Part shown: piece after piece, positions 1-64,000 of the stretch
Layout of the letters: each line of letters starts with the position of its first letter
How positions within the stretch are numbered: position 1 is the stretch's first letter
From: Escherichia phage wV7
Sequence record: NC_019505.1
DNA length: 64,000 bases
Reading direction: 5' to 3' (one strand)
Made by a program: the position numbers and the translations under genes
Notes under the pieces: generated by a model
The model's input: only the letters and a program-made list of their open reading frames with translations
Told to the model about the DNA's origin: nothing
The model's database searches: none

Positions 1-2178
1 TTAGGCCGCAAGGGCCTTCATAGTTTTAGCGATTTGGGAAACTTCATCATCACTTAAAGAATTGCGATAACCGATGAAGTCGGAAACAATACGGAATTTC
101 TTGGTAAACTCAGCAACCATTTTATCACTGTTTTTTGAAGCATTATTTGATAATACATCAAAAAGATTAGTTACCGTCCAGATGTCATGACCGATGGTAT
201 CTTTTCCACCATTAAAATATACACCGCGCAATGAACTAACTATATTAGCGAGTCGTGTATATTCTTCAGAAACTTCATCTGTACTGAAGTACTTCATCAT
301 AAAATCTAGCTCAGGATACTTGATAATTTTATCAATATATCGTTGAGCTGAACTTGAATAACCTACATACTTATCATAATCTACATCATCAAAAGCATCT
401 ACATATAAATCACGCAAAGCTTCAAAAATACATTGGCACTGACCGAGTTCTTTTACCTTTTTCTGTAAAAGCGGACGAATAACATAAAATTCATTAATGC
501 CAATAAGATTAGCCATACGAATCAAAATATTCATAGATGGATGACAAAGTGATGTAGTACCATCCATAGAGAAAATATCAGAACGATGCATATACGCTAC
601 ATAACCAGTAATTTCATCTGCTTCTGACGTAAGTGTAAATAGTTCCTCTTTTTCCCAACGCCCATCTTTAATTTCAAATTTAAATGCTGTAGCAGCTTTA
701 GGACGAGGAGCTTTACTTTTAACTACCTTTGGAATATAGCTTTTAACTAAAGTTTCAATTTCTGACAGATAATGAATGTTAACTTCATCACTTTCAAACA
801 TTGCCATAATATCAGGTAGTAAATCAATCTGCGATTCTACTTCCGGATTAATAAACAGAAGACGCTCATTGTGATGAATATTCAAAGTGTTATTAAATTC
901 ACTATCATCTAGCGCATGTGCTAATCCACGGACAATATTAACACGATTTTTAATATTATCAATAACGATATTAATTTTTGTTGTATTAATACCAAACAGA
1001 CGATAACTTGATGCAACGGCTGAAGTTTCATGACTTTGCTTAATGCGTTTCAGTCGAGGGTCAAGATTTACTTCATACACCACGCCTGCATTACATAACT
1101 TACTGTCAGGTTCAAACATGCTCTGCATCTTTTTATATGACAGATTTTTAGTCGTGAATTTGACTGAATTACTAATCATATAATCTCGAGCAGAATACCC
1201 CATCTTCATCAATTCACGATATGTGTGACGGGGAGATGTAGATTCTTTAAATCGTTTTACATCTTCATTAAATGCTTTCTCACTAAGCTCTTTAACTCGT
1301 TCAATAATATTTTTACGAGTACGATCATCCAATGAAAGAGCTTCACGTGATGGAGCAATATCAAGTGAACCCATTGGAAACTTAATGTAATTCACTTCAT
1401 TGCGAATGCTTAGCCAGTTACGGTCTCTAATAACGCCATCGATAGGATAAACAATACCGCCATAGATAGCATATAATCCACCACGATCAGGCCAGTATCT
1501 TTCTGGATTTACACCGTAATAATCATCAAAATCCGGAAAATAATCAATTTCACGGTCAAGACCATTAATAATAGCCAAATCTTTGAACGGTCGCATGATA
1601 TAAGAAACTTCATAAGCAAAGTTTCTAAAGTCTTTTTCTTCAACTGGAACTACGATTTCAATACCAGTTTTATCATCTGGACCCATTTCTTTTACGAATG
1701 TAGGTTTAATCTGTGGGCCATCACCATCCATGTAAGCTACATAACCACGAATTTCACCTTTATGATACGAAGTAATACTAAACGTATCAGTATAACTAAA
1801 CGGAGATTTAGAACCTAAACCAAATCCGCCAATGAAATCGTTAGATTCAGCCTTAGATGAACTGAAGTATGAATTATACAAACCAGGAGAATTATCATCA
1901 CCCTGAATATCAAAATCACTCATACCCGGACCAAAATCTCGGCAAACAAATCGTGGATCTAAACGTCCAGGAACTTGAATGATAAATTTTTCAGGATTTC
2001 CATTGAGAGCATGGGCATCAATCATGTTGGTAATCAATTCACGAACAACTGCGCGAATTTTGTTTGTATACAAATCAGATGACAGAATTTTAAATACTTT
2101 AGGAGATGCTGTGATGCTAAATGCTTTTGATTTAGAACCATTACCAAGAATTGTTTCTTTTTCAGTGGTGATAATCAT
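1..2178 (-). CDS. rIIA: rIIA protein (membrane-associated, GHKL-ATPase-like N-terminus)
   Basis: 725-aa ORF ending at window position 1; length and N-terminal sequence match T4 rIIA as recalled; first gene of the T4 map. Confidence 0.9.
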
Positions 2179-2188
2179 AATTTCCTCA

Positions 2189-2392
2189 TTAATTCATATT
2201 ACGCTTAATAACTTCAGCAACTTCTAGTAGTTCATCTTTAGTTGCGGTGTCGGATTGAATTTTATCTCTAATATCTTTAAAGCGGTTTTTAAATTCTTCG
2301 GCTTCTCCCATATCGAAAAAGCGTTGAATGATTCTATATTCTCGATGAACTGCTTTATCAAAAAGTTCTAAATTTACTTTATATGATTTCAT
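2189..2392 (-). CDS. small hypothetical protein (rIIA.1 position)
   Basis: 67-aa ORF immediately upstream of rIIA; T4-type early promoter just upstream. Confidence 0.55.
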
Positions 2393-2417
2393 TCCAATAT
2401 CCTCATTTGCCCAATTA

Positions 2418-2447
2418 ATTATACCACATCCTTGTGGTAAAGTAAAC
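2418..2447 (-). promoter_or_regulatory. T4-type early promoter
   Basis: Minus strand reads GTTTAC, ~17-nt spacer, TGGTATAAT-like -10. Confidence 0.6.
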
Positions 2448-4267
2448 TACTGGCTCATCCATTCTTTACGAAGGTCAGCATTATCTCCCATGAGCATTTC
2501 AAAAAGCTCTTTCCAGTTCTCAGGAAGTTTAACAACATCATATACTGGATTTTGAATCATCTCACGATATTCAGATTTTTCCAAAGAGCCAAGTCCCTTA
2601 ATATAACGGATGCTATGTTTAGGTAGAGCATCTTTAGCACTCTCATATTCAGCGACTGTATAAAACCATTCTTGTTTTTTACCGACCTGGGCGATGATTA
2701 CAGGAGTTTTGACAAAGCGAATTCGTCCTTGCTCAAACAATTCTGGCCAATTACTAAAAAATCCGAGCAGAGAAGGATAAATGCTTCCTAAACCATCATG
2801 GTCAGCATCGGTCATAATAGCAATATTATGATAATTCAAGTTTTCAGCTTTTTCACCAAGAACTAATCCAGTGATTGCGCAAATATCAAATAGTTCTTTG
2901 TTTTTAAGCATATCAGCATATGACATACCCCAACTATTGAGAACTTTACCACGCAATGGATAACCACCGTGAAGTTCTTTATCACGAACATCAATAAGAT
3001 ATCCGATAGCCGAATCACCCTCAGTCAAGAAAAGAGTAGTATCAGCATCTTTACCGCAAAGATTCGCTTTGATATGTTTATGAACCTTAGCTTTAGAAGC
3101 CTTTTTAGCTGCTTTAGTTTCTGCTGCTTTTTCTGCCGCTAATTTACGAGCCAAGGCAGCTTCAATAATTGGCATTAAAATTGCTTCATTGTTTAAAATA
3201 GCGCGTGAAATCTTTTTAGCATCAAGTTGAATATGACTACGAATTTCACCAAATGGAGAAGTCAAACGCTCTTTAGTTTGAGAATCAAATCGCATGTTTT
3301 TCATATCACGAACAAACATAACGATAGTCAAACATTCTTTAACACGTGCTTTAGTTACATCAATTTTGAACTTACGTTTGATTTGTGGAATAAGGTCTTC
3401 ACAAATATCATCCATAACACAGTCAATGTGATGGCCACCATTCTTAGTATGAATGTTATTGACGTACGTCAACTGACGAAAACCATCCGGTGAACGACCA
3501 ACCGCAATAGAACAATTTTCTTGTTCTTGAACGATAGCATGTTCATCATACTGTCGTGCATATTTCTTAAAATTGCCCTGAACCTTTTTACCATTAAAGG
3601 TAAATTGAATATCAGGATAAACAACAGCAAGTGTCTGGAGACGATCTAATGTAATGTCAAGATAAACTTGGGACAGCTCATTAGTTTCAAATGACATAAA
3701 ATCAGGAATGAAAGTAACACGAGTTCCTTTCCATTTTCCAGGAATATCTTCCCATGATTTATTTTCCATGCCATTTGAACAACGAACTACAATATTATTT
3801 TGACCATCACCAGTTTCACCAACAAACATCACAGAAAAAATGTTTGTCAAACTAGAACCAACACCGTTCATACCGCCAGTGACGCGTTCTTTATCATCAC
3901 CGAAGTTACCACCTGCTTTTGGAATAGTCCATGCGGCAACAGGACCAGGAATTTCTTCACCGGTAGGTGTTTTAACCATCGCTTGTGGAATACCACGACC
4001 GTTATCTTCAACTGTTACCTGATTATTTTTAATGGTAACATTAATTTTATTCGCGAATTTAAACTTAGTACGAATACCTTCATCGACTGAGTTATCGATA
4101 ATTTCATCAATAAGCTTAACAAGACCAGGTACATACTGAACACTTTCCCATTTACCAAACAGAAAGCGCTCATGCATTTCATTAGCAGAAGAGCCAATAT
4201 ACATGCCGCTACGCTTTTTGATATGTTCAATATCGCTCAGAATTTTAATTTCATTCTTAATCATCAC
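2447..4267 (-). CDS. 39: DNA topoisomerase II large (ATPase) subunit, gene 39 fused with gene 60 portion
   Basis: 606-aa ORF; GyrB-like GHKL ATPase motif DNGRGIP; single uninterrupted frame of 39+60 length. Confidence 0.9.
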   Translation of the reverse strand: MMIKNEIKILSDIEHIKKRSGMYIGSSANEMHERFLFGKWESVQYVPGLVKLIDEIIDNSVDEGIRTKFKFANKINVTIKNNQVTVEDNGRGIPQAMVKTPTGEEIPGPVAAWTIPKAGGNFGDDKERVTGGMNGVGSSLTNIFSVMFVGETGDGQNNIVVRCSNGMENKSWEDIPGKWKGTRVTFIPDFMSFETNELSQVYLDITLDRLQTLAVVYPDIQFTFNGKKVQGNFKKYARQYDEHAIVQEQENCSIAVGRSPDGFRQLTYVNNIHTKNGGHHIDCVMDDICEDLIPQIKRKFKIDVTKARVKECLTIVMFVRDMKNMRFDSQTKERLTSPFGEIRSHIQLDAKKISRAILNNEAILMPIIEAALARKLAAEKAAETKAAKKASKAKVHKHIKANLCGKDADTTLFLTEGDSAIGYLIDVRDKELHGGYPLRGKVLNSWGMSYADMLKNKELFDICAITGLVLGEKAENLNYHNIAIMTDADHDGLGSIYPSLLGFFSNWPELFEQGRIRFVKTPVIIAQVGKKQEWFYTVAEYESAKDALPKHSIRYIKGLGSLEKSEYREMIQNPVYDVVKLPENWKELFEMLMGDNADLRKEWMSQ

Positions 4268-4316
4268 TTATCCTCGTTTGGTTTCGGGAATATTATACTC
4301 CGGCAATCATAAAGCT

Positions 4317-4335
4317 AAAGGCCCGAAGGCCTTTT
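4317..4335 (-). terminator. UUCG-tetraloop hairpin between lipoprotein gene and gene 39
   Basis: AAAGGCC-UUCG-GGCCUUU on minus-strand RNA; weak U tract. Confidence 0.45.
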
Positions 4336-4603
4336 ATTTAAAACGAATAGTTGAATCCTTAAAGAACAGCCCAGAACATACTGTTCCTTCTACTTTCTGC
4401 CCAGTAGGTCCAATAGCACGAAATCCAGTATGTTGGAAATCATTTTCAGAGCAACCGAACCAGTTATATCCAGTGATTTCAATATTCGTAAAACCACTCG
4501 ATGATAAAATTTTAGTTGCATTATCAGCATCAGTACATCCTACTAAAGATACTGCTAATACTAATGCTGCAATAGAACGATTAATATATTTCATAGTTTT
4601 CAC
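4334..4603 (-). CDS. putative lipoprotein
   Basis: 89 aa; signal peptide with lipobox LVGC. Confidence 0.5.
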   Translation of the reverse strand: MKTMKYINRSIAALVLAVSLVGCTDADNATKILSSSGFTNIEITGYNWFGCSENDFQHTGFRAIGPTGQKVEGTVCSGLFFKDSTIRFK

Positions 4604-4980
4604 TTAAATTTAATGGCTTGAAGGAGACTAATAATTCTCAAACGGCTTCTTTCATCTTTAACTGTAAAAGAAAGAGGGTCGCCAGATTTCATAGTGATAG
4701 TGCATTCAAAATCAAAATCTTCAGGAACTTCTTCGAAGAAGTCAAATTCTTCATCATAAATTAGAACTTCACTCCGCAGACTGTGAAGAATTTTTCCAGC
4801 ATTTCTGCTAGTTGCTGTACTAATCATTGTAACATTATGACCTTTCATATCTTCAACGATAAATTCGCTTGTAGATATTACGGCATTAATAGAACCATTC
4901 CTATTACTAGCAGAAAGTAGATATTTCTTTTCTTCACCTTCGCGAACACGATATTTCTTACCGATTTTAAACATAATCAC
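4600..4980 (-). CDS. hypothetical protein
   Basis: 126-aa ORF; overlaps neighbours by 4 nt; start GTG or ATG 6 nt downstream. Confidence 0.45.
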   Translation of the reverse strand: MIMFKIGKKYRVREGEEKKYLLSASNRNGSINAVISTSEFIVEDMKGHNVTMISTATSRNAGKILHSLRSEVLIYDEEFDFFEEVPEDFDFECTITMKSGDPLSFTVKDERSRLRIISLLQAIKFK

Positions 4981-5153
4981 CCTTTAAGTAAATCGTAAAA
5001 ACCGCCATTCACATGCTTAGGAGCAGAAGGCCGACGAGTAGACAAACGATGACATTTAGGGCAAACATCATTTTCTCGTTCAGAAATCTTTTTAATTTTT
5101 TCATATTCATGCCCGCAATCTTCGGATTGGCATTTATAATCATACATTGGCAT
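4977..5153 (-). CDS. FmdB-family-like zinc-ribbon protein (58 aa)
   Basis: Manual call: MPMYDYKCQSEDCGHEYEKI...CPKCH; MPxYxYKC start and two CxxC pairs; coordinates approximate. Confidence 0.45.
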   Translation of the reverse strand: MPMYDYKCQSEDCGHEYEKIKKISERENDVCPKCHRLSTRRPSAPKHVNGGFYDLLKG

Positions 5154-5155
5154 AA

Positions 5156-5581
5156 TTATTCCTTAAAGTGTGCTTTCAACATCTGATACAAAGACCATGC
5201 CTGTTCATTATTTTCAATAGTAACTTTCATGACCGGGAATTCTGTGAAATCTTCTATTTGTTCTTGCTCTTTCTCTTCCTGCTCTTGCTCTTCAGCTGCC
5301 TGGTATGGATTTTCCACTTCATCAAAGAACACGGCTTCACTCGTTGAAAGCCAGATAAAATCTTCATCCAAAATATCTTTACCAGAAGATAACGCCAATT
5401 TTCCACTAGATGTCACAAGTTTAGTAGGACGACCAAGATAGTCAATATCTGTAACTCTAAAAGGTTCCATACCAAGACGTCGTGCATAAATTCCGTTTTC
5501 AGTATGGTCCTTGATAAAATCTTCTTGAGCTTGTTTATTTTTAAATTGATACCATTTATTAACTTCAAATTTAATAGCCAT
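5156..5581 (-). CDS. hypothetical acidic protein
   Basis: Track ORF 5156..5599 starts at TTG; internal ATG (M7) with AGGAA RBS chosen; acidic [12 protein letters not shown] tract. Confidence 0.5.
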
Positions 5582-5853
5582 TAATAAGTTTCCTTCCAAT
5601 AAGTTGTACCATCTTCAGTAATTTCGCGAAACACACCATAAATTGGTTGTTTATCACCAACTTTTTCGTACACATAAACCGAAGTCAAGTGAGTAAACTT
5701 ATTAGTATGTTCCTTTTGAACTACTACAAGATTTGGATCAAATAATACATCTTCAAATTCGTCATTAGTGCAATTCTGAACAATTTTATGTTTCATTACA
5801 ATTTCCTCATTAATTGAACAGTGGAGCGATGCGTTTAAGAAGAGTAGCAGCAC
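5581..5853 (-). CDS. hypothetical protein
   Basis: 90-aa ORF in operon arrangement. Confidence 0.45.
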
Positions 5854-6079
5854 CTTTAGCGAATTTTACATCATGAAAAACAGTTTCTTCTTCCGTTACA
5901 ACACGAGCTTTAATGTTTTCACAATCCCAATTTTTGCGAACAATCTTCAAAAGCTGCAGTAAATCTTTACATTCAGCAATATCGATAACACATCCACGAG
6001 AATCTTCCATTATCGCACGATAACCGTAAGCCATACCATAATCGTTAAAAGATTGCTCGATGATAATTAAGTTTTCCAT
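5810..6079 (-). CDS. hypothetical protein
   Basis: Start moved to M5 after GGAGAATAAA RBS; early promoter upstream. Confidence 0.45.
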   Translation of the reverse strand: MENLIIIEQSFNDYGMAYGYRAIMEDSRGCVIDIAECKDLLQLLKIVRKNWDCENIKARVVTEEETVFHDVKFAKGAATLLKRIAPLFN

Positions 6080-6103
6080 TTTATTCTCCAAGTTGTTTTC
6101 TGT

Positions 6104-6147
6104 ATCAGTAGTTGATATTGATATAGTACCATAATCAACTACTGATG
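6104..6147. repeat. inverted repeat (13-bp arms) around promoter-like -10 element
   Basis: ATCAGTAGTTGAT ... ATCAACTACTGAT flanking TATAGTACCATA. Confidence 0.5.
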
Positions 6148-6178
6148 TATATAGTTTTATGAAAAAAAAATTTAAACT

Positions 6179-6670
6179 TTATGCATAGCGAGCTTTGCTG
6201 TAGTGTTTAATCCAACTTTCAGGAATGACTTTGTATGTTCCTAAAAATACCGCGTTGTATAACTTAACGCCATCTTCTACCCATTGATCAGTAATGTATG
6301 CACACATAGCGCGAGTACGGTTAACAACACCTTCCTCACCTTCAGTAAATTCAAACTCATAAGGAGCAACGAACTTGATAGCTTGACCGAGTTTCCACTT
6401 AAAGTCTACACCTACATGCGAAGTATCAATCGTTTCAATTCCTTTAGCGGGAACAGCTTTCAAAAACGCAGGCTCAAGAAATTTCCATCGAACATAACCA
6501 AACTGAGGTTTAGACATTCCATCTTTAGGAATGATACGCACTTTTACTTCAGAATCTTCATCTTTAACACCATGTTTAAGCTGAATGCTTACGACTTCAA
6601 CCAATTTTCCTGCTGCCTTAGAACGGGATTTATCAGATACACGAGCAATTTCACCGATATTAATATTCAT
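6179..6670 (-). CDS. hypothetical protein, paralog of 6744..7244
   Basis: 163 aa; C-terminal block YITDQWVEDGVKLYNAVFLGTYKVIPESW shared with upstream neighbour. Confidence 0.55.
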   Translation of the reverse strand: MNINIGEIARVSDKSRSKAAGKLVEVVSIQLKHGVKDEDSEVKVRIIPKDGMSKPQFGYVRWKFLEPAFLKAVPAKGIETIDTSHVGVDFKWKLGQAIKFVAPYEFEFTEGEEGVVNRTRAMCAYITDQWVEDGVKLYNAVFLGTYKVIPESWIKHYSKARYA

Positions 6671-6714
6671 AATTATCTCTCACTTGTTAAAAAGATTTTA
6701 TACTCCGCAGGACC

Positions 6715-6744
6715 ATTATACTCTGGTCCCAAGAGTTTGTAAAC
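6715..6744 (-). promoter_or_regulatory. T4-type early promoter
   Basis: Minus strand GTTTAC ... TATAAT upstream of 6179..6670. Confidence 0.6.
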
Positions 6745-7244
6745 TAGCTTACACGAACATTAATCACTGCGCTGCGAGGAACTACAGAGTACTCTCCAGC
6801 ATGAACTACGTTCAGAAGTTCAACACCATCTTCAATCCACTGATCAGTTACCCAACCGCCAATCGGATTCGCGAATGGACGACGAATATAAACTGCCTTA
6901 CACAACAAATCAGTCGGGTCTTCAATTTTTTCAACTGGTGTTACATACATAGAAACTAAATCCATATCAATATGGGATTTTTCTTGTTCTTCTTTTTCAA
7001 TTTCTGTCAATAAATTGAAATCTTCTTCATAGATGATGAATGATGATACCCTTCCATAATAGTTTCTAATTTCCATGTACACTGTACCAATGAGAATTCC
7101 GCTATTAACACTAATAACAGTAAAAGGATATCCGCCAGTTGTACCAAGAAGTTCCCAAAACTTGCTATCAGTCGTATTCGACATTGTCTGGAAATCAATT
7201 TCAGATGGTTTTTTCATTTGATACGTAGTATTAATTTTAATCAT
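6744..7244 (-). CDS. hypothetical protein, paralog of 6179..6670
   Basis: 166 aa; C-terminal block WVTDQWIEDGVELLNVVHAGEYSVVPRSA. Confidence 0.55.
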   Translation of the reverse strand: MIKINTTYQMKKPSEIDFQTMSNTTDSKFWELLGTTGGYPFTVISVNSGILIGTVYMEIRNYYGRVSSFIIYEEDFNLLTEIEKEEQEKSHIDMDLVSMYVTPVEKIEDPTDLLCKAVYIRRPFANPIGGWVTDQWIEDGVELLNVVHAGEYSVVPRSAVINVRVS

Positions 7245-7253
7245 AATTTTCCT

Positions 7254-7766
7254 TTAATCTAAGGTAATAAAGCCTTTTAATTCGGCATGCGATTTGCGAA
7301 ACATTACTTGATGCCCACCAATGATAACTTGATCATCTGGCACTTCATAAATCGCAATGTACATTCCACGATCTTTTAAGTCTTCACGCTCTTCTCGAGT
7401 AAACCATCTCATTATATCATATTCACTAGCGAAAGCAAAATGATATAATGCAATAAACCACAATGGAATATAATTTTCAATTCGTGAATAATCTTTATTC
7501 CATTTAGTTTTAATAGCATCATTAGCATTTTCAACTAATAACTTATCATCGTGTGGAATAGGAATACTTTCATGACTTTCATAATCATTGCTATGATGAT
7601 GAAATGATGATGAATTAATACCGCAAAATTTTAGCCAAGTTCGAGTTTTCATAGAATCAAATCCACGATAAGGAGTTGATTGAACACATAACTCTTGCCT
7701 AATTTTCATTATACCACTATCATCATTTAATGCGCTAAACGATGATTCAACACGATAAATTTTCAT
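7254..7766 (-). CDS. hypothetical protein
   Basis: Start moved to M14 (GAGGATAATAAA RBS); the longer track ORF would run through the early promoter. Confidence 0.5.
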   Translation of the reverse strand: MKIYRVESSFSALNDDSGIMKIRQELCVQSTPYRGFDSMKTRTWLKFCGINSSSFHHHSNDYESHESIPIPHDDKLLVENANDAIKTKWNKDYSRIENYIPLWFIALYHFAFASEYDIMRWFTREEREDLKDRGMYIAIYEVPDDQVIIGGHQVMFRKSHAELKGFITLD

Positions 7767-7791
7767 TTTATTATCCTCAGTAGCTATGGTG

Positions 7792-7823
7792 TTATAATAC
7801 CACAACTAACCGAGGAAGTAAAC
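7792..7823 (-). promoter_or_regulatory. T4-type early promoter
   Basis: GTTTAC ... TGGTATTAT upstream of 7254..7766. Confidence 0.55.
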
Positions 7824-7829
7824 AACTTT

Positions 7830-8513
7830 TTATCGTTTAGTTGGAAGAGATAGAGGATCGCATTCTTCCTCTGATGGAGCGTCTTCAAGACCCATAGCAT
7901 AGCGCAAAGCATACTTCATCATCAGGATGTCTTTCGCACAGTCATGAATAGAATCATGTGCAACGAATCCATCTAAAGTTCCCTTTGGAAGAGGACATGT
8001 GGTCATATCACGAACAAGTAGAAGTGCTTCAATTCTGGTACGAATATCACGCTGATTCCAGAATTTACACGGTTCTAACTTAAATGTATCAAGCTCATTC
8101 TCGGAAACGCCATTAAGACGTTGAATATCGCGAATGAGATCGACTAAAATTGGAAAATCAAACGACATTCCACGGCACCAGCCTTGAGATTTCCAAGGAT
8201 CGATATTATGTGCATTGATGTAATCGTTGAATTTTGCAATACCATCAATGGTGCTTACATCTTCATCGGATGGTGCAATATTTTTTCGAGCTTCAGGAGA
8301 CTGATTTTTCCACCATTCGATAGTGCTTTTAGTAAAAAGACGATGTCCTTTTTGGCTTTTTAAATCAAATTTGATTTTAATGCCACGTGAAACTAATTCA
8401 TCAAATGTTTCAACAACTTCTGGGTTAGGGTCAAAGGCAATAACAGCCAAATCAATAACCGCTGCTTTTTCACCGCTTCCCATTGTTTCAAAATCTATAA
8501 TAAAATCAAACAT
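7830..8513 (-). CDS. dexA: exonuclease A (DEDDh 3'-5' exonuclease)
   Basis: 227 aa; IIDFETMG exonuclease motif; position upstream of dda as in T4. Confidence 0.85.
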   Translation of the reverse strand: MFDFIIDFETMGSGEKAAVIDLAVIAFDPNPEVVETFDELVSRGIKIKFDLKSQKGHRLFTKSTIEWWKNQSPEARKNIAPSDEDVSTIDGIAKFNDYINAHNIDPWKSQGWCRGMSFDFPILVDLIRDIQRLNGVSENELDTFKLEPCKFWNQRDIRTRIEALLLVRDMTTCPLPKGTLDGFVAHDSIHDCAKDILMMKYALRYAMGLEDAPSEEECDPLSLPTKR

Positions 8514-8755
8514 TAAATTTTCCTTGCTAAATCGCGAATTTGACCTACAGTATAGTCTTGAATATAAACTTTATTAATAGGTTCATCAATAAATTTTGCC
8601 ATAGATTCAATATCTTTTTGCATCTCTTCAAGACTGTATATTATCTTTAAAGCTTTTTCGCGAATAGTAATATTTTCAGGACCCTGATTTTCTTCAATGA
8701 CAGCTTTAACATTTGTCATAAGAGATTTAAACTGGTACCAACTCAATTCAATCAT
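8513..8755 (-). CDS. small hypothetical protein (tandem paralog family)
   Basis: 80 aa; shares LEE-x-x-D...I-x-DY-x-x-G-x-I pattern with 8748..9008. Confidence 0.45.
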   Translation of the reverse strand: MIELSWYQFKSLMTNVKAVIEENQGPENITIREKALKIIYSLEEMQKDIESMAKFIDEPINKVYIQDYTVGQIRDLARKI

Positions 8756-9008
8756 TAATAATCGCCTTATAAAGATAGCTAATTTCGCCTAAAATATAAT
8801 CATTGATTGTAACAGTTTTCACTTCACCACAAAAGAATTCTAACGCAATTAAATCTCGTTCAATTTCTTCTAATTGAAGCATTAACTTTCCAGATTCAAT
8901 TTTTACAGTTTCACGATTTTTACCATGAGCAATTTCATAAATTTCGCTAACTTTATCCTGAAGAAGATAAAACTGATCTTTAGTTATTTCCACGAATAGC
9001 TTCCTCAA
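8748..9008 (-). CDS. small hypothetical protein (tandem paralog family)
   Basis: 86 aa; paralog of 8513..8755. Confidence 0.45.
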   Translation of the reverse strand: MRKLFVEITKDQFYLLQDKVSEIYEIAHGKNRETVKIESGKLMLQLEEIERDLIALEFFCGEVKTVTINDYILGEISYLYKAIIND

Positions 9009-9240
9009 ATTTAATTAGTAATTTACAGACACTTTCATCTAGTGTAATTACCGTATCTGTATTACTGTGATATGATTGTTTTTCAATTCGTTTAATTGCT
9101 AATATAGTATCACTTATAAGATAAAGCTTATGAAGGAGCTCAGCTCCTGTTATCATAACATTAAGATTATCTTGCTTATTAGTATGCTTCCTTATACCAT
9201 CTATTAGACGATTTAAATATTTTGAATTGATGTTAATCAT
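8980..9240 (-). CDS. small hypothetical protein
   Basis: 86 aa; third small ORF between dexA and dda. Confidence 0.45.
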   Translation of the reverse strand: MININSKYLNRLIDGIRKHTNKQDNLNVMITGAELLHKLYLISDTILAIKRIEKQSYHSNTDTVITLDESVCKLLIKFEEAIRGNN

Positions 9241-9246
9241 ATATCC

Positions 9247-10566
9247 TCACACATAAAATACGTCATAACGACCACGGGTAACACCAACATAAAGAAGTTG
9301 TTGAGCCAATTCAGCATCTGCATAATGAATACAAGGCGTATAAATGAAAGCACGGTCTACAGACATACCCTGAGCTTTATGGAATGTTGATGCAGGAAGT
9401 GCTTTCACTTTACTAAACTGTGATTTAGCATCCCAAAAATCACTCCACGGAGCTTTTCCGCCTTTGTTCCAATTTTTATAAGTTTCTGCCGTTTTACCTA
9501 AAAACAGGTTAAACTTATATAGCTCTTCATCAGATGAAATTATTTTAATCTTTTCACGATAATATTCATCATCGCCATAAGTTTCTACTGTTAAATCCCA
9601 ATGACGAATTAAGTATTCTCCAGGAACACCACGGGCTTTAACAAACGTTGATGTATACTCTGCTTCTATAATACGAACTAATTGTCCGTTATTAAAAATA
9701 ATTTCTGACACAGGCTTTCCATCAATTTTATATGTTTTAATTAATGGTTCCTGCATTACAATAATTTCACCTACAATAAAATCTTTATCAGTTTCAAAAA
9801 TCTTTTTACGAATAATGCTATTTAACTTGTCAACAGATTTATTCGTAAATGCCATTACGCGATTTTCAAACAAATCATCTAGAGATTTGACGATTGAAAA
9901 ATAATTTACCATAAAATCGCGTAAAGCGGTATCACCAGTAAATCCACGTACTCCATGCCCGTCAACAACTTTATCATAAATCCACTTACCGTTACGAACG
10001 TCAGTAGCTACATCAATAATAGGAGCATTACTGCGTTTAACTTCAGTGAGTTCACACTGATAAAAATCTTTGTGTGTAAAGAATGGACTGATATAAGCAG
10101 TATTTTCTCCTGGATCAACAGGTCTAATTTGCTTATTATCACCTATTCCAATTATAGTACACCAAGGTGGAATAGTTGAAAGCAGAATTTTAAATAGCTT
10201 TCTATCATACATTGACACTTCGTCGCAGATTAATACCCTGCATTTAGCTAAATCTGGTACTTCCTTCTGTTCAAAAAGAACGTTTTCTTCATACGTAACT
10301 GGGTTAATTTTAAGAATACTGTGAATAGTACTCGCTTCTTTCCCCGACAGTTTTGAAAGAATCTTTTTAGCTGCATGTGTAGGAGCTGCCAAAATGATAC
10401 CAGTTTCGCCTGTTGATATTAAAGCTTCAATGATGAACTTAGTAAGAGTAGTCTTACCAGTACCAGCAGGTCCATTAATAGTTACATGATGTTTCTTTTC
10501 TTTAATAGCCCTCATAACGATGTTAAAGGCATTTTTCTGGCCTTCTGTCAAATCATCAAATGTCAT
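9247..10566 (-). CDS. dda: Dda DNA helicase (SF1)
   Basis: 439 aa; Walker A GPAGTGKTT; length as T4 Dda. Confidence 0.9.
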   Translation of the reverse strand: MTFDDLTEGQKNAFNIVMRAIKEKKHHVTINGPAGTGKTTLTKFIIEALISTGETGIILAAPTHAAKKILSKLSGKEASTIHSILKINPVTYEENVLFEQKEVPDLAKCRVLICDEVSMYDRKLFKILLSTIPPWCTIIGIGDNKQIRPVDPGENTAYISPFFTHKDFYQCELTEVKRSNAPIIDVATDVRNGKWIYDKVVDGHGVRGFTGDTALRDFMVNYFSIVKSLDDLFENRVMAFTNKSVDKLNSIIRKKIFETDKDFIVGEIIVMQEPLIKTYKIDGKPVSEIIFNNGQLVRIIEAEYTSTFVKARGVPGEYLIRHWDLTVETYGDDEYYREKIKIISSDEELYKFNLFLGKTAETYKNWNKGGKAPWSDFWDAKSQFSKVKALPASTFHKAQGMSVDRAFIYTPCIHYADAELAQQLLYVGVTRGRYDVFYV

Positions 10567-10874
10567 CGGAAAGTCCCTGCAATTGGAATACTAACAATAC
10601 GCCCAGTATCTAGAATTCGTTGATATAATCTTTGTGTATCTACATCAGGCTTAACATGTTTAACTTCTATTTTATTAAACCAAAACTTGCGTGGAGTCTC
10701 AACTAGTCTTGGAATTCCCATACCTAAAGCTAGTTTATATTGGTCTTTAAGAGTAGTAAAAACTCTATCAGCAATCTCTCTTTCAAAAAACACAGCAGGA
10801 CGATGTTCATCAAGCGGAACTGGCGCCGTAAATCCGTCTTTGTCTCGGTAAACTATCGCATATACATAAACCAT
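10563..10874 (-). CDS. hypothetical protein (dda.1 position)
   Basis: 103 aa; ATGA overlap with dda start. Confidence 0.5.
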   Translation of the reverse strand: MVYVYAIVYRDKDGFTAPVPLDEHRPAVFFEREIADRVFTTLKDQYKLALGMGIPRLVETPRKFWFNKIEVKHVKPDVDTQRLYQRILDTGRIVSIPIAGTFR

Positions 10875-10875
10875 A

Positions 10876-11622
10876 TTATCCTCGGATAAGTTTAAAAATT
10901 GAACAATTCAGCGGATATCCTCTTTTCAGTTTAAGTTTATCAATAAAAGACAAGTTTTGATACCGCTCTACACCTTGAATAATTTTATCACACATATCAT
11001 ATTGCATTTCTGCTTCTGACAACTTTTTCACAGTTTTCCAATCCGAGCCTTTAAGAAGAACGTTCAATTTAACAACTTCAGCGCCTTCTGCTATACGAGA
11101 ACCATCAATACGAGCTTTAAGTGCTATAATTCTTAGCTTAATGTCAGATGTCTGTTTTGATTTAGAAAGCTGAGAAATGTGTTCAATTCGGTTTTCACGT
11201 TTTTTCTGTATAGCTTTAATTTGATTATAAGTCTTTTTGATTTTAGCCCATTTCTTTTCATCTAAATTTAGTTTATGAACTTTTTTCGCAGATGAACGAC
11301 CAATTCGCAAAGCAAATAAATCACGCTTTTCAATCAACTCTTCTAAAGTATAATCAGAACGAAATGTATTATACTTTTTCTTTACTGCAATAACATTCCC
11401 TTTAATGTATCCAATGTTATTATCAAAACGTTCTAATGATAATTTCTCTCCTTCAATACGATTATCAAAAGGTTCTCCCGAGTAAGCACAAACTTTTTGA
11501 TCTAAAATGTTCTTAATGTAATTGAAGTCTAAGTTAAAATCTTTAGAACGTCTTTTTGCAGATGCCTGAGTATGCTCTAAACGACGTTTAATTTTACGAA
11601 TTTGGTTATTAGACAGTTTCAT
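10876..11622 (-). CDS. srd: Srd-like basic protein
   Basis: 248 aa, lysine/arginine-rich; position downstream of modA as T4 srd; assignment positional. Confidence 0.5.
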   Translation of the reverse strand: MKLSNNQIRKIKRRLEHTQASAKRRSKDFNLDFNYIKNILDQKVCAYSGEPFDNRIEGEKLSLERFDNNIGYIKGNVIAVKKKYNTFRSDYTLEELIEKRDLFALRIGRSSAKKVHKLNLDEKKWAKIKKTYNQIKAIQKKRENRIEHISQLSKSKQTSDIKLRIIALKARIDGSRIAEGAEVVKLNVLLKGSDWKTVKKLSEAEMQYDMCDKIIQGVERYQNLSFIDKLKLKRGYPLNCSIFKLIRG

Positions 11623-11652
11623 ATTTTTCTCACGGACGGTTAACTTACTTAT

Positions 11653-11682
11653 ACTATATCATTTTTACTTCAGCTTGTAAAC
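11653..11682 (-). promoter_or_regulatory. T4-type early promoter
   Basis: GTTTAC ... TATAGT upstream of srd. Confidence 0.55.
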
Positions 11683-11738
11683 AACTTTATGTAAAATGCT
11701 TTAAAACTTTCGTGGTATAATGAATCTAAGTCCTTCCA

Positions 11739-12341
11739 TTATAGATTAAATCCTTCAAAATCAAGAGTATAGATAGTGTATGTTGAATACTTTTTATACT
11801 CATATCTATCTGCAATTCTAAATACACTTCCAGCTGGTATCATTACTTCTTGTTCATCTGAAACTAATTCCATATTACGATAACGATGGCTATCCGGAAA
11901 CTTAAAGTTTGGATTGTATTCTTTACAGCGTAGAGCTTTTATAGCATACTCCTGGAAATTGAATACCATAGGAGCTTTGAATTCAAAAATAACCTGTGTG
12001 TTATACTCTAAACCGGAAGCAAAATGTAGAGCTATATTTTTATCATATGAAGCTGATACGACTTTATCAAATGTAATAATATCAATTCCTTGATTTAACA
12101 CCTGCTTAGTCTCAGCTGGAACACCTCTCCAAAGAGGTTTATCGTTTGGAACCAAACGAGATTTGATTATTTCATTTAACCAAGTATGGTCATCTGGCTT
12201 ATTGGTAATACAATGAATTAAAAGTTCAATTTCAGATAAATTAAACCCTTCAGAAAGCAATTCTTCACGAATAGAAGCACGCACCGATGCATCCATTGAT
12301 TTTATTTTAAAATCTTTTAGTTGCATTACTGAGTATTTCAT
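11739..12341 (-). CDS. modA: ADP-ribosyltransferase ModA
   Basis: 200 aa; R-S-E class ART motifs LWRG, SAS, EQEVMIP; paralog of upstream gene. Confidence 0.8.
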   Translation of the reverse strand: MKYSVMQLKDFKIKSMDASVRASIREELLSEGFNLSEIELLIHCITNKPDDHTWLNEIIKSRLVPNDKPLWRGVPAETKQVLNQGIDIITFDKVVSASYDKNIALHFASGLEYNTQVIFEFKAPMVFNFQEYAIKALRCKEYNPNFKFPDSHRYRNMELVSDEQEVMIPAGSVFRIADRYEYKKYSTYTIYTLDFEGFNL

Positions 12342-12961
12342 TCAACTACCTCAATATCATAAACTTTAAATGTTCCAAATGAATCGTGTAATTTTTCTTT
12401 TGAAATAGAAGTTATTCTATACTTTCTAATTGGAATCATCCATTCTTGTTCATGTACAATCATCATTAAGTTATCAGTTCTTTCTGAATCTAACCCATCA
12501 GTATCTTCATACGTGTACTTAAACTCAGTATTAGGAGAAGAAAGTATAATATCGCTGATATGGTCAGAATAATTAAAAGCTTTATCAGTTTTTAAACGAA
12601 GTATTGTTTCAGTGAAATATTCAGCATAAGAAAAAGAACACGCTGTATGCAAACTAGTAGTAAATGAATCTACCCTGTTCGTTGAAAACACTTCTCCAAC
12701 TTGTAAATCTTTAATAAGTTCTTTTGTCGATTTTGATATACCACGATATAGCTGATAAGGTGATTTAGTTAAATGCTTTTTAACGATTTTATTCAACTGC
12801 CGATGAAGAGCTTCATTCTTTTTGGCTTCCATACATTGCCAAAGAACAGACTGCTCAAAGTCAGTAAATTTTTCACAGACCTTTTTATACATATCATATT
12901 GAAAATCAACGTTTTCAGCTTTTATAGATAACTGTTCAACATCTGCAGGATTAATAATCAT
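12338..12961 (-). CDS. modB: ADP-ribosyltransferase ModB
   Basis: 207 aa; LYRG, FSTN, EQEWMIP motifs; ATGA-type overlap with modA. Confidence 0.8.
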   Translation of the reverse strand: MIINPADVEQLSIKAENVDFQYDMYKKVCEKFTDFEQSVLWQCMEAKKNEALHRQLNKIVKKHLTKSPYQLYRGISKSTKELIKDLQVGEVFSTNRVDSFTTSLHTACSFSYAEYFTETILRLKTDKAFNYSDHISDIILSSPNTEFKYTYEDTDGLDSERTDNLMMIVHEQEWMIPIRKYRITSISKEKLHDSFGTFKVYDIEVVE

Positions 12962-12988
12962 GATAGCCTCCGTATACTTCAGAAGCTA

Positions 12989-13017
12989 TCATATCATCGT
13001 TAGAAAGGAAAGTAAAC
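12989..13017 (-). promoter_or_regulatory. T4-type early promoter
   Basis: GTTTAC ... TATGAT upstream of modB. Confidence 0.55.
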
Positions 13018-13028
13018 AACTTTTTGAA

Positions 13029-13211
13029 TTATTTTGCCCAGGGAGCCCAAGGCGGAGGGTCAAGATGGTATGAAGCTAGTTCTTCTAGAAGAGCATCTGG
13101 GGCTTCAATTCCATAATTCTGTAATACTATACGGTACTCTTTCTTATAATCACTAGAATCATTCTGGATATTCGTAGAATGATTATCTTCTAACATCTCA
13201 AATAAATCCAT
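13029..13211 (-). CDS. small hypothetical protein
   Basis: 60-aa ORF. Confidence 0.4.
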   Translation of the reverse strand: MDLFEMLEDNHSTNIQNDSSDYKKEYRIVLQNYGIEAPDALLEELASYHLDPPPWAPWAK

Positions 13212-13219
13212 ACTAATTC

Positions 13220-13690
13220 CTAGCGATAAAAACCAAATTGACGATTAGCTTCAATAATCTTTCTTTCTTCTTCGGACATTCTCCAGCGTAGTCCAACATC
13301 AAAATGAGCCCAGACCATCTTAACAAATGCATTTATATCTTTAATATCTTCAATAATGAATGTTTTACTTTTAAAAGGCTGACTCGCTAATTTAACTTTA
13401 TCATCTTCAAACAGGTCAAAAAGACCATATTCATGAGCTCTTTTATAGCCTTTAATAGTTAAAGCTTCAGAAGAAGAAAACGGTGAATCAGTATTCTGCA
13501 AAATATCTTCAGTATGCTTTATAATTAGAATAACATTTTCTGGATATTTTCTTTCTTTTATATCTTTAATTAAAAAATCCGGATTTTCTGCTAAAGGAAT
13601 AATCAATGAGCATTTTTTATCAAGTGTATTTACTGATTTACCTTCTTTGGACATAAATTCTATTGAATAATGTTTTGCTACTTCAATCAT
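13220..13690 (-). CDS. hypothetical protein
   Basis: 156-aa ORF. Confidence 0.5.
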
Positions 13691-13847
13691 GTGATTTCCT
13701 TTTGCCTACTAATGGACCGTCAGGAATTTTATTTTCCTGGATATATTTCTCATTTTCTTCCATCATTTTACTGCCAATTTTAAGAAGCAAATCCATTGCT
13801 TCATTTGCTTTAGCCTTTGCCTCTTCTAACGTCATATCTTTGGTCAT
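13683..13847 (-). CDS. small hypothetical protein (54 aa)
   Basis: Manual call [21 protein letters not shown]...; ATGA overlaps at both ends; coordinates approximate. Confidence 0.3.
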
Positions 13848-14047
13848 GATTTATCACCATAGATGTCTCTCATCAATTTAAGCGCTGAGCGTTCTAATTT
13901 CTTTTCTTTCTCAGCACTAATCATTGATTTCATCCATTCTTCTGACTCGTTCTGCATTTCTTTATTTGCTTGTTCAACCCAACCATCATCAATATACATT
14001 GAGTTTGGTCTATTGAACCATTCAAGCATTTTCTTCAGAACTTTCAT
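13844..14047 (-). CDS. small hypothetical protein
   Basis: 67-aa ORF. Confidence 0.45.
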
Positions 14048-14507
14048 TTGTTTTACCTAAAACAATAGTATGGACACCGTCAAATTCATGAATTTTTAGC
14101 AAATTTGGATTTAAATTATTCCATAAAGAGGTAATAAAATATGATAGCGCACTTTCGTCCGTAATTATAAATTTATTTCCTTTATCTATTTTCCAATCAT
14201 ATATTGAATCATATGAATAGAAGGATAACGGTTTATTATTATAATATGCTTCAGCAACATCAATATAGTTAGATTTAGTAAATGCTTGAATTGCCATAAA
14301 TGGAGAATTTTGTACAGTTTCAATAATTCCGATCTTTTTAAGTTTTATTTCAACATCTTCTGGAACTGGCATTGAAATAAAATCTTCTACTAGATACATG
14401 TCATTGTCATATCTTTTATCAATCATTACTGCTACTGTAATTGGAACATCCTTGACAAACGCCATACTAATACTATTGATAGACATTTCAAACAAAATTG
14501 CTTCCAT
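14022..14507 (-). CDS. hypothetical protein (mrh position)
   Basis: 161 aa from M5; size and position resemble T4 mrh; not sequence-verified. Confidence 0.45.
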
Positions 14508-14515
14508 AATTTTCC

Positions 14516-14857
14516 TCAATCACAAGATGTAGATGAACAACTAGAATCACAAGAACTTCCACATGAATCGCCCGTCCATACATGAACAGGAACATTAGTA
14601 TCATATGAATCAGAACTAGACTGTGTATTCTGTGCATTAGATGATGTAGTAGGTACTGACCAGCGCCAAGGATTTTTATAATATTCTTGGGCTTCTTCAT
14701 AAGTCATAGTAACTGCTTCTACTGTTCCATCTCCCATATAAACATACTCAACTACAGTTAAAGGAAGATAGTCATTTGAAATAGGAACTACACCTTCCCC
14801 CGGAGTTGTAGAGAAAAAATCTGTAAAGAAATTTTTAAACCAATTAAAGATAAACAT
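14516..14857 (-). CDS. hypothetical protein with Cys/Ser-rich C-terminal tail
   Basis: 113 aa ending [17 protein letters not shown]. Confidence 0.5.
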
Positions 14858-15063
14858 TACAAAAAGCCTCTTTTGAATTCGACTTGCTTCTCGCCATAAT
14901 CATATCGAATCTCTGCATTAAATTCGACAGAACCATCTGCGTACATCATAAATGAATGCACAACAACTTCTGTGGACCATGGCTGCAGTTCATATTTCTT
15001 CATTACATGCCGTGAAATGATAATATCTAAATCTTCATTTGGTTTAATCCAACGATTTAACAT
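14857..15063 (-). CDS. small hypothetical protein
   Basis: 68 aa; early promoter upstream. Confidence 0.45.
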   Translation of the reverse strand: MLNRWIKPNEDLDIIISRHVMKKYELQPWSTEVVVHSFMMYADGSVEFNAEIRYDYGEKQVEFKRGFL

Positions 15064-15089
15064 AGTGCTCTCCTCTATAAGATAATTTT

Positions 15090-15119
15090 ATTATACCATA
15101 CTCATTTTGGAAAGTAAAC
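15090..15119 (-). promoter_or_regulatory. T4-type early promoter
   Basis: GTTTAC ... TGGTATAAT upstream of 14857..15063. Confidence 0.6.
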
Positions 15120-15127
15120 CGGTAAAA

Positions 15128-15155
15128 TGAAAAAAGGACTCCCTAGGGAGTCCTT
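15128..15155 (-). terminator. intrinsic terminator downstream of soc
   Basis: Palindrome AGGACTCCCTAGGGAGTCCT then U6 on minus-strand RNA. Confidence 0.65.
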
Positions 15156-15161
15156 GAATTA

Positions 15162-15398
15162 TTAACCACCTATTTCTGTAGGCGTAAACATTGCAGCATT
15201 CTTAGTTTTCCAAGTTGCTGCATCGGAAACTACATCAGAATAAGCTGCTTTTTCTGACGGAAAGATTTGATAATGAGAATCTGCAATACGATGCTCGTTA
15301 GAATAGATTTCAAACGGAACAGAAACTTCCATACCTTTAACTTCTTTGCCTTCACCTGCTGGATGAGTAAAGGTCTTGATGTTAACGAAACCACCCAT
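15162..15398 (-). CDS. soc: small outer capsid protein Soc
   Basis: 78 aa; YVNIKTF and HYQIFPSEKAAYS blocks resemble T4 Soc; TATAAATA late promoter upstream. Confidence 0.7.
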   Translation of the reverse strand: MGGFVNIKTFTHPAGEGKEVKGMEVSVPFEIYSNEHRIADSHYQIFPSEKAAYSDVVSDAATWKTKNAAMFTPTEIGG

Positions 15399-15429
15399 AA
15401 TAAACTCCTTTATTGTTTAATTACAGGTG

Positions 15430-15437
15430 TATTTATA
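15430..15437 (-). promoter_or_regulatory. late promoter (soc)
   Basis: Exact TATAAATA on minus strand ~30 nt upstream of soc ATG. Confidence 0.65.
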
Positions 15438-15579
15438 ACTTACAATTTAGCGGCTTTCCAGAGTTGTTCAATAATCTCTTGGTCTATTTCTTTAGTTATT
15501 TCATTACGTAATAAAGCAATAAGGGCTTTCGCCCTTTTCTTATTCAACTTTTTGAGTTGACGTTTATTTAAACGAGACA

Positions 15580-16098
15580 TTAATAACCTCGGTCCTGACG
15601 AGCAAAGTTCTCGGCATTTTTCAGATAATAAAGTTTAAAGATTTCTTCTGCTGTAAGACCAAGACCTTGGAACATGTTCAGAACGAAATGGAGAATATCA
15701 ATCATTTCAAACTTAATTTCCAGTTGGTCTTGTGGAGACAAATCAGTAATCAGAGTTTCACGACGTTCACCATGCTGCGACTTCCAAGGTTTCCATACAG
15801 CAGATGCGTCTTTTTCACCATTACTCATACCACCAAGAGAAGTCAGAAGTTCACGGAATTCATCATCAATATAATCTTTCTGATTACGCAGCCAATCAAC
15901 AACTTCACCTGCAGTAGCCAAATCATCAGGATGACGGTTATATTCAGGTTTATCTTTAGCTAAACGAACCTGTAAAGATTTCTGCATATCAAGCATAACT
16001 TGCAGCGGGTCTTTTTCATCACCGAGAATATCCCAATATTCATTTTGAGCTTTATCAGCGCCTTCAATCAGTTGTGAACATTCGTTAAAGTAAGCCAT
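15580..16098 (-). CDS. 56: dCTPase/dUTPase gp56 (MazG-like)
   Basis: 172 aa from M32 (MAYFNECSQL); length and sequence match T4 gp56 as recalled. Confidence 0.85.
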   Translation of the reverse strand: MAYFNECSQLIEGADKAQNEYWDILGDEKDPLQVMLDMQKSLQVRLAKDKPEYNRHPDDLATAGEVVDWLRNQKDYIDDEFRELLTSLGGMSNGEKDASAVWKPWKSQHGERRETLITDLSPQDQLEIKFEMIDILHFVLNMFQGLGLTAEEIFKLYYLKNAENFARQDRGY

Positions 16099-16132
16099 TA
16101 TTTTTCCTTTCAATTCATGGGTTAGTAGATTA

Positions 16133-16157
16133 ATTATACAATAAATATATAAAGCAA
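16133..16157 (-). promoter_or_regulatory. MotA-dependent middle promoter candidate (gene 56)
   Basis: MotA box TTGCTTTA, 11-nt spacer, TATAAT. Confidence 0.5.
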
Positions 16158-16169
16158 TAAGGAGGACAT

Positions 16170-16370
16170 ATGGTACAAAAATTAATGGCACTTGTTAATG
16201 CCATCAAAGGTAATAAGAAACGTATAGCTTTTACTATTTCTGCTATGGTAGGAATTTTACTCTGGAACTTTATTTTATCACCAATTGCAATTGCACATGG
16301 TGTTAATATTCCAGTAGTTACTCTTGATACATTTGTAGATTTAGCATTTGCTTTAGTTGGGTTAATTTAA
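16170..16370 (+). CDS. small hydrophobic protein on opposite strand (2 predicted TM segments)
   Basis: 66 aa; AAGGAGG Shine-Dalgarno 5 nt before ATG; convergent with gene 61 with overlapping stops. Confidence 0.4.
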   Translation: MVQKLMALVNAIKGNKKRIAFTISAMVGILLWNFILSPIAIAHGVNIPVVTLDTFVDLAFALVGLI

Positions 16371-17395
16371 ATCTTAGCATATTTAGATAACCGCATTTTA
16401 GCCATCAACCCCTGGGCAATATTATTTTTCATATATTCCATAATTTGTTCAGGGGTTGCACCTTCCTTTCTAATCATATCATTAACATCTTTTGATTTCC
16501 AGGGAGATTTATCCCAAAACATAACCCTTTCTCCTGCATCAACTAATTTAGTCATTCGTTTGATAGTGTCAGGGTGACGAGGTTCATTATCTAAAACCCA
16601 CACTCGTCTATCTTTAAATGGAACAATTTCTAGGTCTAATTGACCGCCAGTAATGGCTATACCATTTTCAATAAAAAGTGAATCTATAGGTCCTTCTAGA
16701 ACATATACATCGCCATCTTTAACTCGTTCGACTCCATATATTTTTGTTGCCTCAGGATAAGCTTTAATGGTGATATATTTTTGAGGAGCATCTTTCTTTA
16801 ATGCACGTCCTTGAAAAGACTCAGCTTTTCCATTAGCATTATAAATTGGAATAACAAGACGAGGCTCAGAAATTTCCTTTTTATATGTTCCTGGTGCTAT
16901 GCTATTAACTAATTTAGGCCATTCAGTTGTAAACCAAAGATATTTCCATTTATCCTTTGGAATACAACGAGCTTTTACGTATTTTATAATTGGATGGTCT
17001 TCCGCCAGTTTATCTAATCTAACACATGACGGAAGAGATTTAATTATTTTCTTCTCAGGTTGTTTAGGAAGTTCTTTAGGTTTTTCTACTGGACGACTTT
17101 TACCTTTTTCTTTTCTTATTTCAAAGATATACTCACGATATAAATCAGGTTCAAACTCCTTTAAATATATTCCGATTGGTGCATGATAGTTACAGTTATA
17201 ACAATGAATATTTCCTTCATTATTATCACCATAATACCATCCACGAGCTTTATTCTGGTCGGTTTTTGAATCTCCACAAACAGGGCATCTAAACCGTAAT
17301 TTAAAAGTTGAACTATTATTTACTTGTGTGAATTTAGGTAAATGAGCTAATGCACGGTATGCAAACTCATTATCAATCCAAGGTATTGATGACAT
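16367..17395 (-). CDS. 61: DNA primase gp61
   Basis: 342 aa; zinc ribbon CPVCGDS...CYNC; TOPRIM-like EGPIDSLF. Confidence 0.9.
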   Translation of the reverse strand: MSSIPWIDNEFAYRALAHLPKFTQVNNSSTFKLRFRCPVCGDSKTDQNKARGWYYGDNNEGNIHCYNCNYHAPIGIYLKEFEPDLYREYIFEIRKEKGKSRPVEKPKELPKQPEKKIIKSLPSCVRLDKLAEDHPIIKYVKARCIPKDKWKYLWFTTEWPKLVNSIAPGTYKKEISEPRLVIPIYNANGKAESFQGRALKKDAPQKYITIKAYPEATKIYGVERVKDGDVYVLEGPIDSLFIENGIAITGGQLDLEIVPFKDRRVWVLDNEPRHPDTIKRMTKLVDAGERVMFWDKSPWKSKDVNDMIRKEGATPEQIMEYMKNNIAQGLMAKMRLSKYAKI

Positions 17396-17397
17396 TT

Positions 17398-17562
17398 TTA
17401 CTCTTCTTTTTCTTTAGATTCCTCTTTTTTCTTTTTAGGAATCTGTTCAGGACCTTTATTTACTACAGCGCCTGATGTTGTTCCAGTAGAGATATTTTCA
17501 GGATTACCACCTGAATCTCCAGCGACCATATCTTCTTTGATAAATTCTTTATATGTTTTCAT
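17398..17562 (-). CDS. small lysine/glutamate-rich protein with capsid-targeting-like N-terminus
   Basis: Manual call, 54 aa: MKTYKEFIKEDMVAGDSGG...KKKKEESKEKEE; N-terminus resembles T4 internal-protein CTS MKTYQEFIAE; coordinates approximate. Confidence 0.35.
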   Translation of the reverse strand: MKTYKEFIKEDMVAGDSGGNPENISTGTTSGAVVNKGPEQIPKKKKEESKEKEE

Positions 17563-17608
17563 ATTAACCTCTATTCATAAAAGCATTAAAAATTTGGTCA
17601 TCAATAGA
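17560..17608. repeat. direct repeat copy 1 (~49 bp)
   Basis: Near-identical to 17918..17966; spans stop of upstream gene and last 13 codons of downstream gene. Confidence 0.6.
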
Positions 17609-17920
17609 TGGAATAGCAACCTTTTCGGCATCATTTAGCAAATCATTAATTTCATCAGATAACATAACATATGTGCCTTTATTTCCTGTAATTGTTACTG
17701 CACAATTACGAACGTTTTCTTTATCAAATTTTAGGTTAATATTTTCGTAGTGAAAATCCTTTAATGCCGAATATATCTTTAAAATGAAATTGTCTTTTAC
17801 TACAATAAACCCAACCTCACTATTAAAACATGGTTCATGGAAACTGTAATAAACCTTTTCATCTATAAAATCGTATGAAATTTTTTCCATTTTTAAATAT
17901 GAAAATTCAGAACTATACAT
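17564..17920 (-). CDS. hypothetical protein (61.x cluster)
   Basis: 118 aa; C-terminus SIDDQIFNAFMNRG shared with upstream neighbour. Confidence 0.5.
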   Translation of the reverse strand: MYSSEFSYLKMEKISYDFIDEKVYYSFHEPCFNSEVGFIVVKDNFILKIYSALKDFHYENINLKFDKENVRNCAVTITGNKGTYVMLSDEINDLLNDAEKVAIPSIDDQIFNAFMNRG

Positions 17921-17966
17921 ATTAACCTTTATTCATAAAAGCATTAAAAATTTGATCGTCAATAGA
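17918..17966. repeat. direct repeat copy 2 (~49 bp)
   Basis: ~4 mismatches to copy 1. Confidence 0.6.
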
Positions 17967-18563
17967 AACATTTACTTTAGACTGTTCTTCAAACGGTAAT
18001 TCATATCCACATATTACAATTTTGTGATCGATACCAAAATACACAGAAGCAATATGATTAATATTATTTTCAGTGAAATCTAAATCAACATCAATATCTT
18101 TTTGACTAACGCTCAAAGGATAATTAATACGAATAATTCGATTATCTTTAACAAAGATTCCACCGACATACTCTGTGTTGCGTTTAAAGTTTACACGTTT
18201 CCTAAATGAAAAATATTCAGGTTCTTTATGAGCCCGACTCATAGGACACAATGAGTAGCTAGAATAAGAGATGTCAAATCCTACACCTTCAATATGAGCC
18301 AACGTGTCATGATTAAACCAATTATAATCATATGCCAAATCCATTATATTGTAATATGTGAAAGGCACCGGATTAACATCATGTGTTGTACCTTTAAAAT
18401 CTGCCCAGGCAACGATTTCGTTATCTTTAACAATTACAAAAATTGTGCCAATAAGATATCCACGGTTATTTTCATCAGGCGTTATATTATAACATTGCGC
18501 ATCAGGAAATTTACCGTATTTAAACGGTGGATTTTTGTGCATATAATAAATCATATTATTCAC
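17922..18563 (-). CDS. hypothetical protein (61.x cluster)
   Basis: 213 aa; C-terminus SIDDQIFNAFMNKG. Confidence 0.5.
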   Translation of the reverse strand: MNNMIYYMHKNPPFKYGKFPDAQCYNITPDENNRGYLIGTIFVIVKDNEIVAWADFKGTTHDVNPVPFTYYNIMDLAYDYNWFNHDTLAHIEGVGFDISYSSYSLCPMSRAHKEPEYFSFRKRVNFKRNTEYVGGIFVKDNRIIRINYPLSVSQKDIDVDLDFTENNINHIASVYFGIDHKIVICGYELPFEEQSKVNVSIDDQIFNAFMNKG

Positions 18564-18849
18564 CTGTGATTTCGGTTACGATATTTTTGTTATTAAAGTT
18601 TTTATCGCAATACAGAACATAATTATACTGCATTACACCACCTGATTTAAGCTGTTTTTGTACTTCAACTTTCATATTGGGGCGATCACGCTCAACGATA
18701 TTCATAATATCCGCTTCAATTTGAGTTTCAACTTCAGTCTGATCTGCAGTCATAGACCATTCACACAAGTCTTTATCATATCCTGCCATAGCAGGCTGAG
18801 CAGCACAAGAAGCCAAAGTAAAAATTGTAGCAAAAATAAATTTTTTCAT
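18556..18849 (-). CDS. sp: Spackle-like periplasmic protein
   Basis: 97 aa with signal peptide; size and position between 61 and 41 as T4 sp. Confidence 0.65.
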   Translation of the reverse strand: MKKFIFATIFTLASCAAQPAMAGYDKDLCEWSMTADQTEVETQIEADIMNIVERDRPNMKVEVQKQLKSGGVMQYNYVLYCDKNFNNKNIVTEITGE

Positions 18850-18876
18850 GATAATCTCCTCAGTAGTTTATGTTTA

Positions 18877-18907
18877 TATAGTATCTCAATTTCCAACAAA
18901 AGTAAAC
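18877..18907 (-). promoter_or_regulatory. T4-type early promoter
   Basis: GTTTAC ... TACTAT upstream of sp. Confidence 0.55.
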
Positions 18908-18909
18908 AG

Positions 18910-19221
18910 CTATTTTAAAACTTCTGTGTAATCACATGTTACAAACTGTTTCTCTAGCTTAACGATCTTACGAAAATACCTTTTACACTGACGAATCTGC
19001 CTCTTCGTAGGACGTACAGCAAACTTAATAAATTCCACTCGACCAAATGGAGGACTTTCTTCTGCTGGAATATCTAACACCAATTCCCACGTATCCGCAA
19101 TAAGTGCTTTGAATTGAGTATTTTTCCTGACGTTATACGGAGTAGGTTTAAATAAAACAATATGCATATTATCCTCGGCAATCCACTTCGCACACTTTCT
19201 TGTCATCAATGAAAGCTTCAA
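18910..19221 (-). CDS. hypothetical protein
   Basis: 103-aa ORF downstream of dmd. Confidence 0.45.
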   Translation of the reverse strand: MKLSLMTRKCAKWIAEDNMHIVLFKPTPYNVRKNTQFKALIADTWELVLDIPAEESPPFGRVEFIKFAVRPTKRQIRQCKRYFRKIVKLEKQFVTCDYTEVLK

Positions 19222-19351
19222 CTAATGCTTTATTAACTTCAGCATATTGAGTAGTAGCCCATTGAACGTCATCTTTCATCATTGCGATTTCTTTAGTAAA
19301 CATGCTTTCATTCTTAAACCACCCCATAAAAACTACCTTTACCAATTCCAT
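19169..19351 (-). CDS. dmd: Dmd (discriminator of mRNA degradation)
   Basis: 60 aa MELVKVVFMGWFKNESMF..., near-identical to T4 Dmd as recalled; own early promoter. Confidence 0.7.
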   Translation of the reverse strand: MELVKVVFMGWFKNESMFTKEIAMMKDDVQWATTQYAEVNKALVEAFIDDKKVCEVDCRG

Positions 19352-19380
19352 AACAATCTCCTCATTTAACCAACAAGACT

Positions 19381-19410
19381 ACTATACCATAGTCTTGTCA
19401 GCTTGTAAAC
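19381..19410 (-). promoter_or_regulatory. T4-type early promoter
   Basis: GTTTAC ... TGGTATAGT upstream of dmd. Confidence 0.6.
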
Positions 19411-20837
19411 TAAAATTTTAATTCATTTGCCAAAGCATCTAACTGAGCTCGAGCTGATTCGTTTCTTTGATAGCGATTCTGTTCAGCCTGAATCTGTTGT
19501 GAACCTGCTACTTCACTCACTTCGGTTGGAGTAGAATCTTGTTCAATTTCTACCCATTTTTGATTTCCTTTTTGAACACCCATCAAAAACTTATTCCACT
19601 TATTCTTATCACCATATCGTGATTTGATTTGCTTAATGAGTTGTTGTTCAGCAGCTGCTAGCTCCTCGGTTTCAATGACCGCAAGCATAAAATCAGCTGT
19701 TGCTGGAAGACCAGCAGATTCTGCAATATCGCTCATGTTAACATCGGAAGAGTCCCAAGCTTGTTTACCGACCTGTGCTGCAGTCCAAAGAACAGTTTCG
19801 GTTTCAACAGCCAGAGCACGCAATTCCTCTGCAATAGCTTTAACAGTTGTGTAACTATTTTCTGAATAAACTCGGATGCGACAAGATTTACAAATACCCA
19901 GATAGTCGACAATAATGATTGTTGGAACAAAATTCTTTTTGAGCTTCAATTCATTCAAGAGAGACCTGAATGTATTAGCATCTGCTCCACCAGTAGGGTA
20001 CTGTTTAACGATTAAACGACCAAGAGTAGATTTCTCACGCCATTTTTCCATTTTTCCTTTATACTCAGCGTAAGAAATATGTCCATCATCAATATCGTCA
20101 AGAGAAACATCGAGCATGTTAGCATCAATACGTTTAGCGCAGACTTCTTCTGCCATTTCCATAGAGATATAAAGAACGTTATGACCAAGCTGCAAATAAT
20201 CTGCTGCTAATGAACAAAGTCCTAATGATTTACCAACGTTAACGCCAGCCATTAAAACGTTCAGTGTTCCTGTCTCAGCTCCGCCTTTAGTAATTTTGTT
20301 TAGAATTCTGAGTTTAAATGGAACTTTACGAGCTTTATTCATATAAGATAGCCAGCGTGCTTCGTAGTCATCCATCCAATCATGACCAACGTAGCTATCA
20401 AATGAAATTGATAATGCTTGACGCATGATGTCAGGAATAGCACCAACATCCGGCATTTTCTTATTTCGTTTTTCCGGAGGAAGCTCAGCATTAGTTTGAA
20501 TTTCGATTATTTTAGACGTAGCATTAAACATCGCCCTTTGCTGAACATATTTTTCTGTTTCTTTTACTAACCAGCTGTGGTCTTCCGGAGAATCAGCTAG
20601 TTTTGAAATAAGTGTTTTTACACCAGAATATTCTGTTTCAGTAAATGAACTATTTTCTAATGCAACATTTAACGCATTAATAGATGGAACGCTATGATAC
20701 TCGTTGACATGAGATTTAATTAATTTGAATGTATTTTTAGCTGGACCACTTTCAAAATATTCTGAATCCATATATGGCCAAACTTTTGAAAAATAAGCTT
20801 GATCAAATATGAGATGAGAAAGAATAATTTCTACCAC
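19410..20837 (-). CDS. 41: replicative DNA helicase gp41 (DnaB-like)
   Basis: 475 aa; Walker A GVNVGKS. Confidence 0.9.
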   Translation of the reverse strand: MVEIILSHLIFDQAYFSKVWPYMDSEYFESGPAKNTFKLIKSHVNEYHSVPSINALNVALENSSFTETEYSGVKTLISKLADSPEDHSWLVKETEKYVQQRAMFNATSKIIEIQTNAELPPEKRNKKMPDVGAIPDIMRQALSISFDSYVGHDWMDDYEARWLSYMNKARKVPFKLRILNKITKGGAETGTLNVLMAGVNVGKSLGLCSLAADYLQLGHNVLYISMEMAEEVCAKRIDANMLDVSLDDIDDGHISYAEYKGKMEKWREKSTLGRLIVKQYPTGGADANTFRSLLNELKLKKNFVPTIIIVDYLGICKSCRIRVYSENSYTTVKAIAEELRALAVETETVLWTAAQVGKQAWDSSDVNMSDIAESAGLPATADFMLAVIETEELAAAEQQLIKQIKSRYGDKNKWNKFLMGVQKGNQKWVEIEQDSTPTEVSEVAGSQQIQAEQNRYQRNESARAQLDALANELKF

Positions 20838-20846
20838 ACTTACTCC

Positions 20847-21209
20847 TTAAAAGAATTTAAACTTTTTCTTTGACCTTTTATTAAATGCATCTTGTAGTTG
20901 CATTGTAATACATTTTTCTACATGAGGAGCTAACTCAGCTTTTCTTTCTTGGTCAAGAACAGCAAAGTCCATTACGACTTTTCCATCAACCCAATCTAAT
21001 TTTGTCACATACACAATGTGTGTAGAACCATCTTCTAGTTTAATGACAATCTCCTGGATAACATTTTCCATGGCAGATTTAATTATCTTAAGAGATTCAT
21101 TAAAAAGACGTTCTTTTCTTTCTTCTTCCCCCTCCGAAGAGGGGGATTCATCGATAATTTCTAGATCTAAATCTAAATCATCTTTATTCATTAAATTCTT
21201 CCATATCAC
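20847..21209 (-). CDS. 40: gp40-like protein
   Basis: 120 aa between 41 and uvsX; assignment positional. Confidence 0.5.
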   Translation of the reverse strand: MIWKNLMNKDDLDLDLEIIDESPSSEGEEERKERLFNESLKIIKSAMENVIQEIVIKLEDGSTHIVYVTKLDWVDGKVVMDFAVLDQERKAELAPHVEKCITMQLQDAFNKRSKKKFKFF

Positions 21210-22365
21210 TTAACTGCTCGAGGTCAGTTTCTAAATCAGCAGCTGATTTACTTTTACTTTCTGGAGATTTAAATTTTTCAACCTTTGAGTTAATCAATTC
21301 ATCAACTTCAGCTTCAACAATTTCATTACTATCAATAGCACCTAACTGATAAGCACGCTTAATAGCATCTCGGAATGGTTGATGCTTAAATAAAGGACCC
21401 CAGAATGTGGTGCAGTTAGTATCTTTTGCACGCCAAGATTTTTCTTCGCGAATCATCTCACCGGTTTCTTCATCAAGAAATTCACGAGCATACCAACCAT
21501 TTTTAGGTTTTACCACGAATCCTAATTCTAGAGCCATATCTAACAATCCAGAATAAGGATCGATACCGCCGTCAAATTTAACATCAATAAAGAATTTACT
21601 TTTTTCTTTAACGGTACGAGATTTTTCTACATTTAGAACAAATTGATACCCTTGAAGATCAGAACCATCTTTAATCTGACGTTTACCGATAATGAATACG
21701 GTATCAGCCGAATACATTACGCCTGTACCACCTGTCATCACGGTTTTACTAAACATTTCAATTGTTTCAATTGTATGGTTAACCGCAACGCATGGAATAT
21801 TTTTAATGCTAAAGTAAGGAGTAACAATACGAAATAATGACTTCAGTGATTTAGCACGAGTCATATCTGCCACAGATTTTTCATTCAAGGCATCTTCCGT
21901 TTCTTTCTTAGAAGCCATATTACCGATTGAATCGATGAATACAATGACTTTTTCACCGCGCTCAATAGCTTCAAGCTGATTCACCATATCAATTTTCAGC
22001 TGTTCAACTGACTGAATCGGCGTATGAATTATTCGTTCCGGGTCAACTCCCATGGATCGCAAATAAGCTGGAGTAATACCAAATTCGCTATCATAGAATA
22101 GACAAACCGCGTCAGGATATTTGTTCAAATATGCCGCAACCATAGTCAAAGACATATTTGATTTAAAGTGTTTAGAAGGCCCTGCGAAAATAGTTAAACC
22201 AGACTGCATGCCGCCATCAATCGCACCAGAAATAGCAATATTAAGCATTGGAATTTTTGTACGAATTACATCCTTTTCATTAAAGAATTTAGATGTAGTC
22301 AGTTCAGCAGTCATTTTAGAAGTGGAAGCTTTAATCAAACGGGATTTTAAATCTGCAATAGACAT
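21184..22365 (-). CDS. uvsX: UvsX recombinase (RecA-like)
   Basis: 393 aa; strong similarity to T4 UvsX as recalled. Confidence 0.9.
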   Translation of the reverse strand: MSIADLKSRLIKASTSKMTAELTTSKFFNEKDVIRTKIPMLNIAISGAIDGGMQSGLTIFAGPSKHFKSNMSLTMVAAYLNKYPDAVCLFYDSEFGITPAYLRSMGVDPERIIHTPIQSVEQLKIDMVNQLEAIERGEKVIVFIDSIGNMASKKETEDALNEKSVADMTRAKSLKSLFRIVTPYFSIKNIPCVAVNHTIETIEMFSKTVMTGGTGVMYSADTVFIIGKRQIKDGSDLQGYQFVLNVEKSRTVKEKSKFFIDVKFDGGIDPYSGLLDMALELGFVVKPKNGWYAREFLDEETGEMIREEKSWRAKDTNCTTFWGPLFKHQPFRDAIKRAYQLGAIDSNEIVEAEVDELINSKVEKFKSPESKSKSAADLETDLEQLSDMEEFNE

Positions 22366-22442
22366 TCATTTTTTCCATAGGCATCATTATATTTTCCTCA
22401 CTGGTTAAAGATAGAGTAATTATAACACAATAAATTTAGGCA

Positions 22443-23291
22443 TTAATCAACTGCTATCGGATGAATAGCATTAAACTTATGAAATGCTTCTGATTTTTCT
22501 TTACGCGAAACGCACATGCGAAGAACCTTTAATGGCTCGTTTTCTTCACCCAACGATTTTCGTTTTTCAATATTAGAAGTTTTCCAACGAGCTTGCTCTG
22601 GAAACTCTCTATTGATTTGCTCAAGCGCTCTATTATGTTTAGAATTACTACGAATTGAACTGCACCCGCCAGGAGCTTGTGCTTTTCCAGATACAACCAG
22701 ATATTTGAACAAGGCCAAATGCGGATAACCTTGATTAATTAAATTGAGAAATGCATACATATCTTCGCACAAATCAATTTTTCCATACCCAATTTGTTCT
22801 GTCGTAAGTTTTCCGAGGTCATACCATGTATTCGTGAATCCATATGAATTTTCACGATAATTACCCCAAGATGAAGTAATTTTAAAAATAGGTAGACGAG
22901 CATGGCCATGATAATACCCGCAATCCATGGCATCTTCAACGTATTGAATCAATTCATAGAACTGTTCACGGGTTAATTGATTGACTTTATCTACACAACG
23001 ACGGTCATCTCTTTTTCGCATTGAACTCATACGAATAGTAGTATCATCGTCAATCATCCAGATTCGTTGACCTGCATACATATCAGTAATTGCTTTACGA
23101 GTACCGGCAATTCCATTTACGTCATCAGGAATAGTTATAATTTTAGCTCTAGACCCATAGGCATCATAATAAGCTTTTTCTTCATGTTCACGCACTACAA
23201 TATGGGGTTCATAATCAGTCGGAAACATATCAAGGGCAGAAACTGCCCCGACACGCTGATAACTTGGAATTACGAATTGAATCATTTCCAC
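22443..23291 (-). CDS. GT-A-fold glycosyltransferase (probable HMC-DNA glucosyltransferase)
   Basis: 282 aa; VIPSYQR N-terminal motif and IWMIDDD DXD motif; occupies the T4 beta-gt locus but is not T4 beta-gt. Confidence 0.55.
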   Translation of the reverse strand: MEMIQFVIPSYQRVGAVSALDMFPTDYEPHIVVREHEEKAYYDAYGSRAKIITIPDDVNGIAGTRKAITDMYAGQRIWMIDDDTTIRMSSMRKRDDRRCVDKVNQLTREQFYELIQYVEDAMDCGYYHGHARLPIFKITSSWGNYRENSYGFTNTWYDLGKLTTEQIGYGKIDLCEDMYAFLNLINQGYPHLALFKYLVVSGKAQAPGGCSSIRSNSKHNRALEQINREFPEQARWKTSNIEKRKSLGEENEPLKVLRMCVSRKEKSEAFHKFNAIHPIAVD

Positions 23292-24022
23292 TCACCTTTA
23301 TAGTCTTTTTTCACAATATGAGTTTCTCCAGTATTCCACCAATGATCAACCAAGTAAAAATGACGAGAATATACATGAAGACTTCCGACATTCCATATAA
23401 TAGAACCTGCTTTATACTGACGAGTTGAATCGCCTGCATTCAAATCAGATACTAATTTATCTAATACGTATTTTTGCCATGCATAATCATTACGGAATCC
23501 GAAGACCACGTCATTTGAGCGCATGCTTACTACTGCATTGACTTTCTTATCACGAATCAGGTACTGTACTGTATTAGTACACATGAAATCTGACATACCA
23601 TCTTTATTGTAATCAAATTGCATGGATGGACGAGTATAAATCATGATACCACGTCGAGAATCAGGATTTTGACCAAGTTCAGCTAAACACATATCATACT
23701 GGGCATAGTTATCTTCTGACCAAATAGCCCAACCATAATTCGAGTTAATTTCGCCTTTAGAAGATGCTACCTGCTGCCAAATCTTTGGTGTTTCACCTGG
23801 AATATCTTTAACAAACAAACTCTTAGATTTATACCATTCAAGTTCGCGCTGAATGTATTCATCATTAAGAGCGCCAAAAATAAACGGTTCATCTGCTACA
23901 AATGATGCGCCAATAATTTCAATAGTTTTAACACCGGTTTTATCAACTACGAAATCTTTTTCTTTTAATGCAAGCCCCAAATGAAGACGGATTTCTTCAA
24001 CTGTCATAGAGTCACTAATCAT
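23282..24022 (-). CDS. 42: dCMP hydroxymethylase gp42
   Basis: 246 aa; matches T4 gp42 length and sequence as recalled. Confidence 0.9.
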   Translation of the reverse strand: MISDSMTVEEIRLHLGLALKEKDFVVDKTGVKTIEIIGASFVADEPFIFGALNDEYIQRELEWYKSKSLFVKDIPGETPKIWQQVASSKGEINSNYGWAIWSEDNYAQYDMCLAELGQNPDSRRGIMIYTRPSMQFDYNKDGMSDFMCTNTVQYLIRDKKVNAVVSMRSNDVVFGFRNDYAWQKYVLDKLVSDLNAGDSTRQYKAGSIIWNVGSLHVYSRHFYLVDHWWNTGETHIVKKDYKGEWK

Positions 24023-24029
24023 TTAAACC

Positions 24030-24179
24030 TCAATTGATACATTCATATTTAACTTGTAACAGTAATAAGCTCCAACCTAAAATAATAGTTGGAATCATAA
24101 GAGGAACCGTTACACTATAGTATATACTTATTATAATCATCAAGATTAAAAGCAACACTGTTATAATTTTGCTTTTCAT
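24030..24179 (-). CDS. small hydrophobic peptide (49 aa)
   Basis: Manual call MKSKIITVLLLILMIIISIYY...; ATGA overlap with imm stop; ends 7 nt before gene 42; coordinates approximate. Confidence 0.4.
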   Translation of the reverse strand: MKSKIITVLLLILMIIISIYYSVTVPLMIPTIILGWSLLLLQVKYECIN

Positions 24180-24427
24180 TCCTTCTCTCTGATGATAATT
24201 ACCTGATTTGGCTGTGCAGACTTTTTAGTTTCACCCGCAATTGACCAAATAAATGTAATAAACCAACCAATAATTGACCAGTTAAACAGTAAAGACGTGA
24301 AAAAGATTCCTACTGTTGATTTTGACCCACGCATCAAGGCGATGAACCATGGAAGCATGTATATAATAATAGCCAACACACCTGAAACTAAAACCATAAA
24401 AATTGAACCTGCTACTAAAGTTTCCAT
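24176..24427 (-). CDS. imm: Imm superinfection immunity membrane protein
   Basis: 83 aa, two hydrophobic segments; length and position as T4 imm. Confidence 0.8.
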   Translation of the reverse strand: METLVAGSIFMVLVSGVLAIIIYMLPWFIALMRGSKSTVGIFFTSLLFNWSIIGWFITFIWSIAGETKKSAQPNQVIIIREKE

Positions 24428-24434
24428 GTTTTCC

Positions 24435-24815
24435 TCACTTAGTCAAATTTTTTACACATGAATTATAAGAATTCACTACATACTCCATCGGAGCATTTTT
24501 ACCAGTACGCCATTGGTAATTATTAGCCCAATTAGCCCAAATTTCGGCGCAGTAGTTTTCAATTTTTTCTTCGCGTGTAATTACATCAGAATTACGATAT
24601 GCTTGAGCAGATTCATCTGGACGAATAGCTTCGTCAAAATTTGCCTGCATTTGTTCTACTGTTTGCTTTGGAGCTTCTTTATAACACTTGACATTAGGAT
24701 TATAAAACTTGCTTGAACAGTTTACAATTTTTCCTACATCAGACTGATTTACTACCGGTCCTTGAGCTACACAACCAGTAAGACCTAATGCAATAACCAA
24801 AATAGCGATTTTCAT
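24435..24815 (-). CDS. putative lipoprotein
   Basis: 126 aa; signal peptide with lipobox LTGC. Confidence 0.5.
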   Translation of the reverse strand: MKIAILVIALGLTGCVAQGPVVNQSDVGKIVNCSSKFYNPNVKCYKEAPKQTVEQMQANFDEAIRPDESAQAYRNSDVITREEKIENYCAEIWANWANNYQWRTGKNAPMEYVVNSYNSCVKNLTK

Positions 24816-24825
24816 AATAATTTCC

Positions 24826-25062
24826 TCAAATGCAAGTAGTAATTACTCCAGTAGTGCTTATGCAGGTATTACCCATTTGCACACCTAAAGATCCATTTGT
24901 ATTCACATGAAGATTATCGTCAATTTTAACTGATATTTTACCATTAGTGTGAATAACGGTGCTAGATTTAATCACAGGTTGAGTATCATTTTCAACACTA
25001 ACAAATGGAACTGCTACTAATGCAACTAAACAAACTGCTAAGCATCCCATAACAATTTTCAT
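24826..25062 (-). CDS. small secreted protein
   Basis: Start at M5 after GGAGAATAAA RBS; N-terminal signal peptide. Confidence 0.45.
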   Translation of the reverse strand: MKIVMGCLAVCLVALVAVPFVSVENDTQPVIKSSTVIHTNGKISVKIDDNLHVNTNGSLGVQMGNTCISTTGVITTCI

Positions 25063-25098
25063 TTTATTCTCCAAATCTGTATCAGTAGTTGATAGTTG

Positions 25099-25129
25099 TA
25101 TAGTACCATAGAAGAACAGGGATGTAAAC
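25099..25129 (-). promoter_or_regulatory. T4-type early promoter with conserved leader
   Basis: GTTTAC ... TGGTACTATACAACTATC module. Confidence 0.55.
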
Positions 25130-25209
25130 AGTTTTGTGAAAATTTTTTAGGGAATTCTAAAGGTCCAGAATCATCTGTTTTTCATAAGTATAGATTTATA
25201 TTACTTGTA

Positions 25210-25233
25210 TGAAAAAGGGACCCGGAGGTCCCT
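25210..25233 (-). terminator. intrinsic terminator downstream of gene 43
   Basis: GGGACC-UCCG-GGUCCC then UUUUUCA. Confidence 0.65.
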
Positions 25234-25245
25234 AGATTTATTCTA

Positions 25246-27942
25246 TCAGCCAAACAGGAAGTCTAACGAAGCTTTTTCTTCATAGTCCATACCAGCCGAT
25301 TCACACATGCCTGCAAGCGGTTTAACAAACGATTTTTGGAACAAAGTTGAGTAGTCAATCCAAGACAGTACGTCAGAACGAATTTCTTTTGGAAGTTCTG
25401 TACCCGACGGCCAAGCAATGCATTTGTCACCAAATGGATTTCCTTCACGCAATGGAAGAACCATTACTTTATTTCCATCCAAAATTGGAGCTACACCTAA
25501 ACCGCTAACAGCTCGACGATAAGTTAGCACACCACGAATATGGAACGGGCATTTAAATCCTGGCCAACCTTTATCATCATATTTCGCTATATCGTTCGCA
25601 GTTTTTACTTCAGCAATAACTTTATAGTCGAGTTGACGATATTCTTTCTCGAAGTTCTTGTAATATTCTTGGACAGACTCTTCGCCTTCCTGAAGAATAC
25701 GACGAATACTTTCTTCGAGAGCTTCTTGGACCGCTTTAGGCGTTGAACTCTGCTGAGTTTCCATACCCATGATTTTTAGATGCGGTTCAGCAAATCGCTT
25801 ATCTTCCATATCATAAACGTTCAGAGCATAACGCTTTTTCGCTTTCCAAAATCCACCAACGCCCTTTGAACCAAGTGGAGGGCAAGAAATAGCTTCACGG
25901 TCCATATGCATCAGATGCTCGCGGTTATTCATATAATCACATAACTCACGATATGCAACATCAATCATAGGTTCCATCTTTTTCTTACCGAACTGATTCA
26001 TGAATTCAACTAAATCGTTCTGCTCTTTGAATCGGTCAAGACCAACTTTTTCAATAACTTTATCTACACAAACATATACCGAATCAGTATCACCTGCTGC
26101 AATGAAATCTTCGCCATTAGTTCCGCACACTTTATTCAGATACTCATTAATTTTACGAGCAATCCACTGAATACCAACTTGGCCGAAAATTGTGATAGCA
26201 GTAGCATTTCGCAAATCATAGTAACGGAAATGAATATTACCAAGAGCACCGTAAAGGCTGTTAATAAGAATTTTACGGTTCAGCTGATTTGTATTAGCAA
26301 GTGTAGCCGCTTTTTCACATTCTTCAATCAAACTATTGAGAACAGATTCAGTATAATTCGATAGTTCATTTAAGAAATCATCACTGAACTTAACATATCG
26401 TTCAACTTCAGGTTTAGTTGAACAAGACCCTGCGCCTTTCATAATAATCTTTTTAATAGCTTCGGCATTCATTTCTTCAGCGAACATTTTCTTTTTCCAA
26501 TCTTTACGCTGGAAAAATACTTTAGCGATTTCCTTTGGAATGATACCTTCTTGATGCTTATCGTACATCCATCCATTCGGAGAACAAGAATATTCATCAC
26601 TCGGTTTAGGAGCTGTTCCTGCGATATATTCATGAATTGGATGAACTTTAAACTGACCACGAATAGTCTCAGGACTAATGTTAACCTGACGAATAATGCT
26701 CGGATACAGAGACGTCAAGTCAAAACTCATAATATATCGACGAGCAATTGGTTTAGGTTCAAACACAAATGCACCCGGAAAACTCTGTTTAACATGCGAA
26801 CCTTGTTGAGGAATAACCTTATGTTCACCTTTCAATGAGTTAAAAATAATAGCATCCCAGGTTTTAATAGGACTCATTACACCAGAAAAAGGCATTTTAG
26901 CGTAATAAGACATACTTAAAACTAGATCGATAAACCCGCGAATTTTATCAATTGCTTGAACTGATTCTACGTCAATGATGTTATAACTAATGTATCGTTG
27001 ATGATTAGTCTCACGAAGTTTATTAATAGGACCGTCGTATGGTAATTTACCTTTTTTGGTTTCATGCTGAGCAACTGATTCCAAAGAGAATGACGGCAAA
27101 TTAGTAAATGCGAATTTCTTATACAAATCTAAATAATCAAGAATAGATACGCCATCAATAGAATAAATTTCTTTGCTACCGTACATATTTTGGATAAGTT
27201 TAGATTTTACTCGACCGATTGGAGAGAAGCGTTTCATACTACGTTCACCGAGAACCATTTTAACGCGATTCATGATATACGGAACGTCAAATCCCTCAAT
27301 ATTCCAACCAGTAAAAATAGCAGGTCGTTTCTGTTCCCAGAGATTGATATATTCCATGAGCATATCACGCTCATTATCGAATGGCATATAAATTACTCGG
27401 TCAAGAATTTCTTGAGGAACTTCATCACCACCTTCACAGTCAAGCTTAGCAGCTAACTTTGCATCCCATTTTGATACTGAACCATACATTGAATTCAAAA
27501 GGTCGAAAACATAAAAACGATCATCAATTGAATCGTAATGAGTGATAGCATCAATTTCATATTCAGCTTTCATTGGGTCAGGAAATTTATCACCAGTAAC
27601 CTCAATGTCACAGTTAGCTACACGAACAAATTTTCGGTCATAAACAATTTCTGAACCGTATGTATCACTGATATAAGCGAGTTTAAAATCGTTCATACCG
27701 AGAGCTTCGAGACCGATGTCTTCCATTCGTTTCATCCAATCTCGAGCATCTTTCATTGATGGAAATTTTTGAGGAGCGCAGTTTTTACCATAGATGTCTT
27801 TGTATTTTGACTCTTCCTTACAATGCCTAAACATAGTCGGAAGATATTCTACTTCACGAGTACGTTCCTTTCCGTTTTCATCAATATAACGTTCAACAAT
27901 GTTATTTCCAACTGTTTCGATAGAGATATAAAATTCTTTCAT
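25246..27942 (-). CDS. 43: DNA polymerase gp43 (family B)
   Basis: 898 aa; same length as T4 gp43; operator hairpin at its RBS. Confidence 0.95.
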   Translation of the reverse strand: MKEFYISIETVGNNIVERYIDENGKERTREVEYLPTMFRHCKEESKYKDIYGKNCAPQKFPSMKDARDWMKRMEDIGLEALGMNDFKLAYISDTYGSEIVYDRKFVRVANCDIEVTGDKFPDPMKAEYEIDAITHYDSIDDRFYVFDLLNSMYGSVSKWDAKLAAKLDCEGGDEVPQEILDRVIYMPFDNERDMLMEYINLWEQKRPAIFTGWNIEGFDVPYIMNRVKMVLGERSMKRFSPIGRVKSKLIQNMYGSKEIYSIDGVSILDYLDLYKKFAFTNLPSFSLESVAQHETKKGKLPYDGPINKLRETNHQRYISYNIIDVESVQAIDKIRGFIDLVLSMSYYAKMPFSGVMSPIKTWDAIIFNSLKGEHKVIPQQGSHVKQSFPGAFVFEPKPIARRYIMSFDLTSLYPSIIRQVNISPETIRGQFKVHPIHEYIAGTAPKPSDEYSCSPNGWMYDKHQEGIIPKEIAKVFFQRKDWKKKMFAEEMNAEAIKKIIMKGAGSCSTKPEVERYVKFSDDFLNELSNYTESVLNSLIEECEKAATLANTNQLNRKILINSLYGALGNIHFRYYDLRNATAITIFGQVGIQWIARKINEYLNKVCGTNGEDFIAAGDTDSVYVCVDKVIEKVGLDRFKEQNDLVEFMNQFGKKKMEPMIDVAYRELCDYMNNREHLMHMDREAISCPPLGSKGVGGFWKAKKRYALNVYDMEDKRFAEPHLKIMGMETQQSSTPKAVQEALEESIRRILQEGEESVQEYYKNFEKEYRQLDYKVIAEVKTANDIAKYDDKGWPGFKCPFHIRGVLTYRRAVSGLGVAPILDGNKVMVLPLREGNPFGDKCIAWPSGTELPKEIRSDVLSWIDYSTLFQKSFVKPLAGMCESAGMDYEEKASLDFLFG

Positions 27943-27982
27943 AGATATTCCTTAGTTTATAGCCCGAGTTATTAGGCTCTTG
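27943..27982 (-). promoter_or_regulatory. gene 43 translational operator (gp43 autoregulation site)
   Basis: mRNA reads GAGCCUAAUAACUCGGGCU hairpin then AAGGAAUAUCUAUG; matches the T4 gene 43 operator as recalled. Confidence 0.6.
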
Positions 27983-27989
27983 ATATATT

Positions 27990-28019
27990 ATACTCCAAAT
28001 AAGGGGCCGAAGCCCCTTT
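27990..28019 (-). terminator. UUCG-tetraloop hairpin upstream of gene 43 operator
   Basis: AAAGGGGC-UUCG-GCCCCUU then UAUUUGG. Confidence 0.5.
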
Positions 28020-28022
28020 GCT

Positions 28023-28310
28023 TTAAATTTCTATTGTACAACGCGATATAACGGACTTGCCATCTTTATTTGTGGTTTTGATAATCGCATGAAATGCGCG
28101 TTGGCGTGGGTAAACTAATCGTTGGAATTCTTTTTGGAATTCTATTTGTTTATCTTCCGGGAGGTCAAAAACCAGTTGGGTAGAAGACAGACCATATGTT
28201 TGTTTTAGATTTTCGAATATTAGAAAAGCTTCGGTAAACTGAATCTCTGATTGTGTCATATAATTTACCTTAATTACCAATCGTATATTTAGGAACGAGT
28301 TTCCATTCAT
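28023..28310 (-). CDS. hypothetical protein between regA and 43
   Basis: 95-aa track ORF overlapping regA 3' end; likelier start at internal M18 (78 aa); terminator hairpin downstream. Confidence 0.35.
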   Translation of the reverse strand: MNGNSFLNIRLVIKVNYMTQSEIQFTEAFLIFENLKQTYGLSSTQLVFDLPEDKQIEFQKEFQRLVYPRQRAFHAIIKTTNKDGKSVISRCTIEI

Positions 28311-28638
28311 GTTTTTGTTTAAAAGAAATAACTCGGAAGTTATTAGTTAAATCTTTCATAAAAGTTCTTTGACCAGGAACGATTTCAATCAGTCCCCAAT
28401 CTTCTAACAGCCATGCAATCGAATCACGACGAACTTCATCTTCTTCTGTCATTTCAACTTGACGGCCATCCATACGAAGCATTTCTTTAAAATGAACGAT
28501 ATAGTATAGTCCTTTTTTCTGAAGAATATGACAGGACTGATACAGAACTTTATCTTTATTATTAGCAATTCCCATACGAGTCAAAGTTTCTTTTACTTTC
28601 AGAAAATCTTCAGGTTTTTTAAGAGTAATTTCAATCAT
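28270..28638 (-). CDS. regA: RegA translational repressor
   Basis: 122 aa; position between 62 and 43. Confidence 0.85.
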   Translation of the reverse strand: MIEITLKKPEDFLKVKETLTRMGIANNKDKVLYQSCHILQKKGLYYIVHFKEMLRMDGRQVEMTEEDEVRRDSIAWLLEDWGLIEIVPGQRTFMKDLTNNFRVISFKQKHEWKLVPKYTIGN

Positions 28639-28639
28639 T

Positions 28640-29203
28640 TTACCATTCCAATGCTAGTTTTTTGAGTTGTTTCTGTTCTTTTACGTTCTTAGTCACTTCT
28701 TTCAAAAAATCATCCGTGACTAATCCTTTAAGTTCTTTTAATACTAAAGGTAGTTTTCCATTTTTAGTAAGAATTGATTTATAGTTAATTGCATCATTTG
28801 TATTAACTTGATAACGCTTAGCAAGTAACTTAATAATCAATACTTCGGTGGAATCTTCAACTAGTTTTGCCCATTTACCATATCTTTTACCACGAGGAAC
28901 TGCAGCCATTAGATAATTAAAATGAGCTTCATCACTTAATCCAGAACCGATTAAATTCATAGCATATACAGCTGGCATGCACTCTGGAAATTGTGATAAT
29001 GCATTTTCAACCATGAATTTTGAATAATCTTTTTGAGCAATAGAGCATTTAGTTTTATTATTAATAGCTCCAATTATTTCAAAAAACTCATTTTCAGCTT
29101 TTTCTTTAAAAGAATCAGCAGCGGATTGGACAGCTGTCCAATCTTTTGAATACCAAGCAACTTGATGCTCGTTTAATTGAATATCATCTTCAAATAAGCT
29201 CAT
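28640..29203 (-). CDS. 62: clamp loader small subunit gp62
   Basis: 187 aa from M8 ([10 protein letters not shown]). Confidence 0.85.
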
Positions 29204-29204
29204 A

Positions 29205-30164
29205 TCACTTCCACTGCATTTCACATGCTAACTGAATGAAAAGATAAGCTAAATGCAATTCAGTATTAGCTGCAATACCATGATACTGATTATTTTCGCC
29301 GACAATTTCGTACATACGAATAATACTCTGTGGAGTTACACGTGAATAGATTTCTTCGGCAAGTTTACCCACGAACCACGAATAATCGGCTGCATATTTT
29401 GGTGCTAAAGCTCTGAGTTGTTTAACATCTTTATTTTTGAGAGACTCAAGAACATCATCAATAGCACCACGATCGTTAGTAACCAGTGATAAAATACCAG
29501 CATCCAAAACACCTTTAGATGAATAACTATCGAGCTCGCCAATAGTTTTACGAAAATCAGGAAAATTCTTTTTAACCAAAGCTGCTACAACTTTCATATC
29601 AGCTATAGCAATTCCTTCATGCTTGCAGATTTCAGTCAATCGACGAATCATCTGCTTCATCATTTCAATTTTATCTTCATCGGTCGGTTGACCGAACGTA
29701 ATAACTCGGCAGCGTGACTGAAGTGGTTTAATAATACCATCAATATTGTTAGCAGTAATAATAATACTACAGTTTGAACTATAAGCTTCCATAAAGGAAC
29801 GAAGATGTCGCTGAGACTCTGCTAGCCCTGAACGGTCAAATTCATCAATAACGATTACTTTTTGACGACCATCAAATGAAGCTGCGCTGGCAAAATTAGT
29901 CAAAGGACCGCGAACGAAATCAATTTTACAATCTGACCCATTCACAAACATCATATCAGCATTTACATCATGACACAATGCTTTTGCTACAGTTGTTTTA
30001 CCTGTTCCTGGAGAAGGAGAATGAAGAATAATATGTGGAATCTTACCTTTACTTGTAATAGATTTAAAGGTTTCTTTATCAAAGGCGGGAAGAATACATT
30101 CATCGATAGTAGATGGACGATATTTCTGTTCAAGAATGTGTTCTTTTTCATTTACGGTAATCAT
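29205..30164 (-). CDS. 44: clamp loader large subunit gp44 (AAA+)
   Basis: 319 aa from M6; Walker A GTGKTT; SRC motif; track start was TTG. Confidence 0.9.
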
Positions 30165-30187
30165 AATTTCCTCATTCAAGTTTTAGT

Positions 30188-30213
30188 GTAAATTATAAAG
30201 GGCCGAAGCCCTC
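30188..30213 (-). terminator. UUCG-tetraloop hairpin between 45 and 44
   Basis: AGGGC-UUCG-GCCCU immediately after gene 45 stop. Confidence 0.45.
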
Positions 30214-30215
30214 TA

Positions 30216-30902
30216 TTAAAAATCGTGGGTAGAATCAGCTTCAAGAGCTACTACATAATTCGCGTGTTCACCTTCAAATTTAGCAGCACCTTGTTTACCT
30301 TTTGCCCAGAGCAGAAGTTTATAATTTCCTGGTTGCATTTTCATATTTGCCATATTGATAATAAAATTAAATGTATTTTCACCATCATAATCACCAAGAG
30401 TCAAAGAATATTTAACACGGGTCAGAGCAGAATCTTCTACTTTATTAAAACCGTTAATTACGATTTTACCTTCTTTTACCGTGATAGCAATTGTATCAAT
30501 TTGCAGACCACGAGATACACGCAACAGTTGTTGAAGGTCTTCAGCTTTAATTTCAGTAACAACAGATGCTACCGGGAATGGAATTGGTTTATTAGGAGCA
30601 ACTACTGTACTCGGATCGGCTGCTGGCCAAAAAATTGTTGAACGAGCATCAGCAATTTTAATATTACCATCTTCTGACTGGGAAATTTCTGCATCATCAT
30701 TAACTAGAGACAGAATACCGAGAAAACCGTTCAAATCGTAAATTGCTACATCAAAATCAATAACGTCAGAAATATTCGCTTCTGCATAAGTTGTACCATT
30801 AACCGCACGAGTCATAATAAATTGACCGGATTTAAGCATAATACCAGAGTTAATAGTAGCGAAATTTTTCAGCAGAGCAGTAGTATCTTTAGACAGTTTC
30901 AT
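30216..30902 (-). CDS. 45: sliding clamp gp45
   Basis: 228 aa; matches T4 gp45 as recalled. Confidence 0.9.
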   Translation of the reverse strand: MKLSKDTTALLKNFATINSGIMLKSGQFIMTRAVNGTTYAEANISDVIDFDVAIYDLNGFLGILSLVNDDAEISQSEDGNIKIADARSTIFWPAADPSTVVAPNKPIPFPVASVVTEIKAEDLQQLLRVSRGLQIDTIAITVKEGKIVINGFNKVEDSALTRVKYSLTLGDYDGENTFNFIINMANMKMQPGNYKLLLWAKGKQGAAKFEGEHANYVVALEADSTHDF

Positions 30903-30931
30903 GTAATTTCCTTCAATTCAAATGAGATTTA

Positions 30932-30957
30932 ATTTTATAACTAATTAAATAAAGCAA
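30932..30957 (-). promoter_or_regulatory. MotA-dependent middle promoter candidate (gene 45)
   Basis: TTGCTTTA, 12-nt spacer, TAAAAT. Confidence 0.5.
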
Positions 30958-31347
30958 TTAACGATTAAAATCAGCTGCGATTGTTTCGGCAACAATTTGA
31001 GCAGCAACAATTAGACGTTCATCTGCATTACCGCAATATTCATCTTCAAGGCGTTCACCACATGAAGTCATAATAAATTTAGCACCGGCGTTTAGGGATT
31101 CTGTAGTATGTTTGCGCATTAGTTCAATCCATTTATTACTTACTTCACGATCGATAGCTTCATAATACGCATGACGAGCAGGTGCAGATTTAATTTTATT
31201 CTGAATAACTTCCATTGCGTTATCAGAAAGAGACAAAACCCATGCTCGACGAATTTTATTTTGGTTTTGCGGATTTGAGTCAGAACGCACGTGTTTTGGC
31301 TGAATATCTTTTACATCAACAGTATAATTCACAGTAATTTTAGTCAT
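30958..31347 (-). CDS. rpbA: RpbA-like RNA polymerase binding protein
   Basis: 129 aa between 46 and 45; positional/size match. Confidence 0.6.
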
Positions 31348-31356
31348 AATACACCT

Positions 31357-31545
31357 TTAGTCATAATAATCAGTAACAGTCCAAGCTTCATTTCTATTGG
31401 ACATTATTTTTGTATATTCTGCTTTAAATGCATTCCTAAGCATAGATTCAGTAACTATATGCTCTTCATTAGAAAAATTATTTCTCAGAATATATCGTTT
31501 TATTTCAGGAATAGTTAATAGATGTTGTCCAGTTGAATATTCCAT
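31357..31545 (-). CDS. small hypothetical protein
   Basis: 62 aa; MotA-type promoter upstream. Confidence 0.45.
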   Translation of the reverse strand: MEYSTGQHLLTIPEIKRYILRNNFSNEEHIVTESMLRNAFKAEYTKIMSNRNEAWTVTDYYD

Positions 31546-31562
31546 GTTTTTCCTCCATAGAG

Positions 31563-31587
31563 ATTATACTCTAATAAATTAAAGCAT
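31563..31587 (-). promoter_or_regulatory. MotA-dependent middle promoter candidate
   Basis: ATGCTTTA, 11-nt spacer, TATAAT upstream of 31357..31545. Confidence 0.5.
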
Positions 31588-31600
31588 AATCTCTTATAAA

Positions 31601-33283
31601 TTAAACCATTACAGTAAATCGACCAACTTTCTTCATTTGAAGATGCTGACCGTATGCTTGCGGGTCATGGTCTCTATGCGAAATAACAAAAACATTAGTA
31701 TTTTTTAAACTATCTAAAATAGTTGAAATAGCTTTTACACCTTCAACGTCGGTCGCTGAATCAAAAACTTCATCAAGAATTAGTGTGTTTATTTTAACAC
31801 CTGAAACTTTTTCAGCAATATCACGCCAAGTAAATAAAAGAGCAATATCAATTCGCGCTTTTTCACCTTGACTGAATGAAGCATAACTAAAATCTTCACG
31901 ACCACGGGATTTAATTGTCTCATTAAATTCTTCATCTAATGTAAACACATAATCCGCTTCCATTATTTTAAGATAATGGTTAATCTGCTTATTAAATAAT
32001 GGAATGTACTTTTTAATAATAGCACCTTTAATACCAGAATCTTTGAGCATATCAGTCAAAATTCCTCGGTGGTATTTTTCCATTACTAAATTAGTTTTTG
32101 TCTTAACAATTTTATCAAGTTCTTCTTGAAGCAGTGCTATTTCATCAGCATGGTCAATAAACTCAGAAGATGCTTTTTCTATAGCTGCTTTAACTTTTTT
32201 AGCTTTATCTACCGTCGTGATTAGAGATTGCTTTTTATTGCGAATATCATTTGCCAACGACTGCTGAGTTTTAATATTATCTCGGTATTCATCAACAAGA
32301 ACTTTTAAATTATCACGGTGTGTTGAAAGCTGTTCAAACGAATGCGTACATTCAGAAACTTTATCTTTAATTTTAGAAACAACTTTATCACCGGAACTTA
32401 ATTGTGACAAACAGGTTGGACATAATCCACCTTCGTGATACATATTAATGACTTTATTGTACGAGTCAATTTTTGATTTAATTAAAACTGCTTCTTGACC
32501 GATTTTATTAAATGCATCAGTCGGGTCTTCGTCTAAAACAATATTAACTAATCTTTCATTAGCTTCTTCTATTTCCGATTTTAGCGTTCTAGCTTCTTTT
32601 GCCAAATCATCGTACATATTCTGCAGACGAGTAAGATTGTCACCCGTTAATTTTTTCTGGCGTTCAACGTTATCATTATATATTTTAATTTGTTGGATAA
32701 TACTATCTTTTTTAACATCAAGCACTTGGTTCTGCGAATTTAATTCGCGTATTAGTGCTTTATTAAGCTTATCCATTTCAGCTAATGTTCCTACCTCAAG
32801 CAGGTCTTCCACAAGCTTTCTTCGTGCAGGGGTCGACAAACCCATGAAAGGGGTATACCCTGCTGTACCAAGGACAACAATCTGCTTGAAACTGGCATAT
32901 GACATTCCGATAAGCTGTTCAAATTCTGCTTGGAAATCTTTACTGCTGGCAGATTCATTAAGACGTGTACCATTAATGGTGATTTCGAAAACGTTTGGTT
33001 TTTGTCCTCTTTTGATATAGTACTTTTTCTCATCATATTCCATCCACAGTTCAACTAAAAGTTCTTTCTTATTTGTGCTGTTTATTAATTGACCTTTCTT
33101 TACATCACGAAATGGCTTGCCAAAAAGCCCAAATGTGATGGCTTCTAACATAGTAGACTTACCACCGCCATTTCGTCCAGTAATAAGAGTTTTTTGAACC
33201 TTATCTAATTGAATGTCAATAGGATTTCCACCTACTGACATTATATTTTGATACCTAACTCGGTTTAGTTTAAAATTCTTCAC
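31601..33283 (-). CDS. 46: recombination endonuclease subunit gp46 (Rad50/SbcC-like)
   Basis: 560 aa; Walker A GRNGGGKST, zinc hook CPTC, ILDEVFD. Confidence 0.9.
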   Translation of the reverse strand: MKNFKLNRVRYQNIMSVGGNPIDIQLDKVQKTLITGRNGGGKSTMLEAITFGLFGKPFRDVKKGQLINSTNKKELLVELWMEYDEKKYYIKRGQKPNVFEITINGTRLNESASSKDFQAEFEQLIGMSYASFKQIVVLGTAGYTPFMGLSTPARRKLVEDLLEVGTLAEMDKLNKALIRELNSQNQVLDVKKDSIIQQIKIYNDNVERQKKLTGDNLTRLQNMYDDLAKEARTLKSEIEEANERLVNIVLDEDPTDAFNKIGQEAVLIKSKIDSYNKVINMYHEGGLCPTCLSQLSSGDKVVSKIKDKVSECTHSFEQLSTHRDNLKVLVDEYRDNIKTQQSLANDIRNKKQSLITTVDKAKKVKAAIEKASSEFIDHADEIALLQEELDKIVKTKTNLVMEKYHRGILTDMLKDSGIKGAIIKKYIPLFNKQINHYLKIMEADYVFTLDEEFNETIKSRGREDFSYASFSQGEKARIDIALLFTWRDIAEKVSGVKINTLILDEVFDSATDVEGVKAISTILDSLKNTNVFVISHRDHDPQAYGQHLQMKKVGRFTVMV

Positions 33284-33543
33284 AAAAGATTCCTTTTAAT
33301 GTATCTTTTAGACCATTCTATCATATCATCATAATCTAAAAAGTATTCATCAAATTCAGCCATGCAAACAACGCCTTGTGCTGCTTTTGATGTGATATAA
33401 ATTATTCCAACATATCTAGAATCTTCTTCTGTATAATCAATGTTTGCTATGAATTCATCATTAATGTCAAATGTCGAAAACTTCACAGTATGCATCCTTA
33501 ATACAAGATACAGCCATATCTCGTAATGATTTAGGTGTGTCAT
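33280..33543 (-). CDS. small hypothetical protein
   Basis: 87-aa track ORF overlapping upstream ORF; start uncertain. Confidence 0.35.
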   Translation of the reverse strand: MTHLNHYEIWLYLVLRMHTVKFSTFDINDEFIANIDYTEEDSRYVGIIYITSKAAQGVVCMAEFDEYFLDYDDMIEWSKRYIKRNLL

Positions 33544-33730
33544 TATCTAAAATGTTGAAGTTAAAAGATACAGCCCAGTCAGTGCAGACTGTAACCTTTT
33601 TAATACAATTATCTTCAACCTCTAACGGTTCAAACCAATATTCAATAATTTCTTTATGCCCAATATCATCTTTTACTTCGCATTCAAAATGCTGACTCAT
33701 CATAACATTTTTAAATTCATCAAAAGTCAT
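33467..33730 (-). CDS. small hypothetical protein
   Basis: 87 aa; Cys-containing; between 47 and 46. Confidence 0.45.
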   Translation of the reverse strand: MTFDEFKNVMMSQHFECEVKDDIGHKEIIEYWFEPLEVEDNCIKKVTVCTDWAVSFNFNILDNDTPKSLRDMAVSCIKDAYCEVFDI

Positions 33731-34746
33731 TGTGTTGCCTCTACATATAGCTGATTTGCATATTGAATAAGTGCTTCGCGGTCAGAATCAGTGATGTCTG
33801 GAATTGCATTAATGTATTCTTCCATTAATGTCTGAAGCGATTGAACTTCAACTTCTTCACTGTCATCTGACTCGACAGAGTTATCAATCTTTGACACAAC
33901 TCGTAATGAATGCACAACTTTTTCTAGTTCAGATTCGAACTTCGTCAGATTTTTGTCTACTTCAGTTACTATAACACGTACTGATAGATTTGTAAAATCT
34001 TTATAGTCAATTTTTCCTTTAAATGGATAATGAATTCTACGATGCCAGGTAGTATTGTTTGGAATAAATTCCATTCGTTCTGTTTCTGTATCAAACATCC
34101 AGAACCCGCGAGGGTCATTCTCGTCACCTGCAGTTAGTGTCCATGGTGTCCCAATATATCTGACGTTTGCAGCCTCAGAAATAGTATGGAAGTGACCAGA
34201 CCACACTTCTTTATAAGTCTTAAGGAAATCAGGTTCAAGACCGTGAGATTTCATTCCTTTATAAAAATAAAATCCATTCAGTTCCCAGTGACCAACACAA
34301 AAAGAAGCAGATGAAGTTTTGATGTGTTCAAGAATTTCACCAGTATTTTCTTCACACATCCAAGGAATTAAATCAATCAAACATCCGTCAAAATCTACTG
34401 TAGTAGGCTTATCATATACTTTAACATTAGGATATTTAGCCAAAAGCTCAGTAGAGGCATTTGGATGCATTACATTTTTGTAGTGGAGATCGTGATTTCC
34501 TACAATAGTATGTAATGTGATTCCAGCATCATCAAGCATTTGAACTATTTCACGAGCAAACTCCATAGTTTTATGCGTGATTGCTTTTCGCACATCAAAA
34601 ATATCACCGTATTGAATCCAGGTAGTAATTCCATTTTTCTTAGAATATTCTATCGCTTGCTTAATTCCATCCAACTGAATGGATTGAACCCACTCATCAT
34701 CGGCTTTAACGCCTAAATGCCAATCACCTAAATTTAAAATTTTCAT
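33727..34746 (-). CDS. 47: recombination endonuclease subunit gp47 (Mre11-like)
   Basis: 339 aa; phosphoesterase motifs GDWHLG, GDIFD, GNHD. Confidence 0.9.
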   Translation of the reverse strand: MKILNLGDWHLGVKADDEWVQSIQLDGIKQAIEYSKKNGITTWIQYGDIFDVRKAITHKTMEFAREIVQMLDDAGITLHTIVGNHDLHYKNVMHPNASTELLAKYPNVKVYDKPTTVDFDGCLIDLIPWMCEENTGEILEHIKTSSASFCVGHWELNGFYFYKGMKSHGLEPDFLKTYKEVWSGHFHTISEAANVRYIGTPWTLTAGDENDPRGFWMFDTETERMEFIPNNTTWHRRIHYPFKGKIDYKDFTNLSVRVIVTEVDKNLTKFESELEKVVHSLRVVSKIDNSVESDDSEEVEVQSLQTLMEEYINAIPDITDSDREALIQYANQLYVEATQ

Positions 34747-34883
34747 ATATCAAGAACCGTCATTGAAATGCAAAATAAAATTATTGAAATAAATCCATCT
34801 GGAGTGCTAAAGAACCCAATCCAACATGCTCTAGTGAATAGATAAAATGCAAGAAAAAGTATCACATATCCAAGAAATATCAT
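34743..34883 (-). CDS. small hydrophobic peptide (46 aa)
   Basis: Manual call MIFLGYVILFLAFYLFTRACW...; GGAG RBS; stop overlaps gene 47 ATG; coordinates approximate. Confidence 0.35.
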   Translation of the reverse strand: MIFLGYVILFLAFYLFTRACWIGFFSTPDGFISIILFCISMTVLDI

Positions 34884-34907
34884 TATATCAAACTCCGTAT
34901 AAAGCTA

Positions 34908-34925
34908 AAGGGCCGAAGCCCTTTA
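34908..34925 (-). terminator. UUCG-tetraloop hairpin downstream of a-gt
   Basis: AAAGGGC-UUCG-GCCCUUU directly after a-gt stop. Confidence 0.45.
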
Positions 34926-36125
34926 TTTTGTAATAATGTCAAACTGTTCTTTAAAGCAGAAGCTTGAATCTTGATGCTGATACAAAAATTCATATGCTTT
35001 TTCTCGCTCACGGTCATAAAGAGCTCGGTCAGATGACAGTTCTTTAATACGTTCAAACGTTGATTCCATATCATTTTCATCAAACCAAACGATACCGCTA
35101 TCATGCGAAATTAGCGGAGTATTATCAACACGGAATTTTAAATTTTCGCCAGTAGATTTCCAAAATACCGGAATTGTTCCACATGCACCAAGCTCGAGAT
35201 GAGTATATTCTAAAGAACGCTGTAGATATTTTTTATCCAACTTACTCAGCTGATAACCAAATCCGGATTTACTCATGCGTTCAAGCATTTCGCTATTTAC
35301 ATAACGGTCAAGAATTTGCGTTGGCAAATTAGGAGCAATTTTAATTTGGTCTACTTGATGAAGACGATAATACTCGTATGGAATTCCTTTTTCTTTAATA
35401 GGAATGAACGCTGGAGAACGTTCCAGACCTTCCATAATAGTACTTAGTCCTGCAGGTTTAAGATGTTTTTCGTGAAAATCAAACATCTGATAAAAACCTT
35501 TCCATGTAGTCGTACGACCAATCCAACGGTTGATATTCATGTTAATTTCAGAAACATCTTTCCAGTAGGTTGATCGAACCTTCGCAATATCCATAGGAGG
35601 CTGAAAGTTGTATACGGTCGGTGCTTCTTCAATATCATCAAACAGAGAAACTGTTTCTGGATACCATTCTTTCATCAGAACTTTATTAAAATCGCCATTA
35701 TCAGAATGACTAAAAATAACATCAGCTCGACGAACAGTTTCTTCTAATCCCAAATTTCGGCGCAAAGAAAGAGAAGAATGGTCATGTTGATAAACTACAA
35801 CACGAACCGAAGGTTTAATGTTATCAATAATTTTTTTATAGTTATTAATGGTGTCTTCTTCTACTGAAGTAGCAGGAACTGAATTGATAATTAGAATATC
35901 ACAATCATTTACCAGCTTAAGTGTTTTATCGTATTCTTTTGCCAATAAAACTGGAATTGAAAATGACTTATAATCATGCGCGCAATTACGAGTAAATGAT
36001 TTATCTTTAGCATAAACCAAAGTTACTTCATGACCATTTTTAATAAACCAATCACGCTGCTCAAGAGAAAATTTAGTTACACCGCAACCTTCAAGACCTC
36101 GAGCCATAAAAATACATACTTTCAT
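34923..36125 (-). CDS. agt: DNA alpha-glucosyltransferase
   Basis: 400 aa; near-identical N-terminus to T4 alpha-gt as recalled. Confidence 0.9.
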   Translation of the reverse strand: MKVCIFMARGLEGCGVTKFSLEQRDWFIKNGHEVTLVYAKDKSFTRNCAHDYKSFSIPVLLAKEYDKTLKLVNDCDILIINSVPATSVEEDTINNYKKIIDNIKPSVRVVVYQHDHSSLSLRRNLGLEETVRRADVIFSHSDNGDFNKVLMKEWYPETVSLFDDIEEAPTVYNFQPPMDIAKVRSTYWKDVSEINMNINRWIGRTTTWKGFYQMFDFHEKHLKPAGLSTIMEGLERSPAFIPIKEKGIPYEYYRLHQVDQIKIAPNLPTQILDRYVNSEMLERMSKSGFGYQLSKLDKKYLQRSLEYTHLELGACGTIPVFWKSTGENLKFRVDNTPLISHDSGIVWFDENDMESTFERIKELSSDRALYDREREKAYEFLYQHQDSSFCFKEQFDIITK

Positions 36126-36149
36126 TTAATATCCTCTTTGTTTTGGTTT

Positions 36150-36174
36150 ATTTTACCAAAAATTTATAAAGCAA
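36150..36174 (-). promoter_or_regulatory. MotA-dependent middle promoter candidate (a-gt)
   Basis: TTGCTTTA, 11-nt spacer, TAAAAT. Confidence 0.45.
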
Positions 36175-36191
36175 TATAGGAGCCGAAGCTC

Positions 36192-36365
36192 CTATCCGCA
36201 TAATACGCCATACAGAGGCTCATTAGAGCTTCTAAATTTTATGCGCTTATATGTTATAGTTCCTTCTGCTTTAGCTTTATCATGAGACTCTTTAAAGCGT
36301 CTCATCATTTCCTCTTTAGAGGAACGAATTTTATTATAATCTATTTCAGAAGTCTGGATGTTCAT
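36192..36365 (-). CDS. small hypothetical protein (57 aa)
   Basis: Manual call MNIQTSEIDYNKIRSSKEEMMRR...; stop lies inside a UUCG hairpin; weak RBS; coordinates approximate. Confidence 0.3.
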   Translation of the reverse strand: MNIQTSEIDYNKIRSSKEEMMRRFKESHDKAKAEGTITYKRIKFRSSNEPLYGVLCG

Positions 36366-36368
36366 CTT

Positions 36369-36575
36369 TCACAGTTGCCACCATTTTTTGACTTGATAAG
36401 AATCAACCCACACTTTCATATTAGGGTCTGCTCTTACAATAGGAGGATTAACTTCTTTAATTGAACTATCATGGTATTCTTTTTCAGAAATTTTCACACA
36501 AAGATGACCATTCAAAGATTCAGTAAATCCTGCATTAATTTTAAGACGCTTGAATTTTACGTGTGTAAGCATCAA
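36369..36575 (-). CDS. small hypothetical protein
   Basis: 68-aa ORF. Confidence 0.4.
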   Translation of the reverse strand: MMLTHVKFKRLKINAGFTESLNGHLCVKISEKEYHDSSIKEVNPPIVRADPNMKVWVDSYQVKKWWQL

Positions 36576-36858
36576 TCATATCCTCAATCTGCGATCTAGT
36601 AGTCTTCCAAAGAATACTGATGAGTTCATCGTTATATGGCTGTTTTAGAATATCCCGACTTTTCTTGATAGCATATTCGTATTGAGCAAAATTATTGTTT
36701 TCAGCTGCAATCTGAGCGTGCTTATAAAGACGATTCAGTTCACGTTTGTTTTTAGACAATAACTTATTTGCTTTTCTTTCTGCTTCAAGACGGTTCTTTT
36801 CTTCAATAGAAGAAATAAGCTTTTCCACTTCATCATTAATTTCGGGTTTATCAGTCAT
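36541..36858 (-). CDS. hypothetical protein
   Basis: 105 aa, predicted helical. Confidence 0.45.
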   Translation of the reverse strand: MTDKPEINDEVEKLISSIEEKNRLEAERKANKLLSKNKRELNRLYKHAQIAAENNNFAQYEYAIKKSRDILKQPYNDELISILWKTTRSQIEDMIDAYTRKIQAS

Positions 36859-36859
36859 A

Positions 36860-37078
36860 TTATTTCTCTAATATAAAATAAAAATCATCATCTGTTAAAT
36901 GATACCGATAGTTTAATTCTACACCATTAGATTTAAAAGCGGTATCATACGGATTTTCTGGATCAATATCAATGTCAAGAGCTAAAACTTCCCTGAGATA
37001 CATTTTAAGTAAATAGGGAATAGCTTCAACTTCAGGTATTTCTTCCAAGAATCCGGAGAGGTTAATCGTTAGCCTCAT
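36860..37078 (-). CDS. small hypothetical protein
   Basis: 72-aa ORF directly downstream of gene 55. Confidence 0.45.
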
Positions 37079-37619
37079 ATAAAAAATCCAAACTAGGAGA
37101 ATCGTCTACAACACTTTTCTTTTCAGCCCCTGGTGTTCTATAGGTTGATTCTTCGTAATGCGTCATTTTATCGTAGATGTCTTGAATAAAAGTTTCATCT
37201 ACTAACGCAACCATATCGTCGTCACGACTGTCATAGACATTGTGAACGAAGTAACTATATTTCTTTGCAACTTCCTTACGTTCTTTTTTAATACGTTGGA
37301 CGAATGCATTAAAACAAGCTTGAGTTATATATGCATGCGGGTTTTTATATTTCGTTTCATCAAAATTATGAAGCCCCTTAATAGAAGCTTCTATACCATC
37401 TGCAATCATTTCTTGTTTCCAAGACTGGGTGTATCCTGAAAAGTTGAAACGTTTAGATAAGCCTTCTGCAATAAGCATAATGGCTAATCCGATAGTATCA
37501 TTCTGACGAACTACTTTATTTGGGTCTTTATTATTTGCTAATTCTGTTTTCCAATCAATAATAGCTTGTAAAAGCTCTTTATTGTTTACGTAATTATATT
37601 TAGGCTTAGTTTCTGACAT
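37062..37619 (-). CDS. 55: late-transcription sigma factor gp55
   Basis: 185 aa from M3 ([17 protein letters not shown]), as T4 gp55. Confidence 0.9.
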
Positions 37620-37697
37620 TTTCACCTCTTAGCTCAATTCATAGATCTATTATATCATAATATTTGAAGATCTATCTTAAAGCATAGAGGATATCAG

Positions 37698-37967
37698 TTA
37701 TCTAAGTAAGCAGTATGCTTGGAACACTTTCTCCATCATCTTTTTAAATTCATGAATATCTATATAATGACTAGTTAAATCAGCATGATATAAAAAGTCT
37801 AAAAACTTTTCATGTGTGCTAACATATTCACTTTCATTTAATTCAGAAATATGACTTTCCCAATATCCAACACCAGTCTTATTTGGGAAAAATGAAATTT
37901 TCATGCATTGATCAACATAGAAAATGCCATAATTTTCAATAGTAATAGAAATATTAATAAATTTCAT
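37698..37967 (-). CDS. hypothetical protein
   Basis: 89-aa ORF. Confidence 0.45.
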   Translation of the reverse strand: MKFINISITIENYGIFYVDQCMKISFFPNKTGVGYWESHISELNESEYVSTHEKFLDFLYHADLTSHYIDIHEFKKMMEKVFQAYCLLR

Positions 37968-38179
37968 ACATTCATCAACTTAGCCGCTTCAAGAGCTGCA
38001 TCTAGTGAATCAAATTGGTCAACATATTCAATCAATTCGCCGTAATTGGCATATAACCACCATTGGCTAAATTCATACTCAAGGATGAATCCGTTTCCTT
38101 CAATTTGAGTTAAACCAATGCCATTTGTATTTACTTCATACCCAGCAAGACGTAAATCGTTAATAAGAGCTTCGTTCAT
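37964..38179 (-). CDS. small hypothetical protein
   Basis: 71-aa acidic ORF. Confidence 0.45.
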   Translation of the reverse strand: MNEALINDLRLAGYEVNTNGIGLTQIEGNGFILEYEFSQWWLYANYGELIEYVDQFDSLDAALEAAKLMNV

Positions 38180-38181
38180 AA

Positions 38182-38508
38182 TTATACCTTAGTAATTTTC
38201 AGGTCTGCAAATTTTTTCTTGCGTTGATTTTTCATGCGACGAATAGTCTTATCGGAAATTTCATGCTTTTGATAAGCTTTAGATTCTACGCCAAAAGCTT
38301 TAACATCAAATTCTGACAAGATATATTGAACCAACAATTCACGGACAGTATTGCGTCCAATCTTCTGATCATTCTGTTTCATCATTTGATGAAGATCTTT
38401 TTCCCATTTATCCAAAATTTGAGGAGTTACAATATCGCCTTTTTCTAGCAAAGAAACTACTTTATCATATGCGTAAGAATTAATGACGTTTTTAATTTGA
38501 ATAGTCAT
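38182..38508 (-). CDS. hypothetical protein
   Basis: 108-aa ORF. Confidence 0.5.
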   Translation of the reverse strand: MTIQIKNVINSYAYDKVVSLLEKGDIVTPQILDKWEKDLHQMMKQNDQKIGRNTVRELLVQYILSEFDVKAFGVESKAYQKHEISDKTIRRMKNQRKKKFADLKITKV

Positions 38509-38542
38509 ACATTATCCTCAATTACGTTAAAATTTTATTATC

Positions 38543-38565
38543 CAAAAAAGGGCCGAAGCCCTTAG
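38543..38565 (-). terminator. intrinsic terminator
   Basis: AAGGGC-UUCG-GCCCUU then UUUUUUGG. Confidence 0.6.
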
Positions 38566-38762
38566 CTAAACTTTTTGGCACCCTTCCAGCCTTCGTACAT
38601 CATTGCGACTGACGATGACAAAGCTCCTTCACATGCTGCATACTTATTATTCCAGAACCAATTTAGAAAAACTTCATCCTCAATACCATTGTGTTTCATG
38701 TTCTGGAAAAATTTGGCGCGTTCTTCAGCAATTCGCTGCGATAATTTAGATTCAGGATTCAT
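38562..38762 (-). CDS. small hypothetical protein
   Basis: 66 aa; terminator hairpin at its stop. Confidence 0.45.
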   Translation of the reverse strand: MNPESKLSQRIAEERAKFFQNMKHNGIEDEVFLNWFWNNKYAACEGALSSSVAMMYEGWKGAKKFS

Positions 38763-38894
38763 TTAAATTTCCCAATTACCATTTTCATCAATAAATTTAA
38801 TCCAGTCATTTACTGACCACTTAGTTGTATCGCCTTTTGGAGTAGCATTTAAAGTATATAGCCCTTGCTTAAAAAGCATTCGTTTGATATTCAT
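38763..38894 (-). CDS. small hypothetical protein (43 aa)
   Basis: Start at internal M29 with GAGGAA RBS; longer track ORF overlaps upstream gene. Confidence 0.35.
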   Translation of the reverse strand: MNIKRMLFKQGLYTLNATPKGDTTKWSVNDWIKFIDENGNWEI

Positions 38895-38901
38895 ATTTTC
38901 C

Positions 38902-39195
38902 TCAGCTGTAACGATAACACTCGTTTGATTTACGTTTAGCAACTCGTTGAGAAGTATTATAATCAAAATCATCATCAATGTAAACTGATTTTTTCAACTT
39001 TCTTACTTCACCGCGTAATTGACGATTTAACTCATCTTTAACTTCTGAATCAATACCTTTCATTCTACGCCATTTATCTGAGCGAAAAATGTTTTCAACC
39101 ATATCTTTATGACTTACCCCATCAGGAGCTTTACGCTTTCCGAAATAGTCATAATCACGCACTTTTAAGTCTTTACGACGATACGTTTTACCCAT
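38902..39195 (-). CDS. basic hypothetical protein
   Basis: Start at M16 (MGKTYRRKDL); K/R-rich. Confidence 0.45.
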   Translation of the reverse strand: MGKTYRRKDLKVRDYDYFGKRKAPDGVSHKDMVENIFRSDKWRRMKGIDSEVKDELNRQLRGEVRKLKKSVYIDDDFDYNTSQRVAKRKSNECYRYS

Positions 39196-39370
39196 GGAGT
39201 TTAATTTCCTTAGCAACTGAACTAAATGCAGCACGATCACAAATCATGTGTTTATGTAACTTAAGTATAAGATAATAAACATCATAACCATTTACGTAAG
39301 TAACGCGAACAGCATTACCATTAATAAGATAATACTGTCCCTTTTTAATTTCTTTATCAACCACAACCAT
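39188..39370 (-). CDS. small hypothetical protein
   Basis: 60 aa; early promoter upstream. Confidence 0.45.
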   Translation of the reverse strand: MVVVDKEIKKGQYYLINGNAVRVTYVNGYDVYYLILKLHKHMICDRAAFSSVAKEIKLHG

Positions 39371-39401
39371 ATCAAATCCTCAAAGGCAATTCATGTGTTA
39401 A

Positions 39402-39430
39402 TAATACCACGGTTTGAACTTGTTGTAAAC
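39402..39430 (-). promoter_or_regulatory. T4-type early promoter
   Basis: GTTTAC ... TGGTATTAT upstream of 39188..39370. Confidence 0.55.
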
Positions 39431-39502
39431 AACTTTGTGAAAATTATTTTAGGGAATGATAAGAAGGGAACGATAGCTTAGAATGGTAATATACAGAATG
39501 TA

Positions 39503-39526
39503 AGAAAGAAAGGCCCAGAGGGCCCG
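39503..39526 (-). terminator. hairpin terminator downstream of nrdH-like gene
   Basis: GGCCCUCUGGGCC then UUUCUUUCUU. Confidence 0.5.
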
Positions 39527-39528
39527 TC

Positions 39529-39852
39529 TTAGTCTTCTATGATATCTCTATCATATCCAAGTGAAATGAGAGTTTCTTTGAAGTGTTTAATGTTCTTTTG
39601 TCTAGAATCATTGATGAAAATGACTGGATAACGAATGTTAAGAGATGTGAATCCGGCGCGTTTAGCAAGAGATACAATCAGTGGACGATCATACTCAATC
39701 TTACCATTATTTGTAAGAACTTTATAGAAAGTAAAAGGAGCATTGAGCTCCTTTAGAAGTTTTGTAACTGATTGACATCCAGGACAACGACCTACTTCAT
39801 CTGGAATTCCATAGACTTCAATCTTATTCTTTAAGTTCGAGTTTTGTTCCAC
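39529..39852 (-). CDS. nrdH: glutaredoxin-like protein (NrdH-like)
   Basis: CPGC redox motif in thioredoxin-fold context; start set at GTG with AAGGA RBS; start uncertain. Confidence 0.5.
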   Translation of the reverse strand: MEQNSNLKNKIEVYGIPDEVGRCPGCQSVTKLLKELNAPFTFYKVLTNNGKIEYDRPLIVSLAKRAGFTSLNIRYPVIFINDSRQKNIKHFKETLISLGYDRDIIED

Positions 39853-40135
39853 GAGAAATAATTCCTTGGTAAGCCCAATAAGGAGGATTAACAGAATCAT
39901 TACCAGAATTTTCTTCAGGGAAATAAACCTGGATAACGAAGCCGGATTCATCAAAGGTGAAATAAGTAGTAGGCAGTTCACCTAACAAATCAGCACGAGC
40001 GTTGATTTCTTCGAGGTCTTGTTCACGTCCAGCCCAGAAGCTTGGGTTCAGACTACATTCATAGAAATAATAGTCATTACCGAACATATCAAAACCATTC
40101 CAACTCTCTACTACATACCGCTCAAAACTAATCAT
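39824..40135 (-). CDS. hypothetical protein
   Basis: 103-aa ORF. Confidence 0.45.
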   Translation of the reverse strand: MISFERYVVESWNGFDMFGNDYYFYECSLNPSFWAGREQDLEEINARADLLGELPTTYFTFDESGFVIQVYFPEENSGNDSVNPPYWAYQGIISRGTKLELKE

Positions 40136-40137
40136 AA

Positions 40138-40353
40138 TTAAGCCTTTTTATCAAGAACAGCATTCAGCTTGTTAGTAATTTTATCCAGACGCTCATTGAA
40201 CTCACTAGAAGATAAGCCTTTTTCTGGAGAAATTAAGCTAATCACGAAAAATACAACAATAAAAGGAATAAGGAAAATAGCTCCAACTGCCATAAACAGA
40301 AAGAATGTTACAGTTGTAAGAAAATCAGCTAAACCTTTACGAAATTTATACAT
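40138..40353 (-). CDS. small membrane protein
   Basis: 71 aa with long hydrophobic stretch. Confidence 0.45.
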   Translation of the reverse strand: MYKFRKGLADFLTTVTFFLFMAVGAIFLIPFIVVFFVISLISPEKGLSSSEFNERLDKITNKLNAVLDKKA

Positions 40354-40468
40354 ATTTTACCCTTAATTGATTAACCAAGCATTGATAAGCACTAAACTAT
40401 ATTGGGAATAAAATTCTGGACCAAAATGAAAAATCATATCATTTATAGTATCCATAATATAATTCAAT

Positions 40469-40939
40469 TTAATCATGTTTCCACACCCCATCGGTATTTG
40501 ACCAAAGTCGCTGATTGTCTGATCCTCGCCACAGCTTTTTGGTCGGAAGATTTTTCTCATACTTCCCATCAATAATAACATCAACATATTTAAGCATTTC
40601 TAGTTGTTTAATATCTTCAAACTTATATCCTGTCCACAACCAAATGCTTTTATTGGGATAAAGATTTTTAATAGTTTGAACCACAGAGTGAATCACGTCT
40701 CTGTTATCAGGATAAAGAGGGTCTCCTCCAGTTATAGTTAATCCTTCTATATAATCATTATTCAAACACTGAATCAGTTTTTCTAATGTCTCTCCGGTGA
40801 ATGGAATACCATTTCTAGCATTCCATGTTGATTTATTATAACACCCTTCGCATTTATGCAAACAACCTGTAACGAAAAGAACGACCCTGCAACCAGGGCC
40901 ATTCACAAAATCACAAGGATAAAATCTATCATAATTCAT
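40469..40939 (-). CDS. nrdG: anaerobic ribonucleotide reductase activating protein NrdG (radical SAM)
   Basis: 156 aa; CLHKCEGC radical-SAM cysteine motif. Confidence 0.85.
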   Translation of the reverse strand: MNYDRFYPCDFVNGPGCRVVLFVTGCLHKCEGCYNKSTWNARNGIPFTGETLEKLIQCLNNDYIEGLTITGGDPLYPDNRDVIHSVVQTIKNLYPNKSIWLWTGYKFEDIKQLEMLKYVDVIIDGKYEKNLPTKKLWRGSDNQRLWSNTDGVWKHD

Positions 40940-42753
40940 TGATGCTTAACCCTATGCATGATTTCTTTATTTTTACCGAGATTAAATCCGCGCTCGTTCG
41001 GATTTCCCAAATAACCACATGTTCTTCTTATTGTATTCATCTTTTTAGGATCAGTTTCTCCACAAATAGAACAAACAAATCCGTTTTCAGTAGGAGTCAT
41101 TTCATGGGTACTTCCGCATGTAAAACATTTATCTACTGGCATATTAACACCAAAATAATCTAAATGTTGTGCAGCATAATCCCATACGGCCTCAAGGCCT
41201 TTTAAGTTATTTTTCATATCAGGAAGTTCAACATAAGAAATGTGACCACCTGTCGCAATGAAATGATATGGCGCTTCACGAGAAATCTTTTCAAACGGAG
41301 TAATATTTTCTTCTACTGAAACATGGAAACTGTTAGTGTACCAACCTTTATCGGTAACATCTTTTACGCTTCCATATTTTTCTGTATCGAGTTTACAGAA
41401 GCGATAACAAAGGTTTTCAGCAGGAGTCGAATATAAACTAAAAGCAAATCCGGTTCTTTCAGTCCACTGTTTAAGATGAGCATTCATTTTAGTTAAAATT
41501 TCTCGTCCAATATCACGACCGACAAGAATATTCAATTCGTGAATACCAATGTATCCTAAAGACACTGAACTTCTACCATTTTTAAATAACTCAATTATAT
41601 CGTCATCAGGTTTAAGACGAACCCCGAATGCACCTTCTTGGTAAAGAATAGGAGCAACAGTAGCTTTAACTCCTTTTAAGGAACTAATTCTACACATCAA
41701 AGCTTCAAAACATAAATCCATTCGTTCATTAAATAGCTCAACAAATTTCTGTTCATTGAACTGTGTTCCAATATAAGAATCTAACGCGATGCGAGGAAGA
41801 TTCAGTGTTACAACACCAAGATTATTACGTCCATCAAGAATTTCATTACCAGTCGAATCTTTCCATACGCTCAAGAAACTACGGCAACCCATTGGAGAAA
41901 CAGGAACAGATGAACCAGTGATAGCTTTATTGTTCTTAGCTGAAATAATATCAGGATACATCCTTTTGCTTGCACACTCTAGAGCAAGCTGCTTAATATC
42001 ATAATTCGGATCGTCTTTGTAAAGATTAACGCCTTCTTCGACGAACATAACAAGCTTAGGAAAAATAGGAGTTATCCCATCACGACCGAGACCTTTAATG
42101 CGGTTTTTAAGAATTGCCTTCTGAATCATTCGTTCAGTCCAGTCAGTTCCCGTACCAAATGTAATTGTTACAAAAGGCGTTTGTCCGTTTGAACTAAAGA
42201 GAGTATTTACTTCATATTCATAAGCTTGGAATGCATCGTATACATCTTTTTCTGTTTTAGATTGAGCATAATTTAACGCATCAGCGATTTGCCATTTTTC
42301 TGCATCCTCAATATGTTTTGCATAGGTGCGTTTAACATAAGGAGAAAGTACTTTATCTACATTAGCAAAAGTCGTTCCGCCATATTGATGGGAAGCAACT
42401 TGCGCAGTAATTTGTGCCATAATTGCAGTAGCAACGCCAATTGATTTAGGAGTTTCAATCTGTGCATTACCAAGCTTAAATCCGTTCTCAAGCATTCCTT
42501 TTAAATCTACTAAACAGCAATTAGTAAATGGAAGAGCAGGGGAATAATCAATATCATGGAAATGAATAATTCCGCTTTCATGCGCTTTCATAATAAAAGA
42601 CGGGACCATATTTTTGGCAATGTGTTTAGACACAATACCAGCCATAAGGTCCCGTTGAGTTGGAAAAACACGAGAATCTTTATTAGCATTCTCGTTTAAA
42701 AGGTCTTTATTAGTTTTATGAATCAATCCTTCAATTTCTTTTTCAATTGTCAT
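40936..42753 (-). CDS. nrdD: anaerobic ribonucleotide reductase NrdD (glycyl radical enzyme)
   Basis: 605 aa uninterrupted; C-terminal glycyl radical motif RRTCGYLG; zinc ribbon CFTCGS...CSICG. Confidence 0.9.
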   Translation of the reverse strand: MTIEKEIEGLIHKTNKDLLNENANKDSRVFPTQRDLMAGIVSKHIAKNMVPSFIMKAHESGIIHFHDIDYSPALPFTNCCLVDLKGMLENGFKLGNAQIETPKSIGVATAIMAQITAQVASHQYGGTTFANVDKVLSPYVKRTYAKHIEDAEKWQIADALNYAQSKTEKDVYDAFQAYEYEVNTLFSSNGQTPFVTITFGTGTDWTERMIQKAILKNRIKGLGRDGITPIFPKLVMFVEEGVNLYKDDPNYDIKQLALECASKRMYPDIISAKNNKAITGSSVPVSPMGCRSFLSVWKDSTGNEILDGRNNLGVVTLNLPRIALDSYIGTQFNEQKFVELFNERMDLCFEALMCRISSLKGVKATVAPILYQEGAFGVRLKPDDDIIELFKNGRSSVSLGYIGIHELNILVGRDIGREILTKMNAHLKQWTERTGFAFSLYSTPAENLCYRFCKLDTEKYGSVKDVTDKGWYTNSFHVSVEENITPFEKISREAPYHFIATGGHISYVELPDMKNNLKGLEAVWDYAAQHLDYFGVNMPVDKCFTCGSTHEMTPTENGFVCSICGETDPKKMNTIRRTCGYLGNPNERGFNLGKNKEIMHRVKHQ

Positions 42754-43223
42754 TTTAAACTCTTTCTAAGCTGCTTCTTAAATGAAGCTATTAATTGTGT
42801 TTTAGTGTCAGATTCATTATATTCAAATCCTCTTTGAAGCATCTCAGCCATCATTTCCTCTTTTCCTAAACGAGAAAATTCCTTTGATTTATCTCCAACA
42901 AAGTTAGGATGAATATTATTTTGGGTGTAATCGGATTTTAAATAAGTAAGTAAATTTTCTAACCATTCAAGATAATCAACACCTTGCCCCTTTAAGCCAG
43001 AACGATTAAATTTATGTTTCATTTGACCTTCTGCGGCATTGCAGAGATTACAAAGCAATCCACGCACCTTTCCTGCTTTTGGTCCATTTAATTCATGGTC
43101 ATGATCAAGATGATTAGCTTGAACATCAGGATTTAGTTCTCGTTGGCAAATTAAGCATTTACCGTTTTGTGCATTATAAAATTTTTGTTTTTCTTCTTTG
43201 TATAATTTGCCAGTCAATAACAT
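42750..43223 (-). CDS. 49: endonuclease VII gp49 (Holliday junction resolvase)
   Basis: 157 aa; near-identical to T4 endo VII as recalled; Cys/His zinc site CLICQ...HLDHDH. Confidence 0.9.
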   Translation of the reverse strand: MLLTGKLYKEEKQKFYNAQNGKCLICQRELNPDVQANHLDHDHELNGPKAGKVRGLLCNLCNAAEGQMKHKFNRSGLKGQGVDYLEWLENLLTYLKSDYTQNNIHPNFVGDKSKEFSRLGKEEMMAEMLQRGFEYNESDTKTQLIASFKKQLRKSLK

Positions 43224-43265
43224 AATAAAACCCTTACCTTAAATAGATAAGGGTATTTATTATTT

Positions 43266-43751
43266 TCAAGTATTGAAAAACATTTGATTCAATCGCTTAT
43301 ATTGCCGAATCTTTTGGTCAGAAAAAGAAATTTGGGTTTCAAGCCATTCAATATATTCTGCCGCAGCTTGCATCAAATTTCCTTCATAGCCATCGTTATT
43401 TTCTTGTGCAGCTAATTTAGCTAATGCGTATGAAATACGTTCACCTTGAAAATCAGCTTTAGGCTTCTGAACAACTTGATTAGTTCTCTCTACAACTTCT
43501 TCAATTTCGCCATTTTCTACTGATTCAGTATTCCACAAGCACCAATACGTAATTGGCTTATCGTAGATGTTAATAATCTTTCCATCAGAAAGTTCAATTT
43601 CAATAATTCCAGTATCAGGTTCTATATCATCTTCACATTCTTTTGCAAGTTCACGAACTTTAAAGACAGTACCTGCACTAAGTTCCGGCCAGTAATTACA
43701 CAGCCCTGTATCAGCACGATTAATTCTAAACCACTTATCTACTGTAATCAT
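43266..43751 (-). CDS. pin: Pin-like protein (Lon protease inhibitor position)
   Basis: 161 aa from M7; size and position as T4 pin. Confidence 0.6.
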   Translation of the reverse strand: MITVDKWFRINRADTGLCNYWPELSAGTVFKVRELAKECEDDIEPDTGIIEIELSDGKIINIYDKPITYWCLWNTESVENGEIEEVVERTNQVVQKPKADFQGERISYALAKLAAQENNDGYEGNLMQAAAEYIEWLETQISFSDQKIRQYKRLNQMFFNT

Positions 43752-43874
43752 GTCCCATCTCCATATCAATTAAGTCATTTATCGTTGGTTCATTATATAT
43801 TGTTTCTTCATCAGTGTAAACCGGTTCTTCCGGCTCTGGCTCTACAGTTTCCCATCTAGCCGCCCACCAAGGTT

Positions 43875-44195
43875 TTATAGCGTAATCCATTCTCGTACTA
43901 TCTGAGTTACTACACGTTCATGGGGCTCGACTAGTTCAACAGTCGGAACTGCATAATACCAGTCAGAATGATAAGAACCTGACCGAGATTCATTTACCGC
44001 TACATGTACATTATGTTTTGGACTAAAGTAAACACACTGACGATATTGACATTTACCATCTTGCACCCAGTCTTCTATTTCGACAGGTTTAAGATAATCG
44101 GAAAAATCGAAATCATAGTTTTCCGAAAATGCATCATGGTCTTCAATGATTTCGCTCAGAACTGCATCAACATCTAATTTATTTTCAATAGTCAT
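43875..44195 (-). CDS. hypothetical protein
   Basis: 106-aa ORF. Confidence 0.45.
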   Translation of the reverse strand: MTIENKLDVDAVLSEIIEDHDAFSENYDFDFSDYLKPVEIEDWVQDGKCQYRQCVYFSPKHNVHVAVNESRSGSYHSDWYYAVPTVELVEPHERVVTQIVREWITL

Positions 44196-44205
44196 TTTTC
44201 ACCAA

Positions 44206-44376
44206 TTAATTTCGCAATTTATTAAGTTCTTCATCATCAATCCAGGATTCTAGTCCTGATGGCAGGGCACATTCAATTTCCCAAAGAAGTTCTTCAATTT
44301 TCTGAAGACGTTCTAGTTCTTCGGCTGGAATAGTAACCATTGACGGAGCTCGTGATACATTAATATCGTAAATCAT
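44206..44376 (-). CDS. small acidic hypothetical protein (56 aa)
   Basis: Manual call MIYDINVSRAPSMVTIPAEELERL...; starts 5 nt after upstream stop; coordinates approximate. Confidence 0.3.
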   Translation of the reverse strand: MIYDINVSRAPSMVTIPAEELERLQKIEELLWEIECALPSGLESWIDDEELNKLRN

Positions 44377-44378
44377 AT

Positions 44379-44594
44379 TTACCCCAATTTAACCATACAA
44401 TCGCCGTATTTCCACTTAGAAATAGACTTTTCACCATTAGAATAATAAACTTCGAGTTTAGCACGATTATTTTTAATTTGAATAACCTTGGCTGTCATCA
44501 AAGTTCCATACCCATAATAAACTGCAACTTCATCACCTACATATACCGCGCTTCCGCGGTAATCATGAATATAGTCAGTTCCTTCGAGCATCAT
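44379..44594 (-). CDS. small hypothetical protein
   Basis: 71-aa ORF overlapping nrdC stop. Confidence 0.45.
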   Translation of the reverse strand: MMLEGTDYIHDYRGSAVYVGDEVAVYYGYGTLMTAKVIQIKNNRAKLEVYYSNGEKSISKWKYGDCMVKLG

Positions 44595-44854
44595 TTAAAA
44601 TATTCTCGCAGTTGGTCAAATCCACCAATATGACTTCCATCAGGAGCAAATACCTGGGGCATTGTCAAGCCGATTTGAGTATCACGACCTAGTTTAGTCA
44701 GAAGCTCAGCGATTTTCTCATCATCAAAAACACCTTTTTCCGGCATAATGTTGATAAATTCAAACGGCTGTTTCTTCACGGTCAAAAGACGTTTTGCATT
44801 ATCGCAATACACACATTTATGAATGTTGCTATCATAACCATATACTTTAAACAT
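44591..44854 (-). CDS. nrdC: thioredoxin/glutaredoxin NrdC
   Basis: 87 aa; CVYC active site. Confidence 0.85.
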   Translation of the reverse strand: MFKVYGYDSNIHKCVYCDNAKRLLTVKKQPFEFINIMPEKGVFDDEKIAELLTKLGRDTQIGLTMPQVFAPDGSHIGGFDQLREYFK

Positions 44855-44855
44855 A

Positions 44856-45098
44856 TTATTCCTTAATTCCTAGTACTTGTTTAAAAGTCTCGTCGTAATC
44901 AAGACTTTGGCCCGTTTGTTCTTTATGTTTGTATATAATATCACTTACTTCTGATAGCATATTTTTATATGAACGAGTTAAAGCAGATTTAAGCACGCTG
45001 TATCTATCAGGAAATTTACCATGTTCATTATAATAAGCTATTGCTAATTCACGGACTGCCTTTTCAGCAGCCTCCATATATTCTTTACGCTTGGTCAT
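44856..45098 (-). CDS. hypothetical protein
   Basis: 80-aa ORF. Confidence 0.45.
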
Positions 45099-45100
45099 TT

Positions 45101-45490
45101 TTAATCCAAAATATTATTAGGCATTGGTTGAACACTCACAAGTTCTTTAAAGAACTCAGTAGAGTCAGGCAATTTAACCATTTCCGGAGCATGCTTACTG
45201 AATTTATGTTTACATTGACGGCATTTATATTCAAGCTCTGGTTTACGCCAGTTAATCAACTGAACTTGTTCAGTACCGCATTCAGGGCAATTAGGAACGT
45301 TTTTAGAAGCTCTTTCACGTCGTTCAACCATAGCCATAATAGCATCCCATGCTGGAGGTTTAAAATCTAAATCGTCGCAGCCGTGAATCTTTCCACGCAT
45401 TTCCATATCATCTTCCTCACCAGCCATAATAATTTTAATTAAACTGGAATTACTTGAAGCTGCAATGTCTTCTAATAAACGCTTTTTCAT
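45101..45490 (-). CDS. zinc-ribbon protein
   Basis: 129 aa; CPECGTEQ...CRQCKHKF four-cysteine motif. Confidence 0.5.
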
Positions 45491-46413
45491 TTCAATACCT
45501 CAATAGCATTACGTAAACCATTTGCTTTGGCGGTTAAAGCCTTAAGAACTTTAGTATGCTCTTCAATTTGTTTTTCAACTTCAGTCAAACGGACATTGAG
45601 ATATTCACGTTCTTCTTTCATAGTATCATTTCCATGATTGGATTTTGGTATAGGTTTAAATTCACTAGGGTCCTTTAATTTAATAACAAATTTAGTTTCA
45701 AACAGTGAAAGACCATAATTCGTATTATCATCAAAGGATTTGACTACATCCATATCAGATAATAACACGCGCAAATTATAAGCCAAAGAACTAATAGTTT
45801 CATTGTGTTTATTAGCTTCGCGTGGTTTCATATACGGAAGATTTTTATATATCTCATGCGGAGCGCAAACGATAATTGACAATTCAAATTGTCCATTCTG
45901 GGACAATGGAATGAATTTAGCCGTAACCCAGTCTTTTACATTCACATTAATAGTACGGTTATCACCATGACAAAACAGTCTACGAGAATGCTTAAAAAGC
46001 ATATTCACGTTATTATTGAATTCGTGTGAAAATTCACTAGCAAATTTTTCTTTACTATCTTTAGAAAACCATTCTTCTAAATAAGTTCTTTTCACGTCGT
46101 TAATAATATTAAATGTAACAACACTAGCATTTGATACATTAGTCTTAATGTAGCTTGGATACATAAATTTTTTAACATTATTAACAGCTATCACAGAAGA
46201 TAGTAATCGGGAACGTTTGAACCACTCGAGCAAAGAACCAAGAGAATGTGAATACGCATTTTGTGTATCTTTACAAATATGGTTTTCCCATCCAATATAG
46301 TCTAAAAAATCACGAAGAATATTATTGATTACTGCTCTGTGTCCGATTTGATAATTACGGTGTTTAGTAATAAGACTGTCAAAATAATCAATATAATGTT
46401 TACGAGTTTTCAT
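45487..46413 (-). CDS. hypothetical protein with C-terminal coiled coil (array member 1)
   Basis: 308 aa; heptad-like C-terminal ~40 aa. Confidence 0.5.
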   Translation of the reverse strand: MKTRKHYIDYFDSLITKHRNYQIGHRAVINNILRDFLDYIGWENHICKDTQNAYSHSLGSLLEWFKRSRLLSSVIAVNNVKKFMYPSYIKTNVSNASVVTFNIINDVKRTYLEEWFSKDSKEKFASEFSHEFNNNVNMLFKHSRRLFCHGDNRTINVNVKDWVTAKFIPLSQNGQFELSIIVCAPHEIYKNLPYMKPREANKHNETISSLAYNLRVLLSDMDVVKSFDDNTNYGLSLFETKFVIKLKDPSEFKPIPKSNHGNDTMKEEREYLNVRLTEVEKQIEEHTKVLKALTAKANGLRNAIEVLK

Positions 46414-46465
46414 GTTCTTCTCACTTGGTTAATGATTTATACTCCGAGCCATCCTTGGCTTTAAA

Positions 46466-47467
46466 TTACTTAATTAACTGTAAAGCTTGTTCAAGACGAT
46501 CAAGACGATTAACGGATTCTTCCCAAATCTTTTTAGCCTGCTCATATTCTTTCTGCGCTTTATTAGAAATTTCTAGAACTTCTTTATAAGCTTTTTCTAG
46601 TGCAATAACTTCTGGACGAATTTCTACCGGTTCAGGTGAATCATCAAGATTATCCATTAGTTCCTCAAGGGTAGTTTCTTCTTTAGGAGTATTCACAATT
46701 TCATCACATTTTTGTTGGTAAATTTCTTTATCAGTAGGTGAATAAGCACATTTCACTTCACGAAGACTAACTACAATTTTATATCCTTCCCAGCCGCATA
46801 TATTCTTAAAAGGATAAGTATGAATATTTTCTACTGTTTCCATACAGCCCAAAACCGCCTCTAATTGATAAGTTATAGTGCTAGCAATTGAGAAAAATTT
46901 ATTAATATTCTTTTGGTTAGCGTTTGGTGTAAAAAATCCATAATTCACAAAAATAGCTACTTTATTTTCATCAAGCTCATATTCTTTTACGATAATCATA
47001 TCAGAAGCCAAAGGATGAATTTGACGATAATCGCCATAACATAATTTAGAAGCTGATTTTAGAATTTGTCCTTTGAAAAGTCTGAAATTACTAATCCAAC
47101 GACGAGTAAAAATATTCTCAGGGTCTTCTTTATTATTAAGATGATAAGAATTAACATCACCGAACCAATTATATCCTACTACATCTTTAGTTCGTTTAAT
47201 TTCTTTCCCAAATTTACTAAGAATATCTCTGTTGACTAAGTATGAAAGAAGACGAGACCCTTTAAAGGTTTTCTTAATGTCATCTTTATCTGTACGACTA
47301 GAAATTTTACGAACTTCATGAATAAATTTGCCGGAAGAAACAATACTTGCATCAGTATTATTGAGCCATTGATTGATAATAGAAATCACACTATTCTTAC
47401 TAGACATAGGTTTAACTTTATCATCAATAACGCTGTTGAACGATTTAATATATTCGTTGCGAGTCAT
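46466..47467 (-). CDS. hypothetical protein with C-terminal coiled coil (array member 2)
   Basis: Start at M11 with GAGGAG RBS; shares W...LF-x-Q-x-LK-x-AS-x-L block with member 3. Confidence 0.5.
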   Translation of the reverse strand: MTRNEYIKSFNSVIDDKVKPMSSKNSVISIINQWLNNTDASIVSSGKFIHEVRKISSRTDKDDIKKTFKGSRLLSYLVNRDILSKFGKEIKRTKDVVGYNWFGDVNSYHLNNKEDPENIFTRRWISNFRLFKGQILKSASKLCYGDYRQIHPLASDMIIVKEYELDENKVAIFVNYGFFTPNANQKNINKFFSIASTITYQLEAVLGCMETVENIHTYPFKNICGWEGYKIVVSLREVKCAYSPTDKEIYQQKCDEIVNTPKEETTLEELMDNLDDSPEPVEIRPEVIALEKAYKEVLEISNKAQKEYEQAKKIWEESVNRLDRLEQALQLIK

Positions 47468-47495
47468 ATTAATCTCCTCAGTAGAAAGTAAGAAC

Positions 47496-47525
47496 ATTAT
47501 ACCACATCCTTGTGGCGAAGTAAAC
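47496..47525 (-). promoter_or_regulatory. T4-type early promoter
   Basis: GTTTAC ... TGGTATAAT upstream of 46466..47467. Confidence 0.6.
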
Positions 47526-48544
47526 TAGTTTAGTGCATTTAGTGCATTGTTCAGTTTAGAACGTTGCTTTGTCAGATTTTGAACCCTTGACTGAGCTTGT
47601 TCTAACACCTTTTCAGCTTCTAGCACTTCATTGGTCGCTTTAACGAGTTCATCATCTACTGCCTTAAGAGACTTCTCAATCGCATCCGCGTGCCATTTTT
47701 CAACAGGTTTAAGACTCGGATTTTCAATAGGAAGAAAATTCACTTTATTAAATTTCCATGCATCTTTATTACCTGAGCTATACATCCAAAATTTAGGATC
47801 GTTTGATGAGCAATTAGATAAATTTAAGTTATCTTGCACTTCCTGCTTTTTCTCTTGCGGGACTTCATCCTTTCTCAAAAAATCGTATTTAAATGAAACG
47901 ATCATATCAAGTTCATACGTTGTTGTATGTTCCCAATTTCGCTCAAAATGAGGTAAAATCTTAGACCGAACAGCGGCAACAACATCCATATACTTAAATG
48001 CTTCTGTCAACTGTGATTTAAGGCATTCACAAATTGAAAGAGAATTTTTTGTATTAGGTTTAAAGCTAATTCGTGCAGTTCTATTATTTTCTTTTAATGG
48101 TCTTACTTCCATCTGAAGAGTATAACCATCAAATTTCAGGTTCTTTAAGTTAATGTCAGAACCTTTTAATCGACTAGCCGTCGACAAAATTTGCTTTAAT
48201 TGTTTACGGAATAGAGCAATAAATCTCCATTCAAGACGGTAATGATTTGGATTAAAAAATCCTGTTGATAAATCAACCTTACTCTGACCAACGCCTTGAA
48301 CAAATAGAGGATTTTTATAATCAATAGTTTTACAGAAATCGGTGAGCTGTTCGCGAGCAGTCATTTGCGTAATATATCCAGCTTTATCAAAATGTCGCAG
48401 CCATTCACTGCTATTCATATACTTAAAGTGAATGGAACTATTAACTCTATCAGGGTCTAAATTATTTTGGCACAAAAATGTCATAACATCACGAGTATAG
48501 CTGGCATTACGAACCATATCTTCAATTTGAGAACGAGTTTTCAT
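47525..48544 (-). CDS. hypothetical protein with C-terminal coiled coil (array member 3)
   Basis: 339 aa; begins MKTR like member 1. Confidence 0.5.
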   Translation of the reverse strand: MKTRSQIEDMVRNASYTRDVMTFLCQNNLDPDRVNSSIHFKYMNSSEWLRHFDKAGYITQMTAREQLTDFCKTIDYKNPLFVQGVGQSKVDLSTGFFNPNHYRLEWRFIALFRKQLKQILSTASRLKGSDINLKNLKFDGYTLQMEVRPLKENNRTARISFKPNTKNSLSICECLKSQLTEAFKYMDVVAAVRSKILPHFERNWEHTTTYELDMIVSFKYDFLRKDEVPQEKKQEVQDNLNLSNCSSNDPKFWMYSSGNKDAWKFNKVNFLPIENPSLKPVEKWHADAIEKSLKAVDDELVKATNEVLEAEKVLEQAQSRVQNLTKQRSKLNNALNALN

Positions 48545-48552
48545 GGTGTTCC

Positions 48553-49440
48553 TTAAGATTTAAGTAAATCAACAATTTTAATTAATTTTTCACGTTCAGA
48601 TTTAGCTTTACTACTCAATCCAGATAGTCTGAATATTTCATCATCATATTGTTGAATAGAAATATTTAGCTCTTCAATTTGCTTATTAAAATAATCAATT
48701 TGTTCAGAATGTTTTTCGTTACTACGAACTGGTACAGGTTTTGTAGGTAATTTAGATGAACTGGATTCATCCGGGCGATAAATTAAAATACAACTTGAAC
48801 CAATTGGACATTTTGCACCAGATGAATATTCTAATGTTCCGGCTTCTTTTAAAACTTCAAAAGCTAAACAGAGATGATGCCCCATATTAACATAATCTGT
48901 AGAGCGAGCTCTGACGTAATAATCATCTCCGCGAATACTAAATTTAAAGCATTTAAGGTCTTCTGTATTATTTGTCTTAAAAATCATTTGTTTATCTAGA
49001 CCTTTAGCTAATCGAGCGCCTAATGCTAATAATCGTCGTTGATTTTCCCACAAATCAGCGATCATTTGGTCAAATGATAATTTCGGCATTAGTCGACCAT
49101 AAAGGTCATATCCTTTATTATAATTGCGAAGGATTTCACTCGCATTAATACGAGACAACGCTCCAATTTTATTAAGGGCTTTCATGATGCGATTAGATAA
49201 ACCCATTCCAGACCCGTTTGTTCGTTGTAAATGTTTATCTAATCCAAACCCAATATCAACTTTAAATTTATCTAAAATTTCAGCATGAACATCTCTGTCA
49301 ATAACATTCAAATCCAAAGTTGGGTTAAATCTATGAAAAAATTTATCTGGCTCTCCACGACGAAGTATAGTCCATTCATTTAATTTTTTATTAACTAAAG
49401 ATTTAATTACTGTATTGACATTATTAATTACTACTGACAT
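48553..49440 (-). CDS. hypothetical protein with C-terminal coiled coil (array member 4)
   Basis: Start at M6; C-terminal coiled coil. Confidence 0.5.
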   Translation of the reverse strand: MSVVINNVNTVIKSLVNKKLNEWTILRRGEPDKFFHRFNPTLDLNVIDRDVHAEILDKFKVDIGFGLDKHLQRTNGSGMGLSNRIMKALNKIGALSRINASEILRNYNKGYDLYGRLMPKLSFDQMIADLWENQRRLLALGARLAKGLDKQMIFKTNNTEDLKCFKFSIRGDDYYVRARSTDYVNMGHHLCLAFEVLKEAGTLEYSSGAKCPIGSSCILIYRPDESSSSKLPTKPVPVRSNEKHSEQIDYFNKQIEELNISIQQYDDEIFRLSGLSSKAKSEREKLIKIVDLLKS

Positions 49441-49451
49441 ATTTTTCTCAC

Positions 49452-49856
49452 TCAATTTTCAATTTTACTAAATACACAGAATATGATGGAAAAGACTATA
49501 TAAGCACTGCATACAGATTGAACTAATACCATTCCAAAGAACCAAACAATATTATCAAACCATGTCTGTTTTACGTCGAAAGGACGTAAACTTACAGTAA
49601 TATTATCGCCTTTTTCTATTGATGAATACATCTCTGGTGAAATATATTCGCTAAATCTATAACCGTCTTTGAGTTCATATACGGCAATAAACGATAAACT
49701 AGACCCCTTTCCTTGAGTTCCTGTAAAGGTATTAACTACAGTAACATCATAATCTTTATAATGCATATAATCATTAATTGCGTAATAACCATATGCAATT
49801 ACTATACATAAACAACATATCAATAAATTCAATCTTTTAATTATCAACTGTTTCAT
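49452..49856 (-). CDS. membrane protein (N- and C-terminal TM segments)
   Basis: 134 aa; hydrophobic segments at both ends. Confidence 0.5.
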   Translation of the reverse strand: MKQLIIKRLNLLICCLCIVIAYGYYAINDYMHYKDYDVTVVNTFTGTQGKGSSLSFIAVYELKDGYRFSEYISPEMYSSIEKGDNITVSLRPFDVKQTWFDNIVWFFGMVLVQSVCSAYIVFSIIFCVFSKIEN

Positions 49857-49911
49857 AATAATCTCAATTAAAAGGGCTTAGAACCATTATACCATCCTTG
49901 GTATAAAGCGG

Positions 49912-50439
49912 TTATGCGAGTACCGTCTTTAACCGTTCTTCAAACTTCCGAAGAGTATTTTGGCGTTCAGCTCTTTGCTTTTTGTAAGTTTCAATACGCT
50001 CTGAAATGAGAGTGTATCGTTCATTTACTGATTCTTTCATAAAATCAGGAATTTCACGAGAAGCTTTAATCTCATCAAATTTATCAATAACAGCTTGCTC
50101 TTCAGCAATTAAGTTATCATACATCAAAATATCTTTCTTGATGAACTCAATATCTTCTTGAGTTACACGAGATAATTTAGATGCTTTATCCTTTTTGTAC
50201 TGTTCGTTAGTATCACGAGACCAGTGTAATGTACGATTTTTATTCGTATTCTTGTAAATTTCTACAATACCAATCTCATCAATAATAACGATCCAATTCC
50301 AACGGGATTTGTAAATTTGTCCTCCATCAACTGTGATTTCACCTCCGATTGAGATGTCATTAAAGAACTTGCTTTGTGCTTCAGATTTAAATTTACCATC
50401 GTTGTAATTTACCAGGTTGAAAATATCTTTAGCGTTCAT
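49912..50439 (-). CDS. hypothetical protein
   Basis: Start at M21 with GGAGG RBS; track N-terminal extension runs through the promoter. Confidence 0.5.
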   Translation of the reverse strand: MNAKDIFNLVNYNDGKFKSEAQSKFFNDISIGGEITVDGGQIYKSRWNWIVIIDEIGIVEIYKNTNKNRTLHWSRDTNEQYKKDKASKLSRVTQEDIEFIKKDILMYDNLIAEEQAVIDKFDEIKASREIPDFMKESVNERYTLISERIETYKKQRAERQNTLRKFEERLKTVLA

Positions 50440-50467
50440 TTTGTGTTCCTCCGTAGTTGATAGTTGT

Positions 50468-50497
50468 ATAGTACCACAGAGGAACGGTCTTGTAAAC
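50468..50497 (-). promoter_or_regulatory. T4-type early promoter with conserved leader
   Basis: GTTTAC ... TGGTACTATACAACTATC module. Confidence 0.55.
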
Positions 50498-50499
50498 AA

Positions 50500-50802
50500 C
50501 TAAAAGAAACTTCTTTCACAATTTTTTCCACTGAACCACGCACTCACTGCTTTCTTAGTCTCAGGAGCAGTGTTATCCATAAACCATTCAAAGGCAGCCT
50601 TTTTATGATTCTGGAGGGCTTCTCGGGCTTTAATCTGCTCACGGTCTATTAACACTAACATATGAGCCTTTCTTGTCACCAGGGGCTTCTTATGATTTTT
50701 TGAATACTCCCAATCATTTGTCCATCGCATCGTTGTTGCGAATTGAAGTACAGCTTCCTTAATCTTAGTTTCGTAAATTTCACGAGCCTTTGAGTATAAC
50801 AT
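50500..50802 (-). CDS. hypothetical protein
   Basis: Start at M5 with GGAGG RBS. Confidence 0.45.
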   Translation of the reverse strand: MLYSKAREIYETKIKEAVLQFATTMRWTNDWEYSKNHKKPLVTRKAHMLVLIDREQIKAREALQNHKKAAFEWFMDNTAPETKKAVSAWFSGKNCERSFF

Positions 50803-50903
50803 CACTACCTCCATTTACCAGTTTAATTCTAGTCATCTTTTTGATGGCAGTCCATATAATCTATTTCTGAACTGCCTTTTTGTCATAGAAGTCCTCTTAT
50901 GAA

Positions 50904-51872
50904 TTATTTCAGAAGAGTAACCTCAGCGATTTCTTCCCAACCGTTTTTGTCGGTCATAATAAAGTCAGCAAGATAAAGAGCAGTACGCAGTGAAACATTG
51001 CGTAAACGATTAACATTGACTTTCATCCATGATAATGCTTTATAAGTTTCTTCATCAGAAAGACCGCGTTTTTGCATCATGTCAGTTGAAAGAATAACAT
51101 CTTCAACCCTGACCATAATTTCTTCATTAGTGTGAACACCCAAATCCAAATAAACTGAGCGGGACACTAGTGCTTGTAAATGTGGAGCAAGTTTAGTACC
51201 ACGGTCTAATTCGCGGTCAATGTCAACGTTTGTGATAAAAACAATCGTTCCTTTAAATTCAAACTCACGCTCAATGCCTTTTTCTTCTAAGTAAGAAGAT
51301 GCAGTGCTCCAGCAGACTTTACGGGTCTCTCCAGTGTCCAGAGCAGCTTTCAGAAGATTAAGAATGTCCATATCAGAGAAAACATCCACATCATCAATCA
51401 AAAGGACAGAATTCTCTTCACGATTATTCCAAAGCTGTTCATAAAGACCGATACCAGAGATTTTACCATTAATGCTTTTATACTCAATGTATCCAATATC
51501 ATTTGCTTTATTTAAAGCTTTATCCAAAGAATACGTTTTACCAATACCTGCCGCACCAGAGATAATTAATGAACGAATGTTTCCGTTAATAATACCATTC
51601 GTCATCATTCCCATAACATTAAATCTTTTATTAATGCGGGTTTTCATATCTTCATATGATTCTTTAACTTCTTCAACTTTTACACCATCATATGAAATGT
51701 CTGATTTGTAAACCCAAACACCGCGACGTTTACCGTCAATTTCAACAAAAACTTTACCATCTCCTTGTGCATCTACCGGAGCATTATCTGGGAACCATTC
51801 ACCTAAGAGCTCAAAAGTTCCAGAGATTTCTTTACCAAAGTAGATACCCTTATTGATAGTTACAGTTTTCAT
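50904..51872 (-). CDS. P-loop NTPase (AAA-like ATPase)
   Basis: Walker A SGAAGIGKT and Walker B VLLIDDVD; ~90-aa N-terminal domain; start at M5. Confidence 0.55.
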   Translation of the reverse strand: MKTVTINKGIYFGKEISGTFELLGEWFPDNAPVDAQGDGKVFVEIDGKRRGVWVYKSDISYDGVKVEEVKESYEDMKTRINKRFNVMGMMTNGIINGNIRSLIISGAAGIGKTYSLDKALNKANDIGYIEYKSINGKISGIGLYEQLWNNREENSVLLIDDVDVFSDMDILNLLKAALDTGETRKVCWSTASSYLEEKGIEREFEFKGTIVFITNVDIDRELDRGTKLAPHLQALVSRSVYLDLGVHTNEEIMVRVEDVILSTDMMQKRGLSDEETYKALSWMKVNVNRLRNVSLRTALYLADFIMTDKNGWEEIAEVTLLK

Positions 51873-51906
51873 TTTATTCTCCAAATCCGTATCAGTTGAT
51901 AGTTGT

Positions 51907-51936
51907 ATAGTACCATAAAGCTTTATGCTTGTAAAC
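51907..51936 (-). promoter_or_regulatory. T4-type early promoter with conserved leader
   Basis: GTTTAC ... TGGTACTATACAACTATC module upstream of the ATPase gene. Confidence 0.55.
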
Positions 51937-51957
51937 CGTTTTGTGAAAAATTTTTGA

Positions 51958-51985
51958 AATAAAAAAGGGAGCCCGAAGGCTCCCT
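51958..51985 (-). terminator. intrinsic terminator downstream of nucleotidyltransferase-like gene
   Basis: GGGAGCC-UUCG-GGCUCCC then UUUUUUAUUU. Confidence 0.65.
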
Positions 51986-51986
51986 A

Positions 51987-53000
51987 TCATTTATAATAAC
52001 TTCGATGGTTTTCAAGATAGACCTTCTCAAGGAAGTCATCCCAGAAACCCATGTCTACTTTTTGCTGCATACCGTTCTTAGAAGCTTCAATAGATGCTGC
52101 TTCTACTTGATCGACCACATCTTCCAAAAACTCTTGAACCGTTTTAAATGGATGTTTACCCAACTTCACGTCGAGAATAAATGGAGCATCTTGAAGTGGA
52201 TAAATCAAGTCGCCAGTTTTGTAAATTTCCAATAGTTGGAGTCCACCACGACAAGCATGGCTCAGAGCTTTCCAGTCAATACCTTCATTGGCTTCAGCCT
52301 TACGAGCGCGTTCACCATATTCAGCATCTAATTTGTTCAGTGACTGCTTAAGCTCAATAAGAGAAAGCGTTGTCTGATATTTACGACCCAATACAGTGTA
52401 GAACGTTTGTGGGCCTGTTTTCTCATGATTATGGAACACCCATTCACAGAATTCGTTTTCTGGAAGACGATGCTTAATATCTTCAACTTTAGTGCGACGC
52501 TGCTTAATAGAACCATCTTCTTGGTAATCAATCCACTGCTCAGGGATTTGATTAACTACTTTCAATACATCGCGTAATGCAGCCAAACGAGAACCCTTGA
52601 CGCCGTATTTAGAAGCTTGCTTGCGGACATATCCTAAATATGATTTCATGTTAGTCGTATAAAAACGATAACGGTTGTCTTGAATAAACTTCCACACATC
52701 AGGCAAATCAGATTTAACCACTAGCTCAGGTGGGGTGTGAAGCATATCTAATGCTACAGTTTCACCATCTGCTGCTAATTTAAAGAAATATTTAAGACTG
52801 TATAGTTCATGGTCAATATCATCTTTAGTGTTTTTAGATGATGTGTTGTTAGTGTTTTTACTCATGTGCTCTTTAACGTTTCCGATAAGAATATCACGAG
52901 CAGGAGGAACAAAGATTTCTTTAAAATCTACATCAGATTCTGGAGTAGAAGTTCCATAAAGATGACTACCAAAATAGCTTTTCATTACTGTTTTCATCAT
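51987..53000 (-). CDS. Pol-beta-superfamily nucleotidyltransferase-like protein
   Basis: 337 aa; N-terminal GSHLYGTSTPESDVDF matches the GS-x(9-13)-DxD NTase signature. Confidence 0.5.
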   Translation of the reverse strand: MMKTVMKSYFGSHLYGTSTPESDVDFKEIFVPPARDILIGNVKEHMSKNTNNTSSKNTKDDIDHELYSLKYFFKLAADGETVALDMLHTPPELVVKSDLPDVWKFIQDNRYRFYTTNMKSYLGYVRKQASKYGVKGSRLAALRDVLKVVNQIPEQWIDYQEDGSIKQRRTKVEDIKHRLPENEFCEWVFHNHEKTGPQTFYTVLGRKYQTTLSLIELKQSLNKLDAEYGERARKAEANEGIDWKALSHACRGGLQLLEIYKTGDLIYPLQDAPFILDVKLGKHPFKTVQEFLEDVVDQVEAASIEASKNGMQQKVDMGFWDDFLEKVYLENHRSYYK

Positions 53001-53458
53001 TCAGCCTTATATTCAATAACAGGACATACTTTAGCTTTACGAGCTTTTAAAAATTCAACGATAATCGATTTCTTGGGTTGAATAGGAGGTAAACCTTTAT
53101 TTTTCCTATCAATGTTTTCTACGTGTAAAGCATAATCCTTTTTCCATTTATAATCTTTATATTTTTCACGCAAATGTGCAGGAATAACAAATGAACCGAT
53201 AATAAGTAAAACAACCAAAAGCGCAAGTATAAATGCCGATGGAAGAAGAGCCCATAAACTACCGAAAATAAGCCAACGTTGTAGGCTTTCTGCACAAATA
53301 ATTGTTAACCCTACGAGTATAGCACACCCAAAAATAGAAACGAAAAATGTAGGTATGGCAATAGACCAAAAATATGCGCATAGTGTCTTAGGTCGTTGCC
53401 ATTCATCGTTAAACAATTTGAATAATTTATAGTGCCAAGAGTTTTCATTAATAATCAT
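52997..53458 (-). CDS. membrane protein
   Basis: 153 aa; 2-3 predicted TM segments. Confidence 0.5.
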   Translation of the reverse strand: MIINENSWHYKLFKLFNDEWQRPKTLCAYFWSIAIPTFFVSIFGCAILVGLTIICAESLQRWLIFGSLWALLPSAFILALLVVLLIIGSFVIPAHLREKYKDYKWKKDYALHVENIDRKNKGLPPIQPKKSIIVEFLKARKAKVCPVIEYKAE

Positions 53459-53460
53459 AA

Positions 53461-53982
53461 TTATCCTTTCATTGAAGGCGTAACGGTTGTTAAATACTTA
53501 ATCATAGCTTCAGCTTCTGATTTTGATAGTGAAATTTCTTCACCGTTTTGGCGAATAGAAACAAAATCTGGATGACGATCACCACCAGCTTTTAAAACAC
53601 ACATATAAGTATCAGCTTCGCCTTCAATATTTGAAATGATTGAAGCAGTTCCACACGAATGTGGTTTTTGATAAATCAATACAGCTTTTCTTCCACCATT
53701 TGACTGTTCATAGGCTTTTAATACATCAAACAAATCAGTTCTTTTATCAATAGCTAAAATGTTATTTTCATCTTCAATGTTAAATCCTTCGGATACTTCA
53801 TAAAGCGTTACCCATAAATCGCCAATATCAATAACAGCATTTACTTTTCCACGGCTTTCAAGAGTATGACAAATTTTCTTGATTTCGTCATAACTCATTT
53901 TAATAATATCATCTCCTTGACTAAGAAAGATGTCATTTTTAAATTCAACACGAATTAAACCGCTTCCACTTGAAATAAACAT
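53461..53982 (-). CDS. hypothetical protein (paralog pair)
   Basis: 173 aa; C-terminus IKYLTTVTPSMKG similar to upstream neighbour. Confidence 0.45.
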   Translation of the reverse strand: MFISSGSGLIRVEFKNDIFLSQGDDIIKMSYDEIKKICHTLESRGKVNAVIDIGDLWVTLYEVSEGFNIEDENNILAIDKRTDLFDVLKAYEQSNGGRKAVLIYQKPHSCGTASIISNIEGEADTYMCVLKAGGDRHPDFVSIRQNGEEISLSKSEAEAMIKYLTTVTPSMKG

Positions 53983-53988
53983 ATTTCC

Positions 53989-54543
53989 TCACTTTGAAAT
54001 CATAGTTGGAATAACAGAATCAAGATAAGTCTTTAGTGCAATAGTTTCGTCTTTGGTAAATGTGACAATATGTGCTCGAAAATCATCAATTTGACGAATA
54101 GTTAAGACATCTCCATCTTCATAACATTTTGATACGTTTAAAACAGTTTCATCATTCTGATTGCAAGCGTTAGTAATAATAGCATTGCAATTTTTAAACC
54201 ATTTTAAACTATGTTTTCTTTCATTAGAATAATAAAAATATTTAATCTTATCTATAAAACTATCCCAATGGATAACTGATAAGCATATTGACTCGCTTTC
54301 AATATTAAATCCTGGGCATGAAGAATAAAAATGAATTTTATGCTCATCATTAATGCTTATAATTTTATCAGTATAAGGATTTTCAATTTTGGTTAAATGA
54401 ATGATTTCACTAGGCGTAAAATACAGCATATCGTCTTCTTGTGTCAAACGATACATATTATTTACTTTTTCTATAGCCAATTCACCAAAAAGTGAACTAA
54501 CTTCTAATACTAATCGTTTCATATTAATCCTTTTTAATGGCAT
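53989..54543 (-). CDS. hypothetical protein (paralog pair)
   Basis: 184 aa; C-terminus LKTYLDSVIPTMISK. Confidence 0.45.
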   Translation of the reverse strand: MPLKRINMKRLVLEVSSLFGELAIEKVNNMYRLTQEDDMLYFTPSEIIHLTKIENPYTDKIISINDEHKIHFYSSCPGFNIESESICLSVIHWDSFIDKIKYFYYSNERKHSLKWFKNCNAIITNACNQNDETVLNVSKCYEDGDVLTIRQIDDFRAHIVTFTKDETIALKTYLDSVIPTMISK

Positions 54544-54802
54544 GAATTTGTTCTAAAATTTTAGAGTATTCCTTTATATCAGATTTACGTACAATCGATA
54601 CACTATAAGGCATACTATCGGTGTCTTTTATAAAGCGTTCCAAATGACACTCTAACAAAATTTCTGGATTATAAATCGTGTACATCAAATTACCTGTTGC
54701 TCCACGATATTGACAGATTTCTACTGATTGAGCATCATTCCACAATTTTGTTAAGACTAAATCACCTACTTCTAATTTAGGAAAGCCCATGTTATTCACC
54801 AA
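54524..54802 (-). CDS. hypothetical protein
   Basis: 92-aa ORF. Confidence 0.45.
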   Translation of the reverse strand: MVNNMGFPKLEVGDLVLTKLWNDAQSVEICQYRGATGNLMYTIYNPEILLECHLERFIKDTDSMPYSVSIVRKSDIKEYSKILEQIHAIKKD

Positions 54803-54977
54803 TTAAAGTTTCAATATAAGAATCAAGATTTACTTTAGCTTCTTCCATAAGAGTTTTGTATTTAATCTTGATAGCATGTCCGGAGAAAGCTGATTCATCA
54901 ATAACTGTTGCTGTATGAACAGCTTTGCTATATGTTTCAATTAATTCTCTTAATTTAAAAGCCTGCTCACTCGTCAT
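54792..54977 (-). CDS. small helical protein (family member)
   Basis: 61 aa MTSEQAFKLRELIETY...; member of ~60-aa family. Confidence 0.45.
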   Translation of the reverse strand: MTSEQAFKLRELIETYSKAVHTATVIDESAFSGHAIKIKYKTLMEEAKVNLDSYIETLIGE

Positions 54978-55108
54978 TACATACTCCTCTGAATCATATC
55001 AATAATGTTGTTCACCAGATTATAAGTAAACATTGGGTAATTATATTGAATCACCACATACACAACAAACAAAACTTTCATTCTCTTCTCCTGGCAGTTG
55101 ACAAGATT

Positions 55109-55138
55109 ACTATACCATAACCTTGCCAACTTGTAAAC
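55109..55138 (-). promoter_or_regulatory. T4-type early promoter
   Basis: GTTTAC ... TGGTATAGT. Confidence 0.55.
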
Positions 55139-55140
55139 CA

Positions 55141-55314
55141 TTAAATGACGTTTTCAATAAAATTCTGAAGCTTTGTGTGAGCATCAACCATGATTTTCAT
55201 TTCTTCTTTTGCGAAAGCTGTACCTCTTTCCCGAGCAGAATACTCATAGTCAGAAACTGCATTAGCGTATTCTTCAATTAGCTTCATTAAAAACATCTGC
55301 TTTTCAGTTTTCAT
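55141..55314 (-). CDS. small helical protein (family member, 57 aa)
   Basis: Manual call MKTEKQMFLMKLIEEYANAV...; GGTGGA RBS; coordinates approximate. Confidence 0.45.
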   Translation of the reverse strand: MKTEKQMFLMKLIEEYANAVSDYEYSARERGTAFAKEEMKIMVDAHTKLQNFIENVI

Positions 55315-55498
55315 TATTCCACCTAATCATTTCAAGATATTGAACTAACTTAGCTTTGGATTTATCCAAATCTCTTTTAGCTGCTTCTATACCGTCGTAT
55401 GAATATCCTTCACAATGCTCAACTGCTAATTGGTATGAATCTATTTCAATATCACGTGCTAATTTAATGATTTTTTCAAACTGTTCACGTGTTAGCAT
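55304..55498 (-). CDS. small helical protein (family member)
   Basis: 64 aa MLTREQFEKIIKLARDIEID... Confidence 0.45.
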   Translation of the reverse strand: MLTREQFEKIIKLARDIEIDSYQLAVEHCEGYSYDGIEAAKRDLDKSKAKLVQYLEMIRWNNEN

Positions 55499-55500
55499 AC

Positions 55501-55692
55501 TTAAACTCTCGTATTATGATCGATAATTTCATCAAGAAACATATCTAACGCTTCTACAGCATTATTAAATTTAGCTTCAAATTCTTCAATACCTGATAAA
55601 CCTGATAAGGCAAAGTTAATGCGTTCCTCATCTGCTTTACGAATTAAAGCTACCAATTCCTTAATTTTATCCGCTTGTTCGATACTAATCAT
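55501..55692 (-). CDS. small helical protein (family member)
   Basis: Start at M13 ([17 protein letters not shown]), 63 aa. Confidence 0.45.
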   Translation of the reverse strand: MISIEQADKIKELVALIRKADEERINFALSGLSGIEEFEAKFNNAVEALDMFLDEIIDHNTRV

Positions 55693-55880
55693 TATTCCAC
55701 CACATATGAAAGAGAGAATATTGCACACGCCATGTGAGTTGCAACTTCATCACACATATTATAACGTTTCTTAAGAAGTTCTACAAGTTCTTCACTAGTA
55801 ACTTCATCCATGTCGACGAAAAAATCACCATTAATGATGACGTAGATATTTCCTTCTTGATTGAGTGCTTCAATTTTCAT
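55692..55880 (-). CDS. small hypothetical protein
   Basis: Start at M16 with GAGGAG RBS; track extension translates the promoter. Confidence 0.45.
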
Positions 55881-55908
55881 GATGTTCTCCTCTTTATCCG
55901 ATAGTTGT

Positions 55909-55938
55909 ATAGTACCACAGCTCAAACGGAAAGTAAAC
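55909..55938 (-). promoter_or_regulatory. T4-type early promoter with conserved leader
   Basis: GTTTAC ... TGGTACTATACAACTATC module. Confidence 0.55.
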
Positions 55939-55946
55939 CGGTAAAA

Positions 55947-55971
55947 TGAAAAAAGTCTCCCGAAGGAGACT
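55947..55971 (-). terminator. intrinsic terminator downstream of rI.-1 gene
   Basis: GUCUCC-UUCG-GGAGAC then UUUUUUCAUUU. Confidence 0.65.
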
Positions 55972-55975
55972 AATG

Positions 55976-56362
55976 TTATTCGAGGGAAAGAAGATACTTA
56001 CTCTGGTAAAACATTCCAGTAATATCATCTATCGTGCTTTGGATGGCTGGAGGCATTTCTTTATAAATGCTGTTAGATTGGTCTAGTATGCGATCAATCA
56101 TTTTAATTGTGTCGGTAGGAAGTTTACTGGCATCTGGAATTGAAGGTGTGTATTTTCTACCAGAATACCCCAAATATTGCTCACCAAATTTATCAATCAA
56201 ATCTGGCAACTCGGAGAAAATAAAATCGTATGCTTTGTGTCTAGCATAATTTTTAGTTTCAAAATGCGCAGAATGAAAATAAGCTTGTGCAGCCATTAAT
56301 AAACCTAAGTATTCATCTGCCTTTGAAGGTTTTCCACTTTGTGAAAAGTCGCTGAATTTCAT
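55976..56362 (-). CDS. hypothetical protein (rI.-1 position)
   Basis: 128 aa immediately downstream of rI. Confidence 0.5.
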
Positions 56363-56652
56363 TCAGTCTCCAATTTAATGTTCATAATTCTAGCGTATGA
56401 TTGTGCCATCTCCGCGCCTCGCTCTATACATTCAAAATCAGAAGAGCACGGGTCATTTTTATAGGTCGTTCTCATAAAACTATAGAATTGTTCAGACGAT
56501 TCTACGCTTTTATTTTCAAAAAGCATATAAACGTGCCTAATACCAGATTCCATAAATTTATCAAAATGAGGATCGACATTCGCTTCAATTGGTGGAGATA
56601 AAGCAAACGCTAATCCTAGCATGGCAAATAGTGCCGTTGCTTTTAAGGCCAT
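56359..56652 (-). CDS. rI: RI lysis-inhibition regulator (periplasmic antiholin)
   Basis: 97 aa with N-terminal signal-anchor; near-identical to T4 RI as recalled. Confidence 0.8.
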   Translation of the reverse strand: MALKATALFAMLGLAFALSPPIEANVDPHFDKFMESGIRHVYMLFENKSVESSEQFYSFMRTTYKNDPCSSDFECIERGAEMAQSYARIMNIKLETE

Positions 56653-56664
56653 AAAGGCCTCCTA

Positions 56665-56877
56665 TCATTTTTGTCCTGTATTTACTTTATGCCGATGCAC
56701 GGCCTTAACTTTATCAAGGTATTTTTCAAAATTTCGCAATCTAGTATAGTCTGCCGGAGATTGGTTGAGTGATACTTCTCGACGCAAAGCTGAAATGATA
56801 TTTCCAACTTCCCTACGAATTTCATCTAATTGAAGCACAGTAAGATTGCGAAGTTGCTTTTCAGTTAATTGTAGCAT
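56665..56877 (-). CDS. small hypothetical protein (rI.1 position)
   Basis: 70-aa ORF between tk and rI. Confidence 0.45.
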
Positions 56878-56919
56878 ATATACCCCTTTAGTTAGATAAA
56901 CCTATTTATAACTTTTGCA

Positions 56920-57501
56920 CTAACCGAGCTTTTTAGTTAATTCATTCCAATGTTTTCTACACAAAGAAACATAAATTTCATCACCAATACAGATTTGATT
57001 ACCTTCTTTAACTGGTGTTCCATCTTCCATTAATCGAGCTGTCATAATCGCTTTTTTGCCGCAATGACAAACTGCCTTTAGTTCAATAAGTTTATCTGCA
57101 ATCGCTAAAAGTTCTTTAGAACCTTCAAACAATTTTCCAGCGAAATCAGTCCTTAATCCATAAGCCATAACAGGAACATTATATGTATCAACAATTCGGC
57201 TCAATTGATGCACCTGTTCAGTTTTTAAAAACTGGGCTTCATCTACAAATACGCAATGAATATCTTTTTGTGCTTCAGCCCATTTATAGAACTCGAAAAT
57301 ATCCATATCATCTGTAATAATATTTGCTTCCTGCCTAATTCCAATGCGAGAAACGACTTCACAGACAGAATCGCGAGTATCAATAGCAGGCTTAAGAACT
57401 AATACACTCATTCCACGTTCTTTATAATTGTGCGCAGCAGTCAAAAGAGAAGCAGATTTTCCAGCATTCATTGCTGCATAAGTAAAAATTAAACTCGCCA
57501 T
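56920..57501 (-). CDS. tk: thymidine kinase
   Basis: 193 aa; Walker A AAMNAGKS; zinc site CHCGKK...C. Confidence 0.9.
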   Translation of the reverse strand: MASLIFTYAAMNAGKSASLLTAAHNYKERGMSVLVLKPAIDTRDSVCEVVSRIGIRQEANIITDDMDIFEFYKWAEAQKDIHCVFVDEAQFLKTEQVHQLSRIVDTYNVPVMAYGLRTDFAGKLFEGSKELLAIADKLIELKAVCHCGKKAIMTARLMEDGTPVKEGNQICIGDEIYVSLCRKHWNELTKKLG

Positions 57502-57502
57502 C

Positions 57503-57691
57503 TTAGTCCTTAGTTAAATTTTCTAAATATGTTTCTAAATCATTTTCAGCTTTATCGATAGATTTTACTAATTCGTAATATGTTTCGGCATCTCCATATT
57601 CAGAAGATATTTCAAAAGACAAATCCTTTTCTAAACTAATAATTTCACCAACTAAAAATAATATTTCGTTCTTTTGTTCGCGAGTAATCAT
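57503..57691 (-). CDS. small helical protein (family member)
   Basis: 62 aa MITREQKNEILFLVGEI... Confidence 0.45.
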   Translation of the reverse strand: MITREQKNEILFLVGEIISLEKDLSFEISSEYGDAETYYELVKSIDKAENDLETYLENLTKD

Positions 57692-57873
57692 AAGGAATTT
57701 ATATAATCAATGAGTTCTTGTTCTTTATTATCGAATTCTTTAGAAAGTTCTTCGTATTCGTCAGTATTAAAAGGACCGCATTCATTACAAACTTTTTCCA
57801 ATTCACTATTTTTATCCATAACTTCGTGGATAAGAGAAAAGAGTTTGTCTTTTTGTTCTTTGCTTAGGCTCAT
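57688..57873 (-). CDS. small helical protein (family member)
   Basis: 61 aa MSLSKEQKDKLFSLIHEV... Confidence 0.45.
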   Translation of the reverse strand: MSLSKEQKDKLFSLIHEVMDKNSELEKVCNECGPFNTDEYEELSKEFDNKEQELIDYINSL

Positions 57874-58039
57874 ATATTAATTTCCAGAAGTTTTAAAATA
57901 ATTCGCTTTTGCTTAAATATTTCCATAGTTAAATGATCAGTATCTTTTTGACCAATTCCAATGGCAAAACCTTTATTAGCAGCGAGTTCAATTAAATTAT
58001 CAAGTTCACGTGACACTTCATATTGTAACTCAGAACTAT

Positions 58040-58252
58040 TCATTTCGGTTTACCTTCTTTAACGAAATCTGGATAAGGATAAAATCCCGAATAAAATCCT
58101 TCACCTTTATGATTGATGCATCCTTTATTAGAACAATAGCACCAATAATCGAAATCACAAGCCATTTCATCGTTGCATAAAGCAAAAACAACTGGCCATT
58201 TACACTTTTCACAATGGGCATTTTTAAGAATACTAGTTTGGCTCATAACCAT
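58040..58252 (-). CDS. small cysteine-rich protein
   Basis: 70 aa with 9 Cys (CEKC, CNDEMAC, CYC, GC). Confidence 0.45.
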   Translation of the reverse strand: MVMSQTSILKNAHCEKCKWPVVFALCNDEMACDFDYWCYCSNKGCINHKGEGFYSGFYPYPDFVKEGKPK

Positions 58253-58470
58253 GTAACCTTTAAGCAGTATTCTTCTACATGCTGTTTACGACCTTTCTTA
58301 TCAATAAAGGTATATTCAACGAATGTTCCAATGTAGTCTTTATCTACATCATGTGGACTATTAATTGGACATTTAGTACGGCAAATGCGTTCCCATTGAC
58401 GAATAATTACTGCCTTATTCTTTTGGTCATATGGATGTGGATAATGTATATTCATAATAATGGTTCCCAA
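58243..58470 (-). CDS. small hypothetical protein
   Basis: 75-aa ORF. Confidence 0.45.
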   Translation of the reverse strand: MGTIIMNIHYPHPYDQKNKAVIIRQWERICRTKCPINSPHDVDKDYIGTFVEYTFIDKKGRKQHVEEYCLKVTWL

Positions 58471-58919
58471 TCAACAATCACAATTTCTAATTTAGAGGAA
58501 TATGTATCTAAAATCCCCTCAATAATATCCCAGTTCCTTTTACCTATGCCTGCACCAATCCTAGGCATATAGATTGTAGGTTTAGTCAGTTTATTTTCAC
58601 CAAACTCATTTAATTCTAACATACAATTCATTAAAGCGGAATACTCAAAATTTGGCCCTGGTTGAAATTGAGTATAAAGATTAAAGCAGTAAGCTTTATG
58701 AGTCCTAAAGTATTTTTCATAGACTGAGTAAGAACCAAGTTTAGTTACATCACCCCATTCAGTCTGTAGTTTATCAGCTTCCAGAATTTTAGGGAAAGCT
58801 TTGGTTAATTGACCTGCGACTCCAGCTTTCATCGTATGAAAACAATTACATCCATGCGCAATATTTTTACCTTCAGTGAAAAGGGCGACAATATCGCCCT
58901 TGATATATTTTACAATCAT
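58452..58919 (-). CDS. macro-domain protein, TARG1/OARD1-like (putative ADP-ribose hydrolase)
   Basis: 155 aa; KGDIVALFTEGKNIAHGCNCFHTMKAGVAGQL and YMPRIGAGIGKRNWDIIEGIL resemble recalled TARG1 motifs. Confidence 0.6.
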   Translation of the reverse strand: MIVKYIKGDIVALFTEGKNIAHGCNCFHTMKAGVAGQLTKAFPKILEADKLQTEWGDVTKLGSYSVYEKYFRTHKAYCFNLYTQFQPGPNFEYSALMNCMLELNEFGENKLTKPTIYMPRIGAGIGKRNWDIIEGILDTYSSKLEIVIVDWEPLL

Positions 58920-59263
58920 CTAGTACTCAATCCTCGATTATAAGAATCTACCAAACGGTCAACCATTGAATGACAAGCGGCTTTATCTTTTTCCTCCGCA
59001 ACTGAACATTCTAAGGTATTCCACTTTTTAGCATATCGTTTTAACAATGTATCATTTTTGTATCTGCTTGATTTATCTCTTTCTCCGTCTTTATATGCAT
59101 ATATTAATTTCTGCGCAAATTCAGCTTGACATGCTTTATTTTTCCCACAATAATCCGCGGCAGTACGGTTTACATACTCTCTAATTTCAGTATATGATGT
59201 ATCTGCTAACGCAGAAGCAGAAAATGAAATTAATCCTATACATAAAACCAAAATTTTAGTCAT
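58916..59263 (-). CDS. secreted/periplasmic hypothetical protein
   Basis: 115 aa; signal peptide; 4 Cys. Confidence 0.45.
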   Translation of the reverse strand: MTKILVLCIGLISFSASALADTSYTEIREYVNRTAADYCGKNKACQAEFAQKLIYAYKDGERDKSSRYKNDTLLKRYAKKWNTLECSVAEEKDKAACHSMVDRLVDSYNRGLSTR

Positions 59264-59801
59264 TTACTATTTCCAAAAGTTTATTATTTTTAAGGTAATT
59301 AGCCTTTTCTAGGACTTCAGAAGCATATTTAGAACCTGCTTTAACATTCCATCCCGAATTATAAGAGGATATCGCCTTTCTTATATCGCCCTTATGTATA
59401 TTTAACCAATAAGAAAGTTCAATGTACGCCCAGGAAGCTGAATTGGACCGTTTATTCAACATTCTTTTTATTTCAGCATCGGTCATATTATAACCAAGTT
59501 CCTTAACTCTTGCTCGCATAGTAGGCAAATAATTTTGGAACATTCCGTAGGCGTGATGCTTTGGTTTAGATTTTAAATTAACTCCGCCAGAGCTTTCTTG
59601 CCATAAAATAGCAGCCATTATATGACCTAATCCACTCTTGTGGATGTTTTTGTGTGTTTTATATTTTCCATCCTTAGAAAATTGTTCCCCGAATTGATAC
59701 GCGTAACGCATGTTATCGAGTTGGACATTACTGAAAGTATGCTCGGAGCTATGTGCCATCATTGAAATGGCCAATAGACCAGCGAGTAGTGCTTTTCTCA
59801 T
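59256..59801 (-). CDS. lytic transglycosylase (SLT domain), secreted
   Basis: 181 aa; signal peptide; SLT motifs ILWQESSGG...AYGMFQ and SSYNSGWN. Confidence 0.65.
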   Translation of the reverse strand: MRKALLAGLLAISMMAHSSEHTFSNVQLDNMRYAYQFGEQFSKDGKYKTHKNIHKSGLGHIMAAILWQESSGGVNLKSKPKHHAYGMFQNYLPTMRARVKELGYNMTDAEIKRMLNKRSNSASWAYIELSYWLNIHKGDIRKAISSYNSGWNVKAGSKYASEVLEKANYLKNNKLLEIVND

Positions 59802-59808
59802 GCTTACC

Positions 59809-60270
59809 TCATTGAGTTTTAATTACTGCTTTAGAAGCCTTTCCTGGTAAACGACGACTGTTGATAATTGCCATTCTACATTGAAGTGACGGGTCTTTGA
59901 ACTTCGCATTAGGTTTACAAACCGTAAATCCAAGCCAAAGATTTCCATCTGTAATTTCCAAACGCCCAGGACGATATTCAACCCCATCAATAAAATCCTC
60001 GTCAATGTCAGGACGCGGAGGCATACTCAGGAATTCATTAACTTCTAAAACATGGTCTTTTATTTTGTGGAATAATTCAAAAACATATGTCTCATCAATC
60101 TCCCGTTGAATTGCACGATCAAGAAGATGTTGAGAATATTTTAGATGAAACGATGAGACTCCTGCTGCTTTTGATGCCTCACGAATCTCATTGTTAATTT
60201 GACGAAACTCCGACTCAAAATGACGACGAAGCTTATTTCGACGGATAAAAACTTCTGTATTGATAGTCAT
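59809..60270 (-). CDS. regB: RegB site-specific endoribonuclease
   Basis: 153 aa; matches T4 RegB as recalled; early promoter upstream. Confidence 0.8.
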   Translation of the reverse strand: MTINTEVFIRRNKLRRHFESEFRQINNEIREASKAAGVSSFHLKYSQHLLDRAIQREIDETYVFELFHKIKDHVLEVNEFLSMPPRPDIDEDFIDGVEYRPGRLEITDGNLWLGFTVCKPNAKFKDPSLQCRMAIINSRRLPGKASKAVIKTQ

Positions 60271-60297
60271 GTTGTTCTCCTCTTAACTGATAGAAAA

Positions 60298-60327
60298 ATT
60301 ATACCACAGTCAAGAGGAAAAGTAAAC
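60298..60327 (-). promoter_or_regulatory. T4-type early promoter
   Basis: GTTTAC ... TGGTATAAT upstream of regB. Confidence 0.6.
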
Positions 60328-60329
60328 AG

Positions 60330-60650
60330 TTATTCTTTAAATCTAATCAATTTATTCATAGACTTTGAAACTTCTGCACGAACCTCGTGTAGATTTTTAA
60401 GCTGTTCAAGACGTTGCTCATAGTAAGCAATTTCATCTTCTTCGAGGCAGTCCTGTGAATCTTCTTTAAGATAACGTGCATAGTCCTGGAAAGCTTTACG
60501 GACTACTTCCTGGAAATCATCAAGACTTTGAATTTTCTTAGGAGCAACAGATACACGACGAGGGGCAGTATAATACTCATAACCAAACCCTGCGCTTAAT
60601 TGAGCCATTAGTATTTTTCCTCTGGTTGGAACACTGCGCGACAAGCCCAC
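60330..60650 (-). CDS. hypothetical protein
   Basis: 106-aa track ORF; likelier start at internal M15. Confidence 0.4.
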
Positions 60651-60910
60651 ATACTAGCTTCTTTGAGTTTCGTTTTAGCAATAGTTAACTGATCGAGGCT
60701 TTCAGCATAATTCTTCGCGAGTTCATCATCTTCACAGCTATCGAATGCTTCCCAGAATTCATCGTATAAAGCATCAAAGATAAGTCCTAAACGAACTTCA
60801 GCGTCTTTGATAGCATTCACTTTACCGATTTTCTCTTCAGTATGCGGCTTATAACCTTTAATGTCTTCAATCATATTTGACTTCCTCACCAGTACATAAA
60901 TCATATTCAA
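60608..60910 (-). CDS. hypothetical protein
   Basis: 100-aa ORF; acidic. Confidence 0.4.
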
Positions 60911-61088
60911 CTAAACGAATAGGTTCATGAATGCCATATCCTTGAACAGAAATTTCTGTCGTAGGATAAATTCCATCAATATCACCCATATTCCAGGCTT
61001 CATTAAATTGCTGTTCGCCTGAATTACTAAACCACTCGGCGAAAGCATTTAGCACATCTTTAGAACCTTCAATAATTATCTTTGCCAT
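60867..61088 (-). CDS. small hypothetical protein
   Basis: 73-aa ORF. Confidence 0.45.
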   Translation of the reverse strand: MAKIIIEGSKDVLNAFAEWFSNSGEQQFNEAWNMGDIDGIYPTTEISVQGYGIHEPIRLVEYDLCTGEEVKYD

Positions 61089-61450
61089 TACAAACTCTCA
61101 GTAAAGGTACGAGCGATAACGTCGCGCTGCTGTTCCGGAGTCAGAGAGTTAAAGCGAACTGCATAACCGGATACACGGATGGTCAGCTGCGGATATTTTT
61201 CCGGATGCTTAACTGCATCTTCCAGAGTTTCACGACGCAGAACGTTAACGTTCAGGTGTTGACCACCTTCAATTTTAACTGTAGGTTGTGTTTCAATTTC
61301 AATTTCACGGGCATGCAAACCGTAGAAAATTTCTGGGTCTACAAAAGAGTCCTCTTTAAAGGTTTTAGAGACAATAATTCGTGCTTGAATACCATCTTCA
61401 AAATAAATAGTACCTTTATGTGTGCCTTCAAGAATTTGATATGCTTTCAT
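61088..61450 (-). CDS. autonomous glycyl radical cofactor-like protein (GrcA/YfiD-like)
   Basis: 120 aa; C-terminal RVSGYAVRF glycyl radical signature. Confidence 0.7.
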
Positions 61451-61457
61451 ATAAACC

Positions 61458-61787
61458 TCAATTAGAAAATAAATTTATCCAAGATTGTTCTTTAATTAAA
61501 AATGGCTCAGAATCATATGCCATTAAACTTTGGGTGATTAGTCCTTTAAAAGGTCCATCAATAAATTCCATGGTAAAATATGGAATTTTATTCATTAACT
61601 GCGCGTTAGGAGCAGTGCACAAAACTCTGCATCCTTTGAATACGCCTTTTTGTAATTTGTATTGCTTGGGATAAAATTCGCTCAAAATGTTATTATTTGC
61701 CAAAATTTCAAAATGATTCACCAATTTATTTTTAATAGTTTTTGGCGAAAAATAAAGATATTCGAAAAGCTGTGTGTCTGTCATCAT
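61458..61787 (-). CDS. hypothetical protein
   Basis: 109-aa ORF. Confidence 0.45.
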
Positions 61788-62326
61788 TGCATTCCAATCA
61801 CAAAAAATTGAGGACGAACTGTTTCACCTGTTTCAGCATTATAGCTTCGACAACAGTGTTGTACCGTTTTAATATGGATATTGTAAATCTTATCCATATC
61901 AGGAGCTTTAATAGGTTCGTCAATTATGTACAAGATACGAGAAAGCGATAACCCACGGAATTTATGACCTTCATTACCGATAAAACTACGGACAGAATCA
62001 GTAAATAAACGGAATCGAATATCATCATTAGAATAACGCGAAAATTCCTTTTTAATGTTATTTGCAGAAATTTTAGCGTAAGCTGAAGTATTAGAAAGAA
62101 CAATAACTGTTCCGCCATCATACAGCCAATTAGCAGCAAAGTTAGTCACAGCAATTGATTTACCGGATTGACGTCCACCATCTATACGAAGTGTGCAGTA
62201 CTGTTTGAGCACATCTTCCATTGGTGGAAGATAATCATTCTTACAAATTTCTTCTACTCTAGCATCAGAATGGTGTGTAAAAGCATTCATCAGGGATAGA
62301 TAAGGACCAGTTAAAAATGTTCTCAT
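61784..62326 (-). CDS. small P-loop NTPase-like protein
   Basis: Start at M17 with GAGAGAATAAA RBS; Walker A-like DGGRQSGKS and Walker B-like ILYIIDEP. Confidence 0.45.
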   Translation of the reverse strand: MRTFLTGPYLSLMNAFTHHSDARVEEICKNDYLPPMEDVLKQYCTLRIDGGRQSGKSIAVTNFAANWLYDGGTVIVLSNTSAYAKISANNIKKEFSRYSNDDIRFRLFTDSVRSFIGNEGHKFRGLSLSRILYIIDEPIKAPDMDKIYNIHIKTVQHCCRSYNAETGETVRPQFFVIGMQ

Positions 62327-62467
62327 TTTATTCTCTCTAAGTTTGGGCCATTCCGTGGCGCATGAATTGTCCATTTCTGTATTTACCCATTACCGCACTT
62401 GGGCTCGACCTTATCACAGGTTGGCGGGAATCCCTCACAGAATCATGAGGTCCAGGTTGTTCCCATA

Positions 62468-62941
62468 TTATTTGAACGATTTAACGTACTGAATAGAACC
62501 CTTACTATTCACAAAGGCAATTTTACCATTTTTATTATACATGGTAGCAGTACGCTGATAACCATAGGTTTGTTTACCAGATTGATAACCAACTAATGCA
62601 AAATTATCTTCACCCATTTTATTCTGTTTAGCGCGAATGCGTTCATGACCATGTGCCATAAGAACCTTAGCATCACCAGTTGCAATGGATCGACGAGTTT
62701 TTTCATCTTCAACTGCATTAACAAAGTCGTCAAATGAATCAAATTTAGCATGAGATTTATTATACAATTTTCCATCTACTGCATAATTATATCCCTGTAC
62801 ATCCATCTCAACTTCTGTACCATCATCCAATACAGCAGTAATTTTTTGACCTTTTTTAAATTTCAAAAGATCAGTAAAAGATTCAGCAATAATTTGAGAA
62901 TTAATAGCTGCTTCAGTGATAAATTCTTGATATGTTTTCAT
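62468..62941 (-). CDS. internal protein with capsid targeting sequence
   Basis: 157 aa; N-terminus MKTYQEFITEA matches the T4 internal-protein CTS. Confidence 0.6.
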   Translation of the reverse strand: MKTYQEFITEAAINSQIIAESFTDLLKFKKGQKITAVLDDGTEVEMDVQGYNYAVDGKLYNKSHAKFDSFDDFVNAVEDEKTRRSIATGDAKVLMAHGHERIRAKQNKMGEDNFALVGYQSGKQTYGYQRTATMYNKNGKIAFVNSKGSIQYVKSFK

Positions 62942-62950
62942 GGGTTTCCT

Positions 62951-63367
62951 TTAAATGTAAATATTTTTACCGTAATACTTATACCAATGCGGTTTCATTA
63001 AAATTTTTTCATCAAGTCGTTGTTGACTCAATTTAATAGCTGATTTGCATGGATTATAATCATTTTTCCATTCTATTGGAATATCGCTGATGTCAGGAAC
63101 TTCAGTATCTTTTATACTGAACCCGCGTTTTAAGCATTCCGTTATAATGTCTAATTGACGCTTTCGCAAAAATTCTAACTTATCGTAAAAGAACGTAACA
63201 TGACCAGAACCTAAAATAAACTCGGAAGATATTTTAAAATCTTTAACGCGCTTACCGTTTGCCACATGCTTACGAACTATACCAAAAACACGCGGCAATT
63301 CACGGTATTCTGCGATTAAATGTTGATCAGCAAGTTCAGATACTAAAGTCAAATTAATACGAGTCAT
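62951..63367 (-). CDS. denV: endonuclease V (pyrimidine dimer DNA glycosylase)
   Basis: 138 aa; [18 protein letters not shown]-terminus as T4 DenV. Confidence 0.9.
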
Positions 63368-63392
63368 TTTATCCCTCCAAGTAACTGTGAAT

Positions 63393-63422
63393 ATACTATC
63401 ACAATTCTAGGAGAAAGTAAAC
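63393..63422 (-). promoter_or_regulatory. T4-type early promoter
   Basis: GTTTAC ... TAGTAT upstream of denV. Confidence 0.5.
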
Positions 63423-63426
63423 AACT

Positions 63427-63972
<546 letters not shown>

Positions 63973-64000
63973 TCATTATTCGGTAAAGTGAAGGACCCAT

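Follow-up and report, generated by a model that had tools for sequence, protein, structure and literature searches.

Nearly every gene in the 64,000-nucleotide stretch of Escherichia phage wV7 (NC_019505.1) analysed here, which we call the window throughout, runs on the minus strand: among ORFs of at least 100 amino acids, 70 are found on that strand versus 3 on the plus strand, in line with what the first-pass annotation of this DNA had noted. Between genes 56 and 61, a 66-codon ORF is read in the opposite direction, and the question it raises is whether it constitutes a gene and, if so, when it would be expressed and what kind of protein it would encode. The elements of the interval are as follows:

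16170..16370, plus strand: coding sequence of a microprotein of the dam.1 family, 66 amino acids plus the stop codon
16159..16165, plus strand: Shine-Dalgarno sequence AAGGAGG, 4 nt from the ATG, with AGGAGG-ACAT-ATG occupying 16160-16172
16367..17395, minus strand: primase gene 61, convergent with the dam.1 ORF
15580..16098, minus strand: gene 56 (dCTPase), with its annotated ATG at 16098 and a Shine-Dalgarno sequence of its own
16367..16370, no strand assigned: TTAA, where the stop codons of the dam.1 ORF (plus strand) and gene 61 (minus strand) overlap by 4 nt

The location of the ORF, its length and its convergence with gene 61 had been described correctly, and the interval, previously given as about 270 bp, measures 268 bp (16099-16366). 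The same ORF is annotated as hypothetical protein ECTP7_01180 in KP869105.1 (E. coli O157 typing phage 7, Tequatrovirus), a record that matches the window at 100% over the 2 kb compared. A start of gene 56 at GTG 16191, as given in a mechanically generated ORF list (15580-16191, minus strand, spanning the promoter region), was rejected; ATG 16098 is the start in the annotated record. The stop codons of the two convergent genes have positions 16368-16369 in common, and an identical 4-nt overlap is present in T4, Mosigvirus, S16 and Moon. This overlap had been placed within a palindrome, and a palindromic core, ATTTAAAT (16365-16372), does exist; the string quoted for it, TTAAATTTAA, is absent and the actual sequence is GGTTAATTTAAATC. 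Similarly, the ribosome-binding site AAGGAGG is there, while the description of its spacing as optimal has to be toned down, a gap of 4 nt being at the short end of the working range. Since the nearby plus strand holds several chance ORFs of 60-100 amino acids, the length of the dam.1 ORF is by itself weak evidence, and its significance stems from its conservation and its expression signals.

The relation of this ORF to the dam methyltransferase gene of T4 had been presented as one of position, with the ORF lying where T4 carries dam. The absence of dam from the interval was confirmed and extends to the whole window, where no Dam homologue was found (tblastn, best E value 0.33). T4 has both, and the counterpart of the ORF lies in the 309-bp gap between dam and gene 61 (NC_000866.4, 17738..17938, plus strand; 97% identical to the window ORF). 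Because T4 carries the ORF beside dam, it is not a dam replacement. Neither the T4 RefSeq record (NC_000866.4) nor the 1984 record X01416 has an annotation at this position. The T4T record HM137666.1 names the ORF dam.1 (T4Tp032, ADJ39749.1), the name that we have adopted, and in RB14 and RB32 it is called RB32ORF030w. Dam.1 of T4T, RB32ORF030w, PHROG 2024 and the window ORF are the same gene, with proteins that are 95-100% identical and equal position and orientation. It is a known hypothetical gene, so that there is little new in it as a gene.

T4-type genomes have dam between dam.1 and gene 56; in the window, dam.1 abuts the gene-56 promoter. When the window and T4 are aligned, the T4 dam cassette has the gene-56 promoter's Mot box on one side and the dam.1 ribosome-binding site on the other. 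T4-type dam DNA was found in 184 phage records only, compared with about 500 records for the Tequatrovirus ORF at >90% identity, and the layout without dam is common to the window, Mosigvirus, Gaprivervirus, Jiaodavirus and Gelderlandvirus. Given that few records have dam and that other genera share the layout lacking it, the latter is the commoner of the two, and it is probably also the older. A third layout was observed in a Tequatrovirus contig from IMG/VR, with an extra gene of 186 amino acids immediately upstream of dam, separating it from dam.1 (locus L010, 1341-1901, minus strand). Homing-endonuclease genes have also entered the space that separates dam.1 from gene 61, or its vicinity (locus L004 of Yersinia phage vB_YenM_P8, 2280-3047; PP355091.1). 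With cassettes inserted on either side of dam.1, the 56-61 interval appears as an insertion hotspot in which dam.1 itself stays intact.

Comparison of the interval across related phages had been proposed as a check on the ORF, and it was found to be conserved across genera. Using a T4-type query in tblastn, the ORF was present in 691 phage records, being full-length in 685 of them, and a Klebsiella-type protein query added 169 further records (153 full-length). The resulting set of ~860 phage records covers at least seven genera of Tevenvirinae (Tequatro-, Mosig-, Gapriver-, Jiaoda-, Moon-, Gelderland- and Kanagawavirus), plus two metagenomic clades. Homologues are always on the strand opposite to their neighbours and on the gene-56 side of gene 61, usually with the 4-nt stop overlap, and this position and orientation are retained despite the insertion of dam, an extra gene or a homing endonuclease on either side. 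The window protein matches the PHROG 2024 profile, a family of unknown function, with an E value of 1.5e-31 over residues 2-66 of 66, and the profile is matched by every subfamily, the diverged ones included, at E values of 4e-19 or lower. A signature made up of a basic N-terminus followed by W-N-[F/Y]-x3-P and G-x3-P-x3-L-[D/E] is complete in the window protein (W32, N33, F34, P38, G44, P48, L52, D53), and its residues W-N-[F/Y]-x3-P...G...P...L-[D/E] remain invariant or nearly so among proteins with 25-55% identity. Pairwise dN/dS values of dam.1 homologues are between 0.1 and 0.5, even with saturated dS, and codon position 2 is the one that varies least (e.g. 29/12/40 differences at positions 1/2/3).

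These data bear on the reading in which there is no gene at all, and a chance ORF in an AT-rich gap has been preserved through elements of the gene 61 terminator, the gene-56 promoter or oriA. Chance ORFs of 60-100 codons are indeed common on the plus strand here, the interval does contain a middle promoter and a hairpin (see below), and the two T4 records mentioned above carry no annotation. Still, the frame is intact in genera whose DNA is too diverged to share such elements, the protein signature persists at low identity, the codon-position pattern and dN/dS indicate coding selection, and the Shine-Dalgarno sequence is conserved. We regard a chance ORF as close to refuted, and dam.1 as almost certainly a genuine coding gene.

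The family is neither universal nor connected to other proteins in the searches done. It was not found in the 56-61 neighbourhood of one Karamvirus, one Winklervirus and one Acinetobacter phage, for which positive controls were strong, so dam.1 is not essential for a T4-like life cycle. An exhaustive phmmer search against 1.8 billion representative proteins revealed no relatives beyond the family, the matches being members, fragments and three long repetitive proteins that were judged spurious. A word-indexed search with the single sequence returned only relatives with >90% identity and fragments, and a scan of IMG/VR gave 10 loci. Sequence searches in Pfam, NCBIfam, PADLOC and PDB gave no usable match to Dam.1, and Foldseek found none in PDB and only family members in BFVD. 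Full-text searching found no literature on the ORF. One relative, the 61-amino-acid protein database entry P0034, differs from the T4-type protein almost exclusively by A>V, T>I, S>F and P>L changes; this is the pattern of C-to-T conversion, so it probably corresponds to an artefact of the source reads and not to a real variant.

The signals that might direct expression of the plus strand were then located, and the relevant elements are:

16140..16147, plus strand: variant T4 late (gp55-type) promoter element AATAAATA, 22 nt upstream of the dam.1 ATG
NC_000866.4, 17709-17716: the T4 counterpart of this element, GATAAATA, preceding the dam.1 ORF
15430-15437, minus strand: ATAAATA copy
43254-43261, minus strand: ATAAATA copy
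56903-56910, minus strand: ATAAATA copy
63948-63955, minus strand: ATAAATA copy
16140-16147, plus strand: ATAAATA copy, the one ahead of dam.1
61402-61409, plus strand: sixth ATAAATA copy

Late promoters of T4, dependent on gp55, gp33 and gp45, consist of an 8-bp element at about -10 and lack a -35 element. The sequence is TATAAATA, and among 50 T4 sites listed 32 are perfect and 9 have A instead of the first T; this A(-13) class, to which AATAAATA belongs, is the commonest variant in that list, and variant late promoters are active in vitro, some of them having been tied to RNA 5' ends in vivo (PMC2988020). The element ahead of dam.1 agrees with TATAAATA at 7 of 8 positions and is directly followed by the A/T-rich sequence TATAAAGCAATAA. 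Such motifs are scarce in this AT-rich window: NATAAATA has 6 copies in the 64 kb, versus about 41 expected, while TATAAATA has 3 (10.6 expected) and VATAAATA also 3 (30.7 expected), and the heptamer seems to have been purged from places where a late promoter is unwanted. For five of the six copies, a Shine-Dalgarno sequence with an ATG follows 16-31 nt downstream on the same strand, namely those of soc, rI.-1/rI, e, gene 49 and dam.1. The combination ATAAATA-N8-30-RGGAG occurs just three times in the window, before soc, e and dam.1. There are likewise only three occurrences of AGGAGG-N3-8-ATG in the 64 kb, at 16160-16172 (plus strand, dam.1), 56650-56663 (minus strand, rI) and 63919-63931 (minus strand, e), and all three of these genes stand behind late-type promoters. 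The sixth heptamer (AATAAATA at 61402-61409, plus strand) is antisense to a minus-strand gene, some 40 nt in from its 5' end, with no Shine-Dalgarno sequence or ATG after it, and could be an antisense late promoter or a chance survivor.

The arrangement ahead of dam.1 is maintained in the family. NATAAATA was identified 12-33 nt ahead of the ATG in 12 of 15 dam.1 loci (~10 clades), with a perfect TATAAATA in Enterobacter phage IME523; of the other three, two (from two genera) have ATTAAATA and one (a metagenomic clade) shows no clear motif. An AGGAGG-type Shine-Dalgarno sequence with a gap of 4-6 nt is kept in all 15, and in Tequatrovirus the heptamer persists although three different upstream contexts occur that are not homologous to one another. 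No sigma-70-like promoter was found on the plus strand upstream of the ORF. In one metagenomic clade the dam.1 stop codon coincides exactly with an intrinsic terminator on the plus strand, which is sensible only if that strand is transcribed there. Judging from these sequence signals, it is likely that dam.1 is driven by a late promoter, which may be weak, since the first T of the consensus is almost never present (A, G or C being found instead). The first-pass annotation had overlooked this motif, which offers the best account of how a plus-strand gene is expressed in the early region.

On the other strand, two further elements overlap or adjoin these signals:

16133..16156, minus strand: candidate MotA-dependent middle promoter for gene 56, TGCTTTA-N11-TATAAT, with the Mot box TTATTGCTTTA
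16172..16207, minus strand: terminator-like hairpin with a T-run, the hairpin and the five T after it being placed at 16207..16182, over codons 5-13 of dam.1; -14 kcal/mol, z -3.7

The candidate middle promoter, already pointed out in the earlier annotation, is borne out as a sequence match. Defining such promoters by a Mot box (a/t)(a/t)TGCTT(t/c)A followed after 11-13 bp by a TAnnnT -10 element, there are 11 MotA-type sites in the window versus 2.25 expected. The gene-56 promoter of the window aligns with T4 P(M)16.53, which is annotated in X01416; its position is that of the T4 oriA feature, the note in the record stating that the primer RNA is the gene-56 transcript. AATAAATA falls within the spacer of the gene-56 promoter, so that the late and middle promoters are divergent and overlap, and Gaprivervirus and Mosigvirus retain this promoter pair, a few bp apart. 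The early-strand hairpin is located just upstream of the middle promoter and, from its sequence, might terminate or attenuate transcription coming from gene 61. T4 has a weaker version of it, and none was seen in the Mosigvirus and Gaprivervirus-type loci that were folded. As a cause of the conservation of dam.1 the hairpin was ruled out; it is limited to Tequatrovirus, and the peptide is conserved where the hairpin is missing.

Transcription of the plus strand, if it occurs, would allow for a different reading, in which RNA is the main product: a late transcript would run into gene 61 and shut off primase mRNA as an antisense, the ORF being secondary. The overlap of the dam.1 and gene 61 stop codons fits this idea, no plus-strand terminator was detected in gene 61 in the window, and the close linkage between the ORF and the 3' end of gene 61 is kept across genera. 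There are also sites in T4 where both strands are known to be transcribed, each at a different time (PMC2988020). Such a role is hard to reconcile with conservation at the amino-acid level and dN/dS well below 1, with the clade in which the intrinsic terminator at the ORF stop precedes the next gene, or with the Gaprivervirus-type phages, in which a spacer or a homing endonuclease separates the ORF from gene 61. An antisense function could be an add-on in Tequatrovirus and cannot account for the whole family, and as the main role of the locus we consider it improbable.

With a late-expressed, protein-coding dam.1 as the preferred reading, the predicted features of its product are of relevance. 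Two segments were delimited:

16215..16295, plus strand: predicted transmembrane helix, residues 16-42 (hydropathy, AlphaFold2, alignments)
16296..16367, plus strand: C-terminal tail, residues 43-66, with an [H/N/Y/Q]-G-x3-P loop and a predicted helix 52-63 that includes L52-[D/E]53

An AlphaFold2 model built from an alignment of 24 sequences has helices at residues 2-12, 16-42 and 52-63, with a mean pLDDT of 75. The predicted transmembrane helix carries the invariant W32-N33-[F/Y]34 and P38, is preceded by a basic patch (K13-G-N-K-K-R18), and has a Kyte-Doolittle value of about 2.0 over residues 18-42. The residues that are invariant or nearly invariant in the family (W32, N33, F/Y34, P38, G44, P48, L52 and D/E53) are distributed between this helix and the tail. 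The C-terminal segment is hydrophobic and includes D53 and D57, with a predicted cost of insertion of +6.5 kcal/mol on the Hessa scale; the tails of the Klebsiella, Salmonella and Citrobacter subfamilies contain PP, D/E, K and H, which makes a second transmembrane pass unlikely. The two hydrophobic segments reported previously are thus literally present, and only the first one (~18-42) holds as transmembrane. Basic residues are found N-terminal to the helix in all subfamilies, from which an N-in, C-out orientation is predicted. Hydropathy, the positive-inside rule and a model of medium confidence together make a single-pass N-in/C-out topology the somewhat favoured arrangement, with the tail predicted to be periplasmic or interfacial. 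The 48-residue hydrophobic stretch that follows R18 is the only large tryptic peptide, and standard proteomics may miss Dam.1.

A small hydrophobic protein with late signals could also be a peptide that damages the membrane, as type I toxins and pinholins do. Early in infection its mRNA would be repressed by the fully complementary transcript reading through from gene 61, and late in infection the peptide would depolarise the membrane. In addition to its size and hydrophobicity, this would agree with the entire ORF being antisense to early-strand transcription leaving gene 61, with the hairpin and T-run over the first dam.1 codons on that strand, and with the label 'Holin' on one UniProt entry of the family. 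Class II holins and pinholins (e.g. phage 21 S, 68-71 amino acids) resemble Dam.1 in size, hydrophobicity and, as predicted for Dam.1, late expression. Unlike Dam.1, these proteins have a pair of transmembrane helices, their C-terminus is charged and cytoplasmic, and they are encoded in a lysis cassette. Dam.1 has one convincing transmembrane segment (~18-42), and its C-terminal segment, with the unfavourable insertion energy given above, two Asp residues and a model helix of only 12 residues, does not qualify as another; the C-terminus, which ends in ...AFALVGLI, is hydrophobic, not charged. There is no lysis cassette either: the neighbours are genes 56 and 61, with no endolysin gene among them, e being ~47 kb distant, at about 63.9 kb in the window. 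Furthermore, the 'Holin' label is a name given by submitters or automatically, no Pfam or PHROGs holin family matches the protein, T4 already has the T holin, and the early-strand hairpin is limited to Tequatrovirus. A type I system would use a dedicated antisense small RNA with a promoter of its own; for dam.1, generic early-strand read-through is the only antisense RNA available. On balance, a toxin or pinholin seems as doubtful to us as the antisense RNA discussed before.

Among known systems, the closest analogues for how Dam.1 might act are bacterial microproteins of the AcrZ, MgrB and KdpF type, which have 30-70 amino acids, one membrane helix with a conserved polar/aromatic face and no enzymatic domain; the likeness is one of architecture only, with no homology. 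T4 RI is a small envelope protein, as predicted for Dam.1, and its gene shares with dam.1 an ATAAATA-type late promoter, an AGGAGG ribosome-binding site and a location in the early region. RI is a protein of 97 amino acids whose signal-anchor can be released and whose periplasmic domain is folded and binds the T holin, whereas Dam.1 has only ~24 residues past its membrane helix, and there is no sequence similarity between the two. In Enterobacter (Karamvirus-type) phages, moreover, RI is present and no Dam.1 was found. Co-occurrence with rI was set aside as a functional clue: the counts per host genus are similar, but this is expected for genes confined to the same genera, and the Enterobacter phages deviate. 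Imm and Sp of T4 are small T-even envelope proteins as well, and sp lies about 2 kb from dam.1 in the same cluster; these are early genes on the early strand, while dam.1 has late signals and is on the other strand, and there is no sequence similarity.

Taking these elements together, our preferred reading, to which we would assign a probability of roughly 70% from the sequence data, is that dam.1 forms a late transcription unit of its own, whose product is a microprotein that spans the inner membrane once and modulates another envelope protein. The unit would consist of the AATAAATA promoter, with a predicted plus-strand transcription start at about 16153-16156, a strong ribosome-binding site and the 66 codons; it would run against the early and middle genes, back-to-back with the MotA promoter of gene 56, and end at the stop overlap with gene 61. 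The product would have a basic N-terminal amphipathic helix, presumably cytoplasmic, one transmembrane helix that places the invariant W-N-[F/Y]...P face in the inner membrane, and a tail of ~24 residues with the G...P...L-[D/E] motif and a short helix, in the periplasm or at the membrane surface. By analogy with single-pass microproteins, Dam.1 may use its intramembrane face and short acidic tail to bind a larger envelope protein and tune it, and it would do so late in infection, the phase that settles lysis timing, lysis inhibition and envelope integrity. A specific role in lysis timing or envelope control, suggested by analogy on the basis of timing, size and the signals shared with rI and e, is a tentative and rather unlikely proposal. 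Even more speculative is the view of Dam.1 as an overlooked late envelope component of T-even phages, for example a membrane partner that determines how stable or active the T holin/RI lysis-inhibition machinery is, or one that helps to seal the envelope against superinfection; under this reading, the lack of an annotation in the T4 reference genome would explain why it escaped notice for decades.

On present evidence Dam.1 is an ordinary conserved hypothetical protein. If it acted on lysis timing or superinfection, it would be an extra part for a classic and incomplete system. As a locus, dam.1 would exemplify a late gene placed head-to-head with a middle promoter, here the one for the oriA primer in T4, all within about 35 bp. 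That a conserved, apparently late gene for a membrane microprotein is absent from the RefSeq records of IME523 and of T4, which is among the most thoroughly studied viruses, is chiefly a point of annotation, and screens or omics studies built on RefSeq gene lists may therefore miss it. In IME523 (Kanagawavirus, NC_070777.1), the unannotated homologue has 69 amino acids (locus L030, 1501-1710, plus strand), overlaps the 3' end of the primase gene by 24 nt and has the perfect TATAAATA ahead of it.

Follow-up and report, generated by a model that had tools for sequence, protein, structure and literature searches.

Gene 61.1 of T4-like phages encodes a small, constrained protein that resembles the maturation-site region of gp23

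In a 64,000-nucleotide stretch of Escherichia phage wV7 (NC_019505.1; hereafter the window), a 54-codon open reading frame just upstream of the primase gene is the already catalogued T4-type gene 61.1, whose function is uncharacterized. It belongs to the T4-like phages (Straboviridae) and is a genuine small gene that looks translated and is under strong constraint. Judged by sequence comparison, the core of its product is a free-standing paralog of the end of the gp23 propeptide, the cleavage site and the N-fist. We think it possible, with a probability of roughly 40%, that gp61.1 mimics the N-terminus of gp23, is recruited to the core of the prohead and is cleaved by gp21. As a gene, 61.1 is nothing new, having been listed since the T4 genome was annotated. 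Its anatomy may be of more use: a near-universal, strongly constrained mini-protein, predicted to be disordered, that copies the gp21-cut, N-fist-forming segment of gp23 and that in T-even phages, away from the internal-protein loci, also has what looks like a full capsid-targeting leader. An anonymous ORF thereby yields a hypothesis on head assembly that lends itself to sharp tests.

Gene 61.1 and its neighbors

The ORF begins with an ATG at 17562-17560 and ends with a TAA at 17400-17398, and the encoded protein is MKTYKEFIKEDMVAGDSGGNPENISTGTTSGAVVNKGPEQIPKKKKEESKEKEE. It lies among the following features.

17398..17562, minus strand: CDS of gene 61.1 (54 codons plus TAA), from the ORF list; named 61.1 in RB51, AR1 and T4; phrog_1823; under purifying selection.
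17568..17571, minus strand: Shine-Dalgarno sequence GAGG, read from the sequence, 5 nt ahead of the 61.1 ATG and within the last codons of the upstream ORF.
17564..17920, minus strand: 118-aa truncated paralog of 61.2/AdfA (Pfam PF23813, E 6.6e-8, to the C-terminal part of the model).
16367..17395, minus strand: gene 61, DNA primase (phrog_47, E 1e-106; gp61 in RB51), starting 2 nt past the 61.1 stop.

The initial annotation of this DNA had described the ORF as starting 1 nt after the upstream stop and ending 2 nt before the ATG of gene 61, and all of its sequence-level statements on the ORF agree with the sequence and the ORF list. Base 17563 alone separates the TAA of the 118-aa ORF (17566-17564) from the 61.1 ATG, and only bases 17397-17396 intervene before the ATG of gene 61 (17395-17393). 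Such tight spacing is compatible with translational coupling, as had been suggested.

On the minus strand the gene order is 41, dmd, 61.4, sp, 61.2, the truncated 61.2 paralog, 61.1 and 61. Gene 61.2 corresponds to AdfA (Pfam PF23813, E 9e-138), and the RB51 counterpart of the 118-aa ORF is annotated 'RB32ORF033c, similar to gp61.2'. In a scan of positions 16300-19500, the dmd-to-61 interval showed neither a terminator-like site nor more promoter-like sites than expected by chance. We considered and rejected an RNA element in place of a gene, since 16300-19500 gave no match in Rfam, no terminator and no promoter above chance.

The window is identical to bases 18693-82692 of Escherichia coli O157 typing phage 7 (KP869105.1), and the complete genome of that phage was used for the ORF scan described below. 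The 701 bases around the ORF are 100% identical to typing phage 7 and 99% identical to RB51, AR1 and RB68; the annotated 61.1 genes of RB51, AR1 and typing phage 7 share 99-100% nucleotide identity with the ORF.

The ORF had been called unannotated, which is true only of the ORF track available to that first reading. Public records call it gene 61.1, annotated 'hypothetical protein', in RB51, AR1, RB14, JS98, RB49, T4 and hundreds of other Tequatrovirus records. T4 gene 61.1 (T4 positions 18966-19130; UniProt P39228, 'conserved hypothetical protein') has the same length of 54 aa and the same place between 61.2-type genes and primase gene 61. It differs in its leader, MKTFKEFIKE, which has F4 in place of Y4, and otherwise in nothing substantive. 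The protein matches phrog_1823 end to end (E 7e-34, residues 1-54 across the 54-position profile) and matches the long-form family phrog_2086 at C-terminal profile positions 109-154 (E 2.6e-16). Its place in the gp61.1 family (phrog_1823/phrog_2086) is thus given by the profile match, by its position between genes 41 and 61, and by the core motif described below. Gene 61.1 was counted among a handful of conserved T4-like ORFs without function (Nolan et al., 2006). Our literature search found no paper on the function of gp61.1, and searches of Pfam and NCBIfam returned no known domain for either the short or the long form.

The gene is near-universal in Straboviridae and under purifying selection

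By tblastn, 61.1 is present in 1431 phage records, and the hosts listed for them include Escherichia, Klebsiella, Shigella, Aeromonas, Acinetobacter, Enterobacter, Yersinia, Salmonella and Vibrio. About the same number of records (1438) carry a gp23 at least 60% identical to that of this phage, and by these record counts the gene is near-universal in Straboviridae. The remaining 1024 records hold more distant gp23 homologs, cyanophage T4-likes included; none of the hosts listed for 61.1 is a cyanophage host. A profile search of 1.84 billion proteins returned only 50 clusters, all of 50-251 aa, and the family is therefore small and phage-restricted.

Conservation of the reading frame and of a synonymous-site pattern in relatives had been proposed as a check on this ORF, and the proposal of a gene came through it unrefuted. 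In a codon alignment of 13 lineages, synonymous sites are saturated (pS 0.5-0.9) versus a pN of 0.12-0.3, the length differences keep the 61.1 frame intact, and dN/dS is mostly about 0.1-0.25 where it can be computed, rising to 0.5 in the most distant pairs. A chance ORF or a pseudogene is ruled out by this conservation and by the dN/dS values. The idea that 61.1 is a dead relic left when part of gene 23 was duplicated, or a functionless chance ORF, would draw on a peptide that is short, disordered and low-complexity in appearance, on the lack of a knock-down phenotype, and on a protein that has gone undetected. It is effectively refuted by conservation: the frame, the length class and the core motif are kept from E. 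coli to Vibrio phages, purifying selection is clear, and the Shine-Dalgarno sequence is good.

The conserved core matches the cleavage site and N-fist of gp23

Constraint on the protein is centered on its middle part.

17449..17532, minus strand: codons 11-38, DMVAGDSGGNPENISTGTTSGAVVNKGP, conserved core; paralog of the N-fist and the start of the N-arm of mature gp23.

This segment had first been described as a Gly/Ser-rich linker, a reading that the alignments overturn, since it is not a linker and is the most conserved segment of gp61.1. The core consensus is EDMVAGD[SA]GGN..NI[AS][ST]GTT[ST]GAVVNKGPEQ[IL]P, and the invariant and near-invariant alignment columns yield the family motif E-x-MVAGD-x-GG...I-x-x-G-x-T-x-G...GP followed by a Lys-rich tail, all of which the ORF possesses.

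Several searches connect this segment to the major head protein. BLASTP against gp23 of the same phage aligns 61.1 residues 2-38 with gp23 residues 57-93, gapless and with 16/37 identical (E 1e-8). The first 112 residues of gp23 match phrog_1823 at E 3.5e-10 and the long-form phrog_2086 at E 3.6e-8, the latter over gp23 residues 39-101. When gp61.1 was searched against the whole PDB, the top match was T4 gp23 residues 59-94. A six-frame hmmsearch of the entire phage genome with the 61.1 profile retrieved only 61.1 itself and gp23 (E 1.9e-7); two internal-protein (IP) genes came next, at E 0.2-0.4, through the leader alone. In the profile search of 1.84 billion proteins, full-length capsid proteins did not reach E 1e-3 at that database size, and the gp23 link therefore rests on the pairwise, PHROG, PDB and genome-level searches.

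The similarity spans gp23 57-93 without gaps (37-101 at most with profiles) and includes the cleavage site. Mature gp23 chains in the PDB start with AEIGGD, which places the gp21 site FLTE/AEIGGD (the cut marked by a slash) in exact register with FIKE/DMVAGD of 61.1. The motif common to the two proteins is F-[IL]-x-E/x-x-[VI]-[AG]-G-D-x-G-x-N-x-x-N-I-x-x-G-x-T-S-G-A-V-x-x-x-G-P. Nearly all family members, short and long, possess a hydrophobic-x-Glu triplet just before [DEA]-MVAGD, for example MLE/D, LFE/D, LCE/A, LTE/D, LNE/D and VTE/M.

The corresponding part of gp23 is well described. Residues 66-105 of mature gp23 are disordered inside the unexpanded head, where they probably touch the scaffolding core, and once the head has expanded they make up the N-arm and a 25-residue 'N-fist' (PMC9546572, PMC9958956). 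The N-fist contacts four subunits and helps to build the Soc binding site (PMC9546572, PMC9958956). The head-length mutations A66D, A94V and G97S of gp23 also map to the N-terminal region (PMC9546572); A66 alone falls within the pairwise 57-93 alignment, and A94 and G97 are reached only by the profile alignments.

Unlike gp23, the 54-aa gp61.1 lacks the HK97-fold body (A, P and I domains; about 450 aa mature). AlphaFold2 (AF2) gives the short form one short helix and coil with a mean pLDDT of 59, and gp61.1 alone is predicted to be disordered; the homologous segment of mature gp23 is itself disordered while it remains inside the unexpanded head. The label 'major capsid protein' that some 61.1 homologs carry in GenBank and UniProt is in error: there is no HK97 body, and Pfam, its Gp23 model included, gave zero matches for 61.1 even at E up to 10. 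Automated names of the type 'major capsid (domain-containing) protein' arise because the 61.1 core copies a gp23 segment. We found no paper that notes either the determinants in the 61.1 leader (below) or the paralogy with the gp23 cleavage site and N-fist, and only the automated names hint at the latter.

When the 61.1 and gp23 modules of four lineages (T4-type, RB49, KP15 and DP45) were compared in a 4x4 identity matrix, every pairing fell between 38 and 52%. Cognate pairs showed no diagonal excess, and the gp23 segment is too conserved for the matrix to inform on co-evolution. Identity of this level throughout, with no cognate excess, suggests that the duplication predates the radiation of these phages and that both copies have been constant since.

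The leader carries the determinants of a capsid targeting sequence

Ahead of the core, the T-even protein has ten residues that resemble the capsid targeting sequence (CTS) of internal proteins.

17533..17562, minus strand: codons 1-10, MKTYKEFIKE, CTS-like leader; 8/10 versus the canonical CTS, with Y4, F7, I8 and E10.
17533..17541, minus strand: codons 8-10, predicted gp21 site I-K-E/D, aligned with the LTE/AE site of gp23.

As query we used MKTYQEFIAE, which we take to be the canonical CTS and which agrees with MKTYQEFITE, the leader of an IP-like gene in the window. Of the 2305 ATG-initiated ORFs with 25 aa or more that were scored across the complete typing phage 7 genome, only 3 reach 7/10, and the next best scores 5. 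The three are the IP-like gene at position 81634 of the typing phage 7 record, equivalent to window position 62942 (9), 61.1 (8), and the IP-like gene near the tRNA cluster (7). The resemblance to an internal-protein CTS, proposed in the initial annotation, is thus borne out and lies far beyond chance, with 8/10 identities and all four determinant positions kept.

For IPIII, residues 4 and 7 of the CTS are the main determinants of targeting, and residues 8 and 10 those of processing (PMC9026906), and the 10-aa CTS is enough to load foreign proteins into T4 heads (PMC9026906, PMC9958956). gp61.1 carries Y4, F7, I8 and E10 at these experimentally set positions. The similarity extends to the nucleotide level: the first 30 nt of 61.1 are identical at 27/30 positions to the leader of the IP-like gene at 62469..62942, and all eight residues common to the two leaders use identical codons, the minority codons ACA and ATC included. 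Under the codon usage of this genome, same-codon agreement of this extent has P of about 0.02-0.03. Such a codon-level match is suggestive of shared ancestry or recombination, and is not proof of it.

The likeness of 61.1 to IPI, IPII and IPIII of T-even phages therefore lies in the N-terminal decapeptide, MKTY-x-EFI-x-E, with residues 4, 7, 8 and 10 in place. The differences are several. In this phage the two IP-like genes, at 81634 and 90191 of the record, neighbor e/denV and the tRNA cluster, whereas 61.1 sits in the 41-61 replication cluster, outside the hypervariable IP loci, and has no late promoter by consensus scan. In place of a folded basic protein, its cargo would be a peptide of about 44 aa that is predicted to be disordered. 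The long-form relatives of 61.1, moreover, lack an N-terminal leader. On sequence grounds, the CTS, the end of the gp23 propeptide and gp61.1 may share one ancestral core-binding and cleavage element.

Long forms, the Lys-rich tail and the neighboring primase gene

Homologs of 146-162 aa are found in Klebsiella KP15, Acinetobacter DP45, Aeromonas 65.2, Vibrio VH7D/phi-pp2 and E. coli JM10. These long forms make up phrog_2086 and appear in records as 'gp61.1 conserved hypothetical' (KVP40/phi-pp2), KP15_24 and 'T4 GC1491' (Aeromonas 65.2). They match the short form in having the C-terminal module and the hydrophobic-x-Glu triplet, in ending with a Lys-rich tail and in lying between helicase and primase. 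Their N-terminal domain is helical, about 105 aa long and predicted by AF2 at pLDDT 80-92; a fold search with it gave no informative match. Their C-terminal module has a pLDDT below 50 and is predicted to be disordered. Since the long forms carry the same C-terminal module, the T-even short form is likely a trimmed version of an older protein and not a new invention. In longer relatives a helix stands ahead of the module, and the short-form leader aligns with it (LKEYYDKG-RMLE / FKQFVEEN-KLKE).

The tail at the other end of the protein is conserved in a looser sense.

17401..17436, minus strand: codons 43-54, KKKKEESKEKEE, Lys-rich low-complexity tail, from the alignments.
17424..17431, minus strand: GAAAAAAG run within the tail, site of a natural frameshift polymorphism.

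Every short and long form ends in a Lys-rich stretch, the sequence of which is not conserved. Deletion of 1 base in the GAAAAAAG run gives exactly the 62-aa T6-type protein P0002, in which the frameshifted tail overlaps the start of gene 61.

Like the short form, the long forms always lie between helicase gene 41 and primase gene 61, and this same-strand position was confirmed in the window, RB51, KP15, DP45, 65.2, VH7D and RB49. Direct adjacency to gene 61 is not kept outside the T-evens: other ORFs stand between 61.1 and 61 in KP15 and RB49, and gaps of 47-142 nt in DP45, 65.2 and VH7D. Coupling is therefore not the reason for the existence of 61.1. It had seemed conceivable that translating 61.1 serves to bring ribosomes to a weak gene 61 start, the peptide being irrelevant, given the 2 nt and 1 nt spacings at its two ends, an intervening stretch free of terminators and above-chance promoters, and a T6-type frame that runs into gene 61. 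We consider this very improbable, as the amino-acid sequence is itself conserved (dN/dS about 0.1-0.25) and the spacing breaks down in the phages just named. Coupling may well occur in T-evens, and it cannot explain the gene.

The same synteny could instead reflect work in replication. gp61.1 might serve the 41 helicase and 61 primase, for instance through a Lys-rich tail that binds DNA or an acidic partner, with the gp23 similarity surviving as a relic. The gene lies strictly between 41 and 61 in the T4-likes of E. coli, Klebsiella, Acinetobacter, Aeromonas and Vibrio and directly upstream of primase in several of them, it is expressed early alongside replication genes, and its tail stays basic. 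However, the strongest constraint falls on the gp23-like core and not on the tail, which tolerates a frameshift, and to our knowledge decades of T4 replisome biochemistry have revealed no need for a protein of this type. An accessory role in replication is in our view improbable.

Early transcription and dispensability on a laboratory host

In T4, 61.1 RNA is early and the protein went undetected in a time-resolved infection proteome (PMC9697503 Table S2). Gene 40, a head-assembly gene in the same cluster, likewise has an early transcript, its protein being classed as late (PMC9697503 Table S2), and early expression is therefore not disqualifying for a role in the head. A consensus scan found no TATAAATA late promoter in the 41-61 cluster. 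The 64-kb window contains only three such sites, at 15430, 56903 and 63948, and the nearest one upstream is about 39 kb off; with no late promoter nearby, gp61.1 would need to persist from early synthesis. A consensus scan of this type leaves room for read-through or for protein persistence.

A mass-spectrometry study of T4 heads does not mention 61.1 in its main text (PMC5694885), nor does the main text of the HIDEN-SEQ preprint. Knock-down of T4 61.1 by CRISPRi-ART with four guides gave a score of -0.84, classed 'Not Fit', with no laboratory fitness cost (PMC11879866 supplement). Dispensability in the knock-down fits an accessory role and gives no positive support to gp61.1 as a gp23 mimic.

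An early transcript without a late promoter also invites a cytoplasmic explanation. gp61.1, made before gp23, might act as a decoy that occupies a host or phage factor recognizing the N-terminal region of gp23, such as a capsid-sensing defense protein, a protease or a chaperone/EF-Tu-type partner, and never enter the head. The CTS-like leader would then be simply a homolog of the helix found before this module in gp23 and the long forms, a view favored by the alignment of that leader with the longer relatives. The T-even gene also ends a run of counter-defense genes (dmd, 61.4, sp and 61.2, or AdfA), and it is dispensable on a laboratory host, as conditional anti-defense genes are.

Its distribution and evolution, however, are unlike those of an arms-race gene. 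The patchy distribution and rapid evolution that are traits of Dmd, 61.4 and AdfA are not those of 61.1, which is near-universal in Straboviridae, is under strong purifying selection and keeps its synteny by primase even where the counter-defense genes are absent. The decoy has no known partner, and we found no paper on 61.1 neutralizing a defense system. The Gol segment of gp23, which we take to be the part that activates Lit (presumably about residues 93-122), begins about where the 61.1 similarity ends. A Lit/Gol connection was considered on this account, and none of our readings relies on it. On balance we regard an early decoy as unlikely, though with a real chance of being correct.

A possible route into the prohead

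The reading that we prefer, gp61.1 as a gp23 mimic in the prohead, can be laid out as a candidate mechanism. gp61.1 would attach to the gp22 scaffolding core, the presumed partner of both the CTS and the N-terminal region of gp23 inside the prohead, and the gp21 prohead protease would cut it after Glu10, at the predicted site. The predicted product is a peptide of about 44 residues, DMVAGD...KKKK-tail, with a basic tail, which might stay with the DNA or the shell or exit with other core fragments. A cut after Glu10 would be marked by the predicted semi-tryptic peptide DMVAGDSGGNPENISTGTTSGAVVNK, and the N-terminus of intact, uncut gp61.1 would read (M)KTYKEFIKEDMVAGD... In distant T4-likes, the same module forms the C-terminal end of a helical protein about 155 aa in length. 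Because the isolated IPIII decapeptide suffices for encapsidation and processing, its determinants are kept in 61.1, and the core-facing segment of gp23 is copied, core binding and a gp21 cut would be the simplest mechanism.

The register of the cleavage site, the CTS-like leader that is matched in the genome only by the IP-like genes, the location of the copied gp23 segment and the predicted disorder count for gp61.1 as a mimic. The early-only transcript, the missing late promoter, the undetected protein, its absence from the main text of the head mass-spectrometry study, the long forms that lack a CTS and the lack of co-variation with the cognate gp23 in four lineages count against it.

A bolder version, to which we give low odds, is that the peptide is an overlooked head component. 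It would be a free-standing 'N-fist' carried in by the leader and released by gp21, docking where the gp23 N-fist is missing or needed in trans (e.g., gp24 pentamers or the portal vertex), or tuning the gp23-scaffold contacts that set head length. The expanded-head map contains unassigned density under the gp24 subunits, which its authors ascribe to the cleaved propeptide of gp24 or to 'another digested protein of the core' (PMC9546572).

Frameshift variation and long relatives of gp61.1

The tail of gene 61.1 contains a natural frameshift hotspot:

17424..17431, minus strand: GAAAAAAG run within the 61.1 tail

Deletion of a single base in this run converts the 54-aa gp61.1 into the exact 62-aa T6-type variant (P0002), whose C-terminal end (...PKKKKRNLKKKKSKNVINTLD) overlaps the start of gene 61. 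The Lys-rich tail is retained in both versions.

Long forms of 155 aa are present in T4-like phages of E. coli, namely at two IMG/VR loci (L024 and L025) and in Escherichia phage JM10 (P0089). Because the C-terminal module of these proteins (...LFEDMVAGDSGGSPQAIASGTTTGAVVNKGPEQIPSKKRKR...) differs very little from the T-even short form, the long-to-short truncation must have arisen among fairly close relatives. Three homologues of 237-251 aa in the representative library (P0159, P0173 and P0174) carry the gp23-like module centrally, at roughly residues 100-150, with an additional C-terminal extension of about 100 aa beyond it.

Homologues of gp61.1 ranging from 54 to 165 aa are labeled 'major capsid protein' or 'major capsid domain-containing protein' in several public records, including KR233165.1 (PEC04), PQ657821.1 (Roth77) and MW233709.1 (UPEC01), as well as in the UniRef names for P0002 and two other homologues, P0023 and P0044. 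These names are an annotation artifact of local similarity to the gp23 N-terminus.

Genes neighboring 61.1 and gene 61

Three ORFs lie near this locus:

17922..18563, minus strand: gene 61.2, which matches Pfam AdfA (anti-DarT factor A) over its full length, E 9e-138
17564..17920, minus strand: 118-aa ORF directly upstream of 61.1, a truncated 61.2/AdfA paralogue (Pfam PF23813, E 6.6e-8)
16170..16370, plus strand: hydrophobic 66-aa ORF running opposite to gene 61 and sharing 4 nt with its 3' end

The 118-aa ORF matches PF23813 at model positions 129-211 only, and it shares the C-terminal DDQIFNAFMN[RK]G with full-length 61.2. In T4, 61.2 is followed directly by 61.1 with nothing between them, whereas in wV7 the 118-aa ORF occupies this position; its counterpart in RB51 is annotated 'RB32ORF033c, similar to gp61.2'. 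Given the AdfA match of 61.2, the dmd-61.4-sp-61.2 stretch upstream of 61.1 is a run of counter-defense and exclusion genes. The 66-aa ORF is annotated as RB32ORF030w in RB51 and is annotated in typing phage 7 as well.

Internal-protein-like genes and late promoters

A canonical CTS is found at the far end of the window:

62469..62942, minus strand: internal-protein-like gene of 157 aa, N-terminus MKTYQEFITE|AA

This gene adjoins denV/e; gene e has a TATAAATA late promoter upstream of it, at 63948..63955. Two more CTS-type ORFs, at record positions 90191 and 87131, fall beyond the window.

The TATAAATA late-promoter consensus is depleted in the window, an early-gene region. Over the whole window it occurs at three sites (15430, 56903 and 63948), all on the minus strand, against an expectation of 10.6 ± 3.4 in shuffled sequence. 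The soc ORF (15162..15398) has the 15430 site a short distance upstream of it.

Follow-up and report, generated by a model that had tools for sequence, protein, structure and literature searches.

In the 64,000-nucleotide stretch of the Escherichia phage wV7 genome analyzed here (NC_019505.1; hereafter the window), two neighboring minus-strand genes end in the same conserved peptide of 14 residues, encoded in a 49-bp direct repeat that continues into the start of the following gene. The larger gene is, judged from its sequence, adfA (T4 gene 61.2). The smaller one, of 118 codons, is an old single-domain paralogue of adfA that carries an extra strand and helix together with the family tail. We consider it probable that the two are members of one small AdfA family confined to T-even-type phages, in which the shared tail is kept by selection and the tail with its junction acts as a joint for recombination.

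The adfA locus

The window shows 100% sequence identity to E. coli O157 typing phage 7 and is also collinear with the T4 genome. The initial annotation had placed two ORFs at 17564..17920 (118 aa) and 17922..18563 (213 aa) and had compared their position to the T4 61.1-61.2 cluster. Both the ORFs and the position were confirmed, the gene order being primase 61, 61.1, the two ORFs, sp, 61.4, dmd and 41 (Table 1). The product of gene 61.1 in the window shows 96% identity to T4 gp61.1. The adfA frame is open upstream to GTG 18563, which would give 213 aa, and the gene is annotated in the public record KP869105 as 210 aa with ATG 18554 as its start. This ATG is located one base past the sp stop codon (TAA-T-ATG), the same junction that is found in both copies of the repeat; GTG 18563 is therefore probably not the start of adfA.

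Table 1. Features at the adfA locus of the window
Feature	Position	Strand	Product	Remarks
gene 61.1	17398..17562	-	54 aa	downstream neighbor; PHROG 1823, E 7e-34
repeat copy 2	17560..17608	-		last 14 codons of 118-aa gene (SIDDQIFNAFMNRG), TAA, T, ATG of 61.1
118-aa gene	17564..17920	-	118 aa	half-size single-domain AdfA paralogue; PHROG 4122; RB32ORF033c / ar1_036 in relatives
repeat copy 1	17918..17966	-		last 14 codons of adfA (SIDDQIFNAFMNKG), TAA, T, ATG of 118-aa gene
adfA (T4 gene 61.2)	17922..18554	-	210 aa from ATG 18554	anti-DarT factor A
sp (spackle)	18556..18849	-	97 aa	upstream neighbor; joined to adfA through TAA-T-ATG
tifA (61.4)	18910-19167	-		annotation of KP869105 and T4
dmd (61.5)	19169-19351	-		annotation of KP869105 and T4

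The link of the larger ORF to adfA, previously based on position only, is strengthened by a full-length match to the Pfam AdfA family (PF23813; E 8.9e-138 and a score of 457 bits, the cut-off being 27), in which residues 4-213 of the 213-aa ORF align to positions 1-211 of the 211-position model. The ORF also matches PHROG 3781 with an E value of 1.7e-136, and it is found between sp and 61.1 in the window and in KP869105, as 61.2 is in T4. The overall identity between the window AdfA and T4 gp61.2 is 74%, the window allele belonging to a class with an N-terminal domain strongly unlike that of T4.

According to the published work, AdfA binds directly to DarT1, a DNA ADP-ribosyltransferase toxin, and inhibits it. 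The equivalent of residue R164 of RB69 AdfA is H167 in the window protein (210-aa numbering; codon 18054-18056, within the motif NNINH), based on an RB69-type protein that has NNINR at 168, which becomes 164 when counted from the MHKN start in the primers of PMC11257639. A histidine at this position marks the DarT1-neutralizing allele; the R164H variant of RB69 AdfA binds DarT1, and neutralization of DarT was obtained with RB69 AdfA(R164H) as well as with ectopic T4 AdfA (PMC11257639). Deletion of adfA in T4 gave no phenotype, even when adfN was deleted as well (PMC11257639).

The 118-aa protein is a single-domain paralogue of AdfA

The 118-aa ORF matches PHROG 4122 over its full length (1-118 on 1-118 of 118, E 2.7e-71), and cross-matches exist between this PHROG and PHROG 3781. 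The Pfam AdfA model detects the ORF with 32.6 bits (cut-off 27, E 6.6e-8) at model positions 129-211 only, and a precomputed PF23813 match is recorded for all five close clusters. The paralogy is also seen directly by BLASTP, with residues 21-118 aligned to residues 114-213 of the larger protein at 38% identity (E 3e-10), so that the similarity covers about 100 residues and extends beyond the tail. When the tail was removed, profile comparisons overall gave modest support (P 0.0015 to 0.065). The hhalign P values for the 118-aa protein were 0.0015 against the C-terminal half of AdfA and 0.0021 against the N-terminal half, values that come from shallow alignments and make the homology outside the tail statistically modest.

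The AF2 model of the 118-aa protein (pLDDT 84.5 and pTM 0.73, from only 11 sequences) has the order β1-β5, α1, β6, α2 and tail helix. In the AF2 model of AdfA, which is of medium quality (pLDDT 67.5), the β1-β5 and α arrangement occurs twice, as two tandem β5-α domains, followed by the C-terminal tail helix. In neither model is this helix predicted with more than low confidence. The predicted topology of the 118-aa fold is that of each half of the AdfA model. The 118-aa protein thus shares the C-terminal domain and the tail with AdfA, but it is predicted to have one β5-α unit, the two-domain architecture of about 210 aa being absent from its AF2 model. A Foldseek search of BFVD returned family members only, among them one protein of AdfA size (E 1.2e-4) and one of 145 aa (E 7.5e-4).

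It could be supposed that the 118-aa ORF is a truncated adfA copy that has lost its function and is decaying in place, as its match to the AdfA model is confined to the C-terminal 40% and it is missing from many phages including T4. We regard such a remnant as highly improbable. By tblastn, 332 phage records match the 118-aa protein, and 330 of these have an intact gene of full length; the gene is under purifying selection (dN/dS 0.21-0.34) and its product has a confident AF2 fold. It also has its own start beside a Shine-Dalgarno-like sequence, homologues of similar length in other genera, including 119-aa proteins of Gaprivervirus with 46% identity, and 141 T2-type records have no other member of the family.

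The 118-aa protein is probably a toxin-neutralizing binder with a specificity other than that of AdfA, and is put forward here as a candidate. In the window protein, the specificity histidine is absent, N72 (NVRN; codon 17705-17707) being the aligned residue, and a divergent 118-aa allele (L021 / P0005) has a histidine at this position (NVLH). T2 has been described as lacking an adfA homologue (PMC11825919), and the 118-aa gene is the sole AdfA-family member at the T2 locus. The sensitivity to DarTG1 of T2 with adfN deleted (PMC11257639) is indirect evidence that the 118-aa protein at its native level does not neutralize that DarT1. It is noted that T4 AdfA likewise does not neutralize that DarT1 at native level. 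A literature search for RB32ORF033c, the name of the 118-aa ORF in a relative, found no papers.

The 49-bp repeat encodes a conserved tail and the junction to the next gene

The direct repeat at 17560-17608 and 17918-17966 claimed in the initial annotation is present, with 46 of its 49 nt (94%) identical and a spacing of 358. The identity runs from a Ser codon to the ATG of the next gene, and a degenerate tail pattern (≤3 mismatches) is found at only these two sites in the 64-kb window, with 0 expected from 100 shuffles. The shared C-terminal ending SIDDQIFNAFMN(R/K)G of the 118-aa and 213-aa ORFs was also reproduced, the ends being SIDDQIFNAFMNRG in the 118-aa ORF and SIDDQIFNAFMNKG in adfA. 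In copy 1, the last two codons contain AAAGG, which presumably serves the 118-aa gene as its Shine-Dalgarno sequence; in copy 2, the presumed Shine-Dalgarno sequence for 61.1 is AGAGG, so that both the ribosome-binding site and the start codon of 61.1 are inside the repeat. In T4, adfA directly adjoins 61.1, and its end has the same sequence as copy 2. The repeat is the coding sequence of a tail peptide plus the junction to the next gene.

The tail peptide is conserved well beyond the window. In the form DDQIFNAFM(N/K)(R/K)(G/D), it ends AdfA, the 118/119-aa proteins and 145-aa proteins of Dhaka/Gaprivervirus-type phages, being kept in RB69-type, Dhaka-type and Gapriver-type phages, and every family tail is followed by the TAA-T-ATG of the next gene. 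Its core, DDQIFNAFM, is invariant: 15 distinct tails have 0 non-synonymous changes, with 6 codons varying synonymously. The initial annotation had named a tail not conserved in relatives, or a lack of similarity to the T4 61.x proteins, as evidence that would count against its reading; both were looked for, and neither is the case. Since the protein is invariant and synonymous sites vary across genera, the DNA identity of the repeat reflects mainly purifying selection on the peptide plus codon bias. In the window, 11 of 13 tail codons are the same against 7.6 expected, a marginal excess (P = 0.036). The last ~14 nt are kept alike also as the ribosome-binding site and start of the following gene, and through this junction adfA-family genes may be translationally coupled to the next gene. 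The tail is probably a helix by which all family members dock to one common partner, or one that mediates self-association.

A role of the tail in clamp binding was also considered and is unsupported. The C-terminal ends of gp43 (SLDFLFG) and gp55 in the window were considered in this connection, and no other ORF of the window shares the AdfA tail.

The similarity of the two copies had been taken in the initial annotation to indicate recent duplication or gene conversion. In such a reading, the 3' part of adfA would have been duplicated in tandem not long ago, with the repeat kept alike by the short time elapsed or by frequent gene conversion. This would fit genes that are adjacent and paralogous with a 94% identical repeat, and copies that differ by 0-1 nt in PinkRuby, CrRp10 and slur02 are compatible with occasional conversion or with crossover within the repeat. 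The gene bodies, however, are identical at only 111 of 234 nt (~47%), and their shared codons are below chance, with identical residues outside the tail using the same codon in 8 of 27 cases against 14.6 expected from codon bias. Moreover, counterparts of both genes are present in other T-even genera, dS among 118-aa alleles is already between 0.5 and saturation, tail-bearing pairs exist in another genus with a different upstream partner, and the tail varies synonymously across genera with no amino-acid change. Recent duplication is thus largely refuted, and we give it very little credence.

It is also conceivable, though unlikely, that the repeat is primarily a DNA or RNA element, serving as a portable regulatory cassette (a promoter, a terminator or a structured region for translation initiation) or as a dedicated recombination site for cassette shuffling. 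A Shine-Dalgarno-like sequence, the stop and the next start all lie in its last ~14 nt (A(G/A)AGGTTAATATG), which co-segregate with the downstream gene; sp and adfA are joined by the same junction, which survives in T2 and RB10 as a 12-nt linker. By eye, a MotA-box-like TGCTTT is seen in the Tequatrovirus tail, with TAATAT 12 bp on. Against a nucleic-acid element, the synonymous sites of the tail core vary, those of TGCTT included (GCT/GCC/GCA), under an invariant peptide, and a ribosome-binding site does not require the repeat's 5' 35 nt. The minimum free energy of RNA structures at the repeat junctions was no better than that of shuffled sequences (z 0.5 and 1.75), and a search of the repeat for promoters and terminators gave promoter-like matches at background level and no terminator.

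Recombination at the repeat among natural phages

Four natural states of the locus are observed directly. Both genes are present in 156 records, the 118-aa gene only in 141 records (T2 included) and adfA only in about 160 records (T4 included). Neither gene is present in at least RB10, this count being a lower bound from the listed single-piece matches because two-piece joins inflate the coverage count. These population counts were taken from junction-spanning BLAST queries, since a pattern scan of IMG/VR yielded 16 loci only, and the records counted are phylogenetically non-independent. The 118-aa gene is found behind both allele classes of adfA, and phages with adfA only are also found in both classes. 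T2-type phages keep a 12-nt linker that resembles the adfA 3' end, and in RB10 the same linker is fused to 61.1.

These states also bear on whether the 118-aa protein could be a partner or regulator of AdfA, for instance in a heterodimer formed through the domain or the tail that tunes specificity. The shared domain and tail, the tight coupling of the genes in the 156 records with both, and a tail helix predicted to be undocked, as for an interaction peptide, would be in keeping with such a role. However, the 118-aa gene occurs with no adfA in 141 records, adfA occurs with no 118-aa gene in about 160, and in Gaprivervirus the upstream partner is a different family member; we consider this role quite improbable.

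The sequence ending of the repeat copies follows the downstream gene. The K-type ending (AAAGGT) is located before the 118-aa gene in 104 records and before 61.1 in 3, and the R-type ending (AGAGGT) before 61.1 in 463 records and before the 118-aa gene in 2, a tracking that is partly expected from linkage, given a distance of 10 nt between this site and the following ATG. Direct comparison of alleles revealed breakpoints at the repeat copies, resolved to segments and not to single nucleotides. Between the window and CrRp10, the divergence steps from 34/330 to 3/309 at a repeat copy (p 9e-8). Between the window and L021, it steps at both copies, from 19/330 to 60/309 to 10/330 (p 1e-7 and 1e-11). 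It should be mentioned that part of what is seen with L021 could also arise from faster evolution of the 118-aa gene, but the opposite step seen with CrRp10 could not. In addition, L005 has a hybrid tail, and the two repeat copies of PinkRuby are homogenized, with 49 of 49 nt identical.

The earlier suggestion that the repeat is a substrate for deletion is supported: in nature it behaves as a substrate for both recombination and deletion, as seen in the four states, the breakpoints at the copies, and the hybrid and homogenized tails. Because the same ~49 bp ends each cassette, homologous recombination of the T4 type would use these ends as joints. Cassettes would be deleted, replaced and occasionally homogenized at their tails, which would produce the natural polymorphism of both genes, adfA only, 118-aa gene only or neither. 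The direction of individual gain and loss events is what we infer.

Possible roles in counter-defense

AdfA is among the few characterized phage inhibitors of a DNA ADP-ribosylating toxin. A conserved and selected half-size paralogue of it in ~300 sequenced T-even phages is a candidate for a new anti-defense specificity, and the shared C-terminal peptide offers a concrete target of mutagenesis for the docking partner of the family.

A more speculative proposal, which we hold to be possible but doubtful, is that the genes are modular counter-defense cassettes, that is, interchangeable one-domain and two-domain toxin-binding modules of varied specificity with DDQIFNAFM as a common docking helix, the repeat being maintained partly for swapping. 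If so, the helix would dock a common partner, the 49-bp joint would let phages swap cassettes of the anti-TA island with downstream expression undisturbed, and T2 and its relatives would carry a cryptic half-size anti-toxin factor against a DarT variant or another toxin.

The locus in any case shows cleanly how, in nature, a short coding repeat can be the joint at which counter-defense genes are gained, lost and exchanged between alleles, and such behavior matters for how stable engineered or therapeutic T4-like phages are. It does not represent a new kind of system, as the main gene is known and such mosaicism is expected in T4-type genomes.

Comparison with known systems and breadth of the family

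In T4-type genomes, short repeats that flank small non-essential ORFs are joints for shuffling and deletion by phage recombination. PeSLs are non-coding mobile regulatory units of these genomes, composed of an early promoter and a stem-loop. The repeat of the adfA locus resembles PeSLs in that short repeats act as recombination joints beside small ORFs. Unlike PeSLs, it is coding, lacks a stem-loop and gives promoter signals at background level only.

The genes dmd (61.5, anti-RnlA), tifA (61.4, anti-ToxN) and adfA (61.2, anti-DarT) make up the proposed anti-TA island of T4, and other genes of this region have been named explicitly as antitoxin candidates (PMC9391042). The locus described here is in the same block and shares with the island its small early toxin-binding genes and its recombination-driven evolution (PMC9391042). 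The laboratory events reported at the T4 island were segmental amplifications of dmd-tifA through microhomologies (PMC9391042). In contrast to these, the changes found here are natural differences in gene presence and allele swaps at a coding 49-bp repeat.

For the wider family, an exhaustive hmmsearch against 1.84 billion representatives found only 6 proteins. The clusters obtained in word-indexed searches numbered 5 and 67, every one of them belonging to T-even-type phages or to contaminants derived from these. The 145-aa family (PHROG 8539; JS98 ORF030c, VR7 ORF039c) occupies the slot directly downstream of sp and has the same tail and TAA-T-ATG junction. Its body, however, is barely alignable to AdfA or to the 118-aa protein (hhalign P 0.01-0.05 when the tail is excluded; the Foldseek match is the one given above), and its downstream neighbor is a second tifA-like gene instead of 61.1. 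VR7-type phages have a 119-aa homologue of the 118-aa gene next after the 145-aa gene, and the two are accompanied by a 45-nt repeat at 91% identity.

Identity and boundaries of the locus

The window derives from a T4-type phage which, over the 1.6 kb compared, is 100% identical to E. coli O157 typing phage 7 and 99.6% identical to AR1. Genes on the minus strand follow the order 56, 61 (primase), 61.1, 118-aa ORF, 213-aa ORF, sp, 61.4, dmd and 41 (Table). A plus-strand ORF of 66 aa, also present in T2, lies between gene 56 and the primase gene; the corresponding T4 position is occupied by the dam methyltransferase gene, which the window does not have there.

The initial annotation had connected this region with adfA by position only. 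The 213-aa ORF matches the Pfam model PF23813 (AdfA) over its entire length with 457 bits, falls in PHROG 3781 and shares 74% identity with T4 gp61.2; it is AdfA. The product of adfA (T4 gene 61.2) inhibits DarT toxins (PMC9391042), and deletion of adfA in T4 gave no phenotype, also in the absence of adfN (PMC11257639). The R164H variant of RB69 AdfA binds DarT1 in a two-hybrid assay (PMC11257639), and window AdfA has a histidine at this specificity position (NNINH, residue 167, which matches RB69 164 after allowing for the start codon used in that paper). Of three candidate starts, ATG 18554 (210 aa) is more likely than GTG 18563 because it is the annotated start and lies a single base past the stop codon of sp. 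The third, ATG 18542, follows from the primers and residue numbering that PMC11257639 gives for RB69.

Features of the sp-61.1 region and its surroundings in NC_019505.1
Feature	Coordinates	Strand	Remarks
66-aa ORF	16170-16370	plus	"hypothetical" in the public record KP869105
118-aa ORF	17564..17920	minus	ends in SIDDQIFNAFMNRG
213-aa ORF (adfA)	17922..18563	minus	ends in SIDDQIFNAFMNKG
Repeat copy ending the 118-aa gene	17560-17608
Repeat copy ending adfA	17918-17966
MotA-like stretches	17565-17600, 17923-17958	minus	TAATGCTTTT, then TAATAT 12 bp on
adfA allele-class region	18360-18554		N-terminal ~65 residues; MIYYMHKNPPFKYGKF... vs MLYQMHKCKDTYKYKG...
Candidate adfA starts	18542-18563		GTG 18563, ATG 18554, ATG 18542 (MHKN...)

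A half-size paralogue of AdfA

The 118-aa ORF matches PHROG 4122 (E 2.7e-71) and appears in the annotation of relatives as ar1_036 or as RB32ORF033c, and for the latter name no paper was found. It scores 32.6 bits against the AdfA Pfam model (cut-off 27), at model positions 129-211 only. In BLASTP its residues 21-118 align with AdfA 114-213 (38% identity, E 3e-10), so the similarity covers a whole domain and extends beyond the tail. Profile-profile comparison of the tail-less sequences gave modest scores in the same direction for the C-half (P 0.0015) and the N-half (P 0.0021) of AdfA. AlphaFold2 predicts for the 118-aa protein (pLDDT 84.5, pTM 0.73) five strands, a helix, a strand, a helix and a separate low-confidence tail helix, and for AdfA (pLDDT 67.5) a five-strand-plus-helix unit twice (3-78, 100-173) followed by the tail helix. 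On these models, we read AdfA as the product of a tandem duplication within the gene, and the 118-aa protein as a single-domain relative. The locus can now be annotated as adfA together with a half-size paralogue.

The AdfA family occurs only in T-even-type phages. An HMM run exhaustively over 1.84 billion representatives hit six proteins, and Foldseek against predicted viral structures matched family members only. Tail-bearing variants of other sizes, namely BFVD A0A449C4E3 (Yersinia phage fPS-65, 157 aa) and two family proteins of 120 aa (P0069) and 125 aa (P0061), extend the family beyond the three subfamilies analysed.

Age of the pair

The initial annotation took the shared tail and repeat as a sign of recent duplication or gene conversion; of these, recent duplication is wrong. 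Outside the tail, aligned codons of the two genes share 111/234 nucleotides, and identical residues use the same codon in 8/27 cases vs 14.6 expected from window codon usage. Gaprivervirus VR7 carries, after sp, a comparable tandem pair of a 145-aa gene (PHROG 8539) and a 119-aa homologue of the 118-aa protein (46% identity); both proteins end in DDQIFNAFMKR(D/G), and the genes have a 45-nt repeat in common with 91% identity. The same tail is present in RB69-type AdfA. The 118-aa gene is under purifying selection, with dN/dS of 0.21-0.34 and dS among alleles from 0.16 to saturated, and is intact in 330/332 phage records with a match.

In VR7 (L004 1859-2080) and seven other compared loci (L006, L010, L011, L013, L015, L016, L019), a second 61.4 (tifA)-like gene comes next after the tail-bearing gene or genes. 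In these Gaprivervirus/Dhakavirus-type phages it is joined to them via TAA-T-ATG, and the other 61.4-like gene lies upstream of sp.

What the repeat encodes

The tandem genes do share a C-terminal tail within a direct repeat of 49 nt, whose copies were identical at 46/49 positions with a spacing of 358 in a repeat search. Each copy, in coding orientation, starts at a Ser codon, takes in the stop TAA and a single T, and ends at the next gene's ATG. A degenerate pattern allowing 3 mismatches found no further tail match in the 64 kb (0 expected).

The nine-codon core DDQIFNAFM is free of amino-acid changes in all 15 distinct tail sequences compared (38 genes), and 6/9 codons vary synonymously (GAT/GAC, CAA/CAG, ATT/ATA, GCT/GCC/GCA, TTT/TTC), a signature of selection acting on the peptide rather than the DNA. 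In the window, 11/13 identical-residue tail codons are the same vs 7.6 expected (P = 0.036). The DNA identity is mostly accounted for by codon bias. After every tail come TAA (or TGA/TAG), a single base and ATG; A(G/A)AGG, presumably the ribosome-binding site of the downstream gene, sits within the last two tail codons. In the repeat, RNA structure did not exceed that of shuffles, promoter-like sites were not enriched, and terminators were absent. By eye, Tequatrovirus tail DNA resembles a T4 MotA-dependent middle promoter; the resemblance is probably coincidental because the start site would fall past the next gene's ATG. The TGCTT of this stretch varies in other genera (GCC/GCA).

Natural arrangements and recombination

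That the repeat is a substrate for deletion or recombination, as initially proposed, is supported by natural variation among Tequatrovirus phages, whose sp-61.1 interval occurs in four states. By record counts, which are phylogenetically non-independent, adfA plus the 118-aa gene is found in 156 (window, AR1, RB51), the 118-aa gene only in 141 (T2, PP01) and adfA only in about 160 (T4), together about 459, which is near the number of records with a tail directly before 61.1 (466). Neither gene is present in at least the RB3/5/6/7/9/10 group, phiC600P9, BP32 and Nami. In T2-type phages, sp and the 118-aa gene are separated by a 12-nt linker, TTAGAGGTTAGT, similar to the adfA 3' end; in RB10 the same linker is fused to 61.1.

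The final tail codons are associated with the gene that comes next. After AAAGGT, this is the 118-aa gene in 104 records and 61.1 in 3; after AGAGGT, it is 61.1 in 463 records and the 118-aa gene in 2. One of the latter two, ON528746 (Shigella phage ESh36; H93 / H167), matches the 118-aa gene over residues 1-101 only, and its locus may be rearranged.

The most direct evidence for recombination at the repeat copies is the abrupt change in divergence there. Between the window and CrRp10, divergence is 34/330 in the last 330 nt of adfA, 3/309 in the 118-aa body and 8/330 in the 330 nt downstream (Fisher p 9e-8, adfA vs 118-aa gene); for L021, a phage with a divergent 118-aa allele, the values are 19/330, 60/309 and 10/330 (p 1e-7 and 1e-11). 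L021 carries a divergent 118-aa cassette apparently bounded by both repeats. In the adfA-only phage 101112UKE3-1 the tail is a hybrid, its 5' part of window-adfA type (GACGAT) and its 3' part 61.1-proximal (AGAGGT), as a crossover within the repeat that deleted the 118-aa gene would yield. In PinkRuby the copies are identical at 49/49 positions. We infer the direction of single events, deletion or insertion.

Two sharply distinct adfA allele classes (compared with loci L001, L029 and L031) have 35-70% DNA identity in the N-terminal ~65 residues vs about 90% in the C-terminal half, which points to an additional mosaic boundary within adfA. Both classes precede the 118-aa gene (window class in the window, BECP11 and L021; T4 class in CrRp10, VIPECOOM03 and slur02), and both occur in adfA-only phages. 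In the partial genome of ECO4 (L023, MF001360, about 975-985), the T5 run of the adfA tail has lost one nucleotide (TTTTT to TTTT), which puts the last 9 codons out of frame and cuts the ORF short; this is either a true frameshift or a sequencing error in the homopolymer.

Possible function of the 118-aa protein

An anti-TA island of dmd, tifA and adfA has been proposed (PMC9391042). Homology, this island context and purifying selection suggest, tentatively, that the most likely role of the 118-aa protein is that of a putative toxin-neutralising binder whose target differs from that of AdfA. T2 is said to be without an adfA homologue (PMC11257639, PMC11825919), and T2 minus adfN is DarTG1-sensitive (PMC11257639); therefore, at its native level, the T2 copy of the 118-aa gene fails to neutralise that DarT1. 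The tail helix, conserved and apparently not docked in the models, would be best explained as a family-wide contact, with a common partner or in self-association. The position aligned with the AdfA specificity histidine is Asn in the window 118-aa allele and His in the L021 allele.

Follow-up and report, generated by a model that had tools for sequence, protein, structure and literature searches.

The interval between gene 42 and uvsX

In T4, the interval between gene 42 and uvsX is occupied by segA and beta-gt. We asked which gene stands at the syntenic place in the window, by which we mean the whole 64 000-nucleotide stretch of DNA analysed here, and what its product would do to the DNA of the phage. 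A first-pass annotation had put a 282-aa GT-A-like enzyme there and had taken it, together with a T4-like a-gt elsewhere in the window, to suggest a T2/T6-type pattern of DNA glucosylation. Our analysis leads to the view, which we hold with high confidence as a full explanation of the locus, that the gene at 22443..23285 on the minus strand is a T2/T6-type ba-gt, encoding a secondary DNA glucosyltransferase that makes gentiobiosyl-hmC. The gene, its start region and its partners are as follows.

22443..23285, minus strand: ba-gt (beta-glucosyl-HMC-alpha-glucosyltransferase), 280 aa; assigned as a secondary DNA glucosyltransferase of the TAGT family with a predicted GT-A fold
23282..23297, minus strand: translation start region of ba-gt, with the Shine-Dalgarno sequence AGGTGA at 23297..23292 and an ATGA overlap at 23285..23282
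23282..24022, minus strand: gene 42, dCMP hydroxymethylase (Pfam Thymidylat_synt, E 1.1e-15; 96.7% identical to T4 gp42)
21184..22365, minus strand: uvsX, conserved, which borders the swapped cassette on its downstream side (Pfam T4_UVSX_C and RecA)
34923..36125, minus strand: a-gt, DNA alpha-glucosyltransferase (Pfam PF11440, E 2.4e-236; identity 91.0% with the T4 protein and 91.5% with that of T6)

Both the placing of the gene between uvsX and gene 42 and the T4-like a-gt of the first-pass annotation are borne out by these assignments. The order of genes, 43 – (small ORF) – imm.1 – imm – 42 – ba-gt – uvsX – 40 – 41, is shared with T2, and that of T6 matches, the small ORF between 43 and imm.1 being without annotation there.

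The a-gt proteins of T4 and T6 share 99% identity with each other, but that of this phage reaches only about 91% with either; set against the replication genes around it, with gp42 (96.7% identical to that of T4) as the comparison, it has diverged noticeably further. Within it lie an A7 homopolymer run at 35831..35837 and an A6 run at 35229..35234; in T2, a homopolymer contingency locus in agt has been reported to switch glucosylation off and on (10.1101/2025.10.21.683753).

A separate observation concerns the small ORF, which encodes 78 aa at 24826..25062 on the minus strand, between imm.1 and gene 43, and has a hydrophobic N-terminus, MKIVMGCLAVCLVALVAVPF. It is found in T2 (T2_046 / RB51ORF048), and at the corresponding position T4, like T6, has no annotation. 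The ORF is driven by a repeated early-promoter cassette of approximately 90 nt, which stands ahead of three different small ORFs: at 25060..25149 (minus strand), at 6068..6167 (minus strand) and, beyond the window, at 86406..86510 of KP869105. Its elements are an early promoter of the T4 type (GTTTACA/ATATACA, then TGGTACTATA), a leader that is conserved, and GGAG with an ATG; upstream of the copy at 25149 there is a strong hairpin (25233..25216). We presume that it resembles the mobile promoter-early/stem-loop (PeSL) cassettes of T4-type phages.

The start and the reality of the gene

The minus-strand ORF 22443..23291 runs without interruption and comprises 282 codons when counted from its GTG. 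The surroundings of the start, as read from the sequence, are AAAGGTGAGTGGAAATGATT. The ATG at 23285..23283 shares the tetranucleotide ATGA with the TGA stop codon of gene 42 and is preceded, at a spacing of 6 nt, by AGGTGA; it is also the annotated ba-gt start in the T2 record and in KP869105.1. All 15 proteins listed for the cluster begin with MIQFV, and 14 of them are 280 aa long. We therefore rejected the GTG at 23291, which is simply the first start met mechanically, and conclude that translation almost certainly begins at the ATG, giving 280 rather than 282 aa. The open reading frame described earlier is thus real, and only its length changes, by a correction of the start of two codons. 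Nor is it a chance ORF, since 683 phage records contain a homolog over its full length, the lowest identities being approximately 64%.

Three further searches gave nothing distinctive. A scan of 21100..25300 for sigma-70 promoters was at the level of chance, with 16 sites against 17.0 expected. A terminator-like hairpin at 23249..23233, inside ba-gt, was dismissed as a feature because three such structures were found and 2.3 were expected. Horizontal acquisition as judged from odd base composition was likewise set aside, the GC fraction of ba-gt (0.375) not being distinctive when compared with its neighbours (0.36) and the window (0.343).

The segment replaces segA and beta-gt of T4

At the DNA level, the window is homologous to T4 through uvsX as far as ~22353, and again from ~23300, a point in gene 42 that is 18 nt short of its end. 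Between these limits, 0.95 kb therefore stands in place of 1.94 kb in T4. Similarity to T4 beta-gt, which if strong had been named as one outcome that would overturn the first-pass reading, is absent: blastp of the window protein gave a best E of 2.2 over 8 residues. The window is equivalent to 18693..82693 of KP869105.1 (E. coli O157 typing phage 7, Tequatrovirus), with 0 mismatches over positions 1..64000 and one 1-nt gap. In the window and the whole 167.7-kb KP869105 genome, tblastn with T4 beta-gt found no match (best E 0.44), which rules out a T4-type beta-gt elsewhere in that genome, and segA was not found in either.

The two enzymes thus share a slot between gene 42 and uvsX and differ in most other respects. 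T4 beta-gt (PF09198, CAZy GT63, PDB 1JG7) has a GT-B fold and hmC itself as its acceptor, whereas ba-gt belongs with GT-A and its acceptor is alpha-glucosyl-hmC; their sequences have no detectable similarity, and the homing endonuclease gene segA that accompanies beta-gt in T4 is absent here. Both use UDP-glucose and both make a beta linkage (literature cited in bioRxiv 10.64898/2025.12.06.692756).

The protein is the T2/T6 enzyme and is widespread

Alignment with the beta-glucosyl-HMC-alpha-glucosyltransferases of T2 and T6, the check that had been proposed for this gene, gave identities of 277/280 (98.9%) with the T2 enzyme (YP_010073690) and 275/280 (98.2%) with the T6 RefSeq enzyme (YP_010067197). 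The differences from T2 are R11/H, N249/D and P251/S (window residue first), and one of the five differences from T6 is a D that is missing from the DDD motif of that record. N249 is replaced by D in T2, in T6 and in 13 comparable 280-aa cluster members; the C-terminal stretch around it is poorly conserved, and the change is probably neutral. The window gene is the ortholog of T2/T6 ba-gt (also called 'ggt' or 'b-gt' in some records), with which it shares the length of 280 aa, the position between gene 42 and uvsX and the partners a-gt and gene 42. In T2 the 4-nt overlap between start codon and gene 42 stop is identical, and the T6 RefSeq start also overlaps the end of gene 42 by 4 nt. Nothing in these comparisons points to a different function.

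The exact 280-aa sequence has been deposited as 'beta-glucosyl-HMC-alpha-glucosyl-transferase [Escherichia phage wV7]' (AEM00705.1 / YP_007004785.1), and falls, at 90% identity, into a cluster of 485 members whose source names are to that effect. By tblastn, ba-gt is present in 687 phage records, 683 of them full-length. Identity is at least 95% in ~470 records (Escherichia, Shigella and Yersinia phages) and 60–80% in ~200 (Klebsiella, Enterobacter and Citrobacter phages). T4-type beta-gt occurs in only 126 records, and in only 29 of those at 90% identity or more. Judged from these counts, a-gt together with ba-gt is the rule in Tequatrovirus and T4 the exception, and a 2025 preprint also describes this as the majority arrangement in the genus (bioRxiv 10.64898/2025.12.06.692756). 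The gene, its product, the GT-A fold class and the synteny with T4 beta-gt are already published (PMC13390438; bioRxiv 10.64898/2025.12.06.692756). A small practical gain is that the gene labelled 'hypothetical protein' in KP869105.1 can now receive a name.

Record labels at this locus are not uniform. The T2 and RB6 records call ba-gt 'b-gt', and the RB55 gene (KM607002.1) is labelled 'beta-glucosyl-HMC-alpha-glucosyl-transferase' while being 100% identical to T4 beta-gt. In vB-Eco-KMB26 (OR539218.1), a 55%-identical beta-gt homolog stands beside a 96%-identical ba-gt, so that both kinds are found at the locus.

Family, motifs and fold

Pfam membership was decided by the curated gathering threshold over the whole domain, 27.5 bits in the case of PF20691, TAGT (TET-associated glycosyltransferase). 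This was the only family matched, at 38.9 bits (E 1.2e-9), with residues 5–209 of the protein covering profile positions 2–205 of 205. Three features set ba-gt apart from the family as defined in Pfam: the partner is a thymidylate-synthase-like dCMP hydroxymethylase rather than a TET/JBP dioxygenase, the acceptor is a sugar already on the DNA, and there is an extra C-terminal segment of ~70 aa (residues 210–280; 15 K/R, 10 D/E). To assess conservation, nine homologs with identities as low as 32% were aligned, and two motifs stand out.

23043..23051, minus strand: DDD (DXD-type) motif, D79–D81, at the end of model strand 74–79; invariant in the nine homologs
23253..23270, minus strand: IPSYQR loop, residues 6–11, a GT2-like nucleotide-binding motif; I6, P7, S8, Y9 and R11 invariant in the alignment

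The DXD motif that had been read as IWMIDDD lies at 23043..23063, residues 75–81 in the 280-aa numbering.

A PDB sequence search with the 280-aa protein returned nothing at E <= 1; with no close solved relative detectable by sequence, the fold was tested by model. The AlphaFold2 model has a mean pLDDT of 74.8 and a pTM of 0.75, rests on 9 sequences and falls below pLDDT 50 in loops 136–150 and 202–211; it predicts the single Rossmann-like nucleotide-diphospho-sugar transferase fold that characterizes GT-A, with the DDD directly after strand 74–79. The matches listed for the model are GT2-type enzymes, including cellulose synthase BcsA, TarP, hyaluronan synthase, PcManGT and AvpGT, and, beyond these, sugar-1-phosphate nucleotidyltransferases and further GT-A glycosyltransferases. 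DNA glucosyltransferases, whether alpha or beta, are absent from the list. On the strength of the model, the position of the DDD and these matches, we assign ba-gt to GT-A with moderate confidence. An AF3 model of T6 ba-GT has been put in GT-A, as sister to GT2 (bioRxiv 10.64898/2025.12.06.692756), and the GT-A-like character first ascribed to the window enzyme is thus upheld by the model fold, by D79–D81 and by agreement with the published assignment. From established GT-A/GT2 chemistry, a GT2-like inverting mechanism would fit the known beta-1,6 product made from UDP-alpha-glucose.

On what does the enzyme act, and is it active?

A GT2-like glycosyltransferase could have come to lie at the beta-gt locus by chance and act on a non-DNA acceptor, such as a host envelope glycan or a phage protein, an outcome that had also been named as contrary to the first-pass reading. 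We consider this extremely improbable, given the 98–99% identity to the T2/T6 enzyme, the definition of the Pfam TAGT family by association with DNA base-modifying enzymes, and the predicted translational coupling of the gene to gene 42. In T6, deletion of ba-gt abolishes gentiobiosyl-hmC, leaving alpha-glucosyl-hmC only, and increases sensitivity to Brig1 (PMC11078745); the T6 ortholog therefore acts on DNA. The same deletion bears on the idea that ba-gt is a primary transferase on hmC, a functional replacement of T4 beta-gt. The shared locus would fit such a role, as would the 288 of 753 phages with a TAGT homolog that have no recognisable primary GT (bioRxiv 10.64898/2025.12.06.692756). However, only the second glucose is lost in the T6 mutant (PMC11078745), and T2, T6 and Tequatrovirus isolates with ba-gt have no beta-glucosyl-hmC (PMC11078745, PMC13390438), so that we give this role, too, hardly any credence.

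It is also unlikely, in our judgement, though deserving of some weight, that ba-gt is weak or inactive in this phage, whose DNA would then be T2-like or carry alpha-glucosyl groups only, with ~5% gentiobiosyl-hmC or less. T2 possesses the gene and yet has only ~5% gentiobiosyl-hmC (PMC11078745, PMC6024577), and two public T6 records have lesions in ba-gt, which indicates that the phage survives damage to the gene. On the other side, the ORF in the window is intact and retains all invariant residues, including R11, which is H in T2, and natural Tequatrovirus isolates with the gene pair have approximately 40–67% gentiobiosyl-hmC (PMC13390438).

The T6 lesions are an observation in their own right. 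In MH550421, codon 10 of ba-gt is an amber codon (CAG to TAG) and the annotated ORF is shortened to 261 aa; in NC_054907, the gene is one codon short in the invariant DDD motif, leaving DD. This is odd for T6, which is said to hold the most gentiobiosyl-hmC, and the lesions could be stock mutations or sequencing errors.

Residue 11 may be relevant to the difference between T2 and T6. Both T2 records aligned over the full gene have H11, and R11 (codon 23253..23255 in the window) is present in the proteins of the window and of T6, as well as in 14 members of the cluster and 8 more distant homologs. The N-terminal 39-mer of T2 was matched exactly in 8 of 685 records by tblastn, seven of T2 and one of SV76, whose genome is as long as that of one T2 record, a count that takes exact matches and that an H11 with a second nearby change would escape. 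T2 is also the phage whose gentiobiosyl content is unusually low, and R11H in the IPSYxR loop may be a hypomorphic change. That it causes the difference in gentiobiosyl-hmC between T2 (~5%) and T6 (~72%), and that residue 11 predicts the glucosylation pattern, is a tentative proposal that we think somewhat doubtful. Were it true, this R11 phage would have T6-like, mostly gentiobiosylated DNA, not T2-like DNA, and partial protection from the alpha-glucosyl-hmC-specific glycosylase Brig1 would be predicted. As between a T2-like and a T6-like state of the phage, the R11 detail is suggestive.

A proposed pathway of DNA modification

In the pathway that we propose, which has been demonstrated for T2 and T6, gp42 would make hydroxymethyl-dCMP, which is incorporated into phage DNA, and a-gt, as the primary transferase, would add an alpha-linked glucose to hmC in the DNA after replication. 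ba-gt would then transfer a second glucose from UDP-glucose, in a beta-1,6 linkage, onto alpha-glucosyl-hmC, yielding gentiobiosyl-hmC. It would do so as an inverting GT2-like GT-A transferase, with the DDD binding metal/UDP and the IPSYxR loop the nucleotide. Co-transcription with gene 42 is likely, and the ATGA overlap suggests that the two are translationally coupled. In the phage DNA we would expect hmC, alpha-glucosyl-hmC and gentiobiosyl-hmC side by side; no beta-glucosyl-hmC is expected, because ba-gt fills the slot in which T4 has beta-gt and beta-gt is absent.

Tequatrovirus isolates that have a-gt and TAGT and lack beta-gt were found by HPLC/MS to contain these same three bases, either at ~1:2:2 or as ~1/3 hmC and 2/3 gentiobiosyl-hmC (PMC13390438). 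We infer both the proportions of each modified base in this phage and, from the T2 and T6 enzymes, the chemistry of its ba-gt. The T2/T6-type glucosylation suggested at the outset is favoured by the identity with the T2/T6 enzymes, the presence of a-gt and the absence of beta-gt.

Which host defences are able to attack a T-even phage depends on the kind of sugar that its hmC carries; among these defences are McrBC, TgvAB, enzymes of the GmrSD/BrxU type and the alpha-glucosyl-hmC glycosylase Brig1. To know that an O157 typing phage has a-gt and ba-gt without beta-gt therefore helps to predict its host range.
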